In this document: piece by piece, positions 1 through 64,000 of the stretch
Numbering within the stretch: position 1 is the first letter of the stretch
How the letters are laid out: every line of letters begins with the position of its first letter
From: Firmicutes bacterium UBA7523
GTDB taxonomy: Bacteria; Bacillota; Dethiobacteria; Dethiobacterales; Dethiobacteraceae
Reading direction: 5' to 3'
Assembly: GCA_002479415.1 (NCBI GenBank)
Contig: DLMZ01000047.1
Location: 2,984 to 66,983, forward strand
Length of the DNA: 64,000 bases
Notes under the pieces: generated by a model
What the model was told of the DNA's origin: nothing
The model's input: the letters and a program-made list of their open reading frames with translations, nothing else
Databases searched by the model: none
Position numbers and translations under genes: made by a program

Positions 1-1
1 A

Positions 2-307
2 CCGAGAACAGGAGGCCTGTTTTTCATGGCGCCTAACGCTGACCCTTATGACGGGAAACTGACGGCGGTTTTAGGGTACAAAAAGACAGCTTTTAGTATG
101 TTGCGCGTTTTACCAAAGACCATGTCTCCTGAAGGCGCATTTATTCATACTGAAGGCATTCAAGAAATTCATGCAACGCGTATAAAAATCCGTCTTGTAA
201 CTCCTTGCCCTGCTCACTGTGACGGTGAATTGTTTTCAAAGGAAATCGATTCTATTGAATACTCAGTTTTGCCGGGCAGGTTAAACGTGTTGGTTCCGGA
301 GCTATAA
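2..307 (+). CDS. Lipid/diacylglycerol kinase family protein, C-terminal part (5' end outside window)
   Basis: Frame is open from the window edge. ..GGLFFMAPNADPYDGKL.. resembles the GGG-x-AP-x-A-xxx-DG-x-L C-terminal signature of YegS/BmrU-type lipid kinases. Confidence 0.55.
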   Translation, partial: PRTGGLFFMAPNADPYDGKLTAVLGYKKTAFSMLRVLPKTMSPEGAFIHTEGIQEIHATRIKIRLVTPCPAHCDGELFSKEIDSIEYSVLPGRLNVLVPEL

Positions 308-362
308 AAAATAGCAGGCAGGGAGAACGTTTCTCTGCCGCTATAAAAACGGGAGGGATACG

Positions 363-1424
363 ATGAATGTTTGGGACTGCCTGGGGCAGGATGCGGAGTA
401 TTTGTTGGGGCACACTTGCGGAACTGTGCCTAAGGAGGATCTTCATCTTCCGGGGCCAGATTTTGTGGACAGAGTGTTTACGGACTCAGACAGGCCTGTG
501 CCTGTGCTAAGAAGTCTGGAGCAGTTTTTCAGGAACGGCAGACTCTCAGGAACAGGCTATTTGTCTATTCTGCCTGTGGATCAAGGGATTGAACATTCCG
601 GCGGCGCTTCTTTTGCTACTAATCCTGCTTACTTTGCTCCTGAGAATATTGTTAGATTGGCAATTGAAGGAGGCTGCAATGGAGTTGCTTCCACATTAGG
701 TGTATTAGGGGCAGTAGCTAGAAAGTATGCCCACAAGATACCTTTTATTGTGAAGCTTAATCATAACGAGCTTCTTACATACCCGAATGCCTATGATCAA
801 GTGATGTTTGCCAATGTTAAACAGGCTCGAGATATGGGGGCTGTAGCTGTCGGCGCTACTATTTACTTTGGCTCCCCAGAATCTCGTCGGCAAATAATAG
901 AAGTATCAGAAGCCTTTCGCATTGCGCATGATTTGGGGATGTTTACAATACTCTGGTGCTACCTTAGGAACTCTACGTTCAAAGTCGACGGGATAGATTA
1001 CCATGCAGCGGCAGATTTGACAGGGCAGGCTAACCATCTTGGCGTCACGATTAAGGCAGATATCATTAAGCAAAAGCTTCCCGAGACAAATGGCGGGTAT
1101 CCTGCAGTCAGCAGTTTAGGCAAAGAATATGGCAAGACAAGTCAAAAGGTATACGATGAACTGACAAGCGCGCATCCCATAGATTTAACTCGCTATCAGG
1201 TCGTAAACTGCTATATGGGCAGAGCCGGGCTGATAAATTCAGGAGGGGCTTCCGGAAAAAATGATATGGCAGAAGCGGTAAGAACTGCGGTAATTAACAA
1301 GCGTGCCGGAGGCATGGGGTTAATATCCGGGAGAAAAGCTTTTCAACGCCCAATGGTTGAGGGAGTGAAGCTTTTAAACGCCATTCAAGACGTTTATCTT
1401 GACAGTGAAATTACGATTGCGTAA
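363..1424 (+). CDS. fbaB: Class I fructose-bisphosphate aldolase (FbaB/DhnA family)
   Basis: 353 aa. Long stretches match my memory of E. coli FbaB ([81 protein letters not shown]). RBS GGGAGG lies upstream. Confidence 0.9.
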
Positions 1425-1449
1425 TTCTTGTATTAGCAAAGGCAACGAC

Positions 1450-1485
1450 AATTGTCAACCAATAGGCAATGATTGGTTGACAATT
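1450..1485 (+). promoter_or_regulatory. Candidate BirA operator (also a 14-bp stem hairpin after fbaB)
   Basis: Perfect inverted repeat AATTGTCAACCAAT..ATTGGTTGACAATT. The core TTGTCAACC-N14-GGTTGACAA fits the TGT.AACC-N14-GGTT.ACA biotin-repressor box and lies directly upstream of bioY. Confidence 0.55.
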
Positions 1486-1506
1486 ATTTTTTATTTGTGC
1501 TATAAT
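1477..1506 (+). promoter_or_regulatory. Sigma-A type promoter of bioY
   Basis: TTGACA (1477-1482), an 18-nt spacer, then TATAAT (1501-1506). The -35 box lies inside the right arm of the palindrome. Confidence 0.5.
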
Positions 1507-1534
1507 TCTGCTATATTGATTGAGGAGGCAGACA

Positions 1535-2086
1535 ATGAAGCCTAAATATTCCGTTCGAGATTTAATATTAATTTCACTATTTGCCGCATTAACAGCTGTA
1601 ATGGCTTATGTTTCAATCCCTTTGCCTTTTAGCCCAGTGCCGTTGAGCGGCCAAACATTTGCCGTTATGTTGGCCGGAGTTTTGCTTGGCGCTAGAAAAG
1701 GCGCTTTCAGTCAGATTATCTATCTATTGTTAGGCGTTGCAGGCATACCTGTTTTTGCCGGCGGTTATGCAGGGATAAGCCGTTTGGCCGGACCAACAGG
1801 AGGCTTTATTTGGGGCTTCGTTATTGGTGCGTATATTATAGGTAAGCTTGTGGAAGGAGAAAAGTGTCCTTCAATGGCTCGTTTGGTTGCAGCAGTTGTC
1901 GTTGGAGGCATAATTGCCGTTTATTTACCCGGAATTTTGCAGTTGGCTTACGTTACAGGGATGGCGGGGCGTCAAGCAGCTGTTGCCATGCTTCCTTATA
2001 TTCCCGGGGATTTGGTTAAAGTCGCGGCAGCGTCGGTTTTAGCCAAGCAAATGTTATCAATTCCTATTTTTAATGCCTCGTATTAG
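1535..2086 (+). CDS. bioY: Biotin transporter S-component BioY
   Basis: ATG at 1535 follows RBS GAGGAGG. Multi-pass membrane protein with BioY-like motifs (PFSPVPLSGQTFAV.L.G, GGF..GF). Confidence 0.85.
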   Translation: MKPKYSVRDLILISLFAALTAVMAYVSIPLPFSPVPLSGQTFAVMLAGVLLGARKGAFSQIIYLLLGVAGIPVFAGGYAGISRLAGPTGGFIWGFVIGAYIIGKLVEGEKCPSMARLVAAVVVGGIIAVYLPGILQLAYVTGMAGRQAAVAMLPYIPGDLVKVAAASVLAKQMLSIPIFNASY

Positions 2087-2221
2087 CGTGCAGCTAACTG
2101 CATAACATAGTAGGATAAACAGTTTCTCACAAGTAGGGCGGCAGTTACTTTAACTGTCGTCTTTTGCAAATATTTTTTCTGGTTTTTTTGCATATTAAGT
2201 GTTATAATACAGTAAATTCAC

Positions 2222-2240
2222 TAAATATTCAGAATATTTA
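2222..2240 (+). promoter_or_regulatory. 19-bp perfect palindrome, candidate MarR autoregulatory operator
   Basis: TAAATATTC-A-GAATATTTA lies between an extended -10 (TGTTATAAT, 2200-2208) and the RBS of the MarR gene. Confidence 0.35.
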
Positions 2241-2262
2241 TATAGCAGTAAGGAGGATTCTG

Positions 2263-2760
2263 ATGGAGAGCTTTAAAGAAACTGAAGTTTTCACCAAAGC
2301 ATTTCAAGAGATTTTTCCAAAATTGGTTCATTGCTTGGAAACAGAAGAAATGCGTGAACTAACAGGCCTTGGTATTACTCCGGGGCAAATTAACGCGCTG
2401 CTAATTCTTTATACGCATGATGATTTAACAATGGGCGAACTTTGCGCCGAATTGTTCTTAGCAGAAAGTGCAGCCACACGTTTAGTAGACCGTATGGTAA
2501 AAATGAACCTAATCCAGCGCAGAGGAGACGAAAAAGACCGCCGAATCGTACGCGTGTACCTGACATCTTACGGCAGACAACTGGCCAGCTTTGTGTTTGA
2601 GCGCAGGTCTCTGCGATTTCAAAAGCTGGCCGACCAGCTTACTCCGGAAGAAAGGAAAATGCTTGTTTTGTCGGTCAAAGCCGTACTGCGAGTAATAGGT
2701 AGTTCTGAGACACAAAGACAGTGTTTCCATGCTGTTGAAGATAAAGGAAAAAGCCTTTAG
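2263..2760 (+). CDS. MarR family transcriptional regulator
   Basis: ATG at 2263 follows AGGAGG. Winged-helix pattern LT..Q...L..L......T..EL......S.AT.L.DR....L..R......DRR. Confidence 0.8.
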   Translation: MESFKETEVFTKAFQEIFPKLVHCLETEEMRELTGLGITPGQINALLILYTHDDLTMGELCAELFLAESAATRLVDRMVKMNLIQRRGDEKDRRIVRVYLTSYGRQLASFVFERRSLRFQKLADQLTPEERKMLVLSVKAVLRVIGSSETQRQCFHAVEDKGKSL

Positions 2761-2787
2761 GGAGTTACTAGGTATTTCTGCTAAGCA

Positions 2788-3438
2788 TTAAAAACAACTT
2801 GCTGCTATTTTCTTCCGTATTTCCTCTACTTGTGAAATAATATTTTCATGTCCTACCAATGCGGAAATCATTGCCGAACAGGGGATGCCGCGCCGTCGCA
2901 CCTCATTAATATTTCCGTCATTAACCCCACCAATTGCTACCAGCGGGATACTATAATTCTTTGCTATATATTCAACTAGATCCAAACTCACAAGCTCTCC
3001 GGCGTCCGATTTAGTACCGGTTGGAAAAACTGGACCAATACCTACATAATCTGCTCCGCGGGCGATAGCATCTTCTACTTCTGCAGGTCTAGCAGCAGAT
3101 ACACCAATAACCATCTCTTGTCCAACGAGTTTGCGAACCTGCTCCGCGGGCAAATCGTCTTGCCCCACATGAACGCCGCCTGCCTTACTAAGTATGGCAA
3201 TATCCACATCATCATTTACAATAAACAAAACACCGGCGGGCTTACACATCTCCCGTATAGCTTTGCATTCGTCCAGCTTTTCTTTTTTTGGCTTATCTTT
3301 TTCCCGGTATTGAATAATTTTAATCCCGGCGTTAACCATTTGACGTACCACTTCAAGGTTGTCTCCTGCGGCGGATAGCGCCTCGCAGGTTATACCATAT
3401 ATGTCTGTTTGAAAAACTTCATTGATTTTATTTCTCAT
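2788..3438 (-). CDS. thiE: Thiamine-phosphate synthase
   Basis: Start moved to the internal ATG (MRNKINEV..) with RBS GAGGAGG. ThiE motifs: LYGIT, IQ.REK, .INDDVD.A, GVH.GQDD, IG.S, ADY.G.GP.F.T.TK, VAIGG. Confidence 0.85.
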   Translation of the reverse strand: MRNKINEVFQTDIYGITCEALSAAGDNLEVVRQMVNAGIKIIQYREKDKPKKEKLDECKAIREMCKPAGVLFIVNDDVDIAILSKAGGVHVGQDDLPAEQVRKLVGQEMVIGVSAARPAEVEDAIARGADYVGIGPVFPTGTKSDAGELVSLDLVEYIAKNYSIPLVAIGGVNDGNINEVRRRGIPCSAMISALVGHENIISQVEEIRKKIAASCF

Positions 3439-3673
3439 AATACTTGCCTCCTCTGCTTCTGAATACATTATATTCTCAAAACACCTGCCAGTAAAGACCT
3501 GTTGAAAATACAAAAATGAGGCTGCAGTTTTGCAGCTATATACTGGCCGTAACGCTTGAAACATTGATTTTCAAATGTTTCAGGTTTTTTTATTTTAATC
3601 TTAAAATTTAATATACTTTTGCGGAAACTATAGCAGCCTTTTGGTATAATAATGACGACAGGAGGAACTGCTG

Positions 3674-4282
3674 ATGATTATTGGGCTGACCGGTGGAATT
3701 GCCACAGGTAAATCTAGCGTGGCAGAGTTGTTTGAAGAATTAGGGGCTGTCCGTGTTGATACAGATTGTTTGGCTAGGAAAGCAGTAGAGCCTGGGAAAC
3801 CTGCATGGCAAAAGATTATTTGTGAATTTGGTCGGGAGATACTTGATGACGAACAGCGTATAGACAGAAAAGCCCTTGCAGCCATAGTTTTTAATGATAA
3901 CGAAAAGCTGAAAAGGTTAAATGGAATTATTCACCCCGTTGTCCGGGCTCTTCTGCGCGAGCAGATTGCCGAAGCCGTGGGGCAGGGGGCAAAAGTGATT
4001 GTTGTGGAAGTCCCTCTGTTATTTGAAGCAGGGTTTGAGAATGAAGTAGATAAAATAATAACAGTTTCAGTAAATGAGCAGATACAGTTTGCCAGATTGA
4101 TGCAAAGAAGCAGTATTACCGAAGCTGAAGCGGTAAAAAGGATAGAATCTCAAATGCCGCAAAACGAAAAGCTGGAAAGGGCCGATATGGTTATAGATAA
4201 TAGTGGCACATGGGAGAAGACTAAGGAGCAGATAATTGACTTATGGCAAGCGATTCAACAGGAGTATCAAAATGAAATTTAG
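3674..4282 (+). CDS. coaE: Dephospho-CoA kinase
   Basis: MIIGLTGGIATGKS P-loop at the N-terminus, IIHP.V, VPLLFE. Confidence 0.9.
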   Translation: MIIGLTGGIATGKSSVAELFEELGAVRVDTDCLARKAVEPGKPAWQKIICEFGREILDDEQRIDRKALAAIVFNDNEKLKRLNGIIHPVVRALLREQIAEAVGQGAKVIVVEVPLLFEAGFENEVDKIITVSVNEQIQFARLMQRSSITEAEAVKRIESQMPQNEKLERADMVIDNSGTWEKTKEQIIDLWQAIQQEYQNEI

Positions 4283-4838
4283 TGCAAATATTTCTCGTGC
4301 AATAATAATTGTCGGATTGCTTGGAGTTTTATTTGTTGTGCTTTGCCAAATGCCGCAGTTCGGCAGAATTTATTATCCTTATCGTTATCGACAGATAGTT
4401 GAAGATAATGCGGCCGCTTACGGTGTTGATCCTCTTTTGGTAGCCGCAGTGATTCGCGTGGAAAGCAAGTTTCATCCAGATGCAATTTCCCATAAAGGAG
4501 CAAAAGGATTAATGCAAATTATGCCGGCTACGGCAGAATGGATTGCGCCTCAGGCCGGCGTAATGGATTTTCAGGAAGAGTTGCTTATGGATCCGGAGAT
4601 AAATATTCGTTTAGGCACATGGTACCTTGCCAGCTTAGCAAAAGAGTTTAACGGCAGAACTGTTGTGGTTATTGCCGCATACAATGGCGGCAGAGGACAA
4701 GTTGGACGCTGGCTTGAGGAAGGCGTATGGAACGGAAGCTATGACGAAGTAGCAAATATTCCTTTTCCTGAAACTCGCAACTTTGTATTAAAAGTAAAAA
4801 ACGCTTATTGTCAATATCAAAAGTTGTATAAAAACTAA
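4272..4838 (+). CDS. Membrane-anchored lytic transglycosylase (SLT domain)
   Basis: ATG at 4272 follows AGGAG and overlaps the coaE stop. N-terminal TM segment. ES.F.P.A.S..GA.GLMQIMP and AYNGG motifs. Confidence 0.8.
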   Translation: MKFSANISRAIIIVGLLGVLFVVLCQMPQFGRIYYPYRYRQIVEDNAAAYGVDPLLVAAVIRVESKFHPDAISHKGAKGLMQIMPATAEWIAPQAGVMDFQEELLMDPEINIRLGTWYLASLAKEFNGRTVVVIAAYNGGRGQVGRWLEEGVWNGSYDEVANIPFPETRNFVLKVKNAYCQYQKLYKN

Positions 4839-4913
4839 GATTGTCCGGCTAACAATTTGGTGGTAGAATATAAAGGTGTTTTGATTAAGGTGCGCTTAAA
4901 GGAGGAGTAATGC

Positions 4914-5669
4914 ATGGCTGGTCATTCAAAATGGGCTAACATTAAACATAGAAAAGCGCGAGTAGATGCGGTCAAGGGGAAAATATTTACTAAAATATCT
5001 AAGGAATTAATGGCGGCTGCTCGTCAGGGCGGTGGTAATGCGGACAGCAATTTTCGTCTGAGGCTGGCATTGCAGAAAGCACGAAGTGTTAATATGCCCA
5101 ATGATAACATTCAGCGTGCCATTCAAAAGGGCACCGGAGATTTAGAAGGCGTTAATTTTGAAGAGATTGTTTACGAGGGATATGGTCCCGCAGGCACAGC
5201 AATTATGTTGGATATTCTTACAGATAACCGCAATCGCACAGTAGGGGAAATACGTCATATATTTTCCAGGAGAAACGGTAGTTTGGGAGAGAGTAATTGT
5301 GTTGCTTGGATGTTCAAAAGGCGCGGGTATTTGGCTGTGATAATTGAAGGGCAGGATGAGGATGAGCTTATGATGATGGCACTGGATGCTGGAGCGATAG
5401 ATTTTTCAGCCGGAGATGGCGCCTATGAAATATACACTAATCCTGAGGATTTCCAAGCAGTGAAGGAAAAACTGGAAAGCCAGAGGGTAGTCTTCAGTGA
5501 GGCAGAAATAAGCTTAGTACCGGAAAACACTGTAGAGGTTGACAGCTTGGAAAGCGCTAAAAAAGCATTGGGTTTAATTGAGGCCCTGGAAGACCACGAC
5601 GATGTGCAAAATGTTTACAGCAACCTGGATGTTCCTCCCCACATACTGGAAAAGCTAGAGAACGAATAG
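4914..5669 (+). CDS. yebC: YebC/PmpR family DNA-binding regulator
   Basis: MAGHSKWANIKHRK.. N-terminus and overall YebC/TACO1 pattern. Confidence 0.9.
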   Translation: MAGHSKWANIKHRKARVDAVKGKIFTKISKELMAAARQGGGNADSNFRLRLALQKARSVNMPNDNIQRAIQKGTGDLEGVNFEEIVYEGYGPAGTAIMLDILTDNRNRTVGEIRHIFSRRNGSLGESNCVAWMFKRRGYLAVIIEGQDEDELMMMALDAGAIDFSAGDGAYEIYTNPEDFQAVKEKLESQRVVFSEAEISLVPENTVEVDSLESAKKALGLIEALEDHDDVQNVYSNLDVPPHILEKLENE

Positions 5670-5732
5670 ACAGTATAAACACCTTCCTCACGGGAATTGT
5701 ATTAACAAGGCCGTGTAAGGGAGGTTTTATAT

Positions 5733-6137
5733 ATGCGCAGAAGACGTAAAAGAAAAAGAAAGGTAATTACCGTCATAATAGCTTTTTCTCTTTTAGCTGC
5801 AGTAACTTTGGCTGCCGTACGTTATGGAAATGGCGAAGATATTCCCTTGCAGCCTCCGGCCGTGCAGCAGGAAATTATGGGAGATATTGTTGAGAATGTC
5901 TTGCCTCCCGTTGTAGGGCAGAGCGCACGAGAAGAGGAGGAGAGCATTTTTCAGCATGGTTACCTAAGTGTTTGTGAAGATAGAATAGCAGTATTTTGGG
6001 GAATCCCGCCGGATGGGATATTGCAGTATGTTACGGAGTTTGAAGTCAGAGACGATCTAAGAGATGAATTGGAAAAGGGTGTATTGTTTACCACAACAGA
6101 GGAGCTTATGCAGCTGCTGGAGAGTTATACCAGCTGA
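5733..6137 (+). CDS. Hypothetical membrane-anchored protein
   Basis: Basic N-terminus (RRRRKRKRK) plus one TM helix. RBS GGGAGG. No recognisable family. Confidence 0.5.
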   Translation: MRRRRKRKRKVITVIIAFSLLAAVTLAAVRYGNGEDIPLQPPAVQQEIMGDIVENVLPPVVGQSAREEEESIFQHGYLSVCEDRIAVFWGIPPDGILQYVTEFEVRDDLRDELEKGVLFTTTEELMQLLESYTS

Positions 6138-6182
6138 ATGATGTCTCAGGAAACGGGCATACTACATTTTTGAGGTGATAAA

Positions 6183-6392
6183 ATGAAATGTCCTATTTGC
6201 AACAGTATTGATACAGGCAAGGTTGGAACCGTCCAATACTATTGCTGGAACTGTTTTGTGGAATTCAATATGAGGGGTCCTAACCAATTTACAGCGTATT
6301 ATGTGGACGAAGAGGGTGCTTTAGTTTCTTTGAGTGAAGTGGCCGAAGCAAAAGAAGGAGAAATGCCGGTTTGGCTGAATGAGGGAAATTAG
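6183..6392 (+). CDS. Small zinc-ribbon protein
   Basis: CPICNS..17 aa..CWNC pattern. RBS GAGGTGA. Confidence 0.5.
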   Translation: MKCPICNSIDTGKVGTVQYYCWNCFVEFNMRGPNQFTAYYVDEEGALVSLSEVAEAKEGEMPVWLNEGN

Positions 6393-7497
6393 CCCCGCAT
6401 ATAATAAACAGGACGAATGTGGGGTGAGATTCTTGGAATACAACAAAGAAGCTAAAAGTGCTTACTTACGTTATGGGTTGTTGGTGTTAGCAGTAATGCT
6501 GATAATCTATTCAATTTACTGGCTTTTTGTTTCCGGTACAAAATTTCTAATAGCTATGATTCCTTTTTTTCTCGCAATAGTTATTGCTTATATCTTGAAT
6601 CCGTTGGTAGAATTCCTGGAAAGACGCCGAATGTCGCGCTCCCTGGGGATTTTACTTATTTATGCTGTATTTTTTTCTTTTCTTTTTATTGTTGGCGCCA
6701 CTACTATTCCAAAGCTTATATTTGAAATGCAGAAGCTAGGAGAGATGATTCCAGAATATACAGCAAGTTTCCAGGCGTTTATCAGCCATCTGCAGTCTGA
6801 TTATCAGCGGTTTAATCTGCCAGAAAGTGTTCGTGCTGTTTTAGATCAAAATATAATTGATTTACAGGATAATCTGCAAGATATCCTTGAAAAGTTAACG
6901 GCTACAGTTTTAAACTTATTTTCTCATTTGTTTACAATTCTCATAACTCCTTTGCTTGTTTATTACATTTTGAGGGATATTGACAGTTTAAAGTCAGCTT
7001 TCGTGCTAATCTTTCCCAGGCGTTGCCGTAATTGGGTGGTTCAAGTAGGTCGAGAAATGGATCATACCCTAGGAGCTTATTTTCGCGGTATGCTATTTAT
7101 ATGTTTTGTTGTTGGGCTGCTGACTTACCTAGGGCTGCTGCTTCTTGGTTTGGAGTTTGCACTTATACTAGGCATAATCTCTGGATTAACAAATATCATT
7201 CCGTACTTCGGCCCGATAATTGGCGCTGTTCCGGCTGTACTCATTGCTTTATTGACTTCGCCAAGCTTAGTTTTAAGAGTTATTGTAGTCCTAGTAGTTG
7301 TGCAGCAGCTAGAAAGCCAAGTAGTTGCGCCACAGGTATTGGGCCGCAGTTTGGGTCTTCACCCCCTGATTGTTATTTTTGTATTAATTTTGGGAGGAAG
7401 GCTATTTGGACTGGCTGGCCTTATCTTCGCCGTTCCTATTGCTGCAGTGCTGCGGATTTTCTTGAAGCACGCCTTAGCTCTTGCCGCAGGCCGATAG
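6379..7497 (+). CDS. AI-2E family transporter (PerM-like permease); start uncertain
   Basis: Multi-pass membrane protein with the typical C-terminal IIPY.GP.IG..PA..... and Q..E....P...G motifs. Confidence 0.8.
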   Translation: MREISPAYNKQDECGVRFLEYNKEAKSAYLRYGLLVLAVMLIIYSIYWLFVSGTKFLIAMIPFFLAIVIAYILNPLVEFLERRRMSRSLGILLIYAVFFSFLFIVGATTIPKLIFEMQKLGEMIPEYTASFQAFISHLQSDYQRFNLPESVRAVLDQNIIDLQDNLQDILEKLTATVLNLFSHLFTILITPLLVYYILRDIDSLKSAFVLIFPRRCRNWVVQVGREMDHTLGAYFRGMLFICFVVGLLTYLGLLLLGLEFALILGIISGLTNIIPYFGPIIGAVPAVLIALLTSPSLVLRVIVVLVVVQQLESQVVAPQVLGRSLGLHPLIVIFVLILGGRLFGLAGLIFAVPIAAVLRIFLKHALALAAGR

Positions 7498-7566
7498 CAC
7501 ATTGATTGACACACTTCCTTTTCATCTATATAATTGATTTTGAAATGCTTTCAGGGAGGTTTTGGC

Positions 7567-10185
7567 ATGAAGTCTAAAGATATCCGGGCTACATTTCTAG
7601 AGTACTTTAATAAACAGGATCATCTTGTATTACCCAGTTTTTCACTCATTCCTCAAAATGACCCTACCTTGCTTTTAGTTGGGGCCGGCATGGCTCCGTT
7701 AAAGCCATATTTCACCGGTGAAAAAGTGCCTCCGCACCCGAGGATAGCTACCTGTCAGAAGTGTGTGCGCACCCCGGATATAGAGCGTGTAGGCCGAACA
7801 TCACGGCATGCCACCTTTTTTGAAATGCTGGGGAATTTCTCCTTCGGAGATTATTTCAAGGAAGAAGCAATTGCTTGGGCTTGGGAATTGGTAACTAAAG
7901 GGTATAAGCTCCCAGAGGATAGGCTTTATGTCAGTGTCTACCAGGATGATGACGAAGCTTTTGAAATCTGGAACAAAAAAATTGGGTTGCCACCTGAAAA
8001 GATTTTTCGTTTGGGTAAGGAAGATAATTTCTGGGAGATAGGACAAGGTCCTTGCGGCCCGTGTTCAGAAATTTATTATGACTTAGGTTCGGAGCGCGGC
8101 TGCGGTCGTCCTAATTGTGAAGTAGGCTGTGACTGCGATCGATTTATGGAAGTCTGGAACCTGGTCTTTACTCAGTTTAACTGTATGGAAGACGGCAGTT
8201 ATCAGCCGTTAGCTAAAAAGAATATTGATACTGGCGCCGGCTTGGAGCGACTGGCAGTTGTGCTACAGGGAGTAAACAATCTATTTGAAATTGACACCGT
8301 GCGTCCTTTACTCGATTATTTTAGCGGTGTCACAGGCGTTAAATACGGCAGCGATGACTCTAAGGATGTCTCTTTGCGGATTATTACCGAGCATTTGCGT
8401 GGAATTACCTTTATGATTGGAGACGGCATTTTGCCCTGCAATGAAGGGCGGGGTTATGTGCTGCGGCGGTTGCTGCGTCGAGCCGTCCGCCACGGTAAGC
8501 TGCTTGGTGTGGCAGAGCCTTTTTTGTATAAAGCTGTAGATACAGTTGTCAGAGAATATGGAGAATTCTACCAGGAACTGGCTCAGGGTCAGGAGTATAT
8601 TGAAAAAGTGGTTCGCTTGGAAGAAGAACGCTTTCATGAAACTCTGGAACAGGGTATGAAGATATTAAGTGAGCAGATGAGCGAGAGTAAAAATGGAGTT
8701 TTCCCCGGGGACGCTGCGTTTAAGCTTTATGATACCTATGGTTTTCCTGTTGATTTAACTAAAGAAATACTAGCCGAGCATGAACTGGTCTTAGATGAGC
8801 AGGGTTTTAAGGACGCTTTAGAAGCACAGCGGGAGCGGGGCCGCAGCGCCCGTGGTGCTGCTGTTTACGGTAAGGAAGAAAGCATGTGGCATGATTTGGA
8901 AGGTGTAAACACAGAATTTGTTGGCTACGATAAGCTGGATGCAGAATCATCAATCATTGCTCTCTTTAAAGATGGCGAAAAGGTCGCTTCAGTAAGCGAA
9001 GGAGACAATGTAGATATTGTGCTTGATGCAACTCCCTTTTACGGAGAAAAGGGGGGACAAGCAGGTGACGCCGGTGTAATCAAGACGCCGGGAGGCTCTG
9101 TCGTTGTAAATGACACAATAATGACGCCACACGACCAAGTAATTCATCGCGGCAAGGTTGAATACGGCATAATTTCTGAGGGAGATGCTGCTGCAGCAGT
9201 TGTGGGTTCTGCTACACGAAGCGCCGTTTGCCGAAACCATACTGCAACCCATCTATTGCATCGTGCTTTGAGGGAAGTGCTGGGAGAGCATGTAAAGCAG
9301 GCCGGTTCTCTTGTTACCGCAGAAAGAATGCGTTTTGATTTTACCCATTTGAGTGCAGTTTCTCCGGAACAGTTGGCAGAAGTGGAAAAGCGGGTAAATG
9401 AAAAAATATGGGAAAATATACCTGTAAGTATCAGGCTGACCAGCATAGATGAAGCTAAAGAAATTGGTGCAACTGCGCTTTTTGAAGAAAAATACGGTGA
9501 TTCAGTACGCGTTGTCAGTGTGGGTGACTACAGTACAGAATTATGCGGTGGCACTCATGTTGCCAGCGTTGGCGAAATAGGTTTGTTTAAAATTATTTCG
9601 GAATCAGGAATCGGCGCAGGCTTGCGTCGTATTGAAGCGCTGACGGGCAGCGTTGCTTACAGCTTTTTTGAACAAAGCAGAAAACTTCTTGATTCCGCTG
9701 CGGTGCATTTGAAGACTTCGGCCGAACTCCTGCCGGATAAGATTGCTGACTTCATCGGTGAGCATAAAGAGCTGCAAAGAGAGTTCCAGCGGTTGCAGCT
9801 TAAGCTGGCCGGCATGGAAGTGGACGGTTTGTTGGAGAAGGTTTCTAAGCAAAGCGGTATTTCCGTAATCAGCGCTCAGGTATCCGCTGGTAATATGGAA
9901 ACTTTGCGGGAGATGTCAGATCGCCTTAAAAACAAAATACAATCGGGCATAATAGTTCTTGGCGCCGTATCGGACGGCAAGGTGCTTCTCGTCACTGCAG
10001 TTACGCAGGATCTAGTAAAAAAGGGGTACCATGCAGGCAAACTAATCGGCGAAGTGGCTAAACTTACCGGCGGCGGTGGTGGCGGACGCCCAGATATGGC
10101 ACAGGCAGGCGGCAAAAATCCTGAAGATTTAGCCGGAGCACTGCAAAAAGTTGATAATTTAGTGGAAAAACAAGGCAATAACTAA
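7567..10185 (+). CDS. alaS: Alanine--tRNA ligase
   Basis: ATG at 7567 follows GGGAGG. Class II motifs, FFEMLGNFSFGDYFK, editing-domain HTATHLLH and CGGTH, C-terminal GGGGGRPDMAQAGG. Confidence 0.95.
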   Translation: MKSKDIRATFLEYFNKQDHLVLPSFSLIPQNDPTLLLVGAGMAPLKPYFTGEKVPPHPRIATCQKCVRTPDIERVGRTSRHATFFEMLGNFSFGDYFKEEAIAWAWELVTKGYKLPEDRLYVSVYQDDDEAFEIWNKKIGLPPEKIFRLGKEDNFWEIGQGPCGPCSEIYYDLGSERGCGRPNCEVGCDCDRFMEVWNLVFTQFNCMEDGSYQPLAKKNIDTGAGLERLAVVLQGVNNLFEIDTVRPLLDYFSGVTGVKYGSDDSKDVSLRIITEHLRGITFMIGDGILPCNEGRGYVLRRLLRRAVRHGKLLGVAEPFLYKAVDTVVREYGEFYQELAQGQEYIEKVVRLEEERFHETLEQGMKILSEQMSESKNGVFPGDAAFKLYDTYGFPVDLTKEILAEHELVLDEQGFKDALEAQRERGRSARGAAVYGKEESMWHDLEGVNTEFVGYDKLDAESSIIALFKDGEKVASVSEGDNVDIVLDATPFYGEKGGQAGDAGVIKTPGGSVVVNDTIMTPHDQVIHRGKVEYGIISEGDAAAAVVGSATRSAVCRNHTATHLLHRALREVLGEHVKQAGSLVTAERMRFDFTHLSAVSPEQLAEVEKRVNEKIWENIPVSIRLTSIDEAKEIGATALFEEKYGDSVRVVSVGDYSTELCGGTHVASVGEIGLFKIISESGIGAGLRRIEALTGSVAYSFFEQSRKLLDSAAVHLKTSAELLPDKIADFIGEHKELQREFQRLQLKLAGMEVDGLLEKVSKQSGISVISAQVSAGNMETLREMSDRLKNKIQSGIIVLGAVSDGKVLLVTAVTQDLVKKGYHAGKLIGEVAKLTGGGGGGRPDMAQAGGKNPEDLAGALQKVDNLVEKQGNN

Positions 10186-10244
10186 AAGGAAAACATGCTT
10201 AAAGGTAGAAGTAAGTAATAATAAACTATGCCGGGGGTGAATGT

Positions 10245-10517
10245 ATGAACGGCTCCTTTGACCAAACGATGAAATTTAAAAGGAAAATGGAAGATGAGGT
10301 ATATGAGGCTAAAGATGTTTTTGCCGTAGTTTATGATGCTCTCAAGGATAAGGGCTACAACCCCATCAACCAAATCGTTGGTTATCTGTTGTCCGGGGAT
10401 CCGGCTTATATTACCAGCCATAAAAACGCCCGTGTATTGATACGCAAACTGGAAAGAGATGAGTTATTGGAAGAACTGGTGGGCAGTTATCTTCACCAGC
10501 TTGACAGTAAGGATTAA
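10245..10517 (+). CDS. ireB: IreB family regulatory phosphoprotein (UPF0297/DUF965)
   Basis: [39 protein letters not shown] is near-identical to the B. subtilis YrzL pattern. Confidence 0.85.
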
Positions 10518-10535
10518 AGACTCGGAGGCGTTGCT

Positions 10536-10958
10536 ATGCGTATTCTTGGCCTTGATGTAGGGGATAAAACTATCGGGGTAGCCGTTAGCGATGAGCTGGG
10601 CTGGACAGCTCAAGGCTTAGAAGTAATTCGGCGCAGCGAGTGGGAAAATGACTTGGAGCGATTACGGGAACTGGTTGTTCAATGGGAGGTAGGTTCAGTC
10701 GTTGTGGGCTATCCAAAGAACATGAATAACACTGTTGGCCCGCGGGCTCAAATAGCAGCTGAATTTGCTGATAAGTTGTCTCAATGCTTGGCGTTGCCGG
10801 TTAAATTATGGGATGAGCGCTTAACGACTATGGAAGCTGAGCGGATGTTAATATCCGCAGATGTAAGTCGCTCTAAAAGGCGTAAAGTTATTGATAAAAT
10901 GGCGGCAGTGCTGATTTTGCAAAATTATCTGCAATCAAACCCTATTAACGCCAAATAG
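10536..10958 (+). CDS. ruvX: Holliday junction resolvase-like nuclease RuvX (YqgF)
   Basis: [19 protein letters not shown]-terminus, WDERLTT, D..AA..ILQ.YL. Confidence 0.9.
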
Positions 10959-11026
10959 GATAATATTGTGTAAAAATGTAAACAATATAGGCGTTTACTT
11001 ACATTTAAAAAGGAGTGTATAATAAA

Positions 11027-11323
11027 ATGGCAGAAATACGTGATGATTTAGTAACATTGGTGGATGAGGAAGGACAGGAACACGCTTTTATCGTTCTCGA
11101 CATTTTGACTGTTAATGACCAGGAGTACGCAATTCTTGTATCTGCGGAAGATGAAGAGGTGGATACTGAAGCAGAAGAACAAGAAGCCGTTATCTTCCGT
11201 ATTGTAGAAAATGATGATGAGCAAACACTATTAGTTGTGGAAGACGATGATGAATGGCAGGCGGTTGCTGCGGCTTGGGAAGAACAGTCTGACTATGAAG
11301 ATGAAGAGGAAGACGAGCAGTAA
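11027..11323 (+). CDS. DUF1292 family protein (YrzB-like)
   Basis: Small acidic protein in the conserved position after ruvX; ..DEEG.EH.F.VLD......EYA.L pattern. Confidence 0.8.
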   Translation: MAEIRDDLVTLVDEEGQEHAFIVLDILTVNDQEYAILVSAEDEEVDTEAEEQEAVIFRIVENDDEQTLLVVEDDDEWQAVAAAWEEQSDYEDEEEDEQ

Positions 11324-11339
11324 CTGACGGAGGGGAAAA

Positions 11340-12377
11340 ATGACAATGCGCACACCGCTACGGATATTAGGAGGAGTAACGTTCCTTTTAGCCGTAGCGT
11401 TTGGCTTATTAGCACTGCAAATTAATAGTTGGATGCAGCCTGTGGATGCTCCTGCGGCAGCTCAGGAGCCGATTATGGTTACTATTGCCCCCGGGTCAAC
11501 TTCATTGAGTATAGGGGAAGCGTTATACGACCAAGGGTTAGTTCGCCATGCGCTGGTTTTCCGTTACTATGCAAAGTACCGCAAACTGGACCAGAGCTTA
11601 AAAGCCGGGAATTACTTGCTTGAATACGGCATGAGCATTGATGAAATCCTTGCAGAATTGGCTGCGGGCAATGTTCATCGGCCCACAGTGAGTGTTACTA
11701 TTCCCGAAGGGTTTACGCTGGAGCAGATTGCACAGCGACTATCACAACGGGGATTAGCCGACTATGATGAATTTATGGACTTGGCTATATCCACTGTTCC
11801 TGTGTTGGGGCAAAGCACTCCCGGTATGCGCTACGCTTTGGAAGGCTATCTTTATCCCGACACTTATACGTTTGATGAAGGTGTCACAGCAGAAACTATT
11901 TTACGTAGAATGCAGGACAGGCTCAATGATATTTATACCCAGGAAATGAGAGAGCGGACTGAGGAACTGGGGTTAACAACTCATGAAGTGGTGACGCTGG
12001 CTTCCCTGGTGGAGCGTGAAGTGCAGGTGCCTGACGAGAGGGAGCTGGTTGCCAGTGTGCTGCACAATCGTTTGAGAGTTAAAATGCCGCTGCAGATTTG
12101 TGCTACGGTTATATATGCCTTAGGTGAACATAAAACTACCGTAACGCTTAAGGATTTAGAAGTGGATTCTCCTTATAACACTTATAAAATAAGAGGAATT
12201 CCCCCCGGACCCATTGCTTCACCCGGCCTAAAATCGCTGACGGCTGTACTTTATCCGGCTAAAACAGATTATTATTATTATTCTGTCAAGGATGATGGCA
12301 CTGGAGGGCATTACTTCGGAAGAACACTAGCAGAACACGAGGCTAATATTGCAAAAGCCAGGAGAAATAAAAAGTGA
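11340..12377 (+). CDS. mltG: Endolytic murein transglycosylase MltG (YceG-like)
   Basis: N-terminal TM, G.Y.L...MS..EIL..L..G, TLASLVE.E, SPYNTY...G.PPGPI..PG. Confidence 0.9.
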   Translation: MTMRTPLRILGGVTFLLAVAFGLLALQINSWMQPVDAPAAAQEPIMVTIAPGSTSLSIGEALYDQGLVRHALVFRYYAKYRKLDQSLKAGNYLLEYGMSIDEILAELAAGNVHRPTVSVTIPEGFTLEQIAQRLSQRGLADYDEFMDLAISTVPVLGQSTPGMRYALEGYLYPDTYTFDEGVTAETILRRMQDRLNDIYTQEMRERTEELGLTTHEVVTLASLVEREVQVPDERELVASVLHNRLRVKMPLQICATVIYALGEHKTTVTLKDLEVDSPYNTYKIRGIPPGPIASPGLKSLTAVLYPAKTDYYYYSVKDDGTGGHYFGRTLAEHEANIAKARRNKK

Positions 12378-13606
12378 ACAAAGCTAAGAGTCCTGAGATA
12401 CTGGCTCCGGCCGGGGATTTGGAAAAACTGAAAATGGCCGTAATTTATGGTGCGGATGCTGTCTACCTTGCCGGGAAAATGTACGGTATGCGAGCTTTTG
12501 CGGGAAACTTTAGCGAGGAGGAGCTTCGTGAAGGGATAGAGTTTGCTCATGCTCATGCGGCTAAAGTATATGTTACCGTCAATATATTTGCCGGCAACGA
12601 TGACCTTCGTGCCATGCCAGCCTACTTAGCATCCTTGGCAGATGTCGGAGCGGACGCCCTGATTATTGCTGATCCGGGTGTTTTTGCCTTGGCAGGAGAG
12701 GTTGTTCCCCATATACCACGCCATATTAGTACTCAAGCGAACACCACCAATTGGCGTGCCGCTCGGTTTTGGCAAGAACATGGGGCATCCCGTGTTGTTT
12801 TGTCCAGGGAACTGTCCATGGAAGCCATACAAGAGATACGCGCTAAAACATCTGTGGAGCTGGAACTTTTTATTCATGGAGCTATGTGCTGGGCTTATTC
12901 CGGCAGGTGTTACCTGAGTCAATATATGGAGGGGCGCAGTGCCAACCGGGGCGAATGTGCCCAGGCCTGTCGTTGGAAGTATCACCTGATGGAAGAAAAG
13001 AGGACCGGCGAGTACCTTCCTGTAGAAGAAGACGAGCGCGGCACTTATATATTTAATGCCCGTGATTTGCGTTTAATCGATTATATTCCCAAGCTGACAG
13101 ATTTAGGCGTTGATAGCTTAAAAATTGAGGGTAGAATGAAGAGCGTTTATTATGTGGCCACAGTAACCAGAGCTTACAGAAGGGCAATGGATGCTTACCT
13201 GGCCAATCAGGATAGTTTCACCTCTGCAGCTGATTGGCATGAAGAATTGGAAAAAATCAGCCACCGACCATATTCTACCGGTTTTATTGCCCATAACCCC
13301 TCTCTTGAAGGGCAGGTTTATGATACAACAGCGCAAATGGCCAGCCACGATTTTGTCGGTGTGGTGCGTCAGTTTAATCAGGGCCGTGCAGTAGTGGAAA
13401 TGCGCAATCGCTTTGCTGAAGGGGAAACGTTGGAGATTGTAGGTCCAAAAACTCACAGCCGCCAGGTAATTATTCAAAATTTGCGTAACTCCGAAGGCAT
13501 CCCGATAAAAGAAGCTGTACGGGTGCAGGAGCATGTAAGCTTCACAGTTTCCTTTCCCGTTGAAGAATATTCATTAGTTCGCAGAAAAACAGTGTCAACC
13601 GCATAA
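12374..13606 (+). CDS. Peptidase U32 family protein
   Basis: PE.LAPAG....L..A...GADAVYL and E.F.HGAMC...SGRC.LS motifs. Same position as yrrO in Bacillus synteny. Confidence 0.85.
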   Translation: MNKAKSPEILAPAGDLEKLKMAVIYGADAVYLAGKMYGMRAFAGNFSEEELREGIEFAHAHAAKVYVTVNIFAGNDDLRAMPAYLASLADVGADALIIADPGVFALAGEVVPHIPRHISTQANTTNWRAARFWQEHGASRVVLSRELSMEAIQEIRAKTSVELELFIHGAMCWAYSGRCYLSQYMEGRSANRGECAQACRWKYHLMEEKRTGEYLPVEEDERGTYIFNARDLRLIDYIPKLTDLGVDSLKIEGRMKSVYYVATVTRAYRRAMDAYLANQDSFTSAADWHEELEKISHRPYSTGFIAHNPSLEGQVYDTTAQMASHDFVGVVRQFNQGRAVVEMRNRFAEGETLEIVGPKTHSRQVIIQNLRNSEGIPIKEAVRVQEHVSFTVSFPVEEYSLVRRKTVSTA

Positions 13607-13657
13607 AAACGCCCCCGGTGGAAAGACTATTGATTTAAGTCTCCCGGGGGTGTTTTT

Positions 13658-15328
13658 ATGCACAGAAATAATCGTCAAAAAAGAATACTTATTTTGCTGC
13701 TTTGTTTTTTGTTCGCCGGTACTGCTCTTGTCGGCAGAATCTTTATGCTGCAAATTGTTCGAGGAGAGGAATTTGCTAAAGCCGCTGTAATTCAGCGTTC
13801 ACTGCGGCATGTGTATGCTACCGGCCGTGGACAAATCCTCGACCGCAACTCTGTTTCCCTTCTTGATAGCCGCTGGGAGCCAATCCTTGTATCTTTTAAC
13901 CCAATTTTAGCAAATGATTCCCAGCAAGTGTTGGCACAGTATGAACTTCACGAAGAGAGCAATGTAAACGTCATTCGCAATGTGGACGTAATTACCTTTC
14001 GCAGGCTCCAGGAAACCCCTATTTTTGGCCTAGTGCCTCTCTATGAAGAAATTCGCTATGGCCCAAAGGCACTTGCTCCCCATATAACCGGTTATATTCA
14101 ACGCCGGGAAACAAGAAAAAGAGGCCCTAACTATGTGGAGCTGACTTACAAGCCGGCGTCCGGGCTTGAGCGTTTCTTTGATTCTTCCCTCTCTGCCGCT
14201 CGTCCGTCTGCTTTAGCCGCCATATTGGACGGCCAGGGGCGCCTAATAGAAGGCTTGGGTTTTCGAGAATGGGGAGAGGACAACTCTCGCCGCCCTTATA
14301 ACGTAGTTACCACAATCGACTGCAATATCCAGGCTGCTGTTGAGAAAGTCGGCAGAAGTGCCATGGAAAGCGGGGCCATTGTAGTTATCGAGCCGAAATC
14401 CGGTGACATTTTAGCCATGGCATCCTTTCCCGACTATGAACCCGCTAAGTTCTACCAGGGATTAAGCGCCTATGAATACAATGAACTGGACAGCAACCCT
14501 TACAAGCCTTTTCTTAATAAGGCTGTGCAAAAATATTCTCCAGGCTCTGTATTTAAGGTTATTTTAGCTACCGCAGCTCTGGAAAGAAATTTTGACCAAA
14601 GAGAAGCTTACATATGCACAGGAAATATTAATGTGGGCGACCGCAGCATTTCCTGCTATCAAGGGCGTGTTCATGGTGAAGTTGATTTAAAGCAGGCGCT
14701 AGCGGTTTCCTGCAATGCCTATTTTATTCAGCTTGGCCAACGTTTGGGTTGGGAAACAGTTGCCGAAACGGCCCGGAGCTTTTCACTGGGACGCGCCAGC
14801 GAGCTTCCTCTGAGCATAGAGTCCTCCGGATATATCCCCGATGCCCAGGAGCTTTCCTCGTTAGGAGATTTGGCAAATGCTTCAATTGGTCAGGGAGTTG
14901 TTGAGACAACACCGTTGCAAATAGCAAGAATGATGGCTGTAATTGCCAACCAGGGGCGAGATATTTATCCTCGGCTAGTCTTAGAAATCACAGACAATAA
15001 CGGCGATACCGTGCGCCGATATCCGGTGCAGTACGGTTCCCTAGTTATAACTCCTGCCACAGCCCGTTTATTAACTTCTATGATGGAGGAAGTGGTGAAA
15101 TCAGGTACGGCTAAGGAAGCAGGGAGCTCACTTTATACAGCGGCAGGCAAATCGGGAACTGCTCAAACAGGGCGTGAAGGTGAGAGCTATTATTGGTTTG
15201 CCGGCTTTGCTCCAAGAGAAAATCCCCTGGTTATAGCTGTTTTTATAGATAGCCGCCGCGGTTTATCTGCTCCTGCCGTTTTCCGCCAAGTCACGGAGGC
15301 CATACTGCCCCTAAGGCAATCCCCATAA
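13658..15328 (+). CDS. Class B penicillin-binding protein (FtsI/SpoVD-type transpeptidase)
   Basis: N-terminal TM, dimerisation domain, active-site SPGSVFK, SCN and KSGTAQ boxes. Confidence 0.85.
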   Translation: MHRNNRQKRILILLLCFLFAGTALVGRIFMLQIVRGEEFAKAAVIQRSLRHVYATGRGQILDRNSVSLLDSRWEPILVSFNPILANDSQQVLAQYELHEESNVNVIRNVDVITFRRLQETPIFGLVPLYEEIRYGPKALAPHITGYIQRRETRKRGPNYVELTYKPASGLERFFDSSLSAARPSALAAILDGQGRLIEGLGFREWGEDNSRRPYNVVTTIDCNIQAAVEKVGRSAMESGAIVVIEPKSGDILAMASFPDYEPAKFYQGLSAYEYNELDSNPYKPFLNKAVQKYSPGSVFKVILATAALERNFDQREAYICTGNINVGDRSISCYQGRVHGEVDLKQALAVSCNAYFIQLGQRLGWETVAETARSFSLGRASELPLSIESSGYIPDAQELSSLGDLANASIGQGVVETTPLQIARMMAVIANQGRDIYPRLVLEITDNNGDTVRRYPVQYGSLVITPATARLLTSMMEEVVKSGTAKEAGSSLYTAAGKSGTAQTGREGESYYWFAGFAPRENPLVIAVFIDSRRGLSAPAVFRQVTEAILPLRQSP

Positions 15329-15338
15329 AAAACCAGTA

Positions 15339-15366
15339 ACAAACATCTATATTCCCACATATCATA
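15339..15366 (+). promoter_or_regulatory. Candidate mother-cell (sigma-E/sigma-K type) promoter of sigK
   Basis: AC (15339-15340), a 17-nt spacer, then CATATCATA (15358-15366) fits AC-N17-CATA-NNN-TA. It lies 25 nt upstream of the sigK start. Confidence 0.3.
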
Positions 15367-15390
15367 TAAAGGACATAAATATGCGGGAGG

Positions 15391-15852
15391 TTGATGCTTT
15401 TGTTTCCTGTTATTGCCGCTGTGGCGGCCATAGTAAAGGAAATTGTGCTGCTTGTATCTTACTTAAATAACAATTCTTTTCCCCAGCCCTTATCTCCCCG
15501 AGAAGAGAAGAGACACCTGGATTTAATGTTTCAGGGTGACCCCTATGCCCGCAGTATACTGATTGAGCATAATCTCCGTTTAGTTGCCCATGTAATAAAA
15601 AAGTTTGAAAATACAGGAGATGACCAGGAGGACCTCATCTCCATCGGCACAGTCGGCTTGATAAAAGCTATTGATTCTTTTAGAAACGATAAAGGTACTC
15701 GATTGGCAACCTATGCTGCCCGTTGCATTGAAAATGAAATTTTGATGCATATACGAGCCAATGCTAAACGAAAAGCAGAAGTTCTTTTGCACGACCCAAT
15801 AGGCAATGATAAGGATGGAAATGAGTTTACGCTATGTTTATATCTGTACTAG
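15391..15852 (+). CDS. sigK: Pro-sigma-K, N-terminal segment only (spoIVCB-like), interrupted by the prophage
   Basis: The pro-sequence plus regions 1.2-2.4 match sigma-K ([75 protein letters not shown]). The frame then ends after a few unrelated codons, and regions 3-4 are missing. Confidence 0.85.
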
Positions 15853-17384
15853 TCTAGCTTCGGCAGTATATCTAGCTCGAAGTCATCTCCAACTTGATGC
15901 TTTTCTTTGAGATAGACGGCACGCTCCACTACAGATTTGAGGAGCGTGTTTTTCTTTTGGATATCGGATGTGAGCGGGTATACCTTCAGTACATGCTCCA
16001 CGGTGGGGATAATGTCGAGTTGAGCCTTAGATCTCTTGATTTCCGCCAGGAGAGAGGCTTTGGCAGTCTCTATACCTACCTTGGCGTCTTCGATGCGCTC
16101 AGCGAGACTCTGTGACCTCTCAAGATATGTTTCCTCATCATATATGCCGCGCTCAAGGAAGTCATGCAGTTTTTCTTTCTGCTTTTCCAGCTCGGCCAAC
16201 TCTCGGGCTAATGATTCTTTAGCAGCTTCGCGCAACTTCACGGCATCTGTCGAAGGGGTTGGCTTCTTGTTACGCCTGCCCCACTGGGCCTTATATGTCG
16301 ATAGCCACTCCTCGAGAACAGTCAGCAGTCGCTGCTCCACAAGCTCAAATTTAGACCCTTTGTTGTTACACATGCGATTTTGGCAAATCATATGCGGTTT
16401 CTGCTTAGCGTACGGTCGGCGCACCATCATCATGCCGCACTTATCACACACGATTAGGCCAGCCAAAGGGTTAGACAATGCACCGTTAATAAAATACGGA
16501 GGGTGGGTTCTAGTTTCAAGTATTTTCTGCGCTTTTTGAAAATCTTCTTTACTGACTAATGCTTCGTGCTTGCCCTCGACTTCAATCCATTCATCCTGCG
16601 GCCTGGTCCGGGTGTCCTTGCGCTTGCCAGGCTCTTTAGATTTTTTGCATTCTTTTTTTTGCCACTGAATAACTCCGGAGTAGACTGCATTCTTGATTAC
16701 ATTCTGGACAGCAGCCTGTGACCAAGGTATACCGGTATAAGAGAGCAGACCCATCTTGTTCAGCTCATTAGCTATTTTTGCACATCCCAGATTGTCGTTG
16801 ATGTACCGTGAAAATATTAGCTTTACGACCGGCGCTTGCTCCTCGTTCGGAATTAGTGTTCTGTGACCGTCAATTTTGGCTATATCGTAGCCGTAAGGAG
16901 GACGGGGGGGCAAGTATCTCCCCTGCTCAACAGAGGCAATACGGCCACGCTGGAGCCTCCTCGTGATGAGCTTTAGCTCCCGCCGGGCCATGAAGGTTTC
17001 AAACTCTGAGTACTCTTCATCAAATTCGTCTGAAAGATCATAGGTTTTGCGCGGAGTGATTATTTTTGTTTTGGACTGCTGGAACGCTTCTAGGATGATG
17101 CCTTGTTCGCGCATACCGCCGCGGCCAAGCCTGTCCAGGTCCATACAAAGCACAGCGTCATAAGAACCGGCTTCAATCTCCTTGAGCAGCTCAAGCATCT
17201 CCGGCCGGTGAAGGATTGATTCTCCGGAGACTATCTCTTCGTAGATTTTAATTATGTTGAGATTTTTTTCTTTGGCCACTTGAAGCAGGGCGCGCTTGTG
17301 CTTCGCCAGGGTTTCGCCTTCGCCATGGGCTTCGGCTTCGATGTCTTGGCGGGATTTTCGCAGGTAGATTGCTACACGTTCCAT
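15849..17384 (-). CDS. Large serine recombinase (SpoIVCA-like integrase/excisionase)
   Basis: ATG at 17384 follows GAGGTGA. N-terminal resolvase domain ([11 protein letters not shown] with catalytic Ser, LDRLGR), recombinase domain, Cys-rich zinc ribbon (C.KCG....C.NRMC), coiled-coil C-terminus. Confidence 0.9.
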
Positions 17385-17419
17385 GCTTATCACCTCGGCT
17401 TAGATATATCATAGGTGGT

Positions 17420-17448
17420 GGAAAAAGAAAAGCCTCAGTTAAGAGGCT
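17420..17448 (-). terminator. Rho-independent terminator of the lysogeny operon
   Basis: On the minus strand: AGCCTC-TTAACT-GAGGCT followed by TTTTCTTTTTCC. Confidence 0.55.
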
Positions 17449-17492
17449 ACACACAGTTGGCGGCTTATAAACCTTTCTCAGCCAAGAATAAT

Positions 17493-17903
17493 CTATGATC
17501 TCTCAATCCCATTACATACAAACGCAAAATTTTCTTTGTATTCATCAAATTTCCTCTTATCATAAATGCCTTTGGCATTGCACGTTGGACACAAATATGT
17601 CCCTTCATCTTCGCTTATATGTACTTGTATTGTCTTGCTATTTGCATCCCAACATGCTGAGCAATACATAATACCTTCTTCGTCATCTTTTAATGTTAAA
17701 TATCCACCACTTTTATGCCTAGTGATTTTTGAAGAAATATCTCCCTTGAGCTTAAGTGTCCTGATCTCTTCTTTAAGTTGAATAATCTCGTTTTGCATCT
17801 CTAGTGCTTGTGCGCTTAAATCTATTAATTTTTTATATACATCAATATTGTCTATTTTTTGGAGAACTTGAGCAACGTCTTTTATGCCTTCATAAAGACT
17901 CAT
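17493..17903 (-). CDS. Hypothetical coiled-coil / zinc-ribbon protein
   Basis: The N-terminal half is coiled-coil-like. The C-terminal half has CSAC..19 aa..CPTC. No family recognised. Confidence 0.5.
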   Translation of the reverse strand: MSLYEGIKDVAQVLQKIDNIDVYKKLIDLSAQALEMQNEIIQLKEEIRTLKLKGDISSKITRHKSGGYLTLKDDEEGIMYCSACWDANSKTIQVHISEDEGTYLCPTCNAKGIYDKRKFDEYKENFAFVCNGIERS

Positions 17904-17932
17904 AATCACACTACCTTTCATATATTGTTTTT

Positions 17933-18018
17933 AGGAGGGAAGGGGATTCGAACCCCTGAGGCGTTTTCGCCTTACCGATTTTTAAGATCGGCGCCTTAAG
18001 CCACTCGGCCACCCCTCC
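17933..18018 (-). tRNA. tRNA-Leu (anticodon UAA), class II with long variable arm
   Basis: Hand-folded cloverleaf: acceptor GGAGGGG/TCCCTCC, D arm GCC-GAGTGGCTTAA-GGC, anticodon stem CCGAT/ATCGG with loop CTTAAAA, variable stem GGCG/CGCC, T arm AGGGG-TTCGAAT-CCCCT. No encoded CCA. Confidence 0.9.
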
Positions 18019-18236
18019 CCAAACTCGAAACCAAATGTAATGCCAACCAAAACATGCCCCAGTCAACATCGCCCCAATCACAATCAGCCCCACCGCTATA
18101 GCAGTAATCTCCCATAGCGACTTGAGCAGCTCAATTGCCCAGGCGGAAACGCTGACCCGGTAAAAGAATAGGGTTATGCCAGATATTAAAATAGAGAGGG
18201 AGAAAAGTAGGTGGTGGTCATTTAGTCAGTCCTTGT

Positions 18237-18593
18237 TTAGCTAGCCGAGGGCTCAGATTTCTTAGAAAGCTCTTTTTGTCCTGCCATAGCAAAAATGCCG
18301 CCTAGCAATAGAAGAATAAATGCAATTAAGTATGCAGCAGAGATCATGATTAATCCAACAATCGAGCTGAAAATCATAAGTATCCCGGCAAGCTTTGGTT
18401 TAGCAATTGCCAATGCGCCACCTACTAGCCCTATTAACGCAACAGGGATGGAAACTAATCCAAGATTAGTAACAGTTGTTGCACCTTCAGCTTGTAAAGC
18501 TTCCCCAATTCCACCAAACGCTGTTGCCGCTAATCCTCCAAAAATTCCTGCGATACCGCCAATTATACCAAGAATTAAAGCTGCTATTCTCAT
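18237..18593 (-). CDS. Small glycine-rich multi-pass membrane protein
   Basis: Start moved to MRIAALILG.. with RBS AAAGGGG. About 118 aa, four predicted hydrophobic segments. Confidence 0.6.
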   Translation of the reverse strand: MRIAALILGIIGGIAGIFGGLAATAFGGIGEALQAEGATTVTNLGLVSIPVALIGLVGGALAIAKPKLAGILMIFSSIVGLIMISAAYLIAFILLLLGGIFAMAGQKELSKKSEPSAS

Positions 18594-18627
18594 TTTTACC
18601 CCTTTCTTTATTCCGCAGTAGTTTGTT

Positions 18628-19158
18628 TTAATTAATATCGTCAACTGCGACAGTATAAATTGCCTGTCCAAAACCGAATACGCTAGGCTCAAAAATAAAC
18701 TCCCATTCCGTTTCATCGGCATCCACTTCAAATGCTACTTCTCCTGCCATTTTGCGCCCAGCAGCAAGTTCACCATCTAAACTCCCTTTTGCGCTTGTTG
18801 AAATAGTTAAGCTTTGAGAGTAGCTGTCTGAATCGTACAGCTTAAACATAAGCATGCTTGAGATTCCTTCAGACTCACTGCCTGTATTTTCTAGCGTGCA
18901 GTCAAACAGTAGCCAAGATTTACCTTCGTCCGGCGTCCAGAAGTCGTCTCCTTCGTCAAAGCGCACTCCATTAAGAGTGAATTGCAAACTGCCCATTTTT
19001 ATAGTTTCGCCAATATTAAAGGTTTCTTGAGTATTGCCTTTGGGTTTCTCGTTTTGGTTGTTAGCATTAACTCTTTCTGGTTTTGTTGTTTCTCCGCATC
19101 CCACAACAGCTAAAGCTAATACTAATGACAGCACCAACAAAAATATAATTTTTTTCAC
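18628..19158 (-). CDS. Lipoprotein, DUF4352-like
   Basis: GTG start follows GGAGGGG. Signal peptide with lipobox (LAVVGC). The mature part resembles the DUF4352 beta-sandwich pattern (..F.LNGV......W.....K.L..D..L.N.G...). Confidence 0.7.
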   Translation of the reverse strand: MKKIIFLLVLSLVLALAVVGCGETTKPERVNANNQNEKPKGNTQETFNIGETIKMGSLQFTLNGVRFDEGDDFWTPDEGKSWLLFDCTLENTGSESEGISSMLMFKLYDSDSYSQSLTISTSAKGSLDGELAAGRKMAGEVAFEVDADETEWEFIFEPSVFGFGQAIYTVAVDDIN

Positions 19159-19258
19159 AAGTTCCCCTCCAAAAAGGTTATTTGTATGTAAACCTGTCAT
19201 TTTTCTATTGACAGGGGAATAGAGAAAAGTAAAAACATTGTAGTTATTTGTCGAAACC

Positions 19259-19771
19259 TCATTCAAGCACAAAACCCGCCTCATCATTGGCGGGTTTTAT
19301 TTCTTGGTGTCGAAATTTAAAGTTTTCAATTATCCCTAACGGGTCAAAGCAAATCCAGTATTTATCTACACGGCAGTAGATGCCGTGTTTTATTATGTAG
19401 TGCTGAAGAGCGGCAGTTAAAAAATGCTCTGTTATATTAAGATGCTCTGCAAGTTCATGCTGAGTCCTAATTCCGGTCTTATAAGCAAGAATTAGCTTGT
19501 CCAGTGGTACGAGTCGCCGGTAGCTCCATGCACGCGCAAGGTGTTCTTGTTTTCGATTAGAAATTATAGTTTGGTCAAGTATGTTTCCGACTGTCATATG
19601 GTAATGTCCAAGCTCCTCGGCCATGATACAGGCTTTCTCGGCAGCACTATCTATGTTACTGTTAATGGCTATTATTTGGTTGCTATAAATGCCTTTTAAT
19701 TTGCCATTGAAAGGGCGGGATATTACCTCAATCCGTTCTTCAGCAGCTTCATGGAGTAAGGTTTCGTACAT
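19259..19771 (-). CDS. ImmA/IrrE-family (DUF955) metallopeptidase-like protein
   Basis: Position beside the XRE repressor, size, and an ..AEELGHYH.. motif at the place of the HExxH zinc site. Confidence 0.75.
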   Translation of the reverse strand: MYETLLHEAAEERIEVISRPFNGKLKGIYSNQIIAINSNIDSAAEKACIMAEELGHYHMTVGNILDQTIISNRKQEHLARAWSYRRLVPLDKLILAYKTGIRTQHELAEHLNITEHFLTAALQHYIIKHGIYCRVDKYWICFDPLGIIENFKFRHQEIKPANDEAGFVLE

Positions 19772-19794
19772 GTAAGCTCCTCGCTAATTATTCA

Positions 19795-20064
19795 TTATTT
19801 CTTTGCAATTGTAATGTCTTTTCTTATTGCATATATCTCTTTTTCTGCCTGACTGCCTTTATGCATTAAGAAGTCAACAGTGTTTGAGATGTCGTTCAAT
19901 TTGTTGTTTGTTTCCGTGCGGAATTCGGTTAGCATAGCTGTTTGGTCATATACGGAGTTAAGCTTTTTTTCAATACGTTCTTGCCCTTCAGTTAGACGTT
20001 CTTGCCCTTCAACCAGAGACTTTAACTGTTGAAGCACTAGTTCTTGAAATTTTTCATTGTCCAC
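19795..20064 (-). CDS. Hypothetical coiled-coil protein
   Basis: 89 aa with an internal tandem EGQER(L/I) repeat. Sits between the repressor and the ImmA-like gene. Confidence 0.5.
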   Translation of the reverse strand: MDNEKFQELVLQQLKSLVEGQERLTEGQERIEKKLNSVYDQTAMLTEFRTETNNKLNDISNTVDFLMHKGSQAEKEIYAIRKDITIAKK

Positions 20065-20091
20065 TTACTCACGCTCCTTTATATAGTGCAA

Positions 20092-20424
20092 TTATTCTTT
20101 GCCTTCCCTTTGCTGCCGCCGCATCCGGACAAACTCCTTAAACTGCTCTATGTCTTGCAGTTCCTCATCTGTCCATTCGTTACCGTCGTGATGGGCGGCT
20201 ATGGTGTCGTGCGGAGTGCGAATGTTTGTGCGGCCGAGAAGATAGTCGATGCTGACATTAAAATAATCTGCTAGCTTACTTTTTATATCATCGTTTGGCG
20301 TACTTTTTCCGCTTTCATACAGAGAAACCGCAAATTTTGTAACACCAACTATGACTCCAAGCTCCTCTTGAGTCATATCTCTTTCTGTTCGTAACAATCT
20401 AATTCTTGCTCCCAAGTCAGACAC
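20092..20424 (-). CDS. XRE-family repressor (CI-like)
   Basis: HTH_3 pattern: R...R....MTQEELG...GV....VS.YE.G...P. Divergent from the cro-like gene. Confidence 0.85.
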   Translation of the reverse strand: MSDLGARIRLLRTERDMTQEELGVIVGVTKFAVSLYESGKSTPNDDIKSKLADYFNVSIDYLLGRTNIRTPHDTIAAHHDGNEWTDEELQDIEQFKEFVRMRRQQREGKE

Positions 20425-20464
20425 TATGCACCGCCTAAATGTTTAATATTCTTAAACTACCTAT

Positions 20465-20493
20465 ATTATAAATGCAGGGAAAATATATGTAAA
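20465..20493 (-). promoter_or_regulatory. Candidate repressor-operon promoter
   Basis: On the minus strand: TTTACA, a 17-nt spacer, then TATAAT. Confidence 0.5.
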
Positions 20494-20522
20494 CAAAGTT
20501 TAAGAAACTTCAATATTTATGC

Positions 20523-20551
20523 TTGACAGTTGAAGAAATATAAACTATTAT
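20523..20551 (+). promoter_or_regulatory. Candidate early rightward promoter
   Basis: TTGACA (20523-20528), a 17-nt spacer, then TATTAT (20546-20551). The spacer itself is an operator copy. Confidence 0.6.
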
Positions 20552-20593
20552 AGTATTAAAGTTGAAGCAACTTAAACATGAGGGGGTGTTGAT

Positions 20594-20845
20594 GTGAAGC
20601 ATTTAAGATTAATTCTGGCAAGAAAAGCCAAAGGTTTTACTCAGGAGGAGATGGCGAAACTTCTTGGGTATAAAGATAAAAGCGGTTATTGTCAGCTAGA
20701 AAACGGCCAAGTAAGCATGACGCTGGAGAAGGCTAGCCGAATTTGCGAAATTTTAGGCGTTCAAATAGAGGAGATTTTTTTTAACAAAACGGTTGAAGAA
20801 GCTTCAACACGCTCTGGGCGTGACTTACCCAAAACCGGCACATAG
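20594..20845 (+). CDS. XRE-family Cro-like regulator
   Basis: GTG start follows GAGGGGGTG. HTH_3 pattern: R...G.TQEEMA..LG......Y...E.G. Confidence 0.8.
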   Translation: MKHLRLILARKAKGFTQEEMAKLLGYKDKSGYCQLENGQVSMTLEKASRICEILGVQIEEIFFNKTVEEASTRSGRDLPKTGT

Positions 20846-20860
20846 AAAGGATGTGAGAAG

Positions 20861-21043
20861 ATGGGTGGACTGCACTCGTTGAAAATCAGCCAAAAAGAAA
20901 ACAATCTAGACGGCTGCCGAATAGAATTAGACGGTTTTGTTCTTAAGGGCATATCCGAATATACAGTTAGCGCCGCTGCTCTCGGGGGAATTGAACTGAC
21001 TCTTAAGTTAACGGTTAAAGATTTAGAACTGCTTGTTGATTAA
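20861..21043 (+). CDS. Hypothetical protein
   Basis: ORF with RBS-like AAGGATG upstream. No family recognised. Confidence 0.4.
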   Translation: MGGLHSLKISQKENNLDGCRIELDGFVLKGISEYTVSAAALGGIELTLKLTVKDLELLVD

Positions 21044-21400
21044 CGCCGTAACCACGCTTACTGCAATCTGTGAGAGTGCCTGCAATGAGAAAGAGCCAAC
21101 ATTCTGTGCAATTTCCTTTGTTCTACTCCAGTTATTATCGCTTCGAATATTAGCCAAAAACTCATGGCCCTGTGGAGACAGATCGTGGATTAGACATCCA
21201 CCATCAAAAAACCAATCTACTTTTGTTAGGAGCACTGATAACTGACATTGTTTTATGTGATACAAAACGGTTTCAACTGGGTATTTTTCAAGATTACTGT
21301 AATTTTGATCTTCCTCAGGATATCTCATAAAAGTACCAAAACCAGTTTTTCCCTCAACAGTAAGCAAAATGTCTCTAATGCAATCCGGATTCAATCTCAT
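21023..21400 (-). CDS. DUF2513-like winged-helix protein
   Basis: M.LN.D.IRDILL..E..... and ..Y....YH...L.......... pattern typical of DUF2513. Opposite strand to the early operon. Confidence 0.55.
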   Translation of the reverse strand: MRLNPDCIRDILLTVEGKTGFGTFMRYPEEDQNYSNLEKYPVETVLYHIKQCQLSVLLTKVDWFFDGGCLIHDLSPQGHEFLANIRSDNNWSRTKEIAQNVGSFSLQALSQIAVSVVTALINKQF

Positions 21401-21505
21401 AAAAAACACCCTTTCAATGGTAGTGTCTGGACAACTTTACCATATCACGGGAGATAAGAAAGGGGCAAGACCAAAACCAACACAGCGTAAAGGATGTGAA
21501 GAACA

Positions 21506-21697
21506 GTGACAGAGAGCAAAATTGTCTATCAAGCAGAGGAGGACAACGAAGAATCCTCAATAACGTTTAGGGAGCTTATTATAGATCAAATTCTTCTTTT
21601 AACTGACTGGAATGTAACAAACATCAAAAGAGACCCTGAACAGGTCAGAAAAAATATTGAAACTATCCTAATTCTTAGAGAACATTTTATGGTGTAA
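21506..21697 (+). CDS. Hypothetical protein
   Basis: ORF only. Confidence 0.4.
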   Translation: MTESKIVYQAEEDNEESSITFRELIIDQILLLTDWNVTNIKRDPEQVRKNIETILILREHFMV

Positions 21698-21705
21698 GGC
21701 CGACC

Positions 21706-21912
21706 TTATATGATTGTACCGCCCTTTGATTTGGAGGCAGGGTTGTTCTTTTCAAGGCTGTCTATCATCATAAAAAGTGTCTCGTATGTCCTTGCAACCT
21801 CACTTGCAAGTGACTGATTAGATTCAGTCGGGGTTTCGTGGCACTCAGCTGTCAGCCTATCAATTATTGCTATCGTCAACTCTTTGGCAATCTCAAACTT
21901 GTTAACCAACAT
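21706..21912 (-). CDS. Hypothetical protein (reverse-oriented)
   Basis: ORF only, 68 aa. Confidence 0.4.
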   Translation of the reverse strand: MLVNKFEIAKELTIAIIDRLTAECHETPTESNQSLASEVARTYETLFMMIDSLEKNNPASKSKGGTII

Positions 21913-21994
21913 ATCACATCCTTAGTGACCTGTTCAGGGCTAGCTTATAAGTTCGTCAATTGCCAGAAAAATCCTGTGAAAGGAGTGAGAAAAC

Positions 21995-22243
21995 ATGGTT
22001 GTCCCTGCCACCTCCCCGCATATCAATGTACGGGGTGAGCGTATGAACCATATGGGCAAAGTAGCAGAGCTTCTGCAGCGTCCCAGGCACTACGCCATGG
22101 TGCGTAAAGTCGGGAACTCAACCGTGAGGATTATCCAGCCGGCGCCAATTACGGATGCGGAGCGGGAGCGCATCCTGGATGCCTTCTATGTTGCCGGCTG
22201 GGCAATCGTGGAGGAGGTGGTCGAGCGGGGGGAGAGCGTTTAG
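21995..22243 (+). CDS. Hypothetical protein
   Basis: ATG follows a strong RBS, AAAGGAGTG. Confidence 0.5.
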   Translation: MVVPATSPHINVRGERMNHMGKVAELLQRPRHYAMVRKVGNSTVRIIQPAPITDAERERILDAFYVAGWAIVEEVVERGESV

Positions 22244-22354
22244 TTCTCTCTTGGGAGAGTAGGGGACGGGCCTTACAATATAACTTTACAGCAATGATAA
22301 GTCACATACAATCCCTGCAGTGTTACCCATCATTTAACGAAAGGGGGTGCTGAT

Positions 22355-22909
22355 GTGAGAGAAGTGATTAAAGCTGCACGAAAAAGAGCCGGGCTGACTC
22401 AGCAAGAGGTTGCAAACCAATTACATATCACTAGAGAGTTTTATAACCAAATTGAAAACGAAGCAATAGAGCCTGATTTTTCTTGGGCTGAGCGATACGG
22501 TCGCTTGGCGGAAATTATCAACGAGGATAACTTGACGATGGTTGTCTGCGCTAAGAAGTGCTTCATCGGGCAGAAATATTGCTATACGCTATTAAACAAT
22601 GTTGATTTATCGCCCATGGCAGCCTTAGCAAAAATGGAATCAAAAGACCGACAGTTTGACCAGGCCTGGAATCAGCTACGGGATTTGATGCTCAACAAGC
22701 GAACGGTTTCTGACTTCAACGCTGAGGAATTACTGGCCGTAGAAGAGTGTTTTTCTGTACTGCTAGATATGGAGCATATCATTGAGACAACAAAGCAGAT
22801 TGCCACAATGATGGGTTTTAGGGTTTCTAGGTGGGTGGCTGACCACAACCAGAAGATGGTTAGAAAGAAGTATGTGGATCCAAAGAAGCCGGAGCTGCAA
22901 ATTGCTTAA
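22355..22909 (+). CDS. XRE-family HTH protein with uncharacterised C-terminal domain
   Basis: N-terminal AR.RAGLTQQEVA..L.I....Y..IE HTH_3 pattern. RBS AAAGGGGGTG. Confidence 0.7.
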   Translation: MREVIKAARKRAGLTQQEVANQLHITREFYNQIENEAIEPDFSWAERYGRLAEIINEDNLTMVVCAKKCFIGQKYCYTLLNNVDLSPMAALAKMESKDRQFDQAWNQLRDLMLNKRTVSDFNAEELLAVEECFSVLLDMEHIIETTKQIATMMGFRVSRWVADHNQKMVRKKYVDPKKPELQIA

Positions 22910-22922
22910 AGGAGAGGATTAT

Positions 22923-23078
22923 ATGGTTAGCTGGACATGTCCACACTGTGCAAAGTCAATGCATTCGTCTTGGGACTGCAGGGACAAGGAAAAGGTGCAA
23001 TGTATTCACTGTGACTGCTGGCTTGTGAATCCTTATTTCAAAGAAGAGAAAGGAGCGGGTGGTGATGGAAAGGCATAG
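22923..23078 (+). CDS. Small zinc-ribbon protein
   Basis: ATG follows AAAGGAGAGG. CPHC..18 aa..CIHCDC. Confidence 0.5.
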   Translation: MVSWTCPHCAKSMHSSWDCRDKEKVQCIHCDCWLVNPYFKEEKGAGGDGKA

Positions 23079-23274
23079 CTTCGATGTAACTGCAACATAC
23101 AAAAAAGCAATAGCGATGTTGACATCGGATGAATGCATCCACGAAGACTCTTTCACCTATGCTGGTATTTGCGGAACAATTATGAGCGCTCTTACAGAGG
23201 AAGAAAGGCAACAAATCGCCGAGAGAATTGAGGAGAGGCTAAAAATCTTAGAAAGATTGGAGGCGAGAAAATGA
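23059..23274 (+). CDS. Hypothetical protein
   Basis: ORF in a tightly packed operon. Confidence 0.45.
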   Translation: MVMERHSFDVTATYKKAIAMLTSDECIHEDSFTYAGICGTIMSALTEEERQQIAERIEERLKILERLEARK

Positions 23275-23426
23275 GGGGAGTTTTGCTGAGCTACGTTGGC
23301 ACCGTCCGCGGACTAAGAAGCTTCCTGGCGGCCGCGATGTATCCGGAAAAGATTGTGAGCTTAGACGTTCGCAGGCAAAAGAAAAAAGCCACTCCTGCCA
23401 GAGTGACCTTGAAGCCCATTGCGTAG
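23271..23426 (+). CDS. Small ORF (51 aa), absent from the supplied track
   Basis: ATGA start/stop overlap with the preceding ORF. GGAGG lies 7 nt upstream. Basic C-terminus. Confidence 0.4.
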   Translation: MRGVLLSYVGTVRGLRSFLAAAMYPEKIVSLDVRRQKKKATPARVTLKPIA

Positions 23427-23428
23427 GC

Positions 23429-24079
23429 TTGACTGTCTTTATTGTAGCACAACTCAAACCGAAATTTCAAGGGGTGAAGAAATTGCAAGAAATAACAATT
23501 GGGCTGTCGGAACGACAGGTACACTTTTTGAAGATGTTTGCAGCTAATCATTATCCAGGAGCTAAGGATAATCTGGCTACAAATAAACCTATACACGTTG
23601 TCCAAACAAGAAGAGAAAGAGTCGTTGATTCCAGCTACGATTCACCAGATGCTACAAAGTATTATTTGCGCTCGGACTGCACGGCCTACGATTCGGCAAA
23701 AGAATTGATAAGCGGTTACTATGAGCGCGGTTACGATGAAGAGTGCCCAATAGAAATCGTTTCTTTTAAAGAAGCATATGCACAAGATGAATTCACGGAT
23801 ATAAACGGTGAAGGACAAGTCTTGATGAACGAAGAGGAATATTTTGAGGCTTATGGCTTAACAAAGGATATGTACTCCAAGGTTAACATTGAGTACTACT
23901 ACGAGCCTGTCGCCTACTTCTTCATCTTAGAAGAGGCCAGACGCTATATCGAGTATCAGCGACACAACCTTTGCAACCCTCGAACTTACACGTACAGTTG
24001 CGGCTTTGCAAACCACGGGGAGTACGAGCACTTTTGGGACCTGCTTTTCAGTATAGGGAAGATGCTGAATGAGGGTTGA
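23429..24079 (+). CDS. Hypothetical protein (start uncertain, possibly about 23483)
   Basis: Long ORF. An AAGGGGTG RBS-like element lies upstream of an internal TTG. No family recognised. Confidence 0.5.
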   Translation: MTVFIVAQLKPKFQGVKKLQEITIGLSERQVHFLKMFAANHYPGAKDNLATNKPIHVVQTRRERVVDSSYDSPDATKYYLRSDCTAYDSAKELISGYYERGYDEECPIEIVSFKEAYAQDEFTDINGEGQVLMNEEEYFEAYGLTKDMYSKVNIEYYYEPVAYFFILEEARRYIEYQRHNLCNPRTYTYSCGFANHGEYEHFWDLLFSIGKMLNEG

Positions 24080-24215
24080 TTTATCAGCTGCGCCCGTTCC
24101 TATAGGTGGGGCAGGTTGCGGGCTAGCGAGGGCGGGGCGGCTGATTGATAAAAGATGAGGCGGGAAAGCGCCGAACGGCAAACCCCGCCCCCAAAGATCC
24201 AAAGGAGGAATAAAT

Positions 24216-26207
24216 GTGAAGCTAGTAACCCTTAAACTGCGAAACTTTATGGGAATCAAAAATTTCGAGCTTGATGCCAAGGGTAGTAATGTATCAATTT
24301 ATGGAGCCAACGGAGCGGGGAAAACAACTTTGTTTTCAGCTTTTTTATGGCTGCTGTTTAATAAGGACGCGACGAATCGGACAGACTTTGATATCAAAAC
24401 ATTGGACAAAGAGGGTCAGGTTATTCACGGCCTTGAGCACCAAGTGGAAGCTGTTTTGGAAATTGGCGGCAAAGAATTGGCGCTCTGCAAAATTTACAAA
24501 GAGCAGTGGACCAGAAAACGTGGGAGCGTATCACGAGAATTTACTGGTCATACTACCGATCACTTTATTGATGGTGTACCGGTGCCTAAGAAAGATTTCA
24601 CCGCAAGAATCTCAGAGATAAGTGCCGAGGATGTTTTCAAACTACTCACTAACCCAACATACTTTAATACTCAGTTGCACTGGCAGGAACGCAGGAAGAT
24701 CCTCCTTGAGATATGCGGAGACATTACTGATGCCGAAGTGATTGCCTCGGAAAAAGCGCTTTCCAAACTTCCGGATATCCTGAACGGCCGTAAGTTGGAT
24801 GACCACCGGAAGGTGATCAATGAGCGTCGCAAGGCTGTCAACGATAAGTTGGAGAAAATTCCGGTCCGTATTGATGAAACTGAACGTGGTTTGCCAGACA
24901 TCAGCAACATCCAGGTAGACAAGCTTCCGGAAGACATTGCAAAGCTCCGTGCAAAGGTGAGGGAGAAGAATCAGGAGATTCTTCGTATTGAGGGCGGTGG
25001 AGAAAGCGCCGAAAAGACTAAGCAGTTGAGAACGATTGAAGGAGAGATTCTAAGGCTCAGAAATGAGCGCCAGCAAAGGCTGGATGCGTTAGCAGGCAAA
25101 AAGAGAGAAGATCTCCGTTTGGTTAAAGGCGCTGTTCTTGACCTAAAAGGTGAAATCGGCACACTTACGCGTACAATAAGCAGCTATGAGAACGATATTG
25201 CGACTTACACTACCAAGATGGAGCAGCTGAGACAGGATTGGCATAACGAAAACGAACGTAAGTTTAATTTTGAGCAGGAAGAAATCTGTCCTACATGCGG
25301 TCAAGACCTTCCTCATGAGCAGCTACAGGATGCTAGGGAAAAAGCTTTAGCGACTTTCAATAAGCATAAAGCGGATAAGCTGGAGACTATTAATGCAGAC
25401 GGGCAGAAGCTGAAAGCTTTAAAAAACAAAATGGAAATCGAGCTTAACAAAGCTCAAGCTAATATGCAAAAGGCTACTGCAGATATAGAGCAACTTCAGA
25501 AGAAAGAGGCTTCACTGCTGACTGAAGCAGACGCTATTCTGCAGGGAGCAAAAACAGTTGAGGAATCAACACTTTATGCTAGTTTGTTAGAACAGAAAGC
25601 ATCCTTAGAGGAGGAAATAAAAGAGCTGGAAGTAGGAAATTGCGACAGCATAACTTCAGTTCGTGAGGGTATTTACGTATTGGAGAATGCCATAGCAGCT
25701 CTTGAGAGTGCAACTGCTCAGGTAGACAGCCATAAGAGAGGCTTAGAGCGCATTAAAGAGCTTAAGCAGGAAGAGAAAAAGCTGGCAGCTGAGTATGAGC
25801 AACTAGAGAACGAGCTTTATCTCACAGAACAGTTTATCTGCGCTAAAGTGAGTCTGCTTGAAGAAAAAATCAACAGCAAGTTTGAATTGGCTAGGTTTAA
25901 ATTGTTTAATGTGTTGGTCAATGGTGCTGTGGAAGAGTGCTGCGAGACCATATACAACGGGGTGCCGTACTCCAGTGGACTTAACAACGCAGCGCGGATT
26001 AATGTAGGCCTGGACATTATTAATACACTGGCTGACCACTACAGCATTGATGCGCCTATCTTCGTAGATAATGCCGAGGCCGTTACGGAACTAATTGAAA
26101 CTCGTGGCCAACAGATCCGGCTTGTAGTCAGCGCGGATGACAAAAAATTAAGGGTGGAAGTGGCGGAAGTGCCACAGACACTCTTTAGTGAAAGAGAGGC
26201 TGTTTAA
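24216..26207 (+). CDS. SMC/Rad50/SbcC-like AAA ATPase with coiled coil and CxxC zinc hook
   Basis: N-terminal Walker A GANGAGKTT, a roughly 400-aa coiled-coil region with a central CPTCGQ, and a C-terminal signature/Walker B region (..IFVDNAE..). Confidence 0.8.
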   Translation: MKLVTLKLRNFMGIKNFELDAKGSNVSIYGANGAGKTTLFSAFLWLLFNKDATNRTDFDIKTLDKEGQVIHGLEHQVEAVLEIGGKELALCKIYKEQWTRKRGSVSREFTGHTTDHFIDGVPVPKKDFTARISEISAEDVFKLLTNPTYFNTQLHWQERRKILLEICGDITDAEVIASEKALSKLPDILNGRKLDDHRKVINERRKAVNDKLEKIPVRIDETERGLPDISNIQVDKLPEDIAKLRAKVREKNQEILRIEGGGESAEKTKQLRTIEGEILRLRNERQQRLDALAGKKREDLRLVKGAVLDLKGEIGTLTRTISSYENDIATYTTKMEQLRQDWHNENERKFNFEQEEICPTCGQDLPHEQLQDAREKALATFNKHKADKLETINADGQKLKALKNKMEIELNKAQANMQKATADIEQLQKKEASLLTEADAILQGAKTVEESTLYASLLEQKASLEEEIKELEVGNCDSITSVREGIYVLENAIAALESATAQVDSHKRGLERIKELKQEEKKLAAEYEQLENELYLTEQFICAKVSLLEEKINSKFELARFKLFNVLVNGAVEECCETIYNGVPYSSGLNNAARINVGLDIINTLADHYSIDAPIFVDNAEAVTELIETRGQQIRLVVSADDKKLRVEVAEVPQTLFSEREAV

Positions 26208-26984
26208 ATGACAAATGCACTGGCAACAACATCATCAGTTAAAAAACTAAGGGCTATTATCAACACAGAGAGCGTGAAGGAGCAGTTCAGAAATGCTCTT
26301 GCAGAAAATGCCCCGCTTTTTATTGCCTCACTAATTGACGTGTACGGCAACGACAAGTATTTGCAGAAATGTGAGCCTCAGTTAGTGATTATGGAAGCGC
26401 TGAAGGCCGCTACTCTAAAGCTGCCTATCAACAAAAACCTGGGATTTGCTTATATTGTTCCGTACAAGGACGAGCCTCAGTTTCAGATTGGATATAAAGG
26501 CTATATCCAGCTCGCAATGCGTACCGGGCAGTATAAGTATATAAACGCTGATGTGGTGTACGAAGGGGAGCTAAAAGGACATAACAAACTGACCGGCGAG
26601 GTTGACCTAAGCGGCGATGCAGCTTCTGATAAAATTATCGGATATTTTGCCTACATCGAAACTATTAACGGCTTTAAAAAACCGCTTTATTGGACCAAAG
26701 AAAAAGTGACGGAACACGCAAAGAGATATTCAAAATCCTATAATTCAAACAATTCTGCATGGAAAACCAATTTCGACGAAATGGCGTTAAAGACAATGAT
26801 ACGAAACCTGCTCAGCAAATACGGTGTAATGTCTGTTGAGCTTATGAACGCATTTAGCGCAGATACAGGGGACGAGCGTTCATACGAGGCCCAGGCTGAG
26901 GACGAGATAAGCAGCAACGCAAACGGCGAAGTGATTGATGTTGACGTCACGGTCGAGAGCAAAAATGAAGGGCCGGGATTTTAA
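26208..26984 (+). CDS. recT: RecT-family single-strand annealing protein
   Basis: RecT pattern (..P....A.......L.LP.N.....AYIVPY......FQIGYKG...LA.R.G). Confidence 0.85.
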   Translation: MTNALATTSSVKKLRAIINTESVKEQFRNALAENAPLFIASLIDVYGNDKYLQKCEPQLVIMEALKAATLKLPINKNLGFAYIVPYKDEPQFQIGYKGYIQLAMRTGQYKYINADVVYEGELKGHNKLTGEVDLSGDAASDKIIGYFAYIETINGFKKPLYWTKEKVTEHAKRYSKSYNSNNSAWKTNFDEMALKTMIRNLLSKYGVMSVELMNAFSADTGDERSYEAQAEDEISSNANGEVIDVDVTVESKNEGPGF

Positions 26985-26997
26985 GTAGACCAAAGAG

Positions 26998-27023
26998 CCG
27001 GGGCGGTCGCGCGACCGCCCCGG
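26998..27023. repeat. 26-bp perfect GC-rich palindrome between recT and the MBL gene
   Basis: CCGGGGCGGTCGCGCGACCGCCCCGG, with no downstream T tract. Confidence 0.8.
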
Positions 27024-27027
27024 CAGA

Positions 27028-27747
27028 ATGGAGTGCAGCATGGAATTCGTGGCTTACGCAAGTAGCTCTAAGGGAAATCTATACACTCTCTCAGATGGGC
27101 AAGAAAGAATACTCATTGAGTGTGGCTTGCCGATCAGAGAGGTCAAGAAGCTGCTTGGGTTTAGTTTGTCGGGGATATCCTTCTGTCTGCTGAGCCACGG
27201 CCATTCTGATCACTCAAAAGCTGCTGCGGACATTATGAGGGCTGGGGTAGATATTTACACGTCGCAGGGCACAATCGACGCCCTGAAGCTACATAGCCAC
27301 CGCGCACATGTAATCCGGGCAGGGAAACAGTTTGCATCTGGAAATTGGATTGTACTGCCGATAGAGGCGCAACATGATGCCCCGGAGGCGCTGGCTTTTC
27401 TGGTTTACAATAAAACCACTCGCAAACGGATGTTATTCGCAACAGACACGTATTATCTGAAAAACGCATTTGCTGGGCTCGACATTATTGCGGTTGAGTG
27501 CAATTACGCCGCTGACATCCTTCAATCTAACGTAGAATCCGGAGCTGTACCGGCCGCAATGAAGAACAGGCTCCTAAAGTCTCACTTCAGCCTTGAAAAT
27601 GTGAAGAAATTTTTAAAAGCCAACGACTTGAATAAAGTGCAGGAGATTTGGCTGGTACACTTGTCCGACGGCAACAGCGATGCAGAACGGTTCAAGCGCG
27701 AAATCCAAGAACTAACTGGCAAGCCAACATATATCGCGGGGGTATAA
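27028..27747 (+). CDS. MBL-fold metallo-hydrolase (probable recombination exonuclease partner)
   Basis: SSSKGN, LLSHGHSDH (HxHxDH) and later H/D motifs. Adjacent to recT. Confidence 0.8.
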   Translation: MECSMEFVAYASSSKGNLYTLSDGQERILIECGLPIREVKKLLGFSLSGISFCLLSHGHSDHSKAAADIMRAGVDIYTSQGTIDALKLHSHRAHVIRAGKQFASGNWIVLPIEAQHDAPEALAFLVYNKTTRKRMLFATDTYYLKNAFAGLDIIAVECNYAADILQSNVESGAVPAAMKNRLLKSHFSLENVKKFLKANDLNKVQEIWLVHLSDGNSDAERFKREIQELTGKPTYIAGV

Positions 27748-27749
27748 CT

Positions 27750-28409
27750 ATGAAATTTGCTGCTGAAATCGAAAAAGTGGAATCGCTAAAAAAACACTTC
27801 AAGGTCGTCATTTATGCGGACAAGGAAGCAAACAGGCGGTTCCTTTCGCAAATAGACGGTTTTATAGACAAACCAGTAAAGGTTGAAGTTCTCGTAGATG
27901 AAGATAGGCAAAAAGAAATTTTGGATATGATTAGCGAGGAGCAGCGGCGCAAAACATACGCTATACTGCGAGACATCAGCAACCACATAGGCGATGTAAT
28001 AGAGAGTACAAAGCTTGAAATGAAGCATCAATTCGCGGCAGCAGGTGGCCCGGAAAGTTTTTCTCTCAGCGACTGCTCACGTGAGGTGGCCCGTGAATTC
28101 ATAACTTTCTTGATAAAGTTTTGTTTCGAGTACGGAGTTCCGATGTCTGAGCATCCGAAGTCAGCATTTGACGACCCGGAAACATACGCCCGGATATGCC
28201 TAGAAACAAACACATGTTGCATCTGCGGCAAGCGCGGAGAGGTTCATCACTGCACCGGCTCGCGCATCGGAATGGGACGTAACCGCAACAAGGTTGACGA
28301 TACAGGCAAGCTCAAAATATGCCTTTGTCGTGAGCATCATAGCGAAATGCACAACGGAGCGGAAGAAGATTTCTTTATGAAATATCATGTAGTGCCGGCG
28401 GTAGTTTAA
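27750..28409 (+). CDS. Phage protein with C-terminal Cys/His nuclease-like zinc motif (DUF968/HNH-like)
   Basis: ATG at 27750. C-terminal CCICGKRGEVHHC......N.....CREHHSEMH. Confidence 0.5.
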   Translation: MKFAAEIEKVESLKKHFKVVIYADKEANRRFLSQIDGFIDKPVKVEVLVDEDRQKEILDMISEEQRRKTYAILRDISNHIGDVIESTKLEMKHQFAAAGGPESFSLSDCSREVAREFITFLIKFCFEYGVPMSEHPKSAFDDPETYARICLETNTCCICGKRGEVHHCTGSRIGMGRNRNKVDDTGKLKICLCREHHSEMHNGAEEDFFMKYHVVPAVV

Positions 28410-28432
28410 ATGTGGGGGTGGAGATAGTGACA

Positions 28433-28744
28433 ATGAATTGGGGAGCGAAGTCGCACAGCAATATAAAAAAATGGCCTCGTTGGGTCTGGGCAATACTTCT
28501 CCTAGTTTATTTATACGCATTGCTATCTATGATTATGCGTCCCTCAAGTGCATTTCAGGAACCAGAGTACATTGTGCACATTGTTCAGCCGGGAGATACG
28601 CTTTGGTCGGTTGCTAAAGAGCGACAGGAAGAGGCTGGTTTCAGTGGCGATATTCGATCTCTTGTGTGGGAGATTCAAGAGGCATCAGAAACAACGGCAT
28701 TGATACTACCGGGAGATATTTTGCTGATACCGGTTGTGAAATAG
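28433..28744 (+). CDS. Membrane-anchored LysM-domain protein
   Basis: ATG follows GGGGGTGGAG. TM helix, then the LysM pattern Y.V..GDTLWS.A............L.PGD.L.IP. Confidence 0.7.
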   Translation: MNWGAKSHSNIKKWPRWVWAILLLVYLYALLSMIMRPSSAFQEPEYIVHIVQPGDTLWSVAKERQEEAGFSGDIRSLVWEIQEASETTALILPGDILLIPVVK

Positions 28745-28764
28745 GCTCGAAAGGGGATGTACGC

Positions 28765-29109
28765 ATGCAAGCGGTTAACGTGATTCGTGAAGAGATGGAA
28801 CAAAACAAAACCAATAGTTATGTTCAGGCGGTGGGGGACTTCCTGCTGAAACACCTGGCGGCAAATCCGGGGGATGCGGAGAAGATTTCGGCTGAAAAAA
28901 CGCTTATCAGTAGCATGGATGCTCTGCGGAAGGAAGCAGAGAAGAAAAAGACAGGGAATTTTTACGCTATGCCACCGGATGAAGGCTTTAAGATTATCCT
29001 AGAGTATTTCGGCATCACCGATGCCCAGGTAAACGTGCAGATACCTGCGGCTCCGGAGAAGAAGGCATTGGACTTTGATGTGAAACTGGATGATCTGCTG
29101 AGGGGGTAG
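28765..29109 (+). CDS. PcfK-like protein (tentative)
   Basis: ATG follows AAAGGGGA. Size and layout resemble PcfK-like proteins that accompany PcfJ. Assignment is from memory only. Confidence 0.4.
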   Translation: MQAVNVIREEMEQNKTNSYVQAVGDFLLKHLAANPGDAEKISAEKTLISSMDALRKEAEKKKTGNFYAMPPDEGFKIILEYFGITDAQVNVQIPAAPEKKALDFDVKLDDLLRG

Positions 29110-29114
29110 GCGCT

Positions 29115-30791
29115 ATGATTATAGCCGAAATGATAATTCCGAAAATGTTCACCGCTTATGCAGAGGATTTGGGGTATCAGAAACACAACGGCTTGCACCA
29201 TTATCAGTATTACTGCAACAATTGTGACCAGCTTTTTTCTGCGGCTTGGGGCAGAGCAGTAAATATGGGCTACGCTGAGCGTGGAAGTCTTTTTGCTTGC
29301 CCGTGCTGCGGCAGACCGCACGAAAAGCATGTTGCATTTGTTAAGCGGAACATAGCTGCTCCGGACAAAGTGCGCCTTGTTGTTAAGGAGTATAAAAGCG
29401 CAGTTACGCTTGAGTTTTCCTGCAAGGCAGTTGTCTTTTATGATTACTTAGGCCTACAGGGCGCAACCCACAGGGAAGTGTTTCGATTTGATATCGCCAA
29501 GCAAGAAGCGACTCTTTCGGTAACTCACGCCGGCATTAAGCACGAACCCGTTGAGATCGGGAGCCCCTTTAACCTTGCCTTATTCCAGTCCAGCATGCTT
29601 TCCATTTTCTCCTCTCGCAGCATACCTAACACTGAGCAGAAATCGAAGCTCACAAAGGTTCTCAAAATCCTACGCGACACTGTGCACCAGAAGCTAGAAA
29701 AGCACCTTGGGCACAAAATCAAGTCCATGTTCGTCAGTCCGGGCACCCATTGGGGGATGTTTCTTTTCCCACTTTTCAATATGGCATACAGGGTGGCTTG
29801 CACGGATGCACCAAATCTGCCGGAGTGTTACCGGGATGAGCACAAAGCCGTATTTGCCTTCTGGAACACAAAATATTTCGATGAGCTTGAGGGTGGCCAG
29901 CTAATGGAAGATGTAATCCTGAACACCCGCGGGGGCATGGACTTTATTTCGGCATTAGTCGAATTATCCGGGCTACCGGACAAGCCTAGGGTGCGCAGGA
30001 TCCTTGCAGAAAACCCGTTTGAAGCTAACATACTAAAACTTGCATTTTCTACTTGCTGCAATTACGACCATGCAACTCAGTTGTATCGGGGGATTACGGC
30101 AAACCGAAAATTCCGGGCGGACTCATGGAATGGCGGTGAACTCAACAGTGTTAGTTATGATGGACTGGCTGAATTTTTGTGGGAGATGAAAGAAATATAC
30201 GGAGAGGCCGGCATTGTACGCCTGGTGAATGAAGCGAAAGAACTGCATACCAGGGACTGCATCCGACTATATGAGCAGTTGAACGACGAGAACAAGGAAG
30301 CTGTGGTCGGGGAAGGTATCCGGCTTCGGGATCTGCACGACTGGATGTCGCTGCGACACAAAAAGCAGGGGCACAAAAACCTTAAATTCGATGTGCCGGA
30401 ACACATTGTTAGACGGCTATCCATGCAGCATGACAGGCTGCGGTTCTTCCTGCCTGCGGAGTCGATGGAGCTTGTAGAGGCTGGTCATCAGCTCCATAAC
30501 TGTGTTGCATCCTATAGCGACAGTATGAAGCAGCATGATTCGTGGATTGTGCTCGTGGCGGATGATAAGGGTAAATTAGTGGCCTGCCTTGAACTAGTCG
30601 GATCCGGTAATCCCCCCAATGTTACGAGGGTGTTGGTGCAGGCAAAGATTGACCGGAACCAGTGTATTTCTAAAGACAAAAAATTAAACGCTGCTGTTCT
30701 GGCCTGGGCAAAAGATGCCGGCATTGAAATTAAAACCAAGGACGTTAATGTGCCTAATAAAAAGAATAATGAATTGGAGGTTGCAGTATGA
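29115..30791 (+). CDS. PcfJ-like protein
   Basis: The C-terminal block L.EAGHQLHNCVASY......H.S.IV........ACLE........Q....N fits the PcfJ domain signature. N-terminal zinc ribbon (CNNC..CPCC). Confidence 0.6.
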   Translation: MIIAEMIIPKMFTAYAEDLGYQKHNGLHHYQYYCNNCDQLFSAAWGRAVNMGYAERGSLFACPCCGRPHEKHVAFVKRNIAAPDKVRLVVKEYKSAVTLEFSCKAVVFYDYLGLQGATHREVFRFDIAKQEATLSVTHAGIKHEPVEIGSPFNLALFQSSMLSIFSSRSIPNTEQKSKLTKVLKILRDTVHQKLEKHLGHKIKSMFVSPGTHWGMFLFPLFNMAYRVACTDAPNLPECYRDEHKAVFAFWNTKYFDELEGGQLMEDVILNTRGGMDFISALVELSGLPDKPRVRRILAENPFEANILKLAFSTCCNYDHATQLYRGITANRKFRADSWNGGELNSVSYDGLAEFLWEMKEIYGEAGIVRLVNEAKELHTRDCIRLYEQLNDENKEAVVGEGIRLRDLHDWMSLRHKKQGHKNLKFDVPEHIVRRLSMQHDRLRFFLPAESMELVEAGHQLHNCVASYSDSMKQHDSWIVLVADDKGKLVACLELVGSGNPPNVTRVLVQAKIDRNQCISKDKKLNAAVLAWAKDAGIEIKTKDVNVPNKKNNELEVAV

Positions 30792-31747
30792 CCGAGACAG
30801 CTTTAGCCATCGAAAGAACGCCTGATGTCATAGCAACTGAGATTATAAGTATCCGAGAGCAAGGGAAGAAGATTGTTTTAATGGCCAGCATTGAAATTGG
30901 GAAGCGCCTAGTGGAAGCAAAGGAACTGGTAGCGCACGGAGAATGGGGCAAATTTCTTGAAGAAAAGGTGGATTACTCTCCCCGGACAGCAAATAACCTT
31001 ATGCAGCTTTACAACGAGTACGGCAACAGCCAGATGTCACTTTTCGGTGGTTCTGCAGATTCGCAAGCGATTGCGAATTTGAGCTATACACAGGCTATTG
31101 CTTTGCTTGGAATCCCGACACATGAGCGTGAAGAGTTTATGCAGGAACATGATGTTGAAAGTATGAGTACTAGGGAGCTGCAGGCGGCGATTAAGGCCCG
31201 GGACGATGCAGAGCGTAAGCTGAAAGAAGTCGAAGAAAATTCAGATGAAATAATGGATGAGCTGATTACAGTTCGAGAGGAAAGCAAAAAAGCAAAAGAG
31301 GAAGAGGATAAGCTCAAAAAGGAGCTCAAAGAGGTTCAGCGGCAGCTGACAGAAGCTATAAATGCCGGAAACAGTGAGAAGGTTGGTAATCTGCAGTCTG
31401 AACTGGCAAAGACAGATATAGCACTAAAAGATGCTCAAAGTAAAATAACTGCACTGGAAAAGCAGTTAAAGGAAAAGCATATTGATATTCCTGCAATAGT
31501 TGAGAAGGTTCCTGAAGATGTGGAGAGGGAGCTGAACGAGCTGCGGACCAAGATGAAGCAATTTGAGGAAAAGGCCGGCAAGCCGGAAGCGCTGCTGAAA
31601 TTCAAGGTTCGTTTTGACACACAGGTATCCGGTTTTCAGGAATTGCTATCTATTCTGGAAGAAATTAAGTCAGCAGAGCCTGACGCTTACGAGAAATACC
31701 GCAGCGCCGTTTCCGGTCTGCTGAAAAAGATGCTGGAAAGCCTGTGA
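30788..31747 (+). CDS. DUF3102-domain protein with long coiled coil
   Basis: N-terminal ..EI...........IEIG..L.EAK.L..HGEW..WLE..V.YS.RTA...M pattern of DUF3102. Confidence 0.65.
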   Translation: MTETALAIERTPDVIATEIISIREQGKKIVLMASIEIGKRLVEAKELVAHGEWGKFLEEKVDYSPRTANNLMQLYNEYGNSQMSLFGGSADSQAIANLSYTQAIALLGIPTHEREEFMQEHDVESMSTRELQAAIKARDDAERKLKEVEENSDEIMDELITVREESKKAKEEEDKLKKELKEVQRQLTEAINAGNSEKVGNLQSELAKTDIALKDAQSKITALEKQLKEKHIDIPAIVEKVPEDVERELNELRTKMKQFEEKAGKPEALLKFKVRFDTQVSGFQELLSILEEIKSAEPDAYEKYRSAVSGLLKKMLESL

Positions 31748-31784
31748 TTTAACTAACCGAAGAAAACTAAGGTGGTGAGTTTGT

Positions 31785-32207
31785 TTGAAAGCTATCAGTA
31801 TACTTCAACCGTGGGCATCACTGATTTCCGTGGGTGCTAAAGAGATAGAAACCCGGAGCTGGGCAACCAATTGTTTGGCAATACACGCAAGCAAGCGATA
31901 CCCAAAGGATCTACAAGAACTAGCAAAACAGGAACAGTTCTATTCCGCGCTACGTCCAGATGGCAACTATCAGTACCCGGAATTACACTTAGGCTGTATT
32001 ATCGCAGTCTGTCAGCTGGTGGACTGTCAGCGGATTAATTCAGACGAACTCCCGCCTGAACCGGAAGCATCCTTTGGAGACTACACGCCTGGGCGCTACG
32101 CCTGGTTACTGACGGATGTGAAGAGAATAACACCAGTGGCAGTAAAAGGGCAACTCGGTTTGTGGAATTGGGAGCCGCCGGAAATGCATACACAAGGTAT
32201 TGGTTAG
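31785..32207 (+). CDS. ASCH-domain protein
   Basis: MKAISI.QPWA.LI..G.K..ETR.W pattern. TTG start follows GGTGGTGAG. Confidence 0.7.
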   Translation: MKAISILQPWASLISVGAKEIETRSWATNCLAIHASKRYPKDLQELAKQEQFYSALRPDGNYQYPELHLGCIIAVCQLVDCQRINSDELPPEPEASFGDYTPGRYAWLLTDVKRITPVAVKGQLGLWNWEPPEMHTQGIG

Positions 32208-32208
32208 C

Positions 32209-32487
32209 ATGTTTACTCCTGTATACGATATAGAGACTGTCTTGGAAACGCTGCTACCCCTCCGCATCGGTCATGTAAGTGAGGAGTATCAATTGCATGA
32301 TGCTGTAGCAAAGCGTTTAGCTGGAGCGGGACTGTTCTTTTATAAAGAGCACCGCCTGGGTCCCCGAAATCGTATAGATTTCTTGGTTGGCGGAATTGGC
32401 GTTGAGTGCAAGAAGGGTCGACCGAACTGGCAGCAGGTTACAAACCAGCTGCACCGAACTTTAAGACAGCAAAAGAAAGTGCATTAG
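32209..32487 (+). CDS. Small PD-(D/E)xK-like protein (tentative)
   Basis: RIDFLV..IGVECKKG resembles a D...E.K nuclease core. Confidence 0.35.
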   Translation: MFTPVYDIETVLETLLPLRIGHVSEEYQLHDAVAKRLAGAGLFFYKEHRLGPRNRIDFLVGGIGVECKKGRPNWQQVTNQLHRTLRQQKKVH

Positions 32488-32522
32488 AAACACAAATATG
32501 TGACTTCCTTTACAAGCCATTC

Positions 32523-32744
32523 ATGGAGATTCGTGGTCATATGTGCCGGGGTGAAGACAGAAAGCCAATCACAACAGAGTACAGCGGAGAATTAGACGTT
32601 CAGCAAATAGTCGATGTAGGCTGTGCGTGGTGGTCTTGTGACGGGCTTAACGGTGAATGCGAGAGTAAAAGTTTTGATATGCTGCAAAAAGGGTGGATAT
32701 GGAAATGCCGCGAGTGTGGCAAGGAGGGAAGCACAATTGTATAG
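32523..32744 (+). CDS. Small Cys-rich protein
   Basis: Internal ATG of track ORF 32406..32744. Contains CAWWSC and CRECG motifs. Confidence 0.35.
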   Translation: MEIRGHMCRGEDRKPITTEYSGELDVQQIVDVGCAWWSCDGLNGECESKSFDMLQKGWIWKCRECGKEGSTIV

Positions 32745-32863
32745 AAAGATGCGAGACCAGATTGAGCAGTTAGTTCTCGAAGAATTTGACCGGGCGAACA
32801 AAAACTTCCGGGGTTTAGTAATAACCATGAGGCGTATTGGGGGAATACGCGGGAGGAGACGCA

Positions 32864-33190
32864 ATGATACCTGAGTATAGAAGGTTTAGATGTTGCTTGT
32901 GTCCAAACAGGAATGACCCACAGAAAGTTAAGTGCCCCCCGAAACCGTTTAACCCAGAAGTCACGCCTTGCCGTTTTATCAAGGCCTACATAGATAAGCG
33001 GGGCTGGAAATACAAAGTAATGTCCGGCATGGGCGAAAGCAATTACAAGGCCAGGTATCAAAAGCCTGAGAAACGTGGGGATGCTGGGTGGAAGTGTGTG
33101 CGAAATCTTCCCTGGCGGAAGTCGTTTGATGAGGCGCAGAGTGATTTGAATGCGTTAGCGAAGAAGAAGGGGTGGGGTGAGACAGGGTGA
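32864..33190 (+). CDS. Hypothetical basic protein
   Basis: ATG follows GGGAGGAG. Overlaps the start of the PAPS-reductase-like gene by 4 nt. Confidence 0.45.
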   Translation: MIPEYRRFRCCLCPNRNDPQKVKCPPKPFNPEVTPCRFIKAYIDKRGWKYKVMSGMGESNYKARYQKPEKRGDAGWKCVRNLPWRKSFDEAQSDLNALAKKKGWGETG

Positions 33191-34431
33191 GCAAAAAGCA
33201 AAGCATATACGCATATGTCGAAATGCAAGAGATGCAATCCTGGCCGCTTGAAAAGAAAGTCGAGGAGGCGCAGGAAATAATCCGCGAAACGTTCAGGCGC
33301 GGTAAGAAGGTAGCTCTTGCATTTTCCGGCGGCAAAGACTCAACTGCCCTCTGGCACCTTATTCGCGAAACCTGCCCTGAAGAAGCAAAAAATATGATAG
33401 TCATTTTCGGCAATACAGGCGTGGAGTACAAAGAATCCCTTCTGTTTGCTCGTCAAATGGGCAAGGAATGGGGCGGCGAGAATTTTTACGAAACGAAGCT
33501 TGACCGAATAAAGGTGCCGCGCCTGAAATACGAAGCGCAAAAAGAAGTATGGGCAAAGATTGAGGCGGATGATGACGTTGCCAGGTACCTAAATATAAAA
33601 GGGCGCCTACTGAAAACTGACAAGCTCAATGAAGCCGTTACACCCGAAATGTGGGCAGATTTTCGCCGCCGGAAGCTCGTGTGGGAGGCGGGAACGCAGG
33701 TTAGTTTTTGGTTTATTGCTGAACAGTACGGTTTCCCGATACTTGGCAAGGATGCTACGAAGTTGGACGCGCCGCGAATAAACATCAATGTGTTTCTAAA
33801 ATACAGCGATGAACAGAGCAAGGGTAACGAAAAATACTACGACATGATCAGAAAGTTCCCAGACATGCGTATATCACACTCCTGCTGTAATTTTATCAAG
33901 GAGCAGCCAAGTCAGAAGCTGCAAAGAGAGTTGGGATGCGACACCCTTTTCCGTGGTTTAATGGCAAGCGAGAGTCGCCGCCGCACGTTTACTTTTTTAG
34001 ACCACGGATTTTTGTACACGGTCAAGACAGGCTACCTTTACTCAAACCCGATGTCAACATGGACGGATGCCGACGTTTGGGAGTACATCAAAACGCGAAA
34101 CTGCCCGTATTCGGAATTATACGATTTGGCCGATGATGACGGGAACAAACTGTTTCAGCGCAACGGCTGCTATACATGTGGCACAGGATTGGCCTACGAG
34201 GGAAACAACATAGAAATCTTGCGGAAGCATTATCCGAGCAAGTGGCGGGCGTTGATGGAATACGGGATGGCTAGGGAAATGAAGGCCTTCGCATGTGCCA
34301 TCAGTGACGACATCAAACTAAACACCTTAGAACACGACTGGCTGTTGGATATGCGGCCATGTGCTTTTGACAGGCTGACACCAAGAGTAAATTTGTTGGA
34401 GGCCTTATCGTATGGCGCGGTGCTATTTTAG
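33187..34431 (+). CDS. Phosphoadenosine-phosphosulfate reductase family protein (phage type)
   Basis: PP-loop ALAFSGGKDSTALWHL and later Cys-rich regions. Confidence 0.8.
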   Translation: MSKKQSIYAYVEMQEMQSWPLEKKVEEAQEIIRETFRRGKKVALAFSGGKDSTALWHLIRETCPEEAKNMIVIFGNTGVEYKESLLFARQMGKEWGGENFYETKLDRIKVPRLKYEAQKEVWAKIEADDDVARYLNIKGRLLKTDKLNEAVTPEMWADFRRRKLVWEAGTQVSFWFIAEQYGFPILGKDATKLDAPRININVFLKYSDEQSKGNEKYYDMIRKFPDMRISHSCCNFIKEQPSQKLQRELGCDTLFRGLMASESRRRTFTFLDHGFLYTVKTGYLYSNPMSTWTDADVWEYIKTRNCPYSELYDLADDDGNKLFQRNGCYTCGTGLAYEGNNIEILRKHYPSKWRALMEYGMAREMKAFACAISDDIKLNTLEHDWLLDMRPCAFDRLTPRVNLLEALSYGAVLF

Positions 34432-34451
34432 GCACAGAAGGGGTGTATTAA

Positions 34452-34607
34452 ATGAACCACTACCAACTCCACCACCTAATCGAAGCCTACCGCGCCCGGA
34501 TGCACCAACTTGCGGCTGTGTACGGCATGGGGGATGCGCGAGTGTTGCGACTAAGCCAGAGGCTGGATAGGTTGATTGTGGCGGAGATGAGGGGGAAAGG
34601 GGTGTAA
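34452..34607 (+). CDS. Spo0E-like aspartyl-phosphate phosphatase (51 aa; absent from the supplied track)
   Basis: ATG follows GAAGGGGTG. The translation MNHYQLHHLIEAYRARMHQLAAVYGMGDARVLRLSQRLDRLIVAEMRGKGV fits the Spo0E family layout (IE..R..M......G.....VL..SQ.LD.LI). Confidence 0.6.
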   Translation: MNHYQLHHLIEAYRARMHQLAAVYGMGDARVLRLSQRLDRLIVAEMRGKGV

Positions 34608-34609
34608 TT

Positions 34610-35047
34610 TTGCGAGAAATCATAGTGCCGAGAGAAAATGGACGGTTTGTATCAGGGTTTTCTTATTCTCCGGAAACGCAAATAAAACCAGGTGAACATA
34701 AAAGTCAGCAAACCGAAATAAAACCAGGGCAAAGATTAAGCCCATCTACAGAATTTAAACCCGGGCAAGTAGCACGCAACAAATTACCGATTGGTTCTGT
34801 GAGGATAAGAGAGGAAACGCATACGGGATTATTGAGGGCATGGGTAAAAGTTGCCGAGCCTAATGTGTGGCAAAAAAGAGCAATCCTTGTTTGGGAGTCT
34901 ATGCGCGGGCCATTACCAAAAGGCTGGGTTGTTCACCACAAAGACAGAGACAGCCTCAACGATCATCCCGATAACCTTGTAGGAATGACGCGGCGCGACC
35001 ATGCCGCAGAACACAGAAGGGAGCTGCAGGCATGGTATATGAACTAA
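34610..35047 (+). CDS. Free-standing HNH endonuclease
   Basis: VHHKDRDSLNDHPDNLVGMTRRDHAAEH (HNH_3-type motif). Confidence 0.8.
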   Translation: MREIIVPRENGRFVSGFSYSPETQIKPGEHKSQQTEIKPGQRLSPSTEFKPGQVARNKLPIGSVRIREETHTGLLRAWVKVAEPNVWQKRAILVWESMRGPLPKGWVVHHKDRDSLNDHPDNLVGMTRRDHAAEHRRELQAWYMN

Positions 35048-36549
35048 TTGTGGATTCCTTTGCCGGCGGTGGTGGTGCCTCAATAGGTATTGCCCTGGCC
35101 ATAGGCCGTTCCGTAGATATAGCCATTAACCATGACCCGATAGCCATAGCCATGCACAAGGTTAACCATCCGGACACCTACCACTACTTAGAGAATGTCT
35201 GGGAAGTAGACCCCCGAGAAGCGGCGGCAGGTAGGCCAGTGGGGTTGTGTTGGCTGAGTCCGGATTGCAAACACTTTTCGAAAGCAAAGGGTGGCAAGCC
35301 AGTAGAAAAGAATATTCGTGGCCTTGCATGGGTGGCAGTGCGCTGGGCGGCAACAGTGAGGCCGCGAGTCATCATCCTAGAGAACGTAGAAGAGTTTAAG
35401 ACCTGGGGGCCGCTGCTTGAAGGCGGCAAGCCTGACCCGAAGCAAAAAGGACGGACGTTTCGTTCATTTGTCAATGCGCTGAAGAGGTACGGCTATAAAG
35501 TAGAATGGCGTGAATTGAGGGCATGTGATTATGGAGCGCCGACGATACGCAAGCGGCTGTTCCTTGTTGCTCGATGTGATGGACAGCGCATTGTCTGGCC
35601 GGAACCGACTCATGGTGACCCGGAGAGTGATGTAGTTAAATCCGGGAAGCTGAGCCCATGGCGCACTGCAGCAGAGATAATTGATTGGAGCCTGCCATGT
35701 CCCAGCATCTTTGAGAGGAAGCGGCCACTGGCTGAGAACACTATGAAGCGAATTGCCCGGGGAATTAAGAAATTTGTGGTTGATAATCCAAGGCCGTTTA
35801 TAATGCAGGCTTACGGTGGAGGTTACACGGGATCTGGATCAGACATTAATAAACCGCTGCCAACAATTACAACAAAGGATCACAACTGGCTAGTAACCCC
35901 AATTATATCCCGTCAATTCGGCAATTCAATCGGGCACGGAATTGATGACCCCCTGGGAACTGTGACAGCTGGCGGTGGCGGTAAATCACAATTAGTCACA
36001 GCTTTTCTTGCTCAATACCACGGCTACGATGACGCACCAAGAGGTCAAACGATGGACAGGCCGTTACTTACACAGGACACATCGAACCGCTACGCCCTTG
36101 TCACTAGCCACATCATAAAAATGCGCGGCACCAACATTGGCCACAGGGTAGACGAACCACTACATACCATTACTGCCGGCGGCTTACATTTGGGTGAGGT
36201 AAGGGCCTTCCTACTTAAGTATTACGGCACGGCTACCGGTCAGGAGTTAAACAGCCCGATGCACACCGTAACGACAAAGGACAGAATGGGCCTTGTTGCC
36301 GTCCACGGCCAGGACTATCAGATTGTTGATATCGGCATGAGGATGCTGGAACCACACGAGCTTTTTGCGGCACAGGGTTTTCCGGATGATTACATCATTG
36401 ACCGGGACGAGGACGGGAACAAGTTTGCGAAAAAGGAACAGGTGGCAAAATGCGGCAACTCTGTTTGTCCACCGCTTGCCGAGGCGCTTGTAAGGGCGAA
36501 TATGTCGGAGCTGGCCACGGAGAGAAAGGATAATGAGGCTGCCATATGA
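35032..36549 (+). CDS. DNA (cytosine-5)-methyltransferase
   Basis: Motif I DSFAGGGGAS, motif IV SPDCKHFS, motif VI ILENVEEF, C-terminal QGFP.DY and GNSV. Confidence 0.9.
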   Translation: MVYELIVDSFAGGGGASIGIALAIGRSVDIAINHDPIAIAMHKVNHPDTYHYLENVWEVDPREAAAGRPVGLCWLSPDCKHFSKAKGGKPVEKNIRGLAWVAVRWAATVRPRVIILENVEEFKTWGPLLEGGKPDPKQKGRTFRSFVNALKRYGYKVEWRELRACDYGAPTIRKRLFLVARCDGQRIVWPEPTHGDPESDVVKSGKLSPWRTAAEIIDWSLPCPSIFERKRPLAENTMKRIARGIKKFVVDNPRPFIMQAYGGGYTGSGSDINKPLPTITTKDHNWLVTPIISRQFGNSIGHGIDDPLGTVTAGGGGKSQLVTAFLAQYHGYDDAPRGQTMDRPLLTQDTSNRYALVTSHIIKMRGTNIGHRVDEPLHTITAGGLHLGEVRAFLLKYYGTATGQELNSPMHTVTTKDRMGLVAVHGQDYQIVDIGMRMLEPHELFAAQGFPDDYIIDRDEDGNKFAKKEQVAKCGNSVCPPLAEALVRANMSELATERKDNEAAI

Positions 36550-36725
36550 AGCGAAGTAAACTAAGGTGCGATGCAAGCAATTTTGACATAGATACGGGGT
36601 AGGTGATTGCTGTTGCCACAAAAACAAGATTTGGATTCTATATTATCTCAGCCCCAGGTTGCCGCCAAGGAGCATATGAAGCGAATTATTGAGCAGCTAA
36701 AAAAAGACGGCCGGAGGTCTAACTG

Positions 36726-37652
36726 ATGGCAAACCCCCAACCGGACAAATACACAAGACTTTCTAACGAGCTGTATGAGTCAATAATGCAGACCGATTTC
36801 ACCAAACGACAACGGAGCATGCTGGATTTAATTATTAGAGCGAGTTACGGCTGCAATAATAAGTATGCCTTGCTTCGGCCCTCTGATTTTGAGGTAGTTG
36901 GGGTTTACAAAACACACGTTAAAAAAGAGCTTGAGTACCTTTGCCGTGCAAAGGTGATAACTTGGCATGGTGAGCGGATTTCGCTCAATAAGGACTACGA
37001 GCAGTGGCGAATTAACCTTTGCAAGCCATGCAACGGGAACAAGCTGCAGGAAATTCTTCGAAGAAACATCTCTAATGAAGTTACTGAAACAGTAACCAAA
37101 GTTACCAAAACAGTAACTGCCGAACAAATGGTCGGTTACCAAAACAGTAACCAAGAGGTTACTAAAACAGTAACCGACACCCCCCAAGAAAGCCTGCAAC
37201 CATCGGACTCCGCAGGGTGCCTAAAGACAATTAAAGACAATAGTAGTAGTAGTATAGTGGGCGAGGCAAGTCTTGAGGATGCCGTTGTGTTTTACCAAAA
37301 GCACTTTCCTATACTCAACCCATACCAGTATGAGCAGTTAGTAAAATTTGTGGATGATGGCATGGCGGCTGACGTCATTCTTTATGTGATGGAAAAGGCG
37401 GCTCTAAATGGGGCGTTAAAGTTTGCGTACATACAAAGCACATTAGGCACTCTTTTTGTTCAGGGAGTTCGAACGAAAGAACAGGCCCTAAGAGAAGAGG
37501 AGTTATTTAAACGACGAGGAGGCTTTAACAATGATGACACGAAGAGACCGCGAGCGTCGCCAAGGAGAGGTAGTGCAGCTCAAAAACGCACTGGTAGCCT
37601 CGAATGTATTATCATTAACGGCGCCGGGGATGAAGCTGCTGAGCCAGGATGA
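36726..37652 (+). CDS. Phage replication organizer/initiator (Rep_O N-terminal-like plus DnaD-like C-terminal domain)
   Basis: N-terminal ..YT...N.L.E.....D.T.RQ..ML.LI.R.SYGC.. and a C-terminal DnaD-like segment (..Y...F....P...E.L...V.DG...D.I....E.A). Contains iterons. Confidence 0.7.
   Translation: MANPQPDKYTRLSNELYESIMQTDFTKRQRSMLDLIIRASYGCNNKYALLRPSDFEVVGVYKTHVKKELEYLCRAKVITWHGERISLNKDYEQWRINLCKPCNGNKLQEILRRNISNEVTETVTKVTKTVTAEQMVGYQNSNQEVTKTVTDTPQESLQPSDSAGCLKTIKDNSSSSIVGEASLEDAVVFYQKHFPILNPYQYEQLVKFVDDGMAADVILYVMEKAALNGALKFAYIQSTLGTLFVQGVRTKEQALREEELFKRRGGFNNDDTKRPRASPRRGSAAQKRTGSLECIIINGAGDEAAEPG
37080..37174 (+). repeat. Four iterons (GTTAC-N7-GTAAC), probable phage origin of replication
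   Basis: GTTACTGAAACAGTAAC at 37080, GTTACCAAAACAGTAAC at 37101 and 37135, GTTACTAAAACAGTAAC at 37158. Confidence 0.75.
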
Positions 37653-38427
37653 ACATGTTGCGACGTATGATACAGGGGAACGGATTTCTTGTATCGGCTG
37701 CGGGGAAGAAATCCTGGTAACTCTAACAATCTTTGACTTATTGGGTGAAGAGAAAAGACGCGAGCACCGTGTAGACTTATGTGATGACTGCTATAAGCGG
37801 CAAGAAGAGGACAAGCAGATACAGCAGCGCTTGGAAAAGATTAATAAGCTCTTTAACGTGGCGGATCTGGGAGTTCGTTTTGCTCAGTGTACATTCTCAA
37901 ACTGGACTAAACGCAAGGAACTAAACATGGCCTATAAAATTTGCCATGAATACACGAAGGCTTTCAGGGACGCTAAATTGACCGGTCAAGGTATAGTTCT
38001 GATGGGTGACCGCGGAAGCGGTAAATCCCATCTGGCCGCAGCGATTGCAAATGAGCTGTTAAAGCAGCTAGTTCCCGTAATATTTCAGCCGGTGCCCAAG
38101 TTGTTAAAACGTATTCAGGCAACATACGGACGTGGCAGTGAGGAAAAGGAGAGGGATATAATTTCCGCACTCACAACCTGTGATTTGCTTATCTTGGATG
38201 ATGTCGGAGCAGAAAAATGGACTGAAACTCGTGAAGAGACTTTGTATAACATCATCGATGAACGGTACCGGCAGCTGCTACCCGTTATACTCACCACAAA
38301 CTGTGACATGGAAGACCTTGAAATGCAGATTGGCTCACGCAGTTATGATCGATTACTAGAAGTTTGCCGTTTTGTCCGCATGGAGGCAGAAAGCTGGAGA
38401 GTGTTAAAGGCCAAAGGAAAAGTTTGA
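37531..38427 (+). CDS. DnaC/IstB-like helicase-loader ATPase
   Basis: ATG follows GGAGG. N-terminal zinc ribbon, Walker A GDRGSGKSHLA, Walker B LLILDDVG. Confidence 0.85.
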   Translation: MMTRRDRERRQGEVVQLKNALVASNVLSLTAPGMKLLSQDEHVATYDTGERISCIGCGEEILVTLTIFDLLGEEKRREHRVDLCDDCYKRQEEDKQIQQRLEKINKLFNVADLGVRFAQCTFSNWTKRKELNMAYKICHEYTKAFRDAKLTGQGIVLMGDRGSGKSHLAAAIANELLKQLVPVIFQPVPKLLKRIQATYGRGSEEKERDIISALTTCDLLILDDVGAEKWTETREETLYNIIDERYRQLLPVILTTNCDMEDLEMQIGSRSYDRLLEVCRFVRMEAESWRVLKAKGKV

Positions 38428-38449
38428 TTCGTGGATTGGAGGAACGAGA

Positions 38450-38944
38450 ATGAATAGACATACAATCGCGTTATACTTTTTACTTCTAACGATTGTCTGC
38501 CTGCTGGTGTTCAACGTTTATACTCAGGCATATATTGCTGCGGCGTTAAGCCAGGAGCTCGAGGCGGCATTTAAGGAGCAGGCGGAGATCCGGCAGAAGC
38601 AAGATGAAATCTGGCAGAGGCAGGAACGGATCCTGCGCATCTTTGAGGGGGCAGAAACCTTTGAAGTAACGGCCTATACTCATGTGGCTATACCGGGAGT
38701 AGCGGATATCAACGGCACCGGAGATGGTTTGACGTCAATCGGTTTGCCGGTGAGTGAAAGATTTGTAGCAGTAGATCCTCGGGTTATTCCCCTGAGGAAG
38801 TGGCTTATAGTCGAGGGAGTGGGTTTGGTTTACTCCGCTGATACCGGTGGGGCGATAAAAGGAAACCGCATAGATATTTTTAAAGAGTGCCGAAAAGAAG
38901 CTTTTGAGTGGGGCAGGCGCAAGGCAAGAGTGGTGGTGCTATAG
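38450..38944 (+). CDS. Membrane-anchored 3D-domain protein (MltA/YuiC-like fold)
   Basis: TM helix, coiled coil, then ..VTAYT......G.G.T..G..V....VAVDP..IPL.....VEG.G...A.DTGGAIKGNRIDIF. Confidence 0.7.
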   Translation: MNRHTIALYFLLLTIVCLLVFNVYTQAYIAAALSQELEAAFKEQAEIRQKQDEIWQRQERILRIFEGAETFEVTAYTHVAIPGVADINGTGDGLTSIGLPVSERFVAVDPRVIPLRKWLIVEGVGLVYSADTGGAIKGNRIDIFKECRKEAFEWGRRKARVVVL

Positions 38945-38945
38945 C

Positions 38946-39113
38946 ATGGAGCGACAAAACATACCTAAGGCGCTTAGGCAAAAGCGGCCCAAGAAAGATG
39001 ATGAAAACATGGACACTTGGACCTGGTACAAGCCAGAGCAGTTCCTAGATAAATTCTATCCGGGGTGGCGCGAGAACGTCCACTTGTGGCCGTCCCGGTC
39101 GGGGAGGTTGTGA
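38946..39113 (+). CDS. Small hypothetical protein
   Basis: ATG lies 1 nt after the preceding stop. Confidence 0.4.
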   Translation: MERQNIPKALRQKRPKKDDENMDTWTWYKPEQFLDKFYPGWRENVHLWPSRSGRL

Positions 39114-39118
39114 TGTAA

Positions 39119-39916
39119 ATGGCGGCAAGGGAACAGCTGTATCGCGAAGCAAGTGCGCCAATGAGGCCCAGTGCTGGTAGAACTCACGAGGAGATTGAGG
39201 AAGAAATCAAAAGACGCTACGGGCATATGAGTGCGCCGGTGGTGACGCGGCAGCTGACGGATGAGGAGCGGTTGGAGCTGGATGCGAGGATTGAGGCTAA
39301 GTATGGGGCGCCGAAGCCTATACAGAGCCAAGTCATCAAAAAGGGAAGGATGGATAGAGCTATGACGGAGCAAACGGTCAATTATACTGCAAAAGCAGAG
39401 GAAAATGTGGGCGGCATGTCAACTAGGGAACTTATTGAGTTAAAAGGACTCAAGGGGAAAATCGCCGTCTCTCTCGTAGAGAGCGTTGACAAAGCAGCGT
39501 TTCTTCGGGCGGTAGGTGAGGGTAAGTCTAACGTCGAGGTTGGCAAAATATTTGGCATTAGTGCTACGTATGTGTCGGGGCTGCGTAAGTTGTGGGACTG
39601 TCAGGGCGAAAGGAAGAGGATTGGGAAGAAAAAAGCTTTGGTGCCGGGCGTTGGCACTGTTAAGCCCGCTGAACATGACAAGAAAGATGAGCTGGACGGC
39701 GATGAAGCCCGCTATACCCTGACCGAAAAAGGCGAGGAGATTATGGTTGAGGCGGAGGTCTCTAGCGATTATGCGTTTGAACTGAAAGCATTTGAACACC
39801 CAAGTGTGGCAGCGGAGTTAGTATACGGAGTATATTCGGCTCTTACTAAGTTTGTGTGCGTGAATATAGATTCTAGGGTGTCGGTTGAGGTTAAGGTGAG
39901 GCGGGTTTCTTCGTGA
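39119..39916 (+). CDS. Hypothetical protein with central HTH-like segment
   Basis: ..GKSNVEVGKIFGISATYVSGLRK.. resembles a sigma-70 region 4 or resolvase-type HTH. Confidence 0.45.
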   Translation: MAAREQLYREASAPMRPSAGRTHEEIEEEIKRRYGHMSAPVVTRQLTDEERLELDARIEAKYGAPKPIQSQVIKKGRMDRAMTEQTVNYTAKAEENVGGMSTRELIELKGLKGKIAVSLVESVDKAAFLRAVGEGKSNVEVGKIFGISATYVSGLRKLWDCQGERKRIGKKKALVPGVGTVKPAEHDKKDELDGDEARYTLTEKGEEIMVEAEVSSDYAFELKAFEHPSVAAELVYGVYSALTKFVCVNIDSRVSVEVKVRRVSS

Positions 39917-40176
39917 GGGAGAACGAGATTCGCGCCCAAGTTAGGGATTATCTTCGGCTAAAAGGTTGGTTTCTGTATTACAACCTAGCTGGCTTAGGGG
40001 CTTATCCGGGATTGAGCGATATAGTTGCAGTTAAGGGCGGGCGTATAATACACATTGAGCTTAAGACCAAGCGCGGCAAACAGAGTGACAACCAAGAAAA
40101 ATTTCAGACTGACTTAGAGGCGGCCGGCGGGGAGTATCGGGTGGTTAGGTGCATCGAGGACGTTGAAGATTTATAA
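39913..40176 (+). CDS. VRR-NUC domain nuclease
   Basis: G.SDI.A.K.G....IE.K...G..S..Q..F pattern. Confidence 0.75.
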   Translation: MRENEIRAQVRDYLRLKGWFLYYNLAGLGAYPGLSDIVAVKGGRIIHIELKTKRGKQSDNQEKFQTDLEAAGGEYRVVRCIEDVEDL

Positions 40177-40195
40177 ATTCACGGAGGTGCGAAAT

Positions 40196-40369
40196 ATGGA
40201 TTGGAATCAAGCGAATGAACATTTAGAAACATGCGAAAAAGCATATGCCGGCATCGGTTCATCAGGGTATTTTGCTTTGAGTGTTGTCATTAGACCATTA
40301 CGCGACAGGCTTAATGGCGGGGAAAGAACAGAAGAACTCTATCAAGAGATTATGGAAGTAGCTTTATAA
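40196..40369 (+). CDS. Small hypothetical protein
   Basis: ATG follows GGAGGTG. Confidence 0.4.
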   Translation: MDWNQANEHLETCEKAYAGIGSSGYFALSVVIRPLRDRLNGGERTEELYQEIMEVAL

Positions 40370-40386
40370 AGGGGGCCGTACTCCCT

Positions 40387-40674
40387 ATGAAAAGACAAAA
40401 CAAACGAAAAATATACCTAAAGCCGCACTTCAAGGAACGCTGGCTCCAGCATATCGGCTCTGAAAAAGAAGGCCGCATCAAGAGCACTCTGCACGCAGCC
40501 ATGGCGGAGAAGCCAGCGAAGAGAGTCAGGGAAAACTATTTTGCATTTGAAGTGAGGGGCGGGCATCGGGCAGTGTGTGCAATAGACCCTGACGGGACAT
40601 GGGTGTTTGTGACGCTGCTGGCGCGGTGGATGCATGAGCCGCGGAGGATGGCGGAGAAAGAGGAGGCTGGGTAG
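40387..40674 (+). CDS. Hypothetical protein
   Basis: ORF only. Confidence 0.4.
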   Translation: MKRQNKRKIYLKPHFKERWLQHIGSEKEGRIKSTLHAAMAEKPAKRVRENYFAFEVRGGHRAVCAIDPDGTWVFVTLLARWMHEPRRMAEKEEAG

Positions 40675-41097
40675 ATGATGAACCAAGAAGGTAAAAGGGA
40701 TGAAGGAAAGGCAAGACTATCACTCGTACCATCAGAAATAATCAGGTGTATTGCATCTGTGCGCGAGTTTGCTACAACAAGAAAATATTTAGACCCCGAT
40801 AATTGGCAAGGAGTAGAGATTGAAAAGTTTCGCGACGCAGCATACCGGCATTGGTTAGAGTATATTGATGACTCTAAGAGTGTAGATAGCGAGAGTGGTT
40901 TACCCCACTTGTGGCACTTAGCTTGTAATGTAGCGTTTCTGTGCGAAATAGAAAGGAGAAGCGCGGAAAGAGGAAAGTGTTGTGATGTTGCAAGAGAGGT
41001 AAACATCATATCTCCCGCAGACAGTTGCGTCATGTGCGGAGAGTATACGCCGGAAGGCAGTCATGTGTGCAAGGTGTGTCGAGATGCTGTTGGCTAG
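40675..41097 (+). CDS. DUF5664-like (dATP/dGTP pyrophosphohydrolase-like) protein with C-terminal zinc ribbon (tentative)
   Basis: N-terminal KDEGKARLSLVP.E........V..F...KY....W.......F.DAA.RH...Y....D.ESG.PHL.H.A.N..FL pattern. Confidence 0.5.
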   Translation: MMNQEGKRDEGKARLSLVPSEIIRCIASVREFATTRKYLDPDNWQGVEIEKFRDAAYRHWLEYIDDSKSVDSESGLPHLWHLACNVAFLCEIERRSAERGKCCDVAREVNIISPADSCVMCGEYTPEGSHVCKVCRDAVG

Positions 41098-41125
41098 GGT
41101 GCGCGGTTAAGGGGGAGCAGAAATA

Positions 41126-41407
41126 ATGGGCATGGGGGTGGCTTGCTTGTCAAAGACGGAGTGTATTAAGTTTGAGTGTATCTGGTGCGATGTCCCGCTG
41201 CTATTCAACGTGGAGCATGGATACTATAAGTGTCCAGACTGCGGAGGAGAGTGGTGGCCCGGTCCCTCAGATTACGGGGTCTCGACGTTGTGGCGTGATG
41301 AGCAACGATACAAGAAAAGTATAAGCAAGCAGGGTGGCGGTAGTAATAATGCCGGCAGAAAAAAAGACAAGCCTTTGCCCCAGCAAGACAAGTATAAACT
41401 TTATTAA
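41126..41407 (+). CDS. Zinc-ribbon protein
   Basis: C..C..14 aa..CPDC. Confidence 0.45.
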   Translation: MGMGVACLSKTECIKFECIWCDVPLLFNVEHGYYKCPDCGGEWWPGPSDYGVSTLWRDEQRYKKSISKQGGGSNNAGRKKDKPLPQQDKYKLY

Positions 41408-41573
41408 TAAGGGGCTTGCAAAAAGTTGACAAACATGTTAAGCTTACGTTAATAGCGTTATACCTTAGGGATGGAAATATTTTACATAAAAGATTAGTTT
41501 GTTTATGGTTATTAATAATATTAATGGTTAGTGATTTGATATTATTAATAATTGATAGTTAATATTTAATATA

Positions 41574-41598
41574 AGAGCCTACGGGCTCTTTTTCTTTT
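41574..41598 (+). terminator. Candidate rho-independent terminator before the late operon
   Basis: AGAGCC-TACG-GGCTCT followed by TTTTTCTTTT. Confidence 0.5.
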
Positions 41599-41674
41599 GC
41601 GGCAAAATTAAAAAGGAAGACAATTAACAAACAAAGAAATCAACGCAGCCTTGAGGGTAGGTGGTGAGAGTGTA

Positions 41675-42604
41675 GTGGCCAGGAAGCGCAGCCCGGAGCG
41701 AGACAAAGCGTACGAGATGTGGAAAGAGAGCGGAGGGGAAATGCCGCTTGTTGATATTGCCGCGAAGTTGGGCGTTAGTCCGGAACAGATACGGAAGTGG
41801 AAGCATCAGGATAAATGGTGTGCTGGGGGGCCGGAGAAAAAGGTAACGAGAAATGAAAAGGTAACGTTACCAAGGAAGGAAGAAAAGAAAAAGCAGAAAG
41901 GTAGCGTTACTAATAGGGTAGACGAGCAAATACTAAAAGAGATTGAAGAGGCAGAACTGACTGAAAAGCAGAAGTTGTTCTGCCTTTATTATATAAAAAA
42001 CTTTAATGCTACTCAGGCAGCAATCAGGGCTGGGTATAGCAAATGTAGCGCTCACGTAAGCGGGCCACGTCTATTAGGTAATGATAGAGTTAGAAATGAA
42101 ATCCGCCGCCTCAAGGGGGTAATGCACGAAGAGTTACTAATTGATGCAATGGATGTTCTTGCTAAGTATATCAAGATTGCCTTTTCCGACCCTTCCGAGT
42201 ACGTGACCTTTGGGCAAAAAGAGATTCAGGTTATGAATATGTTCGGACCTCTTTACGAAGAGGTAGGTGAAGGTGAACACAAAGTTAAGAAGCCGGTTAT
42301 GAAGACTGTCAACTACATTGACTTCAAAGAAAGCAGCGACGTTGACGGCTCCATCATAACCGAGGTTTCCCAGGGTAAGGACGGCGCAAAAATCAAATTC
42401 GCCGATAAGATGAAAGCCCTGGAAAAGCTAGAGCTCTACTTCGACCTTTTGCCTGACAAATGGAAGCGCCGCTTGGAGGAAGAGAAACTAGAGGTGCAGA
42501 AAAAGCGGCTGGACATAGATGACAAAGATAAGACTATGAAAGTTATGATAGTGGACAATATCCCTGAAGGCCCTGAGATTAACTCAGAGGGTGATGAGCA
42601 ATGA
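41675..42604 (+). CDS. Terminase small subunit (Terminase_2-like with N-terminal HTH)
   Basis: GTG follows GGTGGTGAGAG. LTEKQKLFCLYYIKNFNATQAAIRAGYS is the classic small-terminase motif. Confidence 0.8.
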   Translation: MARKRSPERDKAYEMWKESGGEMPLVDIAAKLGVSPEQIRKWKHQDKWCAGGPEKKVTRNEKVTLPRKEEKKKQKGSVTNRVDEQILKEIEEAELTEKQKLFCLYYIKNFNATQAAIRAGYSKCSAHVSGPRLLGNDRVRNEIRRLKGVMHEELLIDAMDVLAKYIKIAFSDPSEYVTFGQKEIQVMNMFGPLYEEVGEGEHKVKKPVMKTVNYIDFKESSDVDGSIITEVSQGKDGAKIKFADKMKALEKLELYFDLLPDKWKRRLEEEKLEVQKKRLDIDDKDKTMKVMIVDNIPEGPEINSEGDEQ

Positions 42605-44106
42605 TGCCGCAGACAAGCGAAAGCCTTCAAGTAAACTTAAACGATATAATTGCGCCCAGTTTTTACTCCCTTCACCATGATGTTAAACAAGAGCGCTTCA
42701 CTGAATTTTGGTTGCGCGGCGGCCGTGGTTCAACAAAATCATCATTTGCCAGCGCAGAGATCATCTTGGGCATGATGCGGGACGCAGACGCCGGGGAGCA
42801 TACTAACGCCGTAGCCTTGCGCAAGGTTAAGGACACGCTCCACGACTCCGTCTTTGAGCAGCTTTCTTGGGCTATAGAGAAGCTTGGCGTGTCTCATCAA
42901 TGGCATATCCCGCAATCAAAGCTAGAAATAACATATAAGCCAACAGGGCAGAAGATTTTGTTCCGCGGAGCAGATAACCCAAAAAAGATTAAGTCCACAA
43001 AGGTTAAGAAAGGTTATATTAAGTATATTTGGTTTGAGGAACTCGATGAGTTCTACGGCCCGGAAGAAATTAGGGTTATCAATCAATCCCTCATGCGTGG
43101 CGGCGAAAAGTTTCTCGTCTTGTACAGCTATAACCCGCCGAAGAGCTCCCGGTCTTGGGTTAACCATGAAGCCAAGATCCCAAAGCCAGGCCGGAAAGTG
43201 CATACATCAGATTACAGAGCTGTGCCAAAAGAATGGCTAGGCTCTATTTTTATTGCCGACGCAGAGCACTTAATGCGCACGAACGAAATGGCTTACCAGC
43301 ATGAGTACCTGGGCGAGGAGGTTGGCACAGGGCTTGAGATATTTACTAACGTAACATTAAGGAAAATTACCGATGAAGAAATTAGGGCTTTTGACCGCAT
43401 AAAGCAAGGGCTTGATTTCGGGTACGCTGTGGATCCGGTTTGTTTCGAGAAAATGCATTACGATAAGACCAGGAAACGGCTCTATATCTTCTATGAGTTT
43501 AGTGGGATAAAGACATCTAACCGTAAGCTTTATGTCGCTATTAAAGATCAACTGTCAACAATAACGACAGCTGACAGCGCCGAGCCTAAGAGCATTTCAG
43601 AGTTAAAGGGGTACGGCATGCAAATTAAGGGGGCCAAGAAAGGCCCTGATTCCGTTGACTATGGTATTAAATTCTTGAGTGAAGATATAGAGGAAATCAT
43701 CATCGACCCGGTAAGGTGTCCCAGGGCAGCGAAAGAGTTTATAAACTACGCTCTGGAAACTAACCAGCAGGGCGAGGTTATAAGTAGCTATCCGGACAAA
43801 GATAACCACTGTATAACTGGTGACACTATAGTGAACACCTTGAGTGGTGACTTTCCAATCTCACAACTGGTTGGAAGAGAAGGGCTTGTTCATTGTTACG
43901 ATGAGAAGAATAAAAAAGCTACTGCGTCACGATATCTTGATGTGCGTCTAACTAGGGAAAAAGCAAAGGTATACGAAATTGAATTAGAAGACGGGCGGAG
44001 AATAAAAGCGACAGAAGATCATCTTGTATTAACCCAGGACGGATGGAAGCAGGTTAAAAACATCGGCTGTACTGATAGCATCCTTGACATATCCAACCAC
44101 GCTTGA
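42601..44106 (+). CDS. Terminase large subunit N-fragment (ATPase and most of the nuclease domain) fused to intein N-splicing half
   Basis: Walker A GGRGSTKS, Walker B IWFEELDE, nuclease Asp motifs. At 43810 Cys1 starts Hint block A (CITGDTIV), followed by block B (ATEDHLVLT). Stop at 44104-44106. Confidence 0.85.
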   Translation: MMPQTSESLQVNLNDIIAPSFYSLHHDVKQERFTEFWLRGGRGSTKSSFASAEIILGMMRDADAGEHTNAVALRKVKDTLHDSVFEQLSWAIEKLGVSHQWHIPQSKLEITYKPTGQKILFRGADNPKKIKSTKVKKGYIKYIWFEELDEFYGPEEIRVINQSLMRGGEKFLVLYSYNPPKSSRSWVNHEAKIPKPGRKVHTSDYRAVPKEWLGSIFIADAEHLMRTNEMAYQHEYLGEEVGTGLEIFTNVTLRKITDEEIRAFDRIKQGLDFGYAVDPVCFEKMHYDKTRKRLYIFYEFSGIKTSNRKLYVAIKDQLSTITTADSAEPKSISELKGYGMQIKGAKKGPDSVDYGIKFLSEDIEEIIIDPVRCPRAAKEFINYALETNQQGEVISSYPDKDNHCITGDTIVNTLSGDFPISQLVGREGLVHCYDEKNKKATASRYLDVRLTREKAKVYEIELEDGRRIKATEDHLVLTQDGWKQVKNIGCTDSILDISNHA

Positions 44107-44140
44107 TACGATAAGGTATGGGTATGAAGGGGGCTCAAAT

Positions 44141-44803
44141 ATGGCCGAAAAAGTGCGTTACGAAGATGGGCAGAAATTTGCTTATTTCAACGGCATTAAG
44201 TTTACGCGGGATAATAAAACAGGATATTATTTAAATTCAACCATTCGAAAAAGGCTCCACCGCTATATCTGGGAGTTTTATAATGGAAAGGCCCCAAAAG
44301 GCCATCACGTGCATCATAAGGACCGAGATAAGAGTAATAACGATATCAGCAACTTAGGGCTTTTAAGACATGGTAAACATGTGACACTCCACGGCATTGA
44401 GAATTCCATGGACGATGAGTGGCTAGAACGGTCAAGGGAAAACCTTAAAGTAAACGCAAGGCCAAAAGCATCTGAGTGGCATAGGTCCGAAGAAGGCAAG
44501 GAATGGCATAAGCAACACTACGAATCATGTAAGGACAAATTCCACCGCAAAGTAAAAAGAAACTGCGATAACTGTGGAGCCGAGTTTGAAGCGTTGGATA
44601 ACGGGCTCAATAGATTCTGCAGCAATAAATGTAAGTCTGCATGGAGAAGAGCGACGGGACTTGATGATGAGGTGAAACAATGTGAATTTTGCGGAACAGT
44701 TTTTATTGCCAACAAATACAGTAAGCAGAAGTGCTGCTCAAAAGCCTGTTCTAATAGGCTCTCTCCCAGGCTCCCCATCCTTCGCAAAGGTAAAGTCAGT
44801 TAA
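44141..44803 (+). CDS. Free-standing HNH homing-type endonuclease between the intein halves
   Basis: ATG follows GAAGGGGG. HHKDRDKSNNDISNLGLLRHGKHVTLH, plus C-terminal CxxC zinc ribbons. In a different frame from both intein halves. Confidence 0.8.
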   Translation: MAEKVRYEDGQKFAYFNGIKFTRDNKTGYYLNSTIRKRLHRYIWEFYNGKAPKGHHVHHKDRDKSNNDISNLGLLRHGKHVTLHGIENSMDDEWLERSRENLKVNARPKASEWHRSEEGKEWHKQHYESCKDKFHRKVKRNCDNCGAEFEALDNGLNRFCSNKCKSAWRRATGLDDEVKQCEFCGTVFIANKYSKQKCCSKACSNRLSPRLPILRKGKVS

Positions 44804-44975
44804 GTTTGTTGGGGAACACGATGTTTACAATATGGAAGTCGCAGACCACCATAACTTTGCGGTTAATGGTGGTCTTATTATTCACAATTGTATAGATGCT
44901 GCAAGGTACGCCCTAGAAGATGAGATGAAAAATGCCAAGGCTAAAGCGCTGGGTGCTAAGCCGCGAGGATTTTAA
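44682..44975 (+). CDS. Intein C-splicing half plus terminase large subunit C-extein
   Basis: GTG follows GAGGTGA (8-nt spacing). Blocks F/G VYNMEV..HHNFAVNGGLIIHN, then Cys+1 at 44889 and IDAARYALEDE (the conserved TerL ..DA.RY.. nuclease motif). Confidence 0.7.
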   Translation: MNFAEQFLLPTNTVSRSAAQKPVLIGSLPGSPSFAKVKSVKFVGEHDVYNMEVADHHNFAVNGGLIIHNCIDAARYALEDEMKNAKAKALGAKPRGF

Positions 44976-45001
44976 GTTTTAAGTAAGGATGTGAGCAGAA
45001 C

Positions 45002-46489
45002 TTGCCAAAACTCATAATCGGTAGCCAAGAGTACGAATCCTGGCCGCCAGACGATCCACAAAACAAAGCACGCCTGGAAAATTATAAGCGCTCCCGGCTG
45101 TTGTTTAAGGGTAAGCACCAGGACGTATATGAACGCATCCAGAAATGGCTGGAGCGCCAGGAAGATAAAGAGCTTATTTATATCGTCTGCAACTTTGCCG
45201 GCCTGCTTAGCAAAGTTTCTGCCGATATGCTTTTTGGTGAGCAGCCGCGCTTTGTGGCAGGAGAAGAGAAGTCAAAGGAGCAGGAAGCGCTTGATACCAT
45301 AGTCAAGAATAATAGTCTGCATGTCCTCAATTATGAGATGGCTCTTTCAGCAAGCTGGCGCGGAGAAGCGATATATAAAGTGCGCTTTGGTAAGTTCGCA
45401 GACTGGGCAGAGACTGAGCACGCGGTCATTGAGACAGTATCGCCCGAAATATTTTACCCTATTCTAGACGAGGACAACGTCCGGGGACTCAAAGGCGGAA
45501 TATTCGGCTGGGTAAAGCAAGGTCCTGGTGACAAGAAGTACCTGCGCATCGAGCGGCAGCTGCCTGGGCTTATAGAAAGCGAGCTATACGAGCTTGACGG
45601 CCGCAGTATCGGTCAGCGCGTAAAGCTCAATACTTTCCCGGAGTATGCTGACCTAGAAGATGTGCAGGAGACTAGATATCCTGGGTTGCTGTTTGAGGTC
45701 GTGCCAAACTGGCGGCTTGATGATGAGTTTTATGGGATTTCTGATTACTATGATTTAGAGGGAATCTTCGATGAGCTGAACAACAGGGTAAGTCGTATAT
45801 CTCGGGTCCTCGATAAACATGAGAGTCCTAAATTGATCTTGCCTCCCGGTATCATGAAATGGGACGAGAATTACCGGCGGTGGCACATCGAAAAAGAAGA
45901 CCTCGAAGCTATTGAGGTTAACCCGGCCGAGGAGCAAGTTGGGGACTTACCGCGCTATTTGACCTGGGACGCCCAGCTTGAAGCGGCATTCAAGCAGATA
46001 GACAAGCTGCTGGAGTTTGCCTTTATGGTGTCAGAGACTTCGCCGGACGCCTTCGGGCTTGGGAAAAGTGGCCAGGCTGAGAGCGGGAGGGCGCTGAAAT
46101 TTCGGTTGCTTCGTCTGCTGGCTAAGATAAACCGCAAAAAGCTCTACTTCGACGAAGCTTTACGAAATACACTTTACGCAGCGCAGTATCTCAACAACGT
46201 CTGGGGCCGCGGCCCGGAGCCGCAGGATGTCAGGATTGAGTGGCAGGACGGGTTGCCTGCGGATGAGTTGGAGCAGGCTCAGGTTGAGCAGACCCGCACT
46301 GGTAACAAAGCTACAAGCAGCGTCCGGAGCGCAGTGCGGCGGCTGGACAATTTGGATGGCGAGCAGCTGGAGGAAGAGCTTGAAGAGATAGCGAAGGACG
46401 AAAAGAGCCTGGGGGGGCAAGCCGCGGATCCTGCGCTGAGCATCACTTTGCCTGGCGTGGAGGGTGACGAAGAGCAAGAGGGTGAATAG
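45002..46489 (+). CDS. Portal protein (SPP1 gp6-like)
   Basis: Position after the terminase, about 495 aa, acidic C-terminus. Family call is from general pattern only. Confidence 0.7.
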   Translation: MPKLIIGSQEYESWPPDDPQNKARLENYKRSRLLFKGKHQDVYERIQKWLERQEDKELIYIVCNFAGLLSKVSADMLFGEQPRFVAGEEKSKEQEALDTIVKNNSLHVLNYEMALSASWRGEAIYKVRFGKFADWAETEHAVIETVSPEIFYPILDEDNVRGLKGGIFGWVKQGPGDKKYLRIERQLPGLIESELYELDGRSIGQRVKLNTFPEYADLEDVQETRYPGLLFEVVPNWRLDDEFYGISDYYDLEGIFDELNNRVSRISRVLDKHESPKLILPPGIMKWDENYRRWHIEKEDLEAIEVNPAEEQVGDLPRYLTWDAQLEAAFKQIDKLLEFAFMVSETSPDAFGLGKSGQAESGRALKFRLLRLLAKINRKKLYFDEALRNTLYAAQYLNNVWGRGPEPQDVRIEWQDGLPADELEQAQVEQTRTGNKATSSVRSAVRRLDNLDGEQLEEELEEIAKDEKSLGGQAADPALSITLPGVEGDEEQEGE

Positions 46490-48663
46490 TGATGTCCAAA
46501 TTTGGAGAAGGCAGCGGCGCTGCTCGCTTCAGCGATGTCCAGGCACAGAGACTGATAAAATTTTACGAACAGGCCGAACGTGAAATACTGGATCAGCTGA
46601 ACAGGGCATTACTTCGAGGCAACAAGACTGAGTATTTGGCCGGCATGAGGAGAAATATCGGGGCTATCCTAGGCGACCTGAGAAAGGGGAATAGAACATG
46701 GTGTGAAGAAGCGTTGCCAAGTGTGTACTCTCAAGGAATCCGCTCAACTGACATTATGTTGGGGCAAGAAGGGTTCAGGGTTAGTGATGTAGCAGGTTTT
46801 GGCACCCTCCATCAACAAGCGGCACAGGTCTTGGCGGAGAACACATATCAGCGGTTGGATAGTGTGGCGCAACTAATCGGGAGACGAACAGAGAGTGTAT
46901 ATCGCGACCTGGCCCTAGAGAATATTCGTGGTAGCGTAGTTGGGTATGACAGTTGGAGAGATGTAGCTAGGCGATATCACGAACAACTAGCAGAACAGGG
47001 AGTGACAGGATTTAAAGACGCAAAGGGTCGCAATTGGAATATGAAGAGCTATGCGGAGATGGTAGCTAGAACTAGCACTATGGAAGCGCATCTTCAAGGG
47101 ACTGCTAACCGCCTGGTGGAGCAAGGTCATGATTTAGTGAAGGTGAGCAGGCATCAAGGAGCTTGCGAATTATGCGTTCCCTGGGAGGGTTCGATATTAA
47201 GTATAACTGGCAAGACAGACGGGTACCCGACGTTAGAAGAAGCAAGGGGAGCAGGGCTGCTTCACCCGAACTGTTTCCCGGCTGGAGTATTAGTCAATGG
47301 TCCGGCACCATTGGCCGCGTTTGCCAGATGGTATGAGGGCGAGATAGTCATCATTACCACTGCCAGTGGAGTAGAATTGCCCGTCACCCCAAATCACCCT
47401 ATATTGACGCCTAAAGGATGGTTGGCTGCGGGACTGCTCAACAAAGGCGATGATATCATCCGCTACACAGGGCAAAAGGGGATGATAAGCGATATTGACC
47501 CAGACGATCAGGACATTCCAACCCCGATCGAACAAGTAGTTGACTCGTTCAGGGAGTCTTGCGGCGTGCCGTCCCGATGCATGCCAGTTACCCCCGAAGA
47601 CTTCCACGGCGACGGGGTCGGCTCCGAGGTCTATGTTGTATGGGCCGACAGCCTGTTGATGGGTGATAGCAATGTCTCTTTCGGCGAGCCATTCAGCAAG
47701 AATATGTTCTGTTTTGCTGATGTGAGATCCCACTTTTTGCTTACCTTTGGCACGCTTGTGCAGATCTTCATCAGAGCGCTTACTACCGCGCAGCGCTTGA
47801 TTGGCGGCACTAGTAAGAGCGCGTCGCTCTTCGGCTGTCATCCTTTCCATTCGGGTTCTCAAGGCTTCGGAGCGACTATTAGCAGTGGTAATGCCAAAAT
47901 TAGCGAGGCGTCTCTGAAGTGTAGCATGGTTAACACCCAAGCTTTCCGCAATAGCCTTCTTGGTTTCGCCAGCGAGATACCGTTGCAGAATCTTTTCGTT
48001 GTCCAAGGGAATGCGACGATTAATTCTTGCTTCGGCAAAGCTACGAATAGGGATACTATTTTTTTCAAGAATAGTTTTAACGGTTTGCTTGCCGACATGG
48101 AAGGTGGTCGCAAGTTGATGGAGCGACTCGCCGGAGGTATAGCGACGGATGAGATCACTAGCATCAAGGTTAACGCTTTTTCTGGACATGTTTATAACCT
48201 CCAAACTAAAGATGGTTGGTATGTTGCCAATTCAATTATAACACATAATTGCCGGCATTCTTATGGACTGCACATTGACCTTGACAAAGAGATCGAAGAT
48301 CTAGAAAAAGAGCTAAAAGATGTTGAAGATACATTGCCAGGCTATAAAAAAGCTGTTGTTCCCCCAGATAAACTAATTAATTATGTCTTAAATAAAGAAC
48401 ATTTACGTGGAGGCAAAGATAAGGCTATAGCTTTTGAAAGAGCTTTGGGTTATAATATTAATAACTATCAGGAGTTGATAGGCAATATTAAGGAAAACTT
48501 AAGGGCTTGGCCTGCTGCTTTAAAGGGTAAAAACCAATATGGTATGAAATATGAAGTCATGATGCTTCTAAGCGGGCCAAACGGGAAAACAGCAAAAGTG
48601 GTTACTGCTTGGTTGGTGGACAAAACAGGTGCGAGGTTGGTGAGTGCGTATGTCAAGGATTGA
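46489..48663 (+). CDS. MuF-like minor head (head morphogenesis) protein containing an intein and a C-terminal DUF6883-like domain
   Basis: MuF/SPP1 gp7 pattern ending in the conserved HPN-C-R motif. That motif is interrupted after HPN by 326 codons bounded by CFPAGVLV.. and ..SIITHN/C. Confidence 0.85.
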   Translation: MMSKFGEGSGAARFSDVQAQRLIKFYEQAEREILDQLNRALLRGNKTEYLAGMRRNIGAILGDLRKGNRTWCEEALPSVYSQGIRSTDIMLGQEGFRVSDVAGFGTLHQQAAQVLAENTYQRLDSVAQLIGRRTESVYRDLALENIRGSVVGYDSWRDVARRYHEQLAEQGVTGFKDAKGRNWNMKSYAEMVARTSTMEAHLQGTANRLVEQGHDLVKVSRHQGACELCVPWEGSILSITGKTDGYPTLEEARGAGLLHPNCFPAGVLVNGPAPLAAFARWYEGEIVIITTASGVELPVTPNHPILTPKGWLAAGLLNKGDDIIRYTGQKGMISDIDPDDQDIPTPIEQVVDSFRESCGVPSRCMPVTPEDFHGDGVGSEVYVVWADSLLMGDSNVSFGEPFSKNMFCFADVRSHFLLTFGTLVQIFIRALTTAQRLIGGTSKSASLFGCHPFHSGSQGFGATISSGNAKISEASLKCSMVNTQAFRNSLLGFASEIPLQNLFVVQGNATINSCFGKATNRDTIFFKNSFNGLLADMEGGRKLMERLAGGIATDEITSIKVNAFSGHVYNLQTKDGWYVANSIITHNCRHSYGLHIDLDKEIEDLEKELKDVEDTLPGYKKAVVPPDKLINYVLNKEHLRGGKDKAIAFERALGYNINNYQELIGNIKENLRAWPAALKGKNQYGMKYEVMMLLSGPNGKTAKVVTAWLVDKTGARLVSAYVKD
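47272..48249 (+). other. Intein (Hint domain) within the MuF gene
   Basis: Cys1 TGT at 47272. Block A CFPAGVLV, block B VTPNHPILT, then GWLAAGLLNKGDDI, blocks F/G GHVYNLQTKDGWYVANSIITHN, +1 Cys at 48250. 978 nt, in frame. Confidence 0.85.
47290..48189 (-). CDS. Vsr/DUF559-like (PD-(D/E)xK) homing-type endonuclease with two N-terminal HTH modules, encoded antisense inside the intein
   Basis: ATG at 48189 with GGAGG 7 nt upstream. Two resolvase-type HTH segments (GESLHQLATTFHVGKQTV; GETKKAIAESLGVNHATL). Core is GPYNIDLGADPVAVEVFGGNWH....H........L...GW.VL.VW. Confidence 0.75.
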   Translation of the reverse strand: MSRKSVNLDASDLIRRYTSGESLHQLATTFHVGKQTVKTILEKNSIPIRSFAEARINRRIPLDNEKILQRYLAGETKKAIAESLGVNHATLQRRLANFGITTANSRSEALRTRMERMTAEERRALTSAANQALRGSKRSDEDLHKRAKGKQKVGSHISKTEHILAEWLAERDIAITHQQAVGPYNIDLGADPVAVEVFGGNWHASGRHAARLPERVNYLFDRGWNVLIVWVNIAYHPLLPCVADDIIAFVEQSRSQPSFRRQYRVIWGDGQFYSTGSGNDDYLALIPSGKRGQWCRTID

Positions 48664-48835
48664 AGTTAAAGAATTTGATATAGTTAAACTTAAAGACGGC
48701 CGCGAAGGAACGGTGGTGCATATCCATGACCAGCCGGAGTTGCCGCTTGCTTATGAGATTGAGTTTGGGGGCAAACTGCAGCTTGAGACAGTAAAAGCTA
48801 AGGACGTAGAAGTGGTTGTTTGGAGAGAAAAATAG
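48644..48835 (+). CDS. DUF4926-like small protein (candidate partner/immunity of the MuF C-terminal domain)
   Basis: Overlaps the MuF stop. FD.VKLKDGREGTVV.I.......YE.EF fits the DUF4926 pattern as I remember it. Confidence 0.55.
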   Translation: MRMSRIEVKEFDIVKLKDGREGTVVHIHDQPELPLAYEIEFGGKLQLETVKAKDVEVVVWREK

Positions 48836-48844
48836 CACCTTTGG

Positions 48845-49195
48845 TTAGGTGCTTTTCTTTTTGGCCTTATCTGGTTTTGTCACCCCTTCTACAGCAATCC
48901 CATAAATCAACCGGTCATTGAACCTCATAGGAATCAATGCTCGACTTTTATAGCAATAACAGTTATGCTCTTGAACCCAGACAGCATTGCCGAATTTTAT
49001 CTTGGTGCCAGGCCTGGGGTTATGATAAGGGAACCCACAGGATTTCCAAAACAAGCGAGTATGCTCTTTGCCTAGACGAATCAGGGTAGGGAGCATTTTG
49101 TTTTGATAAAGTAAGCCTAGGCGATAATTGATACCAACATGAACATCAAGTTTATCCTGGGGCATATACCAATCCATAAACAACACCTCTGGCAA
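48845..49195 (-). CDS. Hypothetical protein, reverse-oriented within the morphogenesis region
   Basis: 116-aa ORF. No family recognised. Confidence 0.45.
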   Translation of the reverse strand: MPEVLFMDWYMPQDKLDVHVGINYRLGLLYQNKMLPTLIRLGKEHTRLFWKSCGFPYHNPRPGTKIKFGNAVWVQEHNCYCYKSRALIPMRFNDRLIYGIAVEGVTKPDKAKKKST

Positions 49196-49243
49196 TTAGT
49201 TTCGCTAGGGGCGTTTTATTACCTGCTAAGGAGTAAAAAAACA

Positions 49244-49510
49244 ATGGGAAGCTCAGCAAGCAATCAAAAAAATAAAGTAGTTCGACTGCATCACAAAACT
49301 GTAGTTAAGGCCCTGAAGGATATGCTAGAGCTAGCTCAAAATGGGAAACTGCGAAGCATTGTCATGGCTGGGAATGTCCGAGAAAAAGGCGGCGAAGAAC
49401 TAACATACACCAGTTGGGCTAATGCCGAGCCTGGCCACAGGATGGAGCTTATAGGGCACCTGCAGATTGATGTGATGATGGATGTCGTTGCTGTAAATCT
49501 CATTGAATAG
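49244..49510 (+). CDS. Hypothetical protein
   Basis: ATG follows AAGGAG. 88 aa. Confidence 0.5.
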   Translation: MGSSASNQKNKVVRLHHKTVVKALKDMLELAQNGKLRSIVMAGNVREKGGEELTYTSWANAEPGHRMELIGHLQIDVMMDVVAVNLIE

Positions 49511-49652
49511 GGGGTATTCGAGTTGAAAATGCAGCCATTTTACCCCTGGATCCCAAACTGTCCGGAAACAAAACTGTCCCAAAAATTAGAAGTCGGGCAG
49601 ACAGAGATAAACGAAGAGAACGCAAAGGGCAAGATAAAATAAATCTTAGGAG

Positions 49653-50402
49653 GTGGCCCAGGTGGCCAAGAGTTTATACCCGGGCAATATCGACTTGCAA
49701 ATGTTTGCAGATGGAGGAGAGGGGGATCCGCAGGCAAAGGGAGGATTCTCCGCCGCATACGTCCAGGAGCTGCGCGATGAAGCTGTCGCATGGCGAAAAA
49801 AACTGCGCACTGCGGAGGAAGAGCGCGACGACTACAAGTCCAAGCTGGACACCGCAAACAAGAAATCAACAGACCTTGAAGGTCAAAACAAAACGCTTCT
49901 GGAAAGCGTTGCAGGCGCTTTGGGGCTCGATGCAGCCAAAGTAAAACCGGAAGAAATCCCCGGCAAGATAAAGGACGCAATAAGTAGCAATAACGCAGCT
50001 GTAGACAAAGCTCAGGAAGCTTTGCGTAAATCAGCATTTATTGCCGCTGCTGTCAAGCAAGGCGTTCGCAAGGAAGCCCTAGAGGATGCTTACAAACTAG
50101 CGGATTTTTCTGCAGTTAAGGTGGACTTAGAATCCATGTCTGTGTTCCCGGTGGACAAGGACGGCAACCAAATTATTGGTGAAGACAAAAACCCCGTGAC
50201 TGGCCTTGATTCTCTAGTGGGCGCCTTGGCTAAGGACAAGCCGTATTTGGTAGGCAAGGTCGGAGGTGTAGGCAGCTCATCTAACCCAGGTGCTGGCAGT
50301 CAAGGGTCTGGTGATGCCGATAGCTTTGGGGCGGAGCTTGGCAAGAAACAGAAAGAGCAGAGCAAGAAGCACAGTGAAAGCCAGAACATTTATTTCGGTT
50401 AA
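49653..50402 (+). CDS. Scaffolding protein (GP20-like)
   Basis: Coiled-coil, charged protein upstream of the capsid genes. The likely start is the second GTG at 49662, after AGGAGG. Confidence 0.65.
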   Translation: MAQVAKSLYPGNIDLQMFADGGEGDPQAKGGFSAAYVQELRDEAVAWRKKLRTAEEERDDYKSKLDTANKKSTDLEGQNKTLLESVAGALGLDAAKVKPEEIPGKIKDAISSNNAAVDKAQEALRKSAFIAAAVKQGVRKEALEDAYKLADFSAVKVDLESMSVFPVDKDGNQIIGEDKNPVTGLDSLVGALAKDKPYLVGKVGGVGSSSNPGAGSQGSGDADSFGAELGKKQKEQSKKHSESQNIYFG

Positions 50403-50426
50403 ATAAAAAACGGAGAGTGATAAAGT

Positions 50427-51170
50427 ATGAGCAAATTTGTTGAAACCACGTTTGGTGGCACGCAAGAAATACTGAAATTCCCTGACCATTATGTTGCCAT
50501 GCCAGTAATGGTCAGCGACTCTGGAGTGTCGGCTAACGAGCAAGGCAAGAAAATTGTCCCGAAAGGTACAATTATTGGCGGAGCTTCCGCAGCGGTGTTA
50601 AGAAACCTTGACCAGGCCGCGGTGAATAAATTCGTTGACGCAGCATATGCAGACAAAACAATTGGGGCAACTGGTAGCAATAATGCTATCTACGGCAAAG
50701 CGTTGGAGCCTGGCACTGGCGGGAACAGCATCAAAATTACCTTGGTTGACCCCAGCGCAAACGATGAGCCTCTGGCGGTTGCTGTTACCGGTAAGGAAAT
50801 CGTCGTTACCTTAGCCACTGGAGGAGCAGGCGCAATCACTAGCACAGCAGCGCAGGTAGTGACAGCTCTTAACGCTAACGAGGTTGTAGCTGAGTTTGCG
50901 ATCTTTACTGCTGACATCGAAAGCAATGATGGTGGGTCAGGGGCATGTGGGGCTGTAGCTGAAACTGCTTTTGACGGCGGCCATAACGGCGTTGTAACTG
51001 GTGCAGAGGGCGTACTTAAAAATGATATTGATGTGACCTATGGCCCAAAAGAAGGCGCAATGATTCTGCACGGCTTCATTAAGGTTGCTGCGCTTCCATA
51101 CGGGAGCAAGAATGATTTGGCTGCGGATGCCGCCGCATCCGCTTTGCCAATCATTAAGTTTATTAAGTAA
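50427..51170 (+). CDS. Capsid-associated protein (possible head decoration protein)
   Basis: Position between the scaffold and a lambda-E-like major capsid gene. Ala/Gly/Val-rich. Confidence 0.4.
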   Translation: MSKFVETTFGGTQEILKFPDHYVAMPVMVSDSGVSANEQGKKIVPKGTIIGGASAAVLRNLDQAAVNKFVDAAYADKTIGATGSNNAIYGKALEPGTGGNSIKITLVDPSANDEPLAVAVTGKEIVVTLATGGAGAITSTAAQVVTALNANEVVAEFAIFTADIESNDGGSGACGAVAETAFDGGHNGVVTGAEGVLKNDIDVTYGPKEGAMILHGFIKVAALPYGSKNDLAADAAASALPIIKFIK

Positions 51171-51202
51171 TATTATAAAAAACACATGGAGAGTGATTTA
51201 GA

Positions 51203-52264
51203 ATGAGCCAAACCATTTTTGACATGGTAAACGCCCAAGAGATAGCATCATATTGGAGCGAAGCCGTTGAAAACCAGATCCCATATTTAGGCGCGACTCT
51301 GTTCCCGCCAAAAAAACAGCTTGGGCTTGATTTGTCGTGGATTAAGGGTTATCAGGGGCTTCCAGTTGCCCTGACGCCCTCAGCCTTCGACGCGAAAGCA
51401 ACCCTGCGCGATCGCATCGGCGTCAAAAAGATTGAGACCGAAATGCCGTTTTTCCGTGAATCTATGAGAATCGGCGAAAAAGACCGACAGGAAATAAACA
51501 AGCTCCTGGCAGCTTCCAACAGGGCAACTTTGGAGCCAATCCTTAACCGCATCTTCGATGATGCTGGCAACCTGATTGCCGGCGCCGAAGTGCAGGCAGA
51601 GCGTATGCGCATGCAACTTCTCGCAACTGGCAGGATTCAGATTGTAGCCGAAAATCGTATGAGCTACGATTATGACTACAAACATCCTGGCGACCATAAA
51701 GAGACATTACTCACCACTGCCAGGTGGAGTCAGTCAGAAACAGCAGTGCCGGTTCAAGATATTCAGCGTTGGCAGGATGAAGTTGAAGAGAACACTGGAG
51801 TGCGTCCGACTAGAGCAGTATGTAGCCGCAAAACGTGGAACTATCTGATGGCAAACAAGTCCATTCGCTTGGATATGGATCCCATTGGCGGGACAAACCG
51901 CATCATGACTGATGCTATGCTACAGCAGTATCTAGCAACTAAGCTGGGATTGTCTGTAGCGGTATACAGCAAAAAGTATCAGACTGAGCTTGGCGGAGCC
52001 TCATATTCGTTCTTCCCAGACGAAGTATTTTCCTTAATCCCCGATGGAAATCTGGGAAACACCTACTTCGGCACAACTCCGGAAGAATCGGACTTGTTGG
52101 CAGGCGGAACTGACGCAGAGGTTAGAATTGTCAATACTGGCGTGGCCGTCACAACTTTTAAAGAGGTTCACCCGGTAAACGTCGTGACTGTTGTCTCCGC
52201 GATCACGCTGCCTAGTTTTGAAACACTGGATAATGTGTTCATAGCAACTGTGCATACAGCGTAA
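51203..52264 (+). CDS. Major capsid protein (lambda gpE-like family)
   Basis: N-terminal ..IFD........Y.........YLG..LFP pattern, size 353 aa, followed by a strong terminator. Confidence 0.75.
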   Translation: MSQTIFDMVNAQEIASYWSEAVENQIPYLGATLFPPKKQLGLDLSWIKGYQGLPVALTPSAFDAKATLRDRIGVKKIETEMPFFRESMRIGEKDRQEINKLLAASNRATLEPILNRIFDDAGNLIAGAEVQAERMRMQLLATGRIQIVAENRMSYDYDYKHPGDHKETLLTTARWSQSETAVPVQDIQRWQDEVEENTGVRPTRAVCSRKTWNYLMANKSIRLDMDPIGGTNRIMTDAMLQQYLATKLGLSVAVYSKKYQTELGGASYSFFPDEVFSLIPDGNLGNTYFGTTPEESDLLAGGTDAEVRIVNTGVAVTTFKEVHPVNVVTVVSAITLPSFETLDNVFIATVHTA

Positions 52265-52281
52265 GATAGCAAAATCCCAAC

Positions 52282-52319
52282 AAAGGGCGAAGGCAAAAAC
52301 AACTTCGCCCTTTGTTTTT
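52282..52319 (+). terminator. Rho-independent terminator after the major capsid gene
   Basis: AAAGGGCGAAG, a 10-nt loop, CTTCGCCCTTT, then GTTTTT. Confidence 0.7.
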
Positions 52320-52335
52320 ATGGAGGGTTAGAGTG

Positions 52336-52575
52336 ATGGTCAAGGTAAAAGCAAAAGCAAATGTAAGATACAAAGGGGTTAGCTATGCTTCCGGAGATAC
52401 CTTCGAGATGTCCGAGCAAGAGTATGAAGAGCATGCAGGCGGAGTAGTTGTTGCTGCAGAACCTTTAATCAAGCCGAGTCAGATATCAGATACCTTGAGT
52501 GCCAACAATCAGTCGGAAGAATCCAGTGTTAACCCAAAACGCAAAGAAACAAAGCCGCGAAAAAATAAGAGGTGA
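52336..52575 (+). CDS. Small hypothetical head-module protein
   Basis: ATG follows GGAGGG. Confidence 0.45.
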   Translation: MVKVKAKANVRYKGVSYASGDTFEMSEQEYEEHAGGVVVAAEPLIKPSQISDTLSANNQSEESSVNPKRKETKPRKNKR

Positions 52576-52934
52576 TGGCCATGGTTTCTGTGTCATTTGC
52601 AAACGAGTACTTTGCGACTAGGCTTAACACCGAGGCATGGGATGACGCCAGCAGTATAACCAAGGAAAAAGCCCTAGCTCAGGCCGAACGAGAATTGGAG
52701 CCTTACAAAGCACAAACAAGCAGCGCCAAGTTACTCTCGGCAATTTGTGAACAAGCACTTTGGTTGTTGCAGGGCGATACGCGGGCAGAGCTACAGAAAG
52801 CAGGCGTAAAGGTTTTCAATATCGGGAATGTTTCCGAGCAATTTAGCGCTGGGGGCAGGCCGCCAACCATCTCTCCACAAGGATGGGCTATTTTGCGGGG
52901 TCCCAGCGGAGTTAAAGCGGGGCGGTTGCTGTGA
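52572..52934 (+). CDS. Head-tail connector (gp6-like)
   Basis: Position and ..A..Y...RL....W......K..AL..A pattern. Confidence 0.6.
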   Translation: MMAMVSVSFANEYFATRLNTEAWDDASSITKEKALAQAERELEPYKAQTSSAKLLSAICEQALWLLQGDTRAELQKAGVKVFNIGNVSEQFSAGGRPPTISPQGWAILRGPSGVKAGRLL

Positions 52935-53224
52935 TTGGCTTATACTTGAATCAAAAAGCAACATGGAAGAGCGTGGTGGGGCGAAACCAATATGGTGAAC
53001 CAAAAACAGAGTCGCAGGAAATAAGTGTTCGCTGGGAAGCTAAGCGCCGCATGGTCCGTGATAAAGAAGGACACGAAATTGTTTCCGAAGCTCGCGTATT
53101 TTGCGTGGAGCAGGTATTGGCAGGGGACTTTCTGGAGCATGATGGTAGGACTTGGCCTGTTATCGCTGTTTCAGGAATTCCCGGGCTGGCCGGCGATGAG
53201 AGTCACAGGGAGGTGTATGTCTGA
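52931..53224 (+). CDS. Head closure / head-tail adaptor protein
   Basis: Position and size. Overlapping start/stop. Confidence 0.5.
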   Translation: MIGLYLNQKATWKSVVGRNQYGEPKTESQEISVRWEAKRRMVRDKEGHEIVSEARVFCVEQVLAGDFLEHDGRTWPVIAVSGIPGLAGDESHREVYV

Positions 53225-53661
53225 TGTCTAGAAGAATGAGAAGCAAGTGGCGCACCAAGGAAGCTGTGGAAATTGTGGTTAAGGCCGGGCTTAAAGCCTT
53301 AAGGACAGGCGGCGAGAACATTCTTACTCACAGCATTGACGATGCTCCAGTTGAATCCGGCACCCTGCGTCGCAGCGGCACGGTGACCGTAGGCGCACTG
53401 CCTGACTCGGCGGCCGTTTATGAGGCTGCTGAGGCGGGCAAAGAACATAAAGGCGCATTTACAAAAGAGTTGGGAAAGGAAGCAACAGTTTTTGTCAGCT
53501 TCAACACTCCGTATGCGAGAATAATGCATGAACACTTGGGGTACAAACCTAAGCTGGCTGGCGGCCCAAAATATCTCGAAAGCAACTTCAAAAAGCTCAA
53601 GCGCAAGACTCAGCAATATGCTCAATTGCAAATTAAAAAGGCCTTACGGAAGGCGAAGTGA
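53224..53661 (+). CDS. HK97 gp10-family tail-completion protein
   Basis: ..AP.ESGTLRRS.. motif and position. Confidence 0.65.
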   Translation: MSRRMRSKWRTKEAVEIVVKAGLKALRTGGENILTHSIDDAPVESGTLRRSGTVTVGALPDSAAVYEAAEAGKEHKGAFTKELGKEATVFVSFNTPYARIMHEHLGYKPKLAGGPKYLESNFKKLKRKTQQYAQLQIKKALRKAK

Positions 53662-53667
53662 TAAAGA

Positions 53668-54045
53668 ATGATGTTGGAACAGATAGGGAACTACATACAG
53701 GCTCAGGGCGTTGCAACTTTAGAGGTTGATATGTTTCTTGGCTATATGCCTGATCAGCCAGATAGCTGCGTTGCGCTGTTTGAGTACGCAGGTGCGCCAC
53801 CCGACTTGCATTGGGGAGGCGAATATCCGGGACTACAGGTTCGAGTGAGAAATACATCATACTCAGCCGCAAGAGCGAAGATAGAAAACATAGGTAAGTT
53901 GTTACACGGGGCGCATGAAACTGTTTTGTCAGGAACAAGGTTTTTGCTCATAAAGGCAACAGGTAGCCCAGAAGTATTGCGCCGAGACGGGAGCAACCGC
54001 GTTGAGTTTTTTATAAATTTTGAGACTATTAAGGAGCGTGATTAG
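53668..54045 (+). CDS. Tail terminator / minor capsid-like protein
   Basis: Position immediately before the tail tube genes. Confidence 0.5.
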   Translation: MMLEQIGNYIQAQGVATLEVDMFLGYMPDQPDSCVALFEYAGAPPDLHWGGEYPGLQVRVRNTSYSAARAKIENIGKLLHGAHETVLSGTRFLLIKATGSPEVLRRDGSNRVEFFINFETIKERD

Positions 54046-54046
54046 T

Positions 54047-54430
54047 GTGGCGATAGCAGGAAAGGGCGGCAGCGTCAATGTCGGTGCCAATAAAGTAGCA
54101 GAAATTAGCAATTGGTCGTTGGACTTGGGCTCAGACGATATTGACATTACTAGCTTTGATTCGAACGGGTGGAAGGAGTTTTTAGCAGGACTGAAAGAGT
54201 GGTCTGGTAGCCTCGAAGGTAACTTCAAGCACGATGACACAAACGGACAAAAGGCAATCTTAGCCGCTTGGGTTGCAGGTACCGCGTTGACTTTTAACTT
54301 AAAAGTAAGCGATACTGTAACTTTCAGCGGTAGTGCTTTTGTTAAGCCCAGCATCGAAACCCCAGTGGACGACAAGGCATCGTTCAGCTGCGACTTTCAA
54401 GGCACCGGGGCGTTAACGCTACCGGCATAA
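54047..54430 (+). CDS. Major tail (tube) protein, copy 1
   Basis: GTG follows AAGGAG. ..NWSLDLG.D.IDITSFDS.GWKEF..GLK.WSGS.EG.. pattern. Confidence 0.7.
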   Translation: MAIAGKGGSVNVGANKVAEISNWSLDLGSDDIDITSFDSNGWKEFLAGLKEWSGSLEGNFKHDDTNGQKAILAAWVAGTALTFNLKVSDTVTFSGSAFVKPSIETPVDDKASFSCDFQGTGALTLPA

Positions 54431-54443
54431 GGAGCTGAGACAA

Positions 54444-55058
54444 ATGGCGATAGTTGGAAAAGTAGGGGCGGTATATGTAAGCGACGTAGATACCGCCCCT
54501 GTTATTTTTATCGACGAGCCGACTACAGGCGACACAGCACGCAAGCGCTACCAGGTGACGGACGCAGATTTTCGTTACTGGCCACTAGATGAGCCAACAA
54601 CTGTAAAGGTCAATAACGTTGTTGTTGCTTCTGGTTTTGCTTTGGAGCGTGCTGGCGGTGTTGTTGAGTTTGCAGAGGCACTGGAAGTCGAAGATGAAGT
54701 CACTGTTTCTGGAAAAGCATTGACCGTTGTGCAGGCCGGCGGGTTTTTTAATTGGTCAGTAGACGGAGACGGGGATGACGCTGATGCCACAACATTTGAG
54801 AGCCAGGGATGGAAAGAGTTTGTTCGGACGCTGAATGGCTGGAGTGGTAGCGCAGAGGCATACTGGGGTGACGAGAGGTTCTCTGACGCTCTTGGAAAAA
54901 TCATTGTCGTAAAGCTCTTTGTGGATGCAGGGCAATCACAAAATTGCCTTGAAGGCTTTGCACTCATTAGCGGCGATGGAGTTGAGGCGCCTGTTGATGG
55001 GCTGGTGCAAGAGACTGTGGACTTTACGGGCACCGGGCCTTTGTATCCTAGATTTTAA
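54444..55058 (+). CDS. Major tail (tube) protein paralogue with N-terminal extension
   Basis: The C-terminal half repeats the copy-1 pattern: ..NWSVDGDGDDADATTFESQGWKEFVRTLNGWSGSAEAYW.. Confidence 0.65.
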   Translation: MAIVGKVGAVYVSDVDTAPVIFIDEPTTGDTARKRYQVTDADFRYWPLDEPTTVKVNNVVVASGFALERAGGVVEFAEALEVEDEVTVSGKALTVVQAGGFFNWSVDGDGDDADATTFESQGWKEFVRTLNGWSGSAEAYWGDERFSDALGKIIVVKLFVDAGQSQNCLEGFALISGDGVEAPVDGLVQETVDFTGTGPLYPRF

Positions 55059-55075
55059 ACTGAGGAGATGTAATC

Positions 55076-55414
55076 ATGCGTGACAAAACAATAAAGTTTG
55101 CCGGAAAAGAAGTTCGGATAGAAGAGAAAAAGATATTTGAGCTCGAAAAGATTGTTTCCGAGCTCTTTCCAGAAAGCAAAGGGAATCTCAAGAAGGTGGA
55201 TTTAGGCAAGCTTATAGAGCAGATTGACTTCGACCTGCTCTATAAAAAGCTTCCTGCAATCATCCCCGGGATTACGAAAGACGATGTTCGAAACGCCTAC
55301 ATGTCAGAACTTGAAGAATTACTAGAGGCGTTTGTTAATGTAAATTTTCAGGGAATCAAGCGTCTAATCGGTCCTCTGATGAATTTGATTCAGGTTGGCT
55401 TACCGCAGAGGTAA
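55076..55414 (+). CDS. Tail assembly chaperone (G-like)
   Basis: Position between the tube and tape-measure genes. Confidence 0.6.
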   Translation: MRDKTIKFAGKEVRIEEKKIFELEKIVSELFPESKGNLKKVDLGKLIEQIDFDLLYKKLPAIIPGITKDDVRNAYMSELEELLEAFVNVNFQGIKRLIGPLMNLIQVGLPQR

Positions 55415-55764
55415 CTGTCCTTTTGGGCAGAGAGTTTGGCTGGACGCTTGATGACATGCGTAGATTGACACCGGGAGAGTTGTCGGCGATATTAACAGAG
55501 CTTCAGCGTCAGGTCACTATCGAACAATACAACGAGCAGCGTAATCACTGGGCTTTTTTGGCTGCTGTGATTACTAATGGATTTGGTGCTATAGCAAGCA
55601 TGTTTAGTAAACGAAAGCATAAAGGCGTGTCCGCTGATGATTTTATAGGCAAGGATGCAAAAAAAATGCTCCAGAGGTTGCTGGAACAGGATGAGCCTAA
55701 GCAGACTGACTGGGGCAGGCATGTGAATGATGCTAAGGCTAAGGGGCTGGCGGGGCCGTGGTAA
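55342..55764 (+). CDS. -1 frameshift extension of the tail assembly chaperone (GT-like product)
   Basis: Slippery heptamer A-AAT-TTT at 55342-55348 in the zero frame. The -1 frame opens at 55339 and runs to 55764. Confidence 0.5.
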   Translation, partial: KFSGNQASNRSSDEFDSGWLTAEVTVLLGREFGWTLDDMRRLTPGELSAILTELQRQVTIEQYNEQRNHWAFLAAVITNGFGAIASMFSKRKHKGVSADDFIGKDAKKMLQRLLEQDEPKQTDWGRHVNDAKAKGLAGPW

Positions 55765-55797
55765 GAGCACGCAAAGACAGTATAGTGAGGTGGGCCT

Positions 55798-58536
55798 ATG
55801 AACTTTGGCGAGCTTTTCGTCCGGATGGCCGTAGACGAAAGACAATATGAAAAAGAATTGGACAGGCTTGAGGGCGTTACACAAAAGAAGGCCGTGACCC
55901 TAGGAAGCATCTTCAAAGGTGCTTTTTCTTTTGCCCTTGGGATGGGTCTTGTTTCTGGTTTTCGGTCAATCACCGACGCTGTGATTGACTTTGCAAATAC
56001 CGCATCAAGGACTCAGATGTTAGATATAGCGCTTCAGTCAGTAGCGCAATCATCTGGATACGTTTATTCAGCGATAAAAGAACAGAGAAACGCCATGGAA
56101 GACTTAGGCATTGCAGAGCAAGAAGCCTCTCAAATTCTTACTCGCTTCATGCAGGCTCAATTGGATGTTGCCGATGCGTCGAAGCTTGCAAGGGTTGCTC
56201 AAGACGCAGCTGTAATAGGCGGATATAATTCATCTGAAGCGGCAGAGCAAATGACCGAGGCTATCGCCAAGCAGCGTCCGCAACTGCTGTCTGCATTTGG
56301 ATTTACCCGCAATTTGAATGATATCTACAACGATTATGCTAAAACTGCTGGTAAAACCGCAAACAAGCTGTCTGAGGCTGAGAAAAAGCAGGCAATGTTA
56401 AATTACATCCTCAAAGAGGGCGAAAAAATAGCCGGAACTTACGAGGCTAGCATGGGGAGTGTCGGAAAAAAAATTGGCTCACTAGCTCGTTGGTGGAGCA
56501 AATTAAAAAACGTTATTGCAACACCTTTAGCGTTGCCGGTGCTAGACATTTTTGTCGAAGGCGTTACCAAAGGGCTAAAGAATGCCGTAGCCTGGGGCGA
56601 AGCAAATGAAGTAACAATGCGCAGATGGGGACAGACAGCGGTTAATGTCGCGACACTGATCGCTCGTGGCTTTATGTTTGTGGCTAGCGTGATACAGCGG
56701 AACTGGCAGCTTACACGCTTTGCCGGGACAGCGCTTATTTTTTATAAGGTAGCGACGAAGGCAGCATCTGGGGCATCGGCACTATTTAGTACAATAACGC
56801 TGGCGATTAATGGACAGTTAACAACGAAGATCCCACTGCTCGGATTTGTAAGTACTGCGATGGGGATATACAAGATGCAGATGTACTTGGCATCCAAAGC
56901 CGGCATTGCCCTAACCGGTGTGTTGGCTAAAGTTAAATTGGCGTTGTATTCTGTTTGGACTGCATTAGGCCCTATCGGCTGGATAATGATAGGATTGTCC
57001 GTGTCTGTGGCCGGGGGCGTTTCGCTTTGGAACAAATATAACCAATCACTACAAAAGGTGCCGAAAGCCTCTGCCGACGTAGCAGACGCGACCAGCGGCG
57101 CAACAAAGTCTTTGTATGACCAGGCAGAAGCCATGAGCGAAGCCGGGAAAGCAGCAAGCAAGAACCTTCAATCATTTGACGAAGTTCATCAACTGCAGGA
57201 GGATATGGCTGGTAGCGGAGAAGGCGTGCTGGATGGGCTGGACATAGATGGTCTGGGTGGCGGCATTTCGTCATTGGACGTTGAAGACATGCTTTTTGGA
57301 GTTGAACAAGCCAAGGGGACACTGGCTGGCTTTTGGGGATGGATTAAACAAGAAGCAAGCAAAACCTGGGGAGAAGTAAAGTTTGTAGCATCCGCAATTT
57401 GGCAGAAAATTAAAGAACGATGGAACTACGAAATAAACGAAACTAAAATGCTGGTTCAAAAGGTATGGAGCGGTATAAAAGAAGAATGGAATAAATTTAT
57501 CTCCTGGGCGGGGAATTTGTGGGATGGAGCAAAAGCCAAGTGGAATGATTTCAAGGATTGGGTAAAAAACGGATTTGGCTCTCTCTGGGACGGGGTAAAA
57601 GAAAAATGGGATAACTTCAAAGAGTGGTTGGCTAATCTCTGGGACGGAGTAAAAGAAAAATGGGGCGGCTTTACTGACTGGGTTTCTGAAAAATGGGATA
57701 GCTTTAGAACAAGAGCCGGAGAGATTTGGGGCAGCATAAAGGACTCAGTGTTGACAAGATGGGAAGGGATCCGAAACGCTACTCAGGCAATATGGTCTTT
57801 CATTTCCGCGTTTATAATTTCTTTGTGGCAGGGGGTACTGTCAACTGCAGTTAATGTTTGGTCTTCGCTGTATGCGGCTGTTAGTAAAACTTGGAACAGC
57901 GTACTTGATGCGGCTACATCTACATGGGAGGCCATCAAAATGGCTGTTTCGAGTCGCGTTAACAACACTAGAGACGTGATAGTATCTGCATGGAACAACG
58001 TAAGGGCAAGCCTTGCAGCGACATGGGAAAGCATAAGCAGCACAGCGGTCAGCATTTGGGGCGGTATCACCAATGTAATCAAAGGTGCCATCAACGGCAT
58101 CATCGGGCTTATAAACAAATTCATCGGTGCATTTAACAGGATAGAAATACAAGTACCTTCGGCGAACATTCCGCTGGTCGGAGAAGTTGGCGGGTGGAGT
58201 GTGAAAGTTCCGCAGATTCCGAGGATACCGATGCTGGCTAAGGGAACTAATTATGTACCAGAAGACATGCTTGCATTCCTGCACAAAGGAGAGGCCGTAG
58301 TCCCTGAAAAATTCAACAACAATCAATCGGCAACCGCCGGCGCCGAGGTTTATGAAGCTGTATATAGTGCAATTCGCGATGCCTTCAGAAGCATGCAGTC
58401 AGAACAAAACAGATCAGAGCAACAGCATGAAGCGGTATTTTATGTTGATTCCCATCGTATAGCCAGGGCTATCCTGCCGGCACTAGTAAAAGAAGGGCAG
58501 CGAACCGGGGTTTCTGTGGTGACGGCGGGAACGTAA
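55798..58536 (+). CDS. Tape measure protein
   Basis: 912 aa, with hydrophobic central segments and Trp-periodic repeats. Canonical position. Confidence 0.9.
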   Translation: MNFGELFVRMAVDERQYEKELDRLEGVTQKKAVTLGSIFKGAFSFALGMGLVSGFRSITDAVIDFANTASRTQMLDIALQSVAQSSGYVYSAIKEQRNAMEDLGIAEQEASQILTRFMQAQLDVADASKLARVAQDAAVIGGYNSSEAAEQMTEAIAKQRPQLLSAFGFTRNLNDIYNDYAKTAGKTANKLSEAEKKQAMLNYILKEGEKIAGTYEASMGSVGKKIGSLARWWSKLKNVIATPLALPVLDIFVEGVTKGLKNAVAWGEANEVTMRRWGQTAVNVATLIARGFMFVASVIQRNWQLTRFAGTALIFYKVATKAASGASALFSTITLAINGQLTTKIPLLGFVSTAMGIYKMQMYLASKAGIALTGVLAKVKLALYSVWTALGPIGWIMIGLSVSVAGGVSLWNKYNQSLQKVPKASADVADATSGATKSLYDQAEAMSEAGKAASKNLQSFDEVHQLQEDMAGSGEGVLDGLDIDGLGGGISSLDVEDMLFGVEQAKGTLAGFWGWIKQEASKTWGEVKFVASAIWQKIKERWNYEINETKMLVQKVWSGIKEEWNKFISWAGNLWDGAKAKWNDFKDWVKNGFGSLWDGVKEKWDNFKEWLANLWDGVKEKWGGFTDWVSEKWDSFRTRAGEIWGSIKDSVLTRWEGIRNATQAIWSFISAFIISLWQGVLSTAVNVWSSLYAAVSKTWNSVLDAATSTWEAIKMAVSSRVNNTRDVIVSAWNNVRASLAATWESISSTAVSIWGGITNVIKGAINGIIGLINKFIGAFNRIEIQVPSANIPLVGEVGGWSVKVPQIPRIPMLAKGTNYVPEDMLAFLHKGEAVVPEKFNNNQSATAGAEVYEAVYSAIRDAFRSMQSEQNRSEQQHEAVFYVDSHRIARAILPALVKEGQRTGVSVVTAGT

Positions 58537-58556
58537 CATAGGGGGATGACGGTATC

Positions 58557-58901
58557 ATGAAAATAAACGGACAAAATATTAAGACGCCTACAGAAGTTGT
58601 TGTGGGCGTCTTTCGCATATCAAAATCCGGCAGGCTATCAGATGGCAGCATGGCGATGGATATAATTGCACTTAAGCGAAGACTAGACTGTAGTTGGGCA
58701 CTTATATCGTCTTCTGACTTACAGCATTTACATGGAACACTTGAGAGTCAAACATTTAATGCGGTTGAATATGTTGACCCAAAAAATGGAGAAGCGGGGA
58801 CTATGACTGCCTATGTAGGGGACATCAATCAGTCAACGTTTCAAGTAAAAGACGGGGTTAGGTACTGGCGGAACGTTTCTTTATCATTGATAGAGAAATA
58901 A
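58557..58901 (+). CDS. Small distal-tail-like protein
   Basis: Position after the tape measure gene. 114 aa. Confidence 0.4.
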   Translation: MKINGQNIKTPTEVVVGVFRISKSGRLSDGSMAMDIIALKRRLDCSWALISSSDLQHLHGTLESQTFNAVEYVDPKNGEAGTMTAYVGDINQSTFQVKDGVRYWRNVSLSLIEK

Positions 58902-58923
58902 ATCGTAAGGTAGGAGAAGCAGC

Positions 58924-60351
58924 ATGATTACAAGCCAAAGATATAAAGACGCCATCCGCGCTGATAGCCGCAAATTTATTTGCAGAATAGAAGTAGATTT
59001 TCCGGCGGGGACAGAGGAATTCACTGGTGATCAGATAACAAAAATGTCCTTGCTGGAAGAGTCAAAGGGTGAGAGTGACAATCCCATGGGGCTTGTTACA
59101 TCTAACGAGTTTAGGTTTTCCATAGAAAACTCAGACCGCCGATTTTCCCCTTCAAATGAGAGCAGCCCATATTACGGGGAAATCCGTCCGGGCATTAAAG
59201 TGAGACCCTATATTGGACTCATTTTACCGCCGGAAGAAGAGGGTGAGGAAGAAACGATTGAGGAGATTCCTTTAGGTGTGTTTTGGGTTAACGACTGGCA
59301 AGCATTATCAACATCAATTGAGGCCACTGTTGTTTGTTACGATCGTCTCTACAGCCTGTTGCCCCAAGAGGTTCCTATGCTACCAGTTTTTCCGAACACG
59401 ACAATAGGGCAAATGTTTGTTAGCCTGTTCAGGGCGCTGGGTCTCAATGATAACGAATTTTACATCGGATCCAGACTAAATATCCCAGTGCGCCTGGGTT
59501 GGCTACCGCGCGGCAAAGTGGGCCAGGCCCTGAACCTACTTGCTGTAGCTGGAAGCTGTACAGTTTCAGTTAACAGAAACGGTGTAGTTGAAGTAAGGTC
59601 TATGCTTGGCATTGGTTTGCCGACGACGAGTTGGACTGATAGCGACATGATTTTTTCGGTGCATAACCCACAAAGATACCGAGATGTCTTTTCAAGTATA
59701 AGCATAGGTTATGCGCTTCCGGGGGTCGGTGAAAGCGAAACTATTTTGAACATCAAAGATATTGACTTGCCAAACGGGCTGACAAGGATTGAAAATATTC
59801 CGTTCAGGCAGTCAGCTATTGCGCGCGTTGAGTCTGTTGAGCTTATCGGGGTAACCGAAGCATTTATTAATGACTTTAAATACGGTGCTACAAGTATGAG
59901 CCTCGAAATAATCAATCCAGGAGAAGGACGCAAGGTGGATGTAAGAGTAATCGGAAGGCCTGTTAGCGTAAATGTCTCTGATTTGTCGCTAGACGATTCA
60001 GTAGCTGTTGCTGAATACGGGAAAAAAGTGCTAAGAATAGAGAATTTCTTAATACAGAGTGAAAGATTTGCTCGTACATATGCTAGTGCGCTAATAGCAT
60101 ATGTCAAAAACCCAAAAACAACATTTAGCATAGAGTCTCGCGGAGACCAATCGGTTACAACAACCGATTATATAGAGATTTTGAGCCCATCAGATTCAGT
60201 TGATGCGCCTATTGTTGTTCAGCCGATAAGAATGAGCCTCGATTTTGAGGGGGGGCTTCAGGCTAGCATAGAAGCGCGCCTGCCTATTGTACCGCTATAT
60301 TGGACTATGATTAGCCCTGGCTTATATGCATACACACAGGCCAGGATATAA
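58924..60351 (+). CDS. Tail tip / baseplate hub-like protein
   Basis: Position and size (475 aa). Confidence 0.5.
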   Translation: MITSQRYKDAIRADSRKFICRIEVDFPAGTEEFTGDQITKMSLLEESKGESDNPMGLVTSNEFRFSIENSDRRFSPSNESSPYYGEIRPGIKVRPYIGLILPPEEEGEEETIEEIPLGVFWVNDWQALSTSIEATVVCYDRLYSLLPQEVPMLPVFPNTTIGQMFVSLFRALGLNDNEFYIGSRLNIPVRLGWLPRGKVGQALNLLAVAGSCTVSVNRNGVVEVRSMLGIGLPTTSWTDSDMIFSVHNPQRYRDVFSSISIGYALPGVGESETILNIKDIDLPNGLTRIENIPFRQSAIARVESVELIGVTEAFINDFKYGATSMSLEIINPGEGRKVDVRVIGRPVSVNVSDLSLDDSVAVAEYGKKVLRIENFLIQSERFARTYASALIAYVKNPKTTFSIESRGDQSVTTTDYIEILSPSDSVDAPIVVQPIRMSLDFEGGLQASIEARLPIVPLYWTMISPGLYAYTQARI

Positions 60352-60390
60352 AGCTAACACATAATGATTTATCAAGGAGATGAAAACAGT

Positions 60391-61146
60391 ATGGCAATAT
60401 TACTTGAAGATAGCCTGGGCAGACCAAAACCACAATATGAAAACACGGCCGGAACGGATTTTGAAGCGTGGAAAGGTGCGAATGGGCATGGAAATGTCCG
60501 GTCGTCTGACGGGCAATTAATCACGGTAGGATCTAAAGATGATAGTGCTGCTGCAGACCACACCGTGAGTGCTTCGGTTGTGGCTGTGTTGAAGGCGATT
60601 CTCCGGGATGTGGGCGGTAGCGGGGAAGGAATAGATGAATTGCTTGATCGTATGGGGGAGGCAGTAGCCAGTCCTGACGCGCATACGCAGTTAGCCCGAC
60701 TGCAGGCAATTATGGATAGAATAGGGGACGCTGTTGAAGAGCCGAGTGGCTATACGTTGCTCGCTCGTATTCAGGTGTTGATTGATTTACTCAACTCCTT
60801 AGTAGATGAGGGAAACGTAAGGGTCGTTCAGCCCAAATTTATGGGACGAAAATCGTTTGCGTCAGAGTATGATTCGGCTCAGTCCGAAGAGGTAGTTGTT
60901 TCACCCGCCGCGGGAAAAAGGATTGTAGTGAAAGCTGTAACAATTACGACTGATGCGGCATCTGGGAGCGTGAAATTGTCCTGGGGAACTGCCGGGGCTC
61001 CGATTGCCGTGTTTTTCGCTGGAGGACAGAATGTTTTACACATGACGGGTGTAGAAATAGCCGGAGGGGTGGATGACACCGTTCAGCTTGACACGACGAC
61101 CTTGGCTGACAATGTGTTTGTAGCAATAGACTACGAAGAGGTATAG
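60391..61146 (+). CDS. Hypothetical tail-module protein
   Basis: ATG follows AAGGAG. Internal repeat ..HTQLARLQAIMDRIGDAV.. / ..YTLLARIQVLIDLLNSLV.. Confidence 0.45.
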   Translation: MAILLEDSLGRPKPQYENTAGTDFEAWKGANGHGNVRSSDGQLITVGSKDDSAAADHTVSASVVAVLKAILRDVGGSGEGIDELLDRMGEAVASPDAHTQLARLQAIMDRIGDAVEEPSGYTLLARIQVLIDLLNSLVDEGNVRVVQPKFMGRKSFASEYDSAQSEEVVVSPAAGKRIVVKAVTITTDAASGSVKLSWGTAGAPIAVFFAGGQNVLHMTGVEIAGGVDDTVQLDTTTLADNVFVAIDYEEV

Positions 61147-61158
61147 GTGGTGAAGTAG

Positions 61159-61509
61159 TTGCCGGCTGAGCAAATGTATAGTAAGAATCGGCTGATAAAT
61201 CCAAGCGCAGAGACTGGAGACACGACTGGCTGGGGTGTTGACGATGCTGAAGCCGTTCCTGGTGGTGTAGAAGGGGCTTACTGTTTCAGGGTTGGGTCGT
61301 TAGCCAGCATGGAGCAGGAAATTGTCGTCCCTGGACAGCCAACGGACTACAGGGTAGTAGGATTATTCTTGCCCGAGGGAGACCACCCTGAGGATAGCCC
61401 TGAAGTACATGCTTGGCTGGAAGTGATTTACGAGTACGGAGATGGGTCGAAAGACGAGTTTAGGTTCCCGTGCCGCAATGATGCGCTCGGGGTTATGGGA
61501 GGAGTTTAA
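61159..61509 (+). CDS. Hypothetical tail-module protein
   Basis: ORF only. Start may be TTG at 61159 or ATG at 61174. Confidence 0.4.
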   Translation: MPAEQMYSKNRLINPSAETGDTTGWGVDDAEAVPGGVEGAYCFRVGSLASMEQEIVVPGQPTDYRVVGLFLPEGDHPEDSPEVHAWLEVIYEYGDGSKDEFRFPCRNDALGVMGGV

Positions 61510-63210
61510 GTGGCTGGAGGATTATTTGGCGGCGGAGACGGTTCCCTGGGAAATCCATTCCTGGTAGAGGACGCGGCAGACTTAAACGCGGTGCGAAATG
61601 GTCTCGACCAGCACTACAAGCAAGCAGCTGATATAAACCTATCTAGTTGGGGTAACTTCGAGCCTATAGGATATGAAGAAGATTTGGACCCATACGAAAG
61701 ACGGTTTATGCCTTTTACCGGAAGCTATGATGGTGACGGACATGAGATACAGAACGCCTACATCTATTTTCCGATTATGGGCCTGGGATCCTACTGCGGA
61801 CTTTTTTCTTTTGTAGAAGCGCCAGGGGAAATTAAAAATTTGACCATAAGAGATACTACGGTCCCAGAAGATGAGGAAAATCCTAATGACGAGGCTGGAG
61901 ACTACGCCGGGGGACTCGTCGCACAAAATTTCGGTGTACTAACAAACTGTGGTTGTATAAACAGCGTTATATCAGGAGAGATGGCGGCCGGAGGGCTTGT
62001 CGGTATAAATTATGGTACCATTGTAGATTGTTCTAGCGAAAACAGCGATGTGGTAGGAGCATACTATGCTGGCGGGCTTATCGGTGCAAACTTTTATGGT
62101 GTGATGACGAACTGCAATAATGCCGACAGTGTTGTGCTAGGACGATATGTTGGTGGGCTTGTCGGATTTATTCTTTATGGCGGGGCCACAGAAGAATGTC
62201 ACAGTAGGAACAGTGAATTATTCGGCCTCTACGTTGGTGGGCTTGTAGGCGTAAGCGTAGAGGGCAGTATATCAAACTGTTATAGCACGGGGGACAACAT
62301 ACATGGCAGCGCCATAGAAGTGTACGGTGATGTGTCCCCCGGTTACTGCGGTGGTTTTGTCGGGATAGGTTTTGACGATACCATAACAAATTGTTACAGC
62401 ACGGGAACTCCCAACGGGGGAGAAAACGTGTTTGTCGGAGGATTTGCGGGCGAATATGCAGGGGTAATCACTGGTTGTTATTATGATAGCGATACTAGCG
62501 GGCAAAGCGATACCGGCAAAGGCGAGCCGAGAACATCTGCACAAATGAAAACACAAGAAACGTTTGCGGGTTGGGATTTTGAGAGTGTGTGGAGCATAGC
62601 CACAACTATCAATGATGGCTACCCGCACCTGGGAGTAAGTCCTGTAACCGCCTTGGTTTGGGTTAACTCAGATGTCCAGGTGCTGTCGGTTGCGTGGACT
62701 GCAGTGAGCAGCTTCGCTCCTATTCGAGATGATGCCGAGATCATCAGAGCGCGCTATAGGGTAGTGACGAAGGATTTGGCTGATGGCGGATACTTTGATT
62801 CACTCGGATTTTTCCGAAACCTGCTACGAGATAAGATTACGGGAAACAATGTTGTGTATTTTCCAGTTGCCCCAATTGCCCAAGGTGAGTCGTTGGAAAT
62901 ACCGGTGTTCGGAGCTGTAACCGAGGCGCAAGTTGTGGCTGCGCACCTTGTTCCAAAAGAGGCGATAACGGGGCGCGACGGCGATTATGCACAGATTCAG
63001 CTCGTGAATAAAGGCAGCGAGCAGGTTCTATCGACGCTGACATTTATAGCGGGGATAGATGCTTTAGCGCATGAAGTAATCAGCTTCGGTCCGGTAAACC
63101 AGTATGGCGAGTTTGAAATCTATAAGGGCATGTCATACAGGGTTGAGCAAGTTGGTATGGGCATGGCCCTGCCCGAGCTTGCATTGATTATTGAATGGAA
63201 CCTGCGATAG
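61510..63210 (+). CDS. GLUG-motif repeat protein (probable receptor-binding / tail fibre protein)
   Basis: Repeated GGL(V/I)G / GGFVG / GGFAG motifs at about 20-30 aa spacing. Confidence 0.6.
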   Translation: MAGGLFGGGDGSLGNPFLVEDAADLNAVRNGLDQHYKQAADINLSSWGNFEPIGYEEDLDPYERRFMPFTGSYDGDGHEIQNAYIYFPIMGLGSYCGLFSFVEAPGEIKNLTIRDTTVPEDEENPNDEAGDYAGGLVAQNFGVLTNCGCINSVISGEMAAGGLVGINYGTIVDCSSENSDVVGAYYAGGLIGANFYGVMTNCNNADSVVLGRYVGGLVGFILYGGATEECHSRNSELFGLYVGGLVGVSVEGSISNCYSTGDNIHGSAIEVYGDVSPGYCGGFVGIGFDDTITNCYSTGTPNGGENVFVGGFAGEYAGVITGCYYDSDTSGQSDTGKGEPRTSAQMKTQETFAGWDFESVWSIATTINDGYPHLGVSPVTALVWVNSDVQVLSVAWTAVSSFAPIRDDAEIIRARYRVVTKDLADGGYFDSLGFFRNLLRDKITGNNVVYFPVAPIAQGESLEIPVFGAVTEAQVVAAHLVPKEAITGRDGDYAQIQLVNKGSEQVLSTLTFIAGIDALAHEVISFGPVNQYGEFEIYKGMSYRVEQVGMGMALPELALIIEWNLR

Positions 63211-63220
63211 GAGTGTTATC

Positions 63221-63850
63221 ATGACAATACGGGTTAAGTCAACAGACGTTGTATCGCCGCCGGTAATACAGAAACCGACCTTGGCTAGGAGCGCAACCCC
63301 AACCTTCATCATGTCAACGATGAAGCCATCGCTGATAGATGATGAGCCGCTACAATTCCGGGTGCAGGTTTTTGAAGATGAGCAGATGCAGGACATGATA
63401 TCAGAGGTGAGTTCGGCTGATAATCCTGAATCATTTGAATTTAGCTTAGACAAGGGCGCATCTTGGAGTCCTTTTCCGGAGGGCGGGCTTGGTGACGCTG
63501 AATGGGGAGCTATGCTGAGGTGTAAGGTGAGTATTGGCCCTCGGAATCAGGTCTGGGTACGAACGGGGACAGGGCTAAAGTTTAGCGAGAGCATTTCAGG
63601 GTTCGTTTATGACCTGCTGTTGCAACCACTAGAAGGGGTCACGGTCTACGCAATAGACAAGCTTGGGGGTGGACCAATTGTGAGCACGCAATCAAAAGAT
63701 GACGGAGCATATACGCTTTCCGTTGACCCCGGAGCGTATGTCGTTGTGGCCGAAAAGTCGGGCTATATAACAGAAATACAGGAAAACATTGTTGTAAACG
63801 AGTGCGAAAAGGTGGTAGATGCTAACTTTGCACTTGAGCAGATTGTGTAG
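63221..63850 (+). CDS. Tail-module protein with C-terminal carboxypeptidase-regulatory-like beta-sandwich
   Basis: ATG follows TAGGAGTG. The C-terminal G.V.D....PL.GVTVYA.........T.S..DG.Y.L.V.PG.Y.V.A.K.GY pattern. Confidence 0.45.
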   Translation: MTIRVKSTDVVSPPVIQKPTLARSATPTFIMSTMKPSLIDDEPLQFRVQVFEDEQMQDMISEVSSADNPESFEFSLDKGASWSPFPEGGLGDAEWGAMLRCKVSIGPRNQVWVRTGTGLKFSESISGFVYDLLLQPLEGVTVYAIDKLGGGPIVSTQSKDDGAYTLSVDPGAYVVVAEKSGYITEIQENIVVNECEKVVDANFALEQIV

Positions 63851-63886
63851 TGGTCGATAAAAAGCGTAAGAGGGGCGGGGGATTAA

Positions 63887-64000
63887 ATGGAAAAGCTTGA
63901 AGTTTTCGCGGAGAGAGTAGACACCCTGGGGCGCAGGGTGAGCTCACACAGCGAACGTTTGGACGAACTTGACAAAGTGCAGGCTCAGCAAGGTCAGAAA
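63887..64000 (+). CDS. Hypothetical coiled-coil protein (3' end outside window)
   Basis: ATG at 63887; open to the window end. Confidence 0.3.
   Translation, partial: MEKLEVFAERVDTLGRRVSSHSERLDELDKVQAQQGQK

Follow-up and report, generated by a model that had tools for sequence, protein, structure and literature searches.

Can one insert in a phage head gene carry two protein-coding genes, one on each strand and in the same codon register? The question is raised by a MuF-like gene in a prophage of Firmicutes bacterium UBA7523, located in the window analysed here (the whole stretch of 64,000 nucleotides from contig DLMZ01000047.1). The first-pass annotation of this window described an intein in the gene, with its endonuclease gene lying codon for codon antisense while the intein frame stays open. 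In this study, the locus was followed up with profile searches, structural models and comparison of related loci. The insert is very probably a mobile MuF intein whose homing endonuclease is encoded by a separate, nested and codon-aligned gene on the opposite strand.

The intein and its host gene

Coordinates are collected in Table 1. The interruption of the MuF ORF by 978 nt inside its HPN-C-R motif, as first annotated, was borne out by the ORF list and the sequence. In the + product, Pfam identified Phage_min_cap2 at residues 18-262 (E 3.5e-29), Intein_splicing, and DUF6883 at residues 616-723 (E 1.7e-23). An alignment with intein-less MuF homologs had been proposed as a check on the boundaries. 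By BLASTP, the predicted spliced product matched the intein-less vir515 minor head protein with 43% identity (E 2e-74), collinear over LLHPN/CRHSYGL (the slash marks the junction), and the insertion at HPN/CRH is precise.

Table 1. Features of the MuF-like gene, its intein and the antisense nuclease gene (positions in the window).
Feature	Position	Strand	Basis or remark
MuF-like minor head/head morphogenesis precursor ORF including intein, 724 aa	46489..48663	+	ORF list, Pfam
N-extein, 261 aa, ends ...GAGLLHPN	46489..47271	+	aligned to intein-less minor head protein up to junction
Class-1 intein, 326 aa/978 nt, Cys1...His-Asn	47272..48249	+	homologs, profiles, AF2/Foldseek
Hint N-terminal part, blocks A/B/N4, sense-selected	47272..47469	+	pLDDT, substitution pattern
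Putative homing endonuclease gene, 299 codons + TAA, fully nested in intein, codon register exact	47290..48189	-	ORF, homologs, AF2
Nuclease C-terminal tail, overlaps Hint blocks A-B	47290..47424	-	partly dual-coding; last ~30 codons passenger
Vsr-like/EDxHD-type nuclease domain, residues ~155-255	47425..47727	-	family alignments, PDB profile matches
Passenger linker, Ser/Gly/Leu/Phe-rich, 165 codons, sense translation of antisense nuclease gene	47650..48144	+	
Two helix-turn-helix (HTH) DNA-binding modules of nuclease, residues ~5-43 and 65-98	47896..48177	-	Pfam, profile
Hint C-terminal part, sense-selected	48145..48249	+	pLDDT, BLOSUM
Start codon ATG of the nuclease gene; on the sense strand, the block F His codon CAT	48187..48189	-	codon bias
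Shine-Dalgarno GGAGG, 8 nt upstream of ATG; on the sense strand, block F AAC-CTC-CAA (N-L-Q)	48198..48202	-	
Candidate extended -10 promoter TGTGTTATAAT; on the sense strand, block G ATT-ATA-ACA-CA (I-I-T-H)	48235..48245	-	
C-extein, 137 aa, begins CRHSYG..., DUF6883 domain	48250..48663	+	Pfam, junction alignment

The Hint landmarks noted earlier are all present in the sequence: CFPAGVLV with Cys1 at 47272, block B VTPNHPILT (47383-47409, T39-P-N-H42), the terminal SIITHN and the +1 Cys (48250-48252). Block F reads GHVYNLQT (48184-48207) and block G NSIITHN (48229-48249). The class-1 residues C1, H325-N326 and C+1 are complete, and together with T39-P-N-H42 they are invariant or nearly so among 69 aligned homologs. 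In all, 350 homologs were found, with C1, T39, N41, H42, the H325-type residue and N326 as invariant positions. Pfam Intein_splicing and the TIGR intein N- and C-terminal models also match the intein, all below their curated cut-offs (30.9 vs 35.8 bits). In the AF2 model of the intein, pLDDT is 91-98 at residues 1-60 and 291-326, 84 at residues 61-70, and below 50 for most of residues 132-273. A Foldseek search with this model returned the Mtu RecA mini-intein as the top match (E 3.5e-4, probability 1.0), along with many other inteins. The sense product is thus modelled as a Hint fold around an unstructured centre. The annotation had read this centre as a Ser/Leu/Phe/Gly-rich stretch of about 230 codons with no homing-endonuclease motif. 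Its composition was confirmed, and so was the lack of such a motif, as the passenger linker gave no match in the Pfam search and is structureless in the model; the length, however, was overestimated and is ~165-190 codons.

The antisense nuclease gene

The minus strand holds the complete nested ORF expected from the annotation, of 299 aa from the ATG or 304 aa from an upstream TTG, and its own GGAGG lies where it had been placed. The low coordinates of the + and minus ORFs are both congruent to 1 mod 3, and the codons are therefore exact reverse complements. Read on the sense strand, the nuclease stop TAA (47290-47292) is TTA, codon Leu7 of the intein; the positions of this stop in block A, and of the start and ribosome-binding site in block F, agree with the earlier reading. 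In 48 of 50 loci, the nuclease stop lies 1-23 codons from Cys1 and the start 20-21 codons before the intein end. By these coordinates the nuclease gene is self-contained within the intein boundaries, and the complete ORF with its conserved ATG and Shine-Dalgarno sequence argues for a separate, oppositely oriented gene.

Two HTH modules and a Vsr/DUF559-like core had been suggested for its product, and both were recovered. Pfam matched HTH_7/CENP-B_N at residues 5-43, HTH_23 at residues 66-98 and, weakly, REase_MTES_1575; the family profile matched the tandem-HTH protein 2lvs (E 4.9e-10). A shorter size class of relatives seemingly lacks the first HTH repeat. For the nuclease domain profile, the best PDB matches were 3r3p (I-Bth0305I, E 2.7e-5), 3hrl (DUF559, E 1.1e-4) and the Vsr structure 1cw0 (E 6e-3). 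The AF2 model of the nuclease (pLDDT 91.5) also retrieved 3r3p as the top Foldseek match (E 7.2e-4, TM 0.62 on target). The homing endonuclease I-Bth0305I is the closest solved relative of the nuclease. Residues Y184, N185, D187 (47629-47631), E196, G199, H203 (47581-47583) and R215 are invariant in the family. E161, D187, E196 and H203 align with the corresponding positions of I-Bth0305I, and D187 and H203 match the D196A and H213A sites of the 3r3p crystal. The last Asp of the E-D-x-H-D motif aligns with Leu/Pro in the nuclease, where there is no acidic residue and the invariant Arg215 is next. In the C-terminal tail, RRQYRVIWGD is the antisense of block B VTPNHPILT, and the AF2 model has high-pLDDT strands there (residues 262-267 and 272-277). 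In 54 of 55 loci, block B uses an NTA codon for its Ile/Val, and thus the Tyr of QYRV (window residue ~263) is kept. Over 47334-47290, the nuclease-frame BLOSUM score is ~0.

The signals for nuclease expression appear to lie inside the splicing blocks. The block F His codon is CAT in 47 of 50 loci and CAC (giving GTG) in the other 3, against 29% CAT in exteins (p 4e-22); the His codons of blocks B and G are mostly CAC. The block F Leu codon is CTC in 43 of 50 loci, against 32% in exteins (p 3e-15). This extreme synonymous-codon bias preserves an antisense ATG and GGAG, which supports translation of the nuclease. A consensus promoter scan of the minus strand found no promoter. The candidate -10 box in block G would give the nuclease a 5' UTR of ~39 nt, and its extended -10 pattern has 1 match in the window, against 0.02 expected. 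Across 92 distinct loci, two block G codons are biased to ATT-[AG]TA (p 1e-15 to 1e-20), with TATAAT in 24 and TACAAT in 17, and the block G Thr codon is ACA in 18 of 39 (vs 14%). This bias does not come from coding, because an in-frame stop lies between the -10 and the ATG in 16 of 49 loci. The box is missing or degenerate in ~40% of loci. On the strength of this codon bias, block G holds a likely -10 box, from which the nuclease gene would be transcribed.

Open sense frame and selection along the element

Codon-for-codon antisense is the sole register in which sense stops correspond to single nuclease codons, namely TTA, CTA and TCA. Each of these is synonymously replaceable, and so the intein frame can be kept open at no protein cost to the nuclease. 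A recount of the minus gene returned the 25 Leu and 22 Ser codons reported before, with none of the three codons among them. The expected number of stop-generating codons was 9.8-10.3, and P(none) 1.5e-5 to 3.9e-6; the values of 9.8 and 1.5e-5 were computed from the prophage's own codon usage, in which TTA/CTA make up 25% of Leu and TCA 16% of Ser. The comparison with the rest of the prophage, which the annotation had put forward as a check, was significant: none of 256 sampled 299-codon segments of the prophage's other genes had zero such codons (minimum 2, mean 9.3), and the longest run without them in those genes was 185 codons.

The same was observed in 140 loci retrieved by nuclease similarity only, from many phyla and with locus G+C of 0.38-0.72. 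The codon-aligned sense frame was stop-free over the nuclease match in 139 of them, comprising 86 of 86 phage and metagenome loci and 53 of 54 cellular-genome loci; the other two antisense frames held 2-33 stops in each of the 139. The sole exception, L102, is a decayed locus in which the aligned frame is not open and one other frame has no stops. Over 55 distinct loci, ~205 TTA/CTA/TCA codons were expected and 0 were seen, in a joint statistic that ignores shared ancestry. At locus L016, 22.7 were expected (P(none) 2e-14); in G+C-rich loci a stop-free sense frame is individually unremarkable (P 0.1-1).

Selection was mapped by codon-position diversity and BLOSUM profiles over 57 non-redundant loci. 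In the Hint-N part, variation falls mostly at sense codon position 3, and the comparison with locus L007 gave synonymous/nonsynonymous counts of 14/7 for the sense frame and 6/15 for the nuclease frame. For the centre, the gap-free comparison with L007 gave 56/45 for the nuclease frame and 11/90 for the sense frame, with substitutions at sense positions 1/2/3 of 77/19/34. Mean pairwise BLOSUM scores in the centre were -0.25 to 0.7 for the sense frame vs 0.8-2.5 for the nuclease frame; in Hint-C they were 2.1-3.1 for the sense frame vs 0.4-1.3 for the antisense frame. The segment 47470-47649 is also nuclease-dominated, and its sense-frame conservation looks like mirroring. Judged by these patterns, the element splits into intein-selected ends and a nuclease-selected centre, and the passenger linker is kept stop-free and otherwise unconstrained. 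The substitution patterns, the stop avoidance and the 139 of 140 loci support the earlier proposal that both products, and hence both reading frames, are under selection. They also support the view that the only route to the head protein would be translation across the antisense of the nuclease gene, followed by splicing.

Mobility, mechanism and related systems

The nuclease has 108 protein homologs, and relatives are encoded in 117 GenBank phage records, 534 IMG/VR contigs and 54 GTDB species genomes. The intein belongs to a widespread family located at the conserved HPxC/(C)R motif of phage MuF-like head-morphogenesis proteins (the slash again marks the junction). In a tblastn search, the nuclease matched the opposite strand of the MuF genes of Gordonia phages Vivi2, Fosterous, Affeca and Angelicage (34-36% identity, E 1e-30 to 6e-35). 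In Jersey-like Salmonella phages with exteins 86-96% identical, a related 816-nt intein is either present or precisely absent, and phages with and without it are interleaved along the identity ranking.

The minus ORF might instead be no functional gene: it could mirror a conserved sense protein as an artefact, or be the decaying remains of an old invasion, and then only the intein would matter. G+C-rich DNA often has long codon-aligned antisense frames, and mirrored conservation is present here: QYRVIWG mirrors TPNHPILT, and EDFHGDG mirrors YNIDL..VAVEV. Decay also occurs, as in L102 and in P0152 and P0179, deletion derivatives in which most of the nuclease gene is gone. This explanation is nevertheless highly improbable. 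The ORF is intact in a genome of 46% G+C, its ATG and Shine-Dalgarno sequence are kept by codon bias, and the substitutions in the centre cluster at nuclease codon position 3, most of them being silent for the nuclease but amino-acid-changing in the sense frame. Moreover, the HTH matches, the confident model and the structural match to a proven homing endonuclease stand against a structureless sense centre. A by-product of codon usage is even harder to credit as the source of the open + frame; here the MuF gene would be broken (a pseudogene or fractured gene) and the insert not translated through. TTA, CTA and TCA are rare in many G+C-rich hosts, but this prophage uses them freely, and the exactly aligned frame is the one open in 139 of 140 loci, the other two never being open across those 139. 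The Hint blocks on either side share one frame under purifying selection, and no start codon with a ribosome-binding site is placed to serve a C-terminal half of its own. A fractured gene or split intein was ruled out for the MuF locus, because the locus consists of a single uninterrupted 724-codon ORF.

An expressed nuclease could also have ceased to home, either because it was domesticated, for instance to regulate by binding DNA or to attack competing phages, or because the element is fixed and vertically inherited. A repressor function of the tandem HTH modules is conceivable, as is control of late-gene expression through the convergent orientation, and an intein-less close relative of this particular prophage was not found. 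Inheritance looks vertical for most Vsr-like cases in a preprint on actinophage inteins (bioRxiv 10.1101/2025.01.02.630785), and some copies may therefore no longer home. However, the catalytic residues do not vary within the family and are found in this copy too, the gene and all its signals lie strictly inside the intein, as expected of a co-mobile unit, and the family occurs in distant hosts, yet always at the same MuF site. Together with the precise, interleaved presence and absence in Jersey-like phages, this makes a loss of homing unlikely.

As a mobile intein with an antisense nuclease gene, the element most probably functions as follows. The late structural transcript would be translated across the entire 978-nt insert, and the Hint halves (residues ~1-105 and 280-326) would fold around a ~170-aa linker that is the antisense read-out of the nuclease gene. 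Protein splicing would then release a 398-aa MuF protein and the free intein. From the minus strand, the likely -10 in block G and the Shine-Dalgarno sequence and ATG in block F would direct synthesis of the 299-aa nuclease, with two HTH modules and an I-Bth0305I-type Vsr-like domain. The nuclease would cut intein-less MuF alleles of co-resident phages or prophages, and recombinational repair would copy the intein and nuclease gene together.

A more far-reaching reading, which is slightly favoured, takes the intein and the antisense nuclease gene as an interlocked, self-contained mobile unit of a widespread family, with the catalytic splicing blocks doubling as the nuclease's expression cassette on the opposite strand. 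The block G I-[IV]-T codons would supply a TG-n-TATAAT promoter, block F N-L-Q the GGAG and the block F His the ATG, and block B/N4 would be truly dual-coding with a structural hairpin of the nuclease. If so, losing or recoding either partner would harm the other. The family would then be found in phages of Proteobacteria, Actinomycetota, Chloroflexota, Bacteroidota, Cyanobacteria, Patescibacteria and others, rather than being a rare actinophage curiosity, and would have been systematically missed because gene callers report the longer sense ORF only.

The locus would be a clean natural example of opposite strands encoding two proteins in one codon register, and the selection on each was mapped by segment. 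It suggests that a selfish nuclease gene can ride in an intein unfused, a state between the mini-inteins, fractured genes and canonical endonuclease-containing inteins of current intein-evolution models. For annotation, hundreds of phage "head morphogenesis" genes conceal an unannotated nuclease gene, and protein family databases hold a meaningless passenger translation, such as that covered by phrog_15127. Protein engineers may value the tolerance of Hint for a ~170-residue unstructured insert, as well as the compact, programmable-looking HTH and Vsr-like nuclease. Homing and expression can be tested directly in Jersey-like Salmonella phages, which are cultivable and occur both with the element and without it.

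The arrangement was at first thought to be undescribed, a claim that does not hold. Gosselin, Arsenault and Gogarten (bioRxiv 10.1101/2025.01.02.630785) reported that contiguous inteins in the minor capsid proteins of actinophages have VSR-like homing endonucleases in anti-sense. Those inteins likewise sit in a MuF-like minor capsid gene with an in-frame region lacking recognisable structure, and Gordonia phage homologs of the window nuclease lie under MuF genes. Unlike them, the window copy belongs to a prophage of 46% G+C that is not an actinophage, its ORF and those of its relatives span block F to within 1-23 codons of Cys1, and the family extends to the phage records, contigs and species genomes counted above. 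The text of the preprint makes no mention of a promoter, ribosome-binding site, start codon or codon usage. The layout is thus already known; new in this study are its far broader range of hosts and the expression signals embedded in it. According to the same preprint, knowledge of anti-sense LAGLIDADG endonucleases in inteins goes back to 1998 (Gorbalenya 1998; Gogarten 2002; both cited therein). As described there, the Ssp DnaX and Chloroflexus SpoVR-like inteins are also contiguous with the endonuclease on the complementary strand, but differ in nuclease family and exteins.

I-Bth0305I, the prototype of the EDxHD homing endonuclease family (Taylor et al. 2011, PMC3239194; PDB 3R3P), shares two N-terminal HTH/NUMOD-like modules and a C-terminal Vsr-like catalytic domain with the window nuclease and is its best sequence-profile and fold match. 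Its gene, in contrast, sits on the sense strand in a group I intron of phage recA, identity is ~20%, and the last motif Asp has no acidic counterpart in the window nuclease. In fractured genes, split inteins have a free-standing Vsr-like or GIY-YIG endonuclease gene between their halves, and Vsr-like nucleases were stated not to be known within inteins (Dassa et al. 2009, PMC2677866). There, too, the endonuclease has a gene of its own and is not a domain of the intein; this gene occupies the region of a phage intein where endonucleases are usually inserted, and the Vsr-like nuclease has N-terminal DNA-binding repeats. The window gene, however, is inverted, and its intein is one polypeptide for which cis-splicing is expected. 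In contrast to the MuF locus, the terminase (TerL) gene of the same prophage (42601-44975) is a true fractured gene.

Anatomy and products of the overlapping genes

The feature in the MuF-like gene is real, and its best explanation is an intein that carries, in antisense, a homing endonuclease gene of the free-standing type. The mechanism proposed in the first-pass annotation is supported: the MuF protein would be made by translation through a passenger linker (the sense reading of the antisense of the nuclease gene) followed by cis-splicing, and the nuclease, presumably transcribed from the other strand, may cleave intein-less alleles and so home into them. All motif positions named in that annotation agreed with the sequence, as did its count of 25 Leu and 22 Ser codons in the minus-strand gene with no TTA, CTA or TCA among them. 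The low coordinates of both ORFs are congruent to 1 mod 3; thus, codons on the two strands pair off exactly as reverse complements.

Features of the MuF intein locus and of other prophage and host genes, with substitution counts (synonymous/nonsynonymous) for four segments of the intein
Feature	Position	Strand	Basis or detail
MuF-like precursor ORF, 724 codons	46489-48663	+	ORF list
Nuclease ORF, 299 codons from ATG, 304 from upstream TTG	47290-48189	-	ORF list
CFPAGVLV (intein N-terminus)	47272	+	sequence
VTPNHPILT, block B	47383-47409	+	sequence
GHVYNLQT, block F	48184-48207	+	sequence
SIITHN, intein C-terminus	ends 48249	+	sequence
Cys+1	48250	+	sequence
GGAGG	48198-48202	-	sequence
Nuclease stop	47290-47292	-	sequence
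Codons 1-66, blocks A, B, N4	47272-47469		sense 14/7; nuclease frame 6/15
Codons 67-126	47470-47649		sense 2/19; nuclease frame 16/5
Codons 127-291	47650-48144		sense 11/90; nuclease frame 56/45
Codons 292-326, blocks F, G	48145-48249		sense 3/7; nuclease frame 2/8; too few to read
TerL (Terminase_3, Terminase_3C) and intein N-half (DKDNH|CITGDTIV.., TEDHLVLT), then stop	42601-44106	+	
HNH endonuclease, other frame	44084-44803	+	Pfam HNH_3 E 1e-14; phrog_15471 E 1e-44
Intein C-half (..GGLIIHN|CIDAARY..) and TerL C-extein, GTG start	44682-44975	+	
Large serine recombinase (Resolvase, Recombinase, Zn_ribbon_recom)	15849-18019	-	
Alanyl-tRNA synthetase (host gene upstream of recombinase)	7534-10185		
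Penicillin-binding transpeptidase (host gene upstream of recombinase)	13658-15328		

The plus-strand product begins with a minor-capsid/MuF domain (Pfam Phage_min_cap2, E 3.5e-29), followed by an intein match below threshold and, at the C-terminus, DUF6883. When the exteins (261 and 137 aa) were joined in silico, the spliced product matched intein-less MuF proteins in 179 phage records, the best being the minor head protein of vir515 (Caudoviricetes sp.; 43% identity, E 2e-74). The alignment runs unbroken across the junction, LLHPN|CRHSYGL against MLGPNCRHIYTL, which bears out the proposed precise insertion at HPN|C; in synthetic form, the intein-less junction reads ...CTGCTTCACCCGAAC|TGCCGGCATTCT...

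The best structural matches of the sense intein model are mini-inteins, led by that of Mtu RecA (E 3.5e-4). The model is confident at residues ~1-100 and 280-326, and pLDDT falls below 50 over most of residues 132-273; as the first-pass annotation had it, the centre is Ser/Gly/Leu/Phe-rich, and no domain, endonuclease domains included, was matched there in Pfam. The minus-strand product gave two helix-turn-helix (HTH) matches and a weak REase_MTES_1575 match in Pfam. Its AlphaFold2 model, built with 65 homologues (pLDDT 91.5), predicts two three-helix HTH modules, a helical linker and an alpha/beta nuclease core. The best Foldseek match was 3r3p, the catalytic domain of the homing endonuclease I-Bth0305I (E 7.2e-4), and a profile of the nuclease domain retrieved 3r3p (E 2.7e-5), then the DUF559 protein 3hrl, then Vsr (1cw0), in agreement with the Vsr/DUF559-like assignment made earlier. 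The residues invariant in the family are Y184, N185, D187, E196, G199, H203 and R215, of which D187 and H203 fall, in the alignment, on the residues mutated in the crystallised I-Bth0305I (D196A and H213A).

Codon register and distribution among relatives

The minus-strand protein matched 117 GenBank phage records by tblastn: 62 from Salmonella, 15 each from Gordonia and Pseudomonas, and the rest from various genera (Escherichia, Vibrio, Klebsiella, Haemophilus/Aggregatibacter, Rhodococcus, Pantoea, Cronobacter and others). The annotated feature beneath the match is usually a head-morphogenesis or MuF gene, and in both records inspected (Gordonia phage Vivi2 and Salmonella phage VSe101) the MuF gene lies on the strand opposite the match. 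A pattern scan found relatives in 534 IMG/VR contigs, the best 80 of which were analysed, and in 54 species genomes of many phyla, including Actinomycetota, Chloroflexota, Bacteroidota, Pseudomonadota, Gemmatimonadota, Cyanobacteria, Patescibacteria and Sumerlaeota. The closest relatives are an IMG/VR contig among those best 80 of 534 (78%) and a Sumerlaeota MAG (72%).

Nuclease similarity was the sole criterion for including a locus in the comparison. The codon-aligned sense frame is free of stops over the nuclease match in 86 of 86 phage and metagenome loci and in 53 of 54 loci from cellular genomes, at G+C contents from 0.38 to 0.72, and the other two antisense frames hold 2-33 stops in every locus with an open aligned frame. 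The sole exception among 140 loci is L102, from a Thermoleophilia MAG (JAOPYQ010000041.1, 2180-3181), with two stops in the aligned frame and none in one of the other two; this copy is apparently decayed or frameshifted. Only in codon-for-codon antisense does every sense stop equal a single nuclease codon, namely TTA, CTA or TCA. Because of the genetic code, each of these has synonymous alternatives, so that an open intein frame costs the nuclease nothing.

The absence of these codons from the window's nuclease gene proved significant against the rest of the prophage, a comparison that the first-pass annotation had proposed. The codon usage of 25 other prophage ORFs predicts 9.8 of them in the nuclease gene (P(none) 1.5e-5), and that of the exteins alone predicts 10.3 (P 3.9e-6). 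None of 256 windows of 299 codons sampled in other prophage genes lacked them (minimum 2, mean 9.3), and the longest run free of them in those genes is 185 codons. Over 55 distinct loci, extein codon usage predicts ~205 and none was observed; these loci share ancestry, yet their synonymous sites are saturated at 31-78% protein identity. For L016, the locus lowest in G+C, 22.7 are expected (P 2e-14).

The sense ORFs of the relatives carry the same intein motifs, nearly always at HPxC|...HN|C(R) of a MuF-type domain, which in some is part of a portal-MuF fusion. The nuclease ORF begins 20-21 codons ahead of the intein end and terminates 1-23 codons past Cys1 in 48 of 50 loci; of the other two, one is truncated and one misaligned. 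The nuclease gene and its signals never lie outside the intein. Across these loci, the antisense-nuclease arrangement is a conserved trait of the family. In five loci (L030, L037, L093, L106, L123) the intein sits inside very long ORFs (959-1504 aa) with portal-like or other domains before the MuF module or extra domains after it, and the junction of four (L100, L101, L116, L120) is a variant, HPNGR|C...HN|C(T/A)MIP. Gene callers seldom list the nuclease ORF except on ~1-kb contigs that truncate the sense ORF or, as in locus L003, in place of the MuF gene. No PHROGs family was found for the nuclease apart from its HTH parts; phrog_15127, 'head protein', covers the meaningless passenger translation.

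Selection and expression signals within the intein

Selection was read from 57 non-redundant loci aligned by codon and from the window set without gaps against L007, its closest relative. The two gave the same picture: both reading frames are under selection, as the first-pass annotation proposed, with intein-selected ends and a nuclease-selected centre. The substitution patterns indicate that codons 1-66 are intein-selected, variation there falling chiefly at sense position 3, and that codons 67-126 are nuclease-selected. So are codons 127-291 by the same evidence; against L007, substitutions at sense positions 1, 2 and 3 number 77, 19 and 34, and the sense frame is free apart from stop avoidance. 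For codons 292-326, BLOSUM and codon-position profiles of the 57 loci point to selection on the intein.

The sense stretch EDFHGDG..V.VV reads as a mirror of the nuclease's active-site strands, YNIDL..VAVEV.GG. It might instead be a functional segment of the intein: the intein proteins P0152 and P0179, shorter forms in this MuF position with both Hint ends intact, still contain it as an antisense remnant of the nuclease core, so that a role in the intein is possible. The substitution patterns, however, point to a mirror of the nuclease active site. Block B presents a different case. Its Ile/Val codon (NHP[IV]L) is NTA (ATA or GTA) in 54 of 55 loci, because the antisense codon specifies the conserved Tyr in the nuclease-tail motif QYRV(IWG). 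The view that the whole nuclease tail passively mirrors block B was thus revised; this codon choice makes some 30-100 nt truly dual-coding, with neither frame a passenger.

Read on the opposite strand, the His codon of block F supplies the nuclease ATG. In 47 of 50 loci this codon is CAT, and in three it is CAC, which makes the start GTG; the CAT share in the exteins is 29% (p 4e-22), and in blocks B and G His is mostly encoded by CAC. The Leu codon of N-L-Q in block F is CTC in 43 of 50 loci against a background of 32% (p 3e-15), which keeps GGAG, a Shine-Dalgarno sequence, 8 nt upstream of the start. These biases argue strongly for a start codon and ribosome-binding site of the nuclease. A consensus promoter/terminator scan found no minus-strand site near this start, because it requires a -35 match; an extended -10 was spotted by eye and then tested through codon bias. 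The I-[IV] codons of block G are biased to ATT-[AG]TA (ATT 53/76 against a background of 21%, ATA 35/50 against 13%, GTA 22/34 against 9%), and their antisense is TATAAT in 24 and TACAAT in 17 of 92 distinct loci. The Thr codon ahead of them is ACA in 18 of 39 (background 14%), yielding a TGn extension, and the window has TGTGTTATAAT at 48235-48245 (-), with 0.02 expected. A nuclease extended at its N-terminus was rejected as the source of this bias: an in-frame stop lies between block G and the ATG in 16 of 49 loci, the window included, so the bias does not stem from coding. Block G may reasonably be regarded as holding a candidate -10 promoter for the nuclease.

Mobility, known systems and neighbouring genes

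A probe of the spliced VSe101 MuF gene found 390 related phage records. Among Jersey-like Salmonella phages, whose exteins are 86-96% identical, intein-plus genes (two aligned pieces spanning 1581 bp) are interleaved with precisely intein-less ones (one 764-bp piece), and of two records named Jersey one has the intein and the other lacks it. This pattern fits homing, or repeated precise loss. P0152 and P0179, in which the part opposite the HTH modules is missing, probably arose by deletion, with loss of the nuclease; such forms are expected because the homing cycle predicts them. The related intein of the Jersey-like phages is 816 nt (272 aa), with a shorter nuclease of one HTH (KF148055.1 against MT588083.1 is an example of the polymorphism), and two Escherichia phage records are already annotated 'minor head protein with inserted intein'.

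Vsr-like nuclease genes have been described between split-intein halves and were stated not to be known within inteins (Dassa et al. 2009, PMC2677866); the EDxHD family was named when I-Bth0305I was characterised (Taylor et al. 2011, PMC3239194). The first-pass annotation implied that the present arrangement was undescribed. It has in fact been reported: the actinophage intein survey of Gosselin, Arsenault and Gogarten (bioRxiv 10.1101/2025.01.02.630785, version of October 2025) describes anti-sense VSR-like nucleases in contiguous inteins, including those of minor capsid proteins, links them to 3R3P and 1CW0, finds no recognisable structure in the in-frame region, and cites anti-sense LAGLIDADG cases (Gorbalenya 1998, Gogarten 2002). 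The architecture is the same, and the intein of the window is thus a further example. The invariant codon register with its stop-avoidance statistics, the ATG, SD and -10 signals in blocks F and G, the dual coding in block B and the wide spread beyond actinophages were not found in the text of Gosselin et al. or in other literature searched. Novelty is limited to another example and this added detail; the architecture will be familiar to a specialist, and its ubiquity and the expression signals in the splicing blocks probably deserve experiment in the Jersey-like phages, which can be cultivated.

Other genes of the prophage were also considered. Its terminase large subunit gene (42601-44975, +) resembles a fractured gene, so that a split intein with a same-strand, free-standing HNH gene lies 2.3 kb from the contiguous intein with its antisense Vsr-like gene. 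The large serine recombinase gene adjoins a tRNA-Leu(UAA) gene (17932-18019), and this region is probably the integration end of the prophage. In the region 48250-48835, DUF6883 is matched at the end of the MuF C-extein with E 1.7e-23, and the next small ORF (48644-48835) overlaps MuF by 20 nt and has a weak, sub-threshold DUF4926 match. MuF polymorphic toxins carry a toxin-like C-terminal module with a partner protein; by analogy, DUF6883 and the small ORF could form such a pair.

Follow-up and report, generated by a model that had tools for sequence, protein, structure and literature searches.

The window, as we call the whole 64,000-nucleotide stretch of DNA that was analysed, contains in the head module of a temperate prophage a gene that probably codes for a MuF polymorphic toxin, the toxin domain of which is a predicted tRNase, together with the gene of its presumed cognate immunity protein. 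MuF polymorphic toxins with a small immunity ORF behind them form a recognised class (PMC5576092; PMC5512222). As in the MuF toxins described in temperate Firmicute phages (Jamet et al. 2017, PMC5576092; Zhang et al. 2012, PMC3482391), a MuF-superfamily domain was found directly 3' of the portal gene. The further traits given by Jamet et al. (2017) are also present, namely a C-terminal predicted toxin domain of a nuclease-type fold, followed by an ORF of less than 150 aa (61 aa here), coded in a temperate prophage (head-tail module and serine integrase) of the Bacillota. DUF6883, the family of the toxin domain, is not among the toxin domains named in that work (PMC5576092). The link between DUF6883, DUF4926 (the family that the small partner resembles) and MuF was already reported, as BECR-Tox3, in a preprint of August 2026 (bioRxiv 10.64898/2026.08.28.747851) that likewise concluded that DUF6883 is an RNase of the colicin-like BECR type, and the window is thus a further example of a described pairing. 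It agrees with the preprint in the Pfam family, the downstream DUF4926 gene, the C-terminal fusion to a MuF-type protein and the colicin-like BECR topology (in our case from a model). It differs in the fusion partner, which is Phage_Mu_F in the preprint and its sister family Phage_min_cap2 in the window, in the presence of an intein just upstream of the toxin, and in a DUF4926 gene that, judged from its sequence, is of a divergent subfamily under the cut-off of Pfam.

The carrier is a temperate siphovirus-like prophage that sits in a 2.1-Mb bacterial MAG contig. Its head-tail module (TerS, TerL, portal, MuF, scaffold, capsid and tape measure) and a large serine integrase were found in the same window, and the cassette lies in the head module (Table 1). 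Between the immunity gene and a convergent reverse ORF of 116 aa there is a hairpin that looks like a candidate bidirectional terminator, as a consensus match only. The reverse ORF was considered as a second immunity gene or another part of the cassette and rejected, since it is not kept across DUF6883 loci; it was found only in the closest phage lineage (loci L002-4, L008-9 and L010/11/50) and had no match in PHROGs, NCBIfam or Pfam.

Table 1 Features of the MuF toxin cassette and of its prophage in the window
Feature	Coordinates	Strand	Remarks
Large serine integrase (phrog_95)	15852-17393		same window
Portal gene (phrog_533)	45002-46489		abuts MuF start at 46489
MuF ORF, 724 aa	46489-48663	+	start is the last base of the portal gene
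MuF N-extein, aa 1-261, ending ..LLHPN	46489-47271	+	Phage_min_cap2 (MuF2-type) core
Intein, aa 262-587, 326 aa, Cys1 to ..THN	47272-48249	+	within the MuF motif, between HPN and CR
C-extein rest of MuF core (CRHSYGLHI) and charged helical linker LDKEIEDLEKELKDVEDT	48250-48333	+	
DUF6883 / BECR-Tox3 domain, aa 616-723, then D724 and TGA 48661-48663	48334-48663	+	PF21814
Ribosome-binding stretch GAGGTTGGTGAG	48633-48644	+	within the 3' end of the toxin gene; ATG 48650 follows after 5 nt
DUF4926-like gene, 61 aa; GTG 48644 is an alternative start	48650-48835	+	PF16277, syntenic homologues
Hairpin AGCACCTTTGGTTAGGTGCT with flanking T-runs on both strands	48834-48863		terminator scan reports both strands

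The core of the MuF protein matched Phage_min_cap2 (PF06152) in Pfam (residues 18-262 of the ORF, E 3.5e-29) and also the minor head protein phrog_581 in PHROGs. The intein region gave weak matches to Intein_splicing, TIGR01445 and TIGR01443 in profile searches. Its downstream junction at 48250 is confirmed by an intein-less homologue of 394 aa (locus L002) that aligns on both sides, to residues 13-262 and 588-724, with 68% identity to the N-extein; Cys588 is the first residue past the intein. After splicing the protein would measure 398 aa. For the rest of the MuF core and the linker after it, AlphaFold modelled residues 2-14 as a helix, though at a low pLDDT (53-77), and this stretch is poorly conserved over the DUF6883 family. 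The residue strings that the first-pass annotation had quoted from the MuF tail are all found in the translation of the ORF.

That annotation had also named the C-terminal domain as DUF6883, and this holds with a full-length Pfam match far above the gathering score (PF21814, 83.4 bits against 27, E 1.7e-23 for the C-terminal piece alone), covering positions 2-109 of the 110 of the profile. The family is large, with 3,916 clusters at 50% identity matching at E<=1e-3. The AlphaFold (AF2) model of the domain (pLDDT 91.1) has three helices (27-34, 43-54 and 58-74) and then a four-stranded sheet (77-83, 86-96, 102-112 and 115-124), a topology that agrees with the "pre-alpha + alpha-beta1-4" definition of the colicin-like group (bioRxiv 10.64898/2026.08.28.747851). 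When this predicted structure was compared with the PDB by Foldseek, the only four matches at E<=1e-3 were the chains of 6CP9 (E 8e-5 to 2e-4, probability 1.00, TMq 0.62-0.65), which is the entry for CdiA-CT/CdiI of Klebsiella pneumoniae 342 (Kp342; Gucinski et al. 2019, as reviewed in PMC9086364); the TM score was 0.65 and the identity 20%. At the level of sequence no link with characterised RNase families appeared in the PDB profile and Pfam searches. The toxin alignment profile gave chance matches only against all PDB chains at E<=10 (for example a 6-carboxytetrahydropterin synthase with E about 0.1), and seven diverse DUF6883 domains scanned against Pfam at E<=10 found no second family. 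The BECR link is structural only, because the profile search returned nothing beyond chance matches. With this model as the basis, the domain is predicted to be a BECR RNase toxin of the colicin-D/CdiA-CT type.

The conserved residues point in the same direction. Among 205 sequences of the family the conserved positions included K628 (99%), Y632 (99%), K645 (100%), T706 (93%), W708 (100%), R716 (86%) and S/T719 (96%), and the window copy keeps every polar residue conserved throughout the family (K628, Y632, K645, Y655, N659, N698, K700, T706, W708, R716, S719 and Y721). In the model the pre-alpha helix carries K628 and Y632, and beta4 carries R716 and S/T719. CdiA-CT of Kp342 is a ColD-like tRNase with K157, Y160, H170, R252 and T255 (PMC9086364). 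In both proteins the core consists of helices followed by four strands, an early helix carries a K-x2/3-Y pattern and the last strand R-x2-T/S. The Kp342 enzyme shows stimulation by EF-Tu, EF-Ts and GTP. We infer that the active site would be built from K628 and Y632 (pre-core helix) and R716 and S719 (last strand), by a resemblance of pattern to Kp342 and not by residue-level superposition; K645, T706 and W708 probably also take part. The position of H170 is tentatively occupied by a lysine in DUF6883. The two systems also differ in that identity is only 20% with no sequence-profile link, and in delivery, which is by CDI two-partner secretion in Gram-negatives for CdiA-CT and on a phage head protein in the window. 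Both immunity proteins are all-beta (DUF4926 according to its model), CdiI of Kp342 being a dimeric beta-sandwich and the window partner a 61-aa SH3-like barrel.

The domain could instead be an inactive RNA- or DNA-binding module or a structural appendage of the head, the small ORF then being an assembly chaperone or an unrelated moron. A precedent is gpF of phage Mu, whose PBECR domain is described as inactive (Iyer et al. 2017, PMC5512222), and the conserved histidine typical of many colicin-like BECR RNases is absent from the alignment of the 205 DUF6883 sequences. We consider this highly improbable, because a set of polar residues conserved at 86-100% across such diverged sequences corresponds in type and order to the catalytic set of the Kp342 tRNase, the small ORF also stays with free-standing copies that are remote from phage head genes, and a dedicated partner whose divergence outpaces that of the domain (see below) is in keeping with an inhibitor.

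The target of a toxin of this fold is a separate question, and a variant of the main reading more than an exclusive rival to it. Similar BECR cores act on very different substrates (PMC9086364), an EF-Tu-dependent BECR rRNase was described in a 2026 preprint, and a weaker Foldseek match was found with the Salmonella TA toxin 7VD7 (probability 0.91), all of which would suit cleavage of mRNA on the ribosome (RelE-like) or of rRNA (as by colicin E3 and by the SRL-cleaving toxins that depend on EF-Tu), or even a non-nuclease activity (ParE-like). A target other than tRNA nevertheless seems doubtful to us, as the sole significant match among solved structures is a ColD-like tRNase and DUF6883 has been assigned to the colicin-like branch, where tRNA is the usual target of the members characterised so far (bioRxiv 10.64898/2026.08.28.747851). 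Another relevant comparison for a predicted tRNase on a head protein is with the PBECR domains (Iyer et al. 2017, PMC5512222), which are phage BECR RNase domains placed C-terminally in MuF and in portal proteins and predicted to be packaged and injected. Their N-terminal helix is described with His (or Arg) and their C-terminal part with Thr/Ser, where DUF6883 has K/Y, and they mostly lack a dedicated immunity gene, whereas DUF6883 is paired with DUF4926. One DUF6883-bearing protein carries PBECR3 too, and DUF6883 is sometimes found at the C-terminus of portal-MuF fusions.

The small gene that follows overlaps the MuF stop, as had been noted from the sequence, and does so by 14 nt. Start ATG 48650, giving a 61-aa product, is favoured since the homologues begin with MS(R/K)I. 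A matching layout (AAGGTTGGTGAG ... ATG, with a 14-nt overlap) was found at locus L002, and the arrangement suggests that the immunity gene is translationally coupled to the toxin gene. The likeness to DUF4926 claimed for its product stands by transitive homology and not by the curated threshold. The product itself matched PF16277 with 23.8 bits against a gathering score of 29.1 (E 3e-5, residues 13-39 only), but among the 48 syntenic homologues that were aligned, 34 have a DUF4926 match (best E 8.8e-23), which makes "DUF4926-like" a valid description, and its close homologues have precomputed PF16277 matches. Nothing beyond this weak match was found in PHROGs, NCBIfam or Pfam. The AF2 model (pLDDT 93.1) is a five-stranded SH3-like barrel whose best PDB matches were Tudor, KOW and SH3-like barrels, none of them significant. 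A search for RNA-seq covering the immunity gene in the lysogen found no runs; the one run available is of DNA and belongs to a hydrocarbon metagenome, probably the source sample. We predict that the DUF4926-like protein is the cognate immunity protein.

The proposal that DUF6883 and DUF4926 genes occur as adjacent pairs was borne out by a neighbourhood check. In 50 non-redundant loci that had been picked by the toxin motif alone, a DUF4926-like ORF was found directly downstream on the same strand in 41, counting partners that start from -22 to +102 nt from the toxin stop. Two of the nine loci without a downstream partner are cut by the end of the contig. The order is toxin gene first and then DUF4926. 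The fusion of such a C-terminal toxin-type domain to MuF that had been proposed is general too, as Phage_min_cap2 or Phage_Mu_F was detected on 26 of the 37 long DUF6883 ORFs of these loci and on 56 of 76 long cluster representatives; Phage_min_cap2 is the carrier in 33 of the 76, a frequency as high as that of Phage_Mu_F. Free-standing pairs were found adjoining genes for EF-G, UvrA, a PBP and a histidine kinase, and also cas1-cas2, the pair at locus L074 lying directly 3' of the latter. Another free-standing pair, in Geomicrobium sp. JCM 19039 (locus L055), has a portal gene nearby. The presence of free-standing pairs beside housekeeping genes indicates an autonomous toxin/antidote unit and not a piece of the head-assembly machinery.

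These chromosomal settings are typical of TA modules, and the pair might therefore act within the producing cell, serving there for addiction, for abortive infection or as a toxin-antitoxin module, or else effecting a late shut-off of the host, the MuF fusion only tying its expression to the late genes. The apparent coupling of the immunity gene to the toxin would suit this, as would the result of a consensus scan (weak evidence by nature) that found no promoter-like site on the plus strand 5' of the immunity gene, and the sporadic distribution of the pair, which occurs in one of 61 related genomes. Even so, we regard action in the producing cell as improbable. In most of the representatives and locus ORFs just counted the domain forms the very C-terminal end of a virion protein, as is the case in polymorphic toxins that are delivered and in polyvalent proteins (PMC5576092, PMC5512222). 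The modelled DUF4926 barrel has no recognisable DNA-binding domain that could serve the autoregulation usual in a type II antitoxin. A likeness to type II modules may be seen in the free-standing chromosomal pairs; the gene order, however, is toxin first, and the window toxin is fused to a virion protein.

In line with a MuF polymorphic toxin and its cognate inhibitor, the divergence of toxin and immunity protein is correlated (Mantel r 0.72, reached by none of 2000 permutations), a correlation that fits physical co-evolution or plain linkage alike. In 84% of the pairs identity is lower for the immunity protein than for the toxin, which makes it the faster-diverging of the two. No extra or orphan copies were found in the host genome and 60 relatives. 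We also searched 50,697 GenBank phage records, in which tblastn with three diverse DUF6883 domains and blastn with the cassette gave no match, nor did tblastn with two DUF4926 proteins, short queries of low power; as a control, the MuF core matched 175 records. There is no cultured phage model yet because DUF6883 is absent from these 50,697 deposited phage genomes. For DUF6883 or DUF4926 only bioinformatic mentions were found in the published literature, and toxicity of MuF C-terminal domains has been shown only for others, such as (p)ppApp synthetases (PMC12226406).

If the cassette works as a MuF-delivered toxin, the DUF6883 domain would be a metal-independent endoribonuclease, most likely a tRNase. 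During late gene expression the SH3-like DUF4926 protein would bind the toxin and block it in the producing cell, while intein splicing would yield the 398-aa MuF-toxin to be packed in the capsid, in few copies and with the portal. The MuF-toxin would be ejected with the DNA, the immunity protein staying behind, and would cut RNA in the new cell ahead of phage gene expression. The purpose may be host takeover, blunting of defence or biasing of the lysis-lysogeny decision. That MuF C-terminal domains are packaged in virions and ejected is a hypothesis of the literature, and the tolerance of the injected toxin by a new lysogen would be a difficulty for this reading.

It is also conceivable, if unlikely, that the cassette works as a timed translation brake. 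The ejected DUF6883 tRNase would cut a specific tRNA before phage expression and the late DUF4926 protein would switch it off, so that the cassette would set the lysis-lysogeny outcome or pre-empt defence. Toxin and functional MuF core would be joined only after splicing, and loading of the capsid would therefore need protein splicing. The free-standing pairs, including the one at L074, would be captured copies, and such captured chromosomal pairs would provide the host with immunity to these phages or act as abortive-infection modules.

What is newly added here is the count of partners in 41 of 50 loci, the share of Phage_min_cap2 as a carrier, the free-standing pairs in non-phage contexts and the absence from deposited phage genomes. 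The established picture of MuF polymorphic toxins is left unchanged by the example in the window. MuF toxins are common in the prophages of gut and environmental Bacillota. The copy in the window is clean and intact, its model is confident, candidate catalytic residues can be named for it and its partner protein is evident. A clean example with a partner and a short list of residues makes a toxicity and immunity test simple to design.

The 724-aa MuF ORF carries Phage_min_cap2, the MuF2 branch of the MuF superfamily, at residues 18-262 (Pfam, E 3.5e-29) and a complete Pfam DUF6883 domain at residues 616-723. Compared alone with the DUF6883 profile, the C-terminal 137 aa scored 83.4 bits (gathering score 27) and covered profile positions 2-109 of 110. 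An intein is inserted between both domains. An intein-less homologue of 394 aa from a metagenomic phage contig (L002) has 67-68% identity to MuF residues 13-262 and 588-724, and its alignment at either side of the intein indicates that the spliced product would be a contiguous 398-aa MuF-DUF6883 protein. The ORF found antisense within the intein contains two helix-turn-helix domains (HTH_7, HTH_23, CENP-B_N) and a weak match to REase_MTES_1575 (Vsr-like endonuclease); it resembles a homing endonuclease gene carried on the strand opposite the intein, with the intein frame kept open.

The small downstream ORF more likely opens at ATG 48650, since its homologues begin with MS(R/K)I. This codon is preceded by GAGGTTGGTGAG and gives an overlap of 14 nt with the MuF stop, an arrangement that L002 keeps. 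The small protein scored 23.8 bits against DUF4926, below the 29.1 cut-off, but 34 of 48 aligned proteins from the same position beside DUF6883 genes do match this family (best E 8.8e-23). By sequence it probably belongs to a divergent DUF4926 subfamily, the sole caveat to the first-pass annotation, which had described a DUF6883-like domain on MuF followed by an overlapping DUF4926-like gene and was correct in every part.

Features of the MuF-DUF6883 cassette and its surroundings
Feature	Position (nt)	Strand	Remarks
Large serine integrase	15852-17393		PHROGs
Small terminase	41651-42604		PHROGs
Large terminase	from 42601		PHROGs
Large terminase intein region	43810-44888
HNH gene	44084-44803		free-standing
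Portal	45002-46489		PHROGs
MuF ORF	46489-48663	+	724 aa
MuF intein	47272-48249	+	326 aa (residues 262-587), in MuF HPN/CR motif
Intein-antisense ORF	47290-48204	-	304 aa
Small ORF (DUF4926-like)	to 48835	+	start GTG 48644 or ATG 48650
Hairpin	48834-48863	both	T-runs on both strands
Reverse ORF	48845-49195	-	116 aa, without family match
Forward ORF	49244-49510	+	88 aa, phrog_35043 (unknown function), E 9e-13
Scaffold	49653-50402		PHROGs
Head proteins	50427-52264		PHROGs
Tape measure	55798-58536		PHROGs

The PHROGs module, the genome (2.1 Mb, 97.6% complete, 59 contigs) and the hydrocarbon metagenome that is the sole public run holding this stretch place the cassette among the head genes of a temperate, siphovirus-like prophage whose bacterial host is uncultured. 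According to the ORF list, the large terminase gene contains intein halves in different frames around the HNH gene. Directly after the small ORF, and before the convergent reverse ORF, the hairpin looks like a bidirectional terminator. It lies midway along the head operon; late transcription must read through or restart for the scaffold and capsid genes. The phages most closely related to this one conserve the reverse ORF in an equivalent place (L002, 6183-6515, 71% identity; L008/L009; L010/L011/L050). It was not found at other DUF6883 loci, which rules it out as part of the toxin cassette and makes it lineage-specific cargo. The forward 88-aa ORF lies between it and the scaffold gene.

Viral and genome collections were searched with the toxin-only peptide pattern FExALGYN, giving 72 loci that formed 50 clusters at 90% identity, and the partner was sought with a profile made from the small protein of the window together with close relatives. 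In 41 of the 50 clusters a same-strand partner ORF starts between -22 and +102 nt from the toxin stop, bearing out, in loci chosen by toxin motif only, the earlier statement that both genes are common neighbours. Nine clusters have no partner (two of them cut by the contig end), and the profile matched nowhere else in these loci. Among 37 long DUF6883 ORFs, 17 contained Phage_min_cap2 and nine Phage_Mu_F. A profile search run exhaustively through 1.84 billion cluster representatives gave 3,916 DUF6883 matches at E<=1e-3 (1,728 at E<=1e-10); in nearly all of the best 150 of the 3,916 the domain lay at the C-terminus or no more than about ten residues from it, and the best matches of at least 250 aa (n=76) included 33 with Phage_min_cap2 and 23 with Phage_Mu_F.

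Architectures beyond plain MuF-DUF6883 were seen in L016, L053 and two further long ORFs: some DUF6883 proteins are portal-MuF-toxin fusions of 800+ aa (Phage_portal also in three of the 37), and in others DUF6883 is joined to DUF5662, PBECR3 or a metallopeptidase-type domain, as in polyvalent proteins. In another phage lineage (L005-L007, 5370-6627; L052, 2199-3459) the MuF-DUF6883 gene consists of two overlapping ORFs (215 + 208 aa, 17-nt overlap), both matching Phage_min_cap2. This arrangement recurs, being found in nine contigs and an uncultured Clostridium MAG; instead of an assembly error, it may reflect programmed frameshifting or a gene that is genuinely in two parts.

The remaining DUF6883 members are short and free-standing. 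Their pairs adjoin unrelated housekeeping genes (EF-G, UvrA, class A PBP, histidine kinase, threonine dehydratase, Dam-type methylase) and once cas1-cas2, indicating an autonomous unit that has been repeatedly attached to MuF and is not a part of head assembly. In the cas case (L074, a Bacillota MAG, 1733-3535) the pair is right downstream of cas1 and cas2, and the toxin ORF overlaps the cas2 end. Such chromosomal pairs favour a rival reading, a module that may act only in the producer (toxin-antitoxin-like, abortive infection or late shut-off), against which the strong bias of the domain to virion-protein C-termini argues.

The AlphaFold2 model of the C-terminal domain, built from a 57-sequence alignment, was confident (pLDDT 91.1, pTM 0.80): three helices (model residues 27-34, 43-54 and 58-74) lead into an antiparallel sheet of four strands, a predicted BECR-like fold. 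Foldseek against the PDB gave four matches at E<=1e-3, each to a chain of 6CP9, the Klebsiella pneumoniae 342 CdiA-CT/CdiI complex (E 8e-5, probability 1.00, TM 0.65, 20% identity), and no other significant match; no sequence-profile link from DUF6883 to any characterised RNase was found. The Kp342 toxin cleaves uncharged tRNA-Ile(GAU) in its acceptor stem, with stimulation by EF-Tu/EF-Ts/GTP, and relies on the triad Lys-Tyr-Thr (K157, Y160, T255) along with H170 and R252 (PMC9086364). The polar residues conserved across 205 distinct DUF6883 sequences, numbered in the unspliced ORF, were K628 (99%) and Y632 (99%) in the first core helix, K645 (100%), Y655 (99%), N659 (96%), N698 (97%) and K700 (86%), T706 (93%) and W708 (100%) in strand 3, and R716 (86%), S/T719 (96%) and Y/H721 (94%) in strand 4, all present in the window's protein. 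The order K-x3-Y ... K ... R-x2-S/T resembles the K-x2-Y ... H ... R-x2-T of Kp342, and from this likeness of pattern we infer the residue mapping. The order also fits the published placing of colicin-like BECR active sites on the pre-alpha helix and the final strand (bioRxiv 10.64898/2026.08.28.747851). Alternatively, as has been proposed for Mu gpF, the domain may be an appendage that binds nucleic acid but is inactive; the conserved set of polar residues and the presence of the partner away from phage genes both speak against this.

The small protein was modelled with confidence as a five-stranded SH3/Tudor/KOW-like barrel (pLDDT 93.1), with no significant match to a solved structure and no catalytic or DNA-binding signature found in it; this plain predicted barrel is consistent with a simple binder. 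Divergence of the toxin correlates with that of the partner (r 0.72, reached by none of 2000 permutations) and the partner diverges faster (mean identity 35% vs 43%, lower in 84% of pairs), a sequence pattern expected of toxin-immunity pairs, the correlation of which linkage alone could also give.

Three diverse tblastn queries did not find DUF6883 in 50,697 deposited phage genomes, 175 of which matched the MuF core used as positive control. PHROGs has no family for it, and the three homologues in BFVD come from uncultivated viromes. Its distribution is sporadic, the window's genome being the only carrier among 61 related genomes. To date the effector has been seen solely in uncultivated phages and in prophages.

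The window combines a virion-protein fusion, a predicted BECR-like fold, an intact conserved residue set and an overlapping, tightly linked partner gene. We propose that the DUF6883 domain would be a metal-independent endoribonuclease, most likely a tRNase; a substrate other than tRNA, a variant of this reading suggested by the wide range of BECR substrates, may also apply. The DUF4926 protein, made with the toxin from the late transcript, would block it in the producing cell. Spliced MuF-toxin would be built in near the portal in few copies, leave the capsid with the DNA and without the inhibitor, and act in the next cell. This delivery step is a hypothesis carried over from other MuF toxins (Zhang et al. 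2012, Jamet et al. 2017, Iyer et al. 2017; PMC3482391, PMC5576092, PMC5512222). A scan for promoter-like sites found none from which the immunity gene could be expressed separately. A new lysogen might survive the injected toxin through its low copy number, its narrow range of substrates or its instability.

MuF polymorphic toxins with a small immunity gene downstream are a concept from 2012-2017 (PMC3482391, PMC5576092), and BECR domains fused to MuF and portal were described in 2017 (PMC5512222). An August 2026 preprint placed DUF6883 among the colicin-like BECR families as BECR-Tox3, usually followed by DUF4926 and frequently fused to Phage_Mu_F (bioRxiv 10.64898/2026.08.28.747851), statements reproduced here independently. 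To these we add the adjacency numbers, the non-phage contexts of the free-standing pairs, Phage_min_cap2 as an equally common carrier, the candidate catalytic set and the SH3-like model of the partner. The cassette chiefly offers a clean test case for a predicted toxin family.
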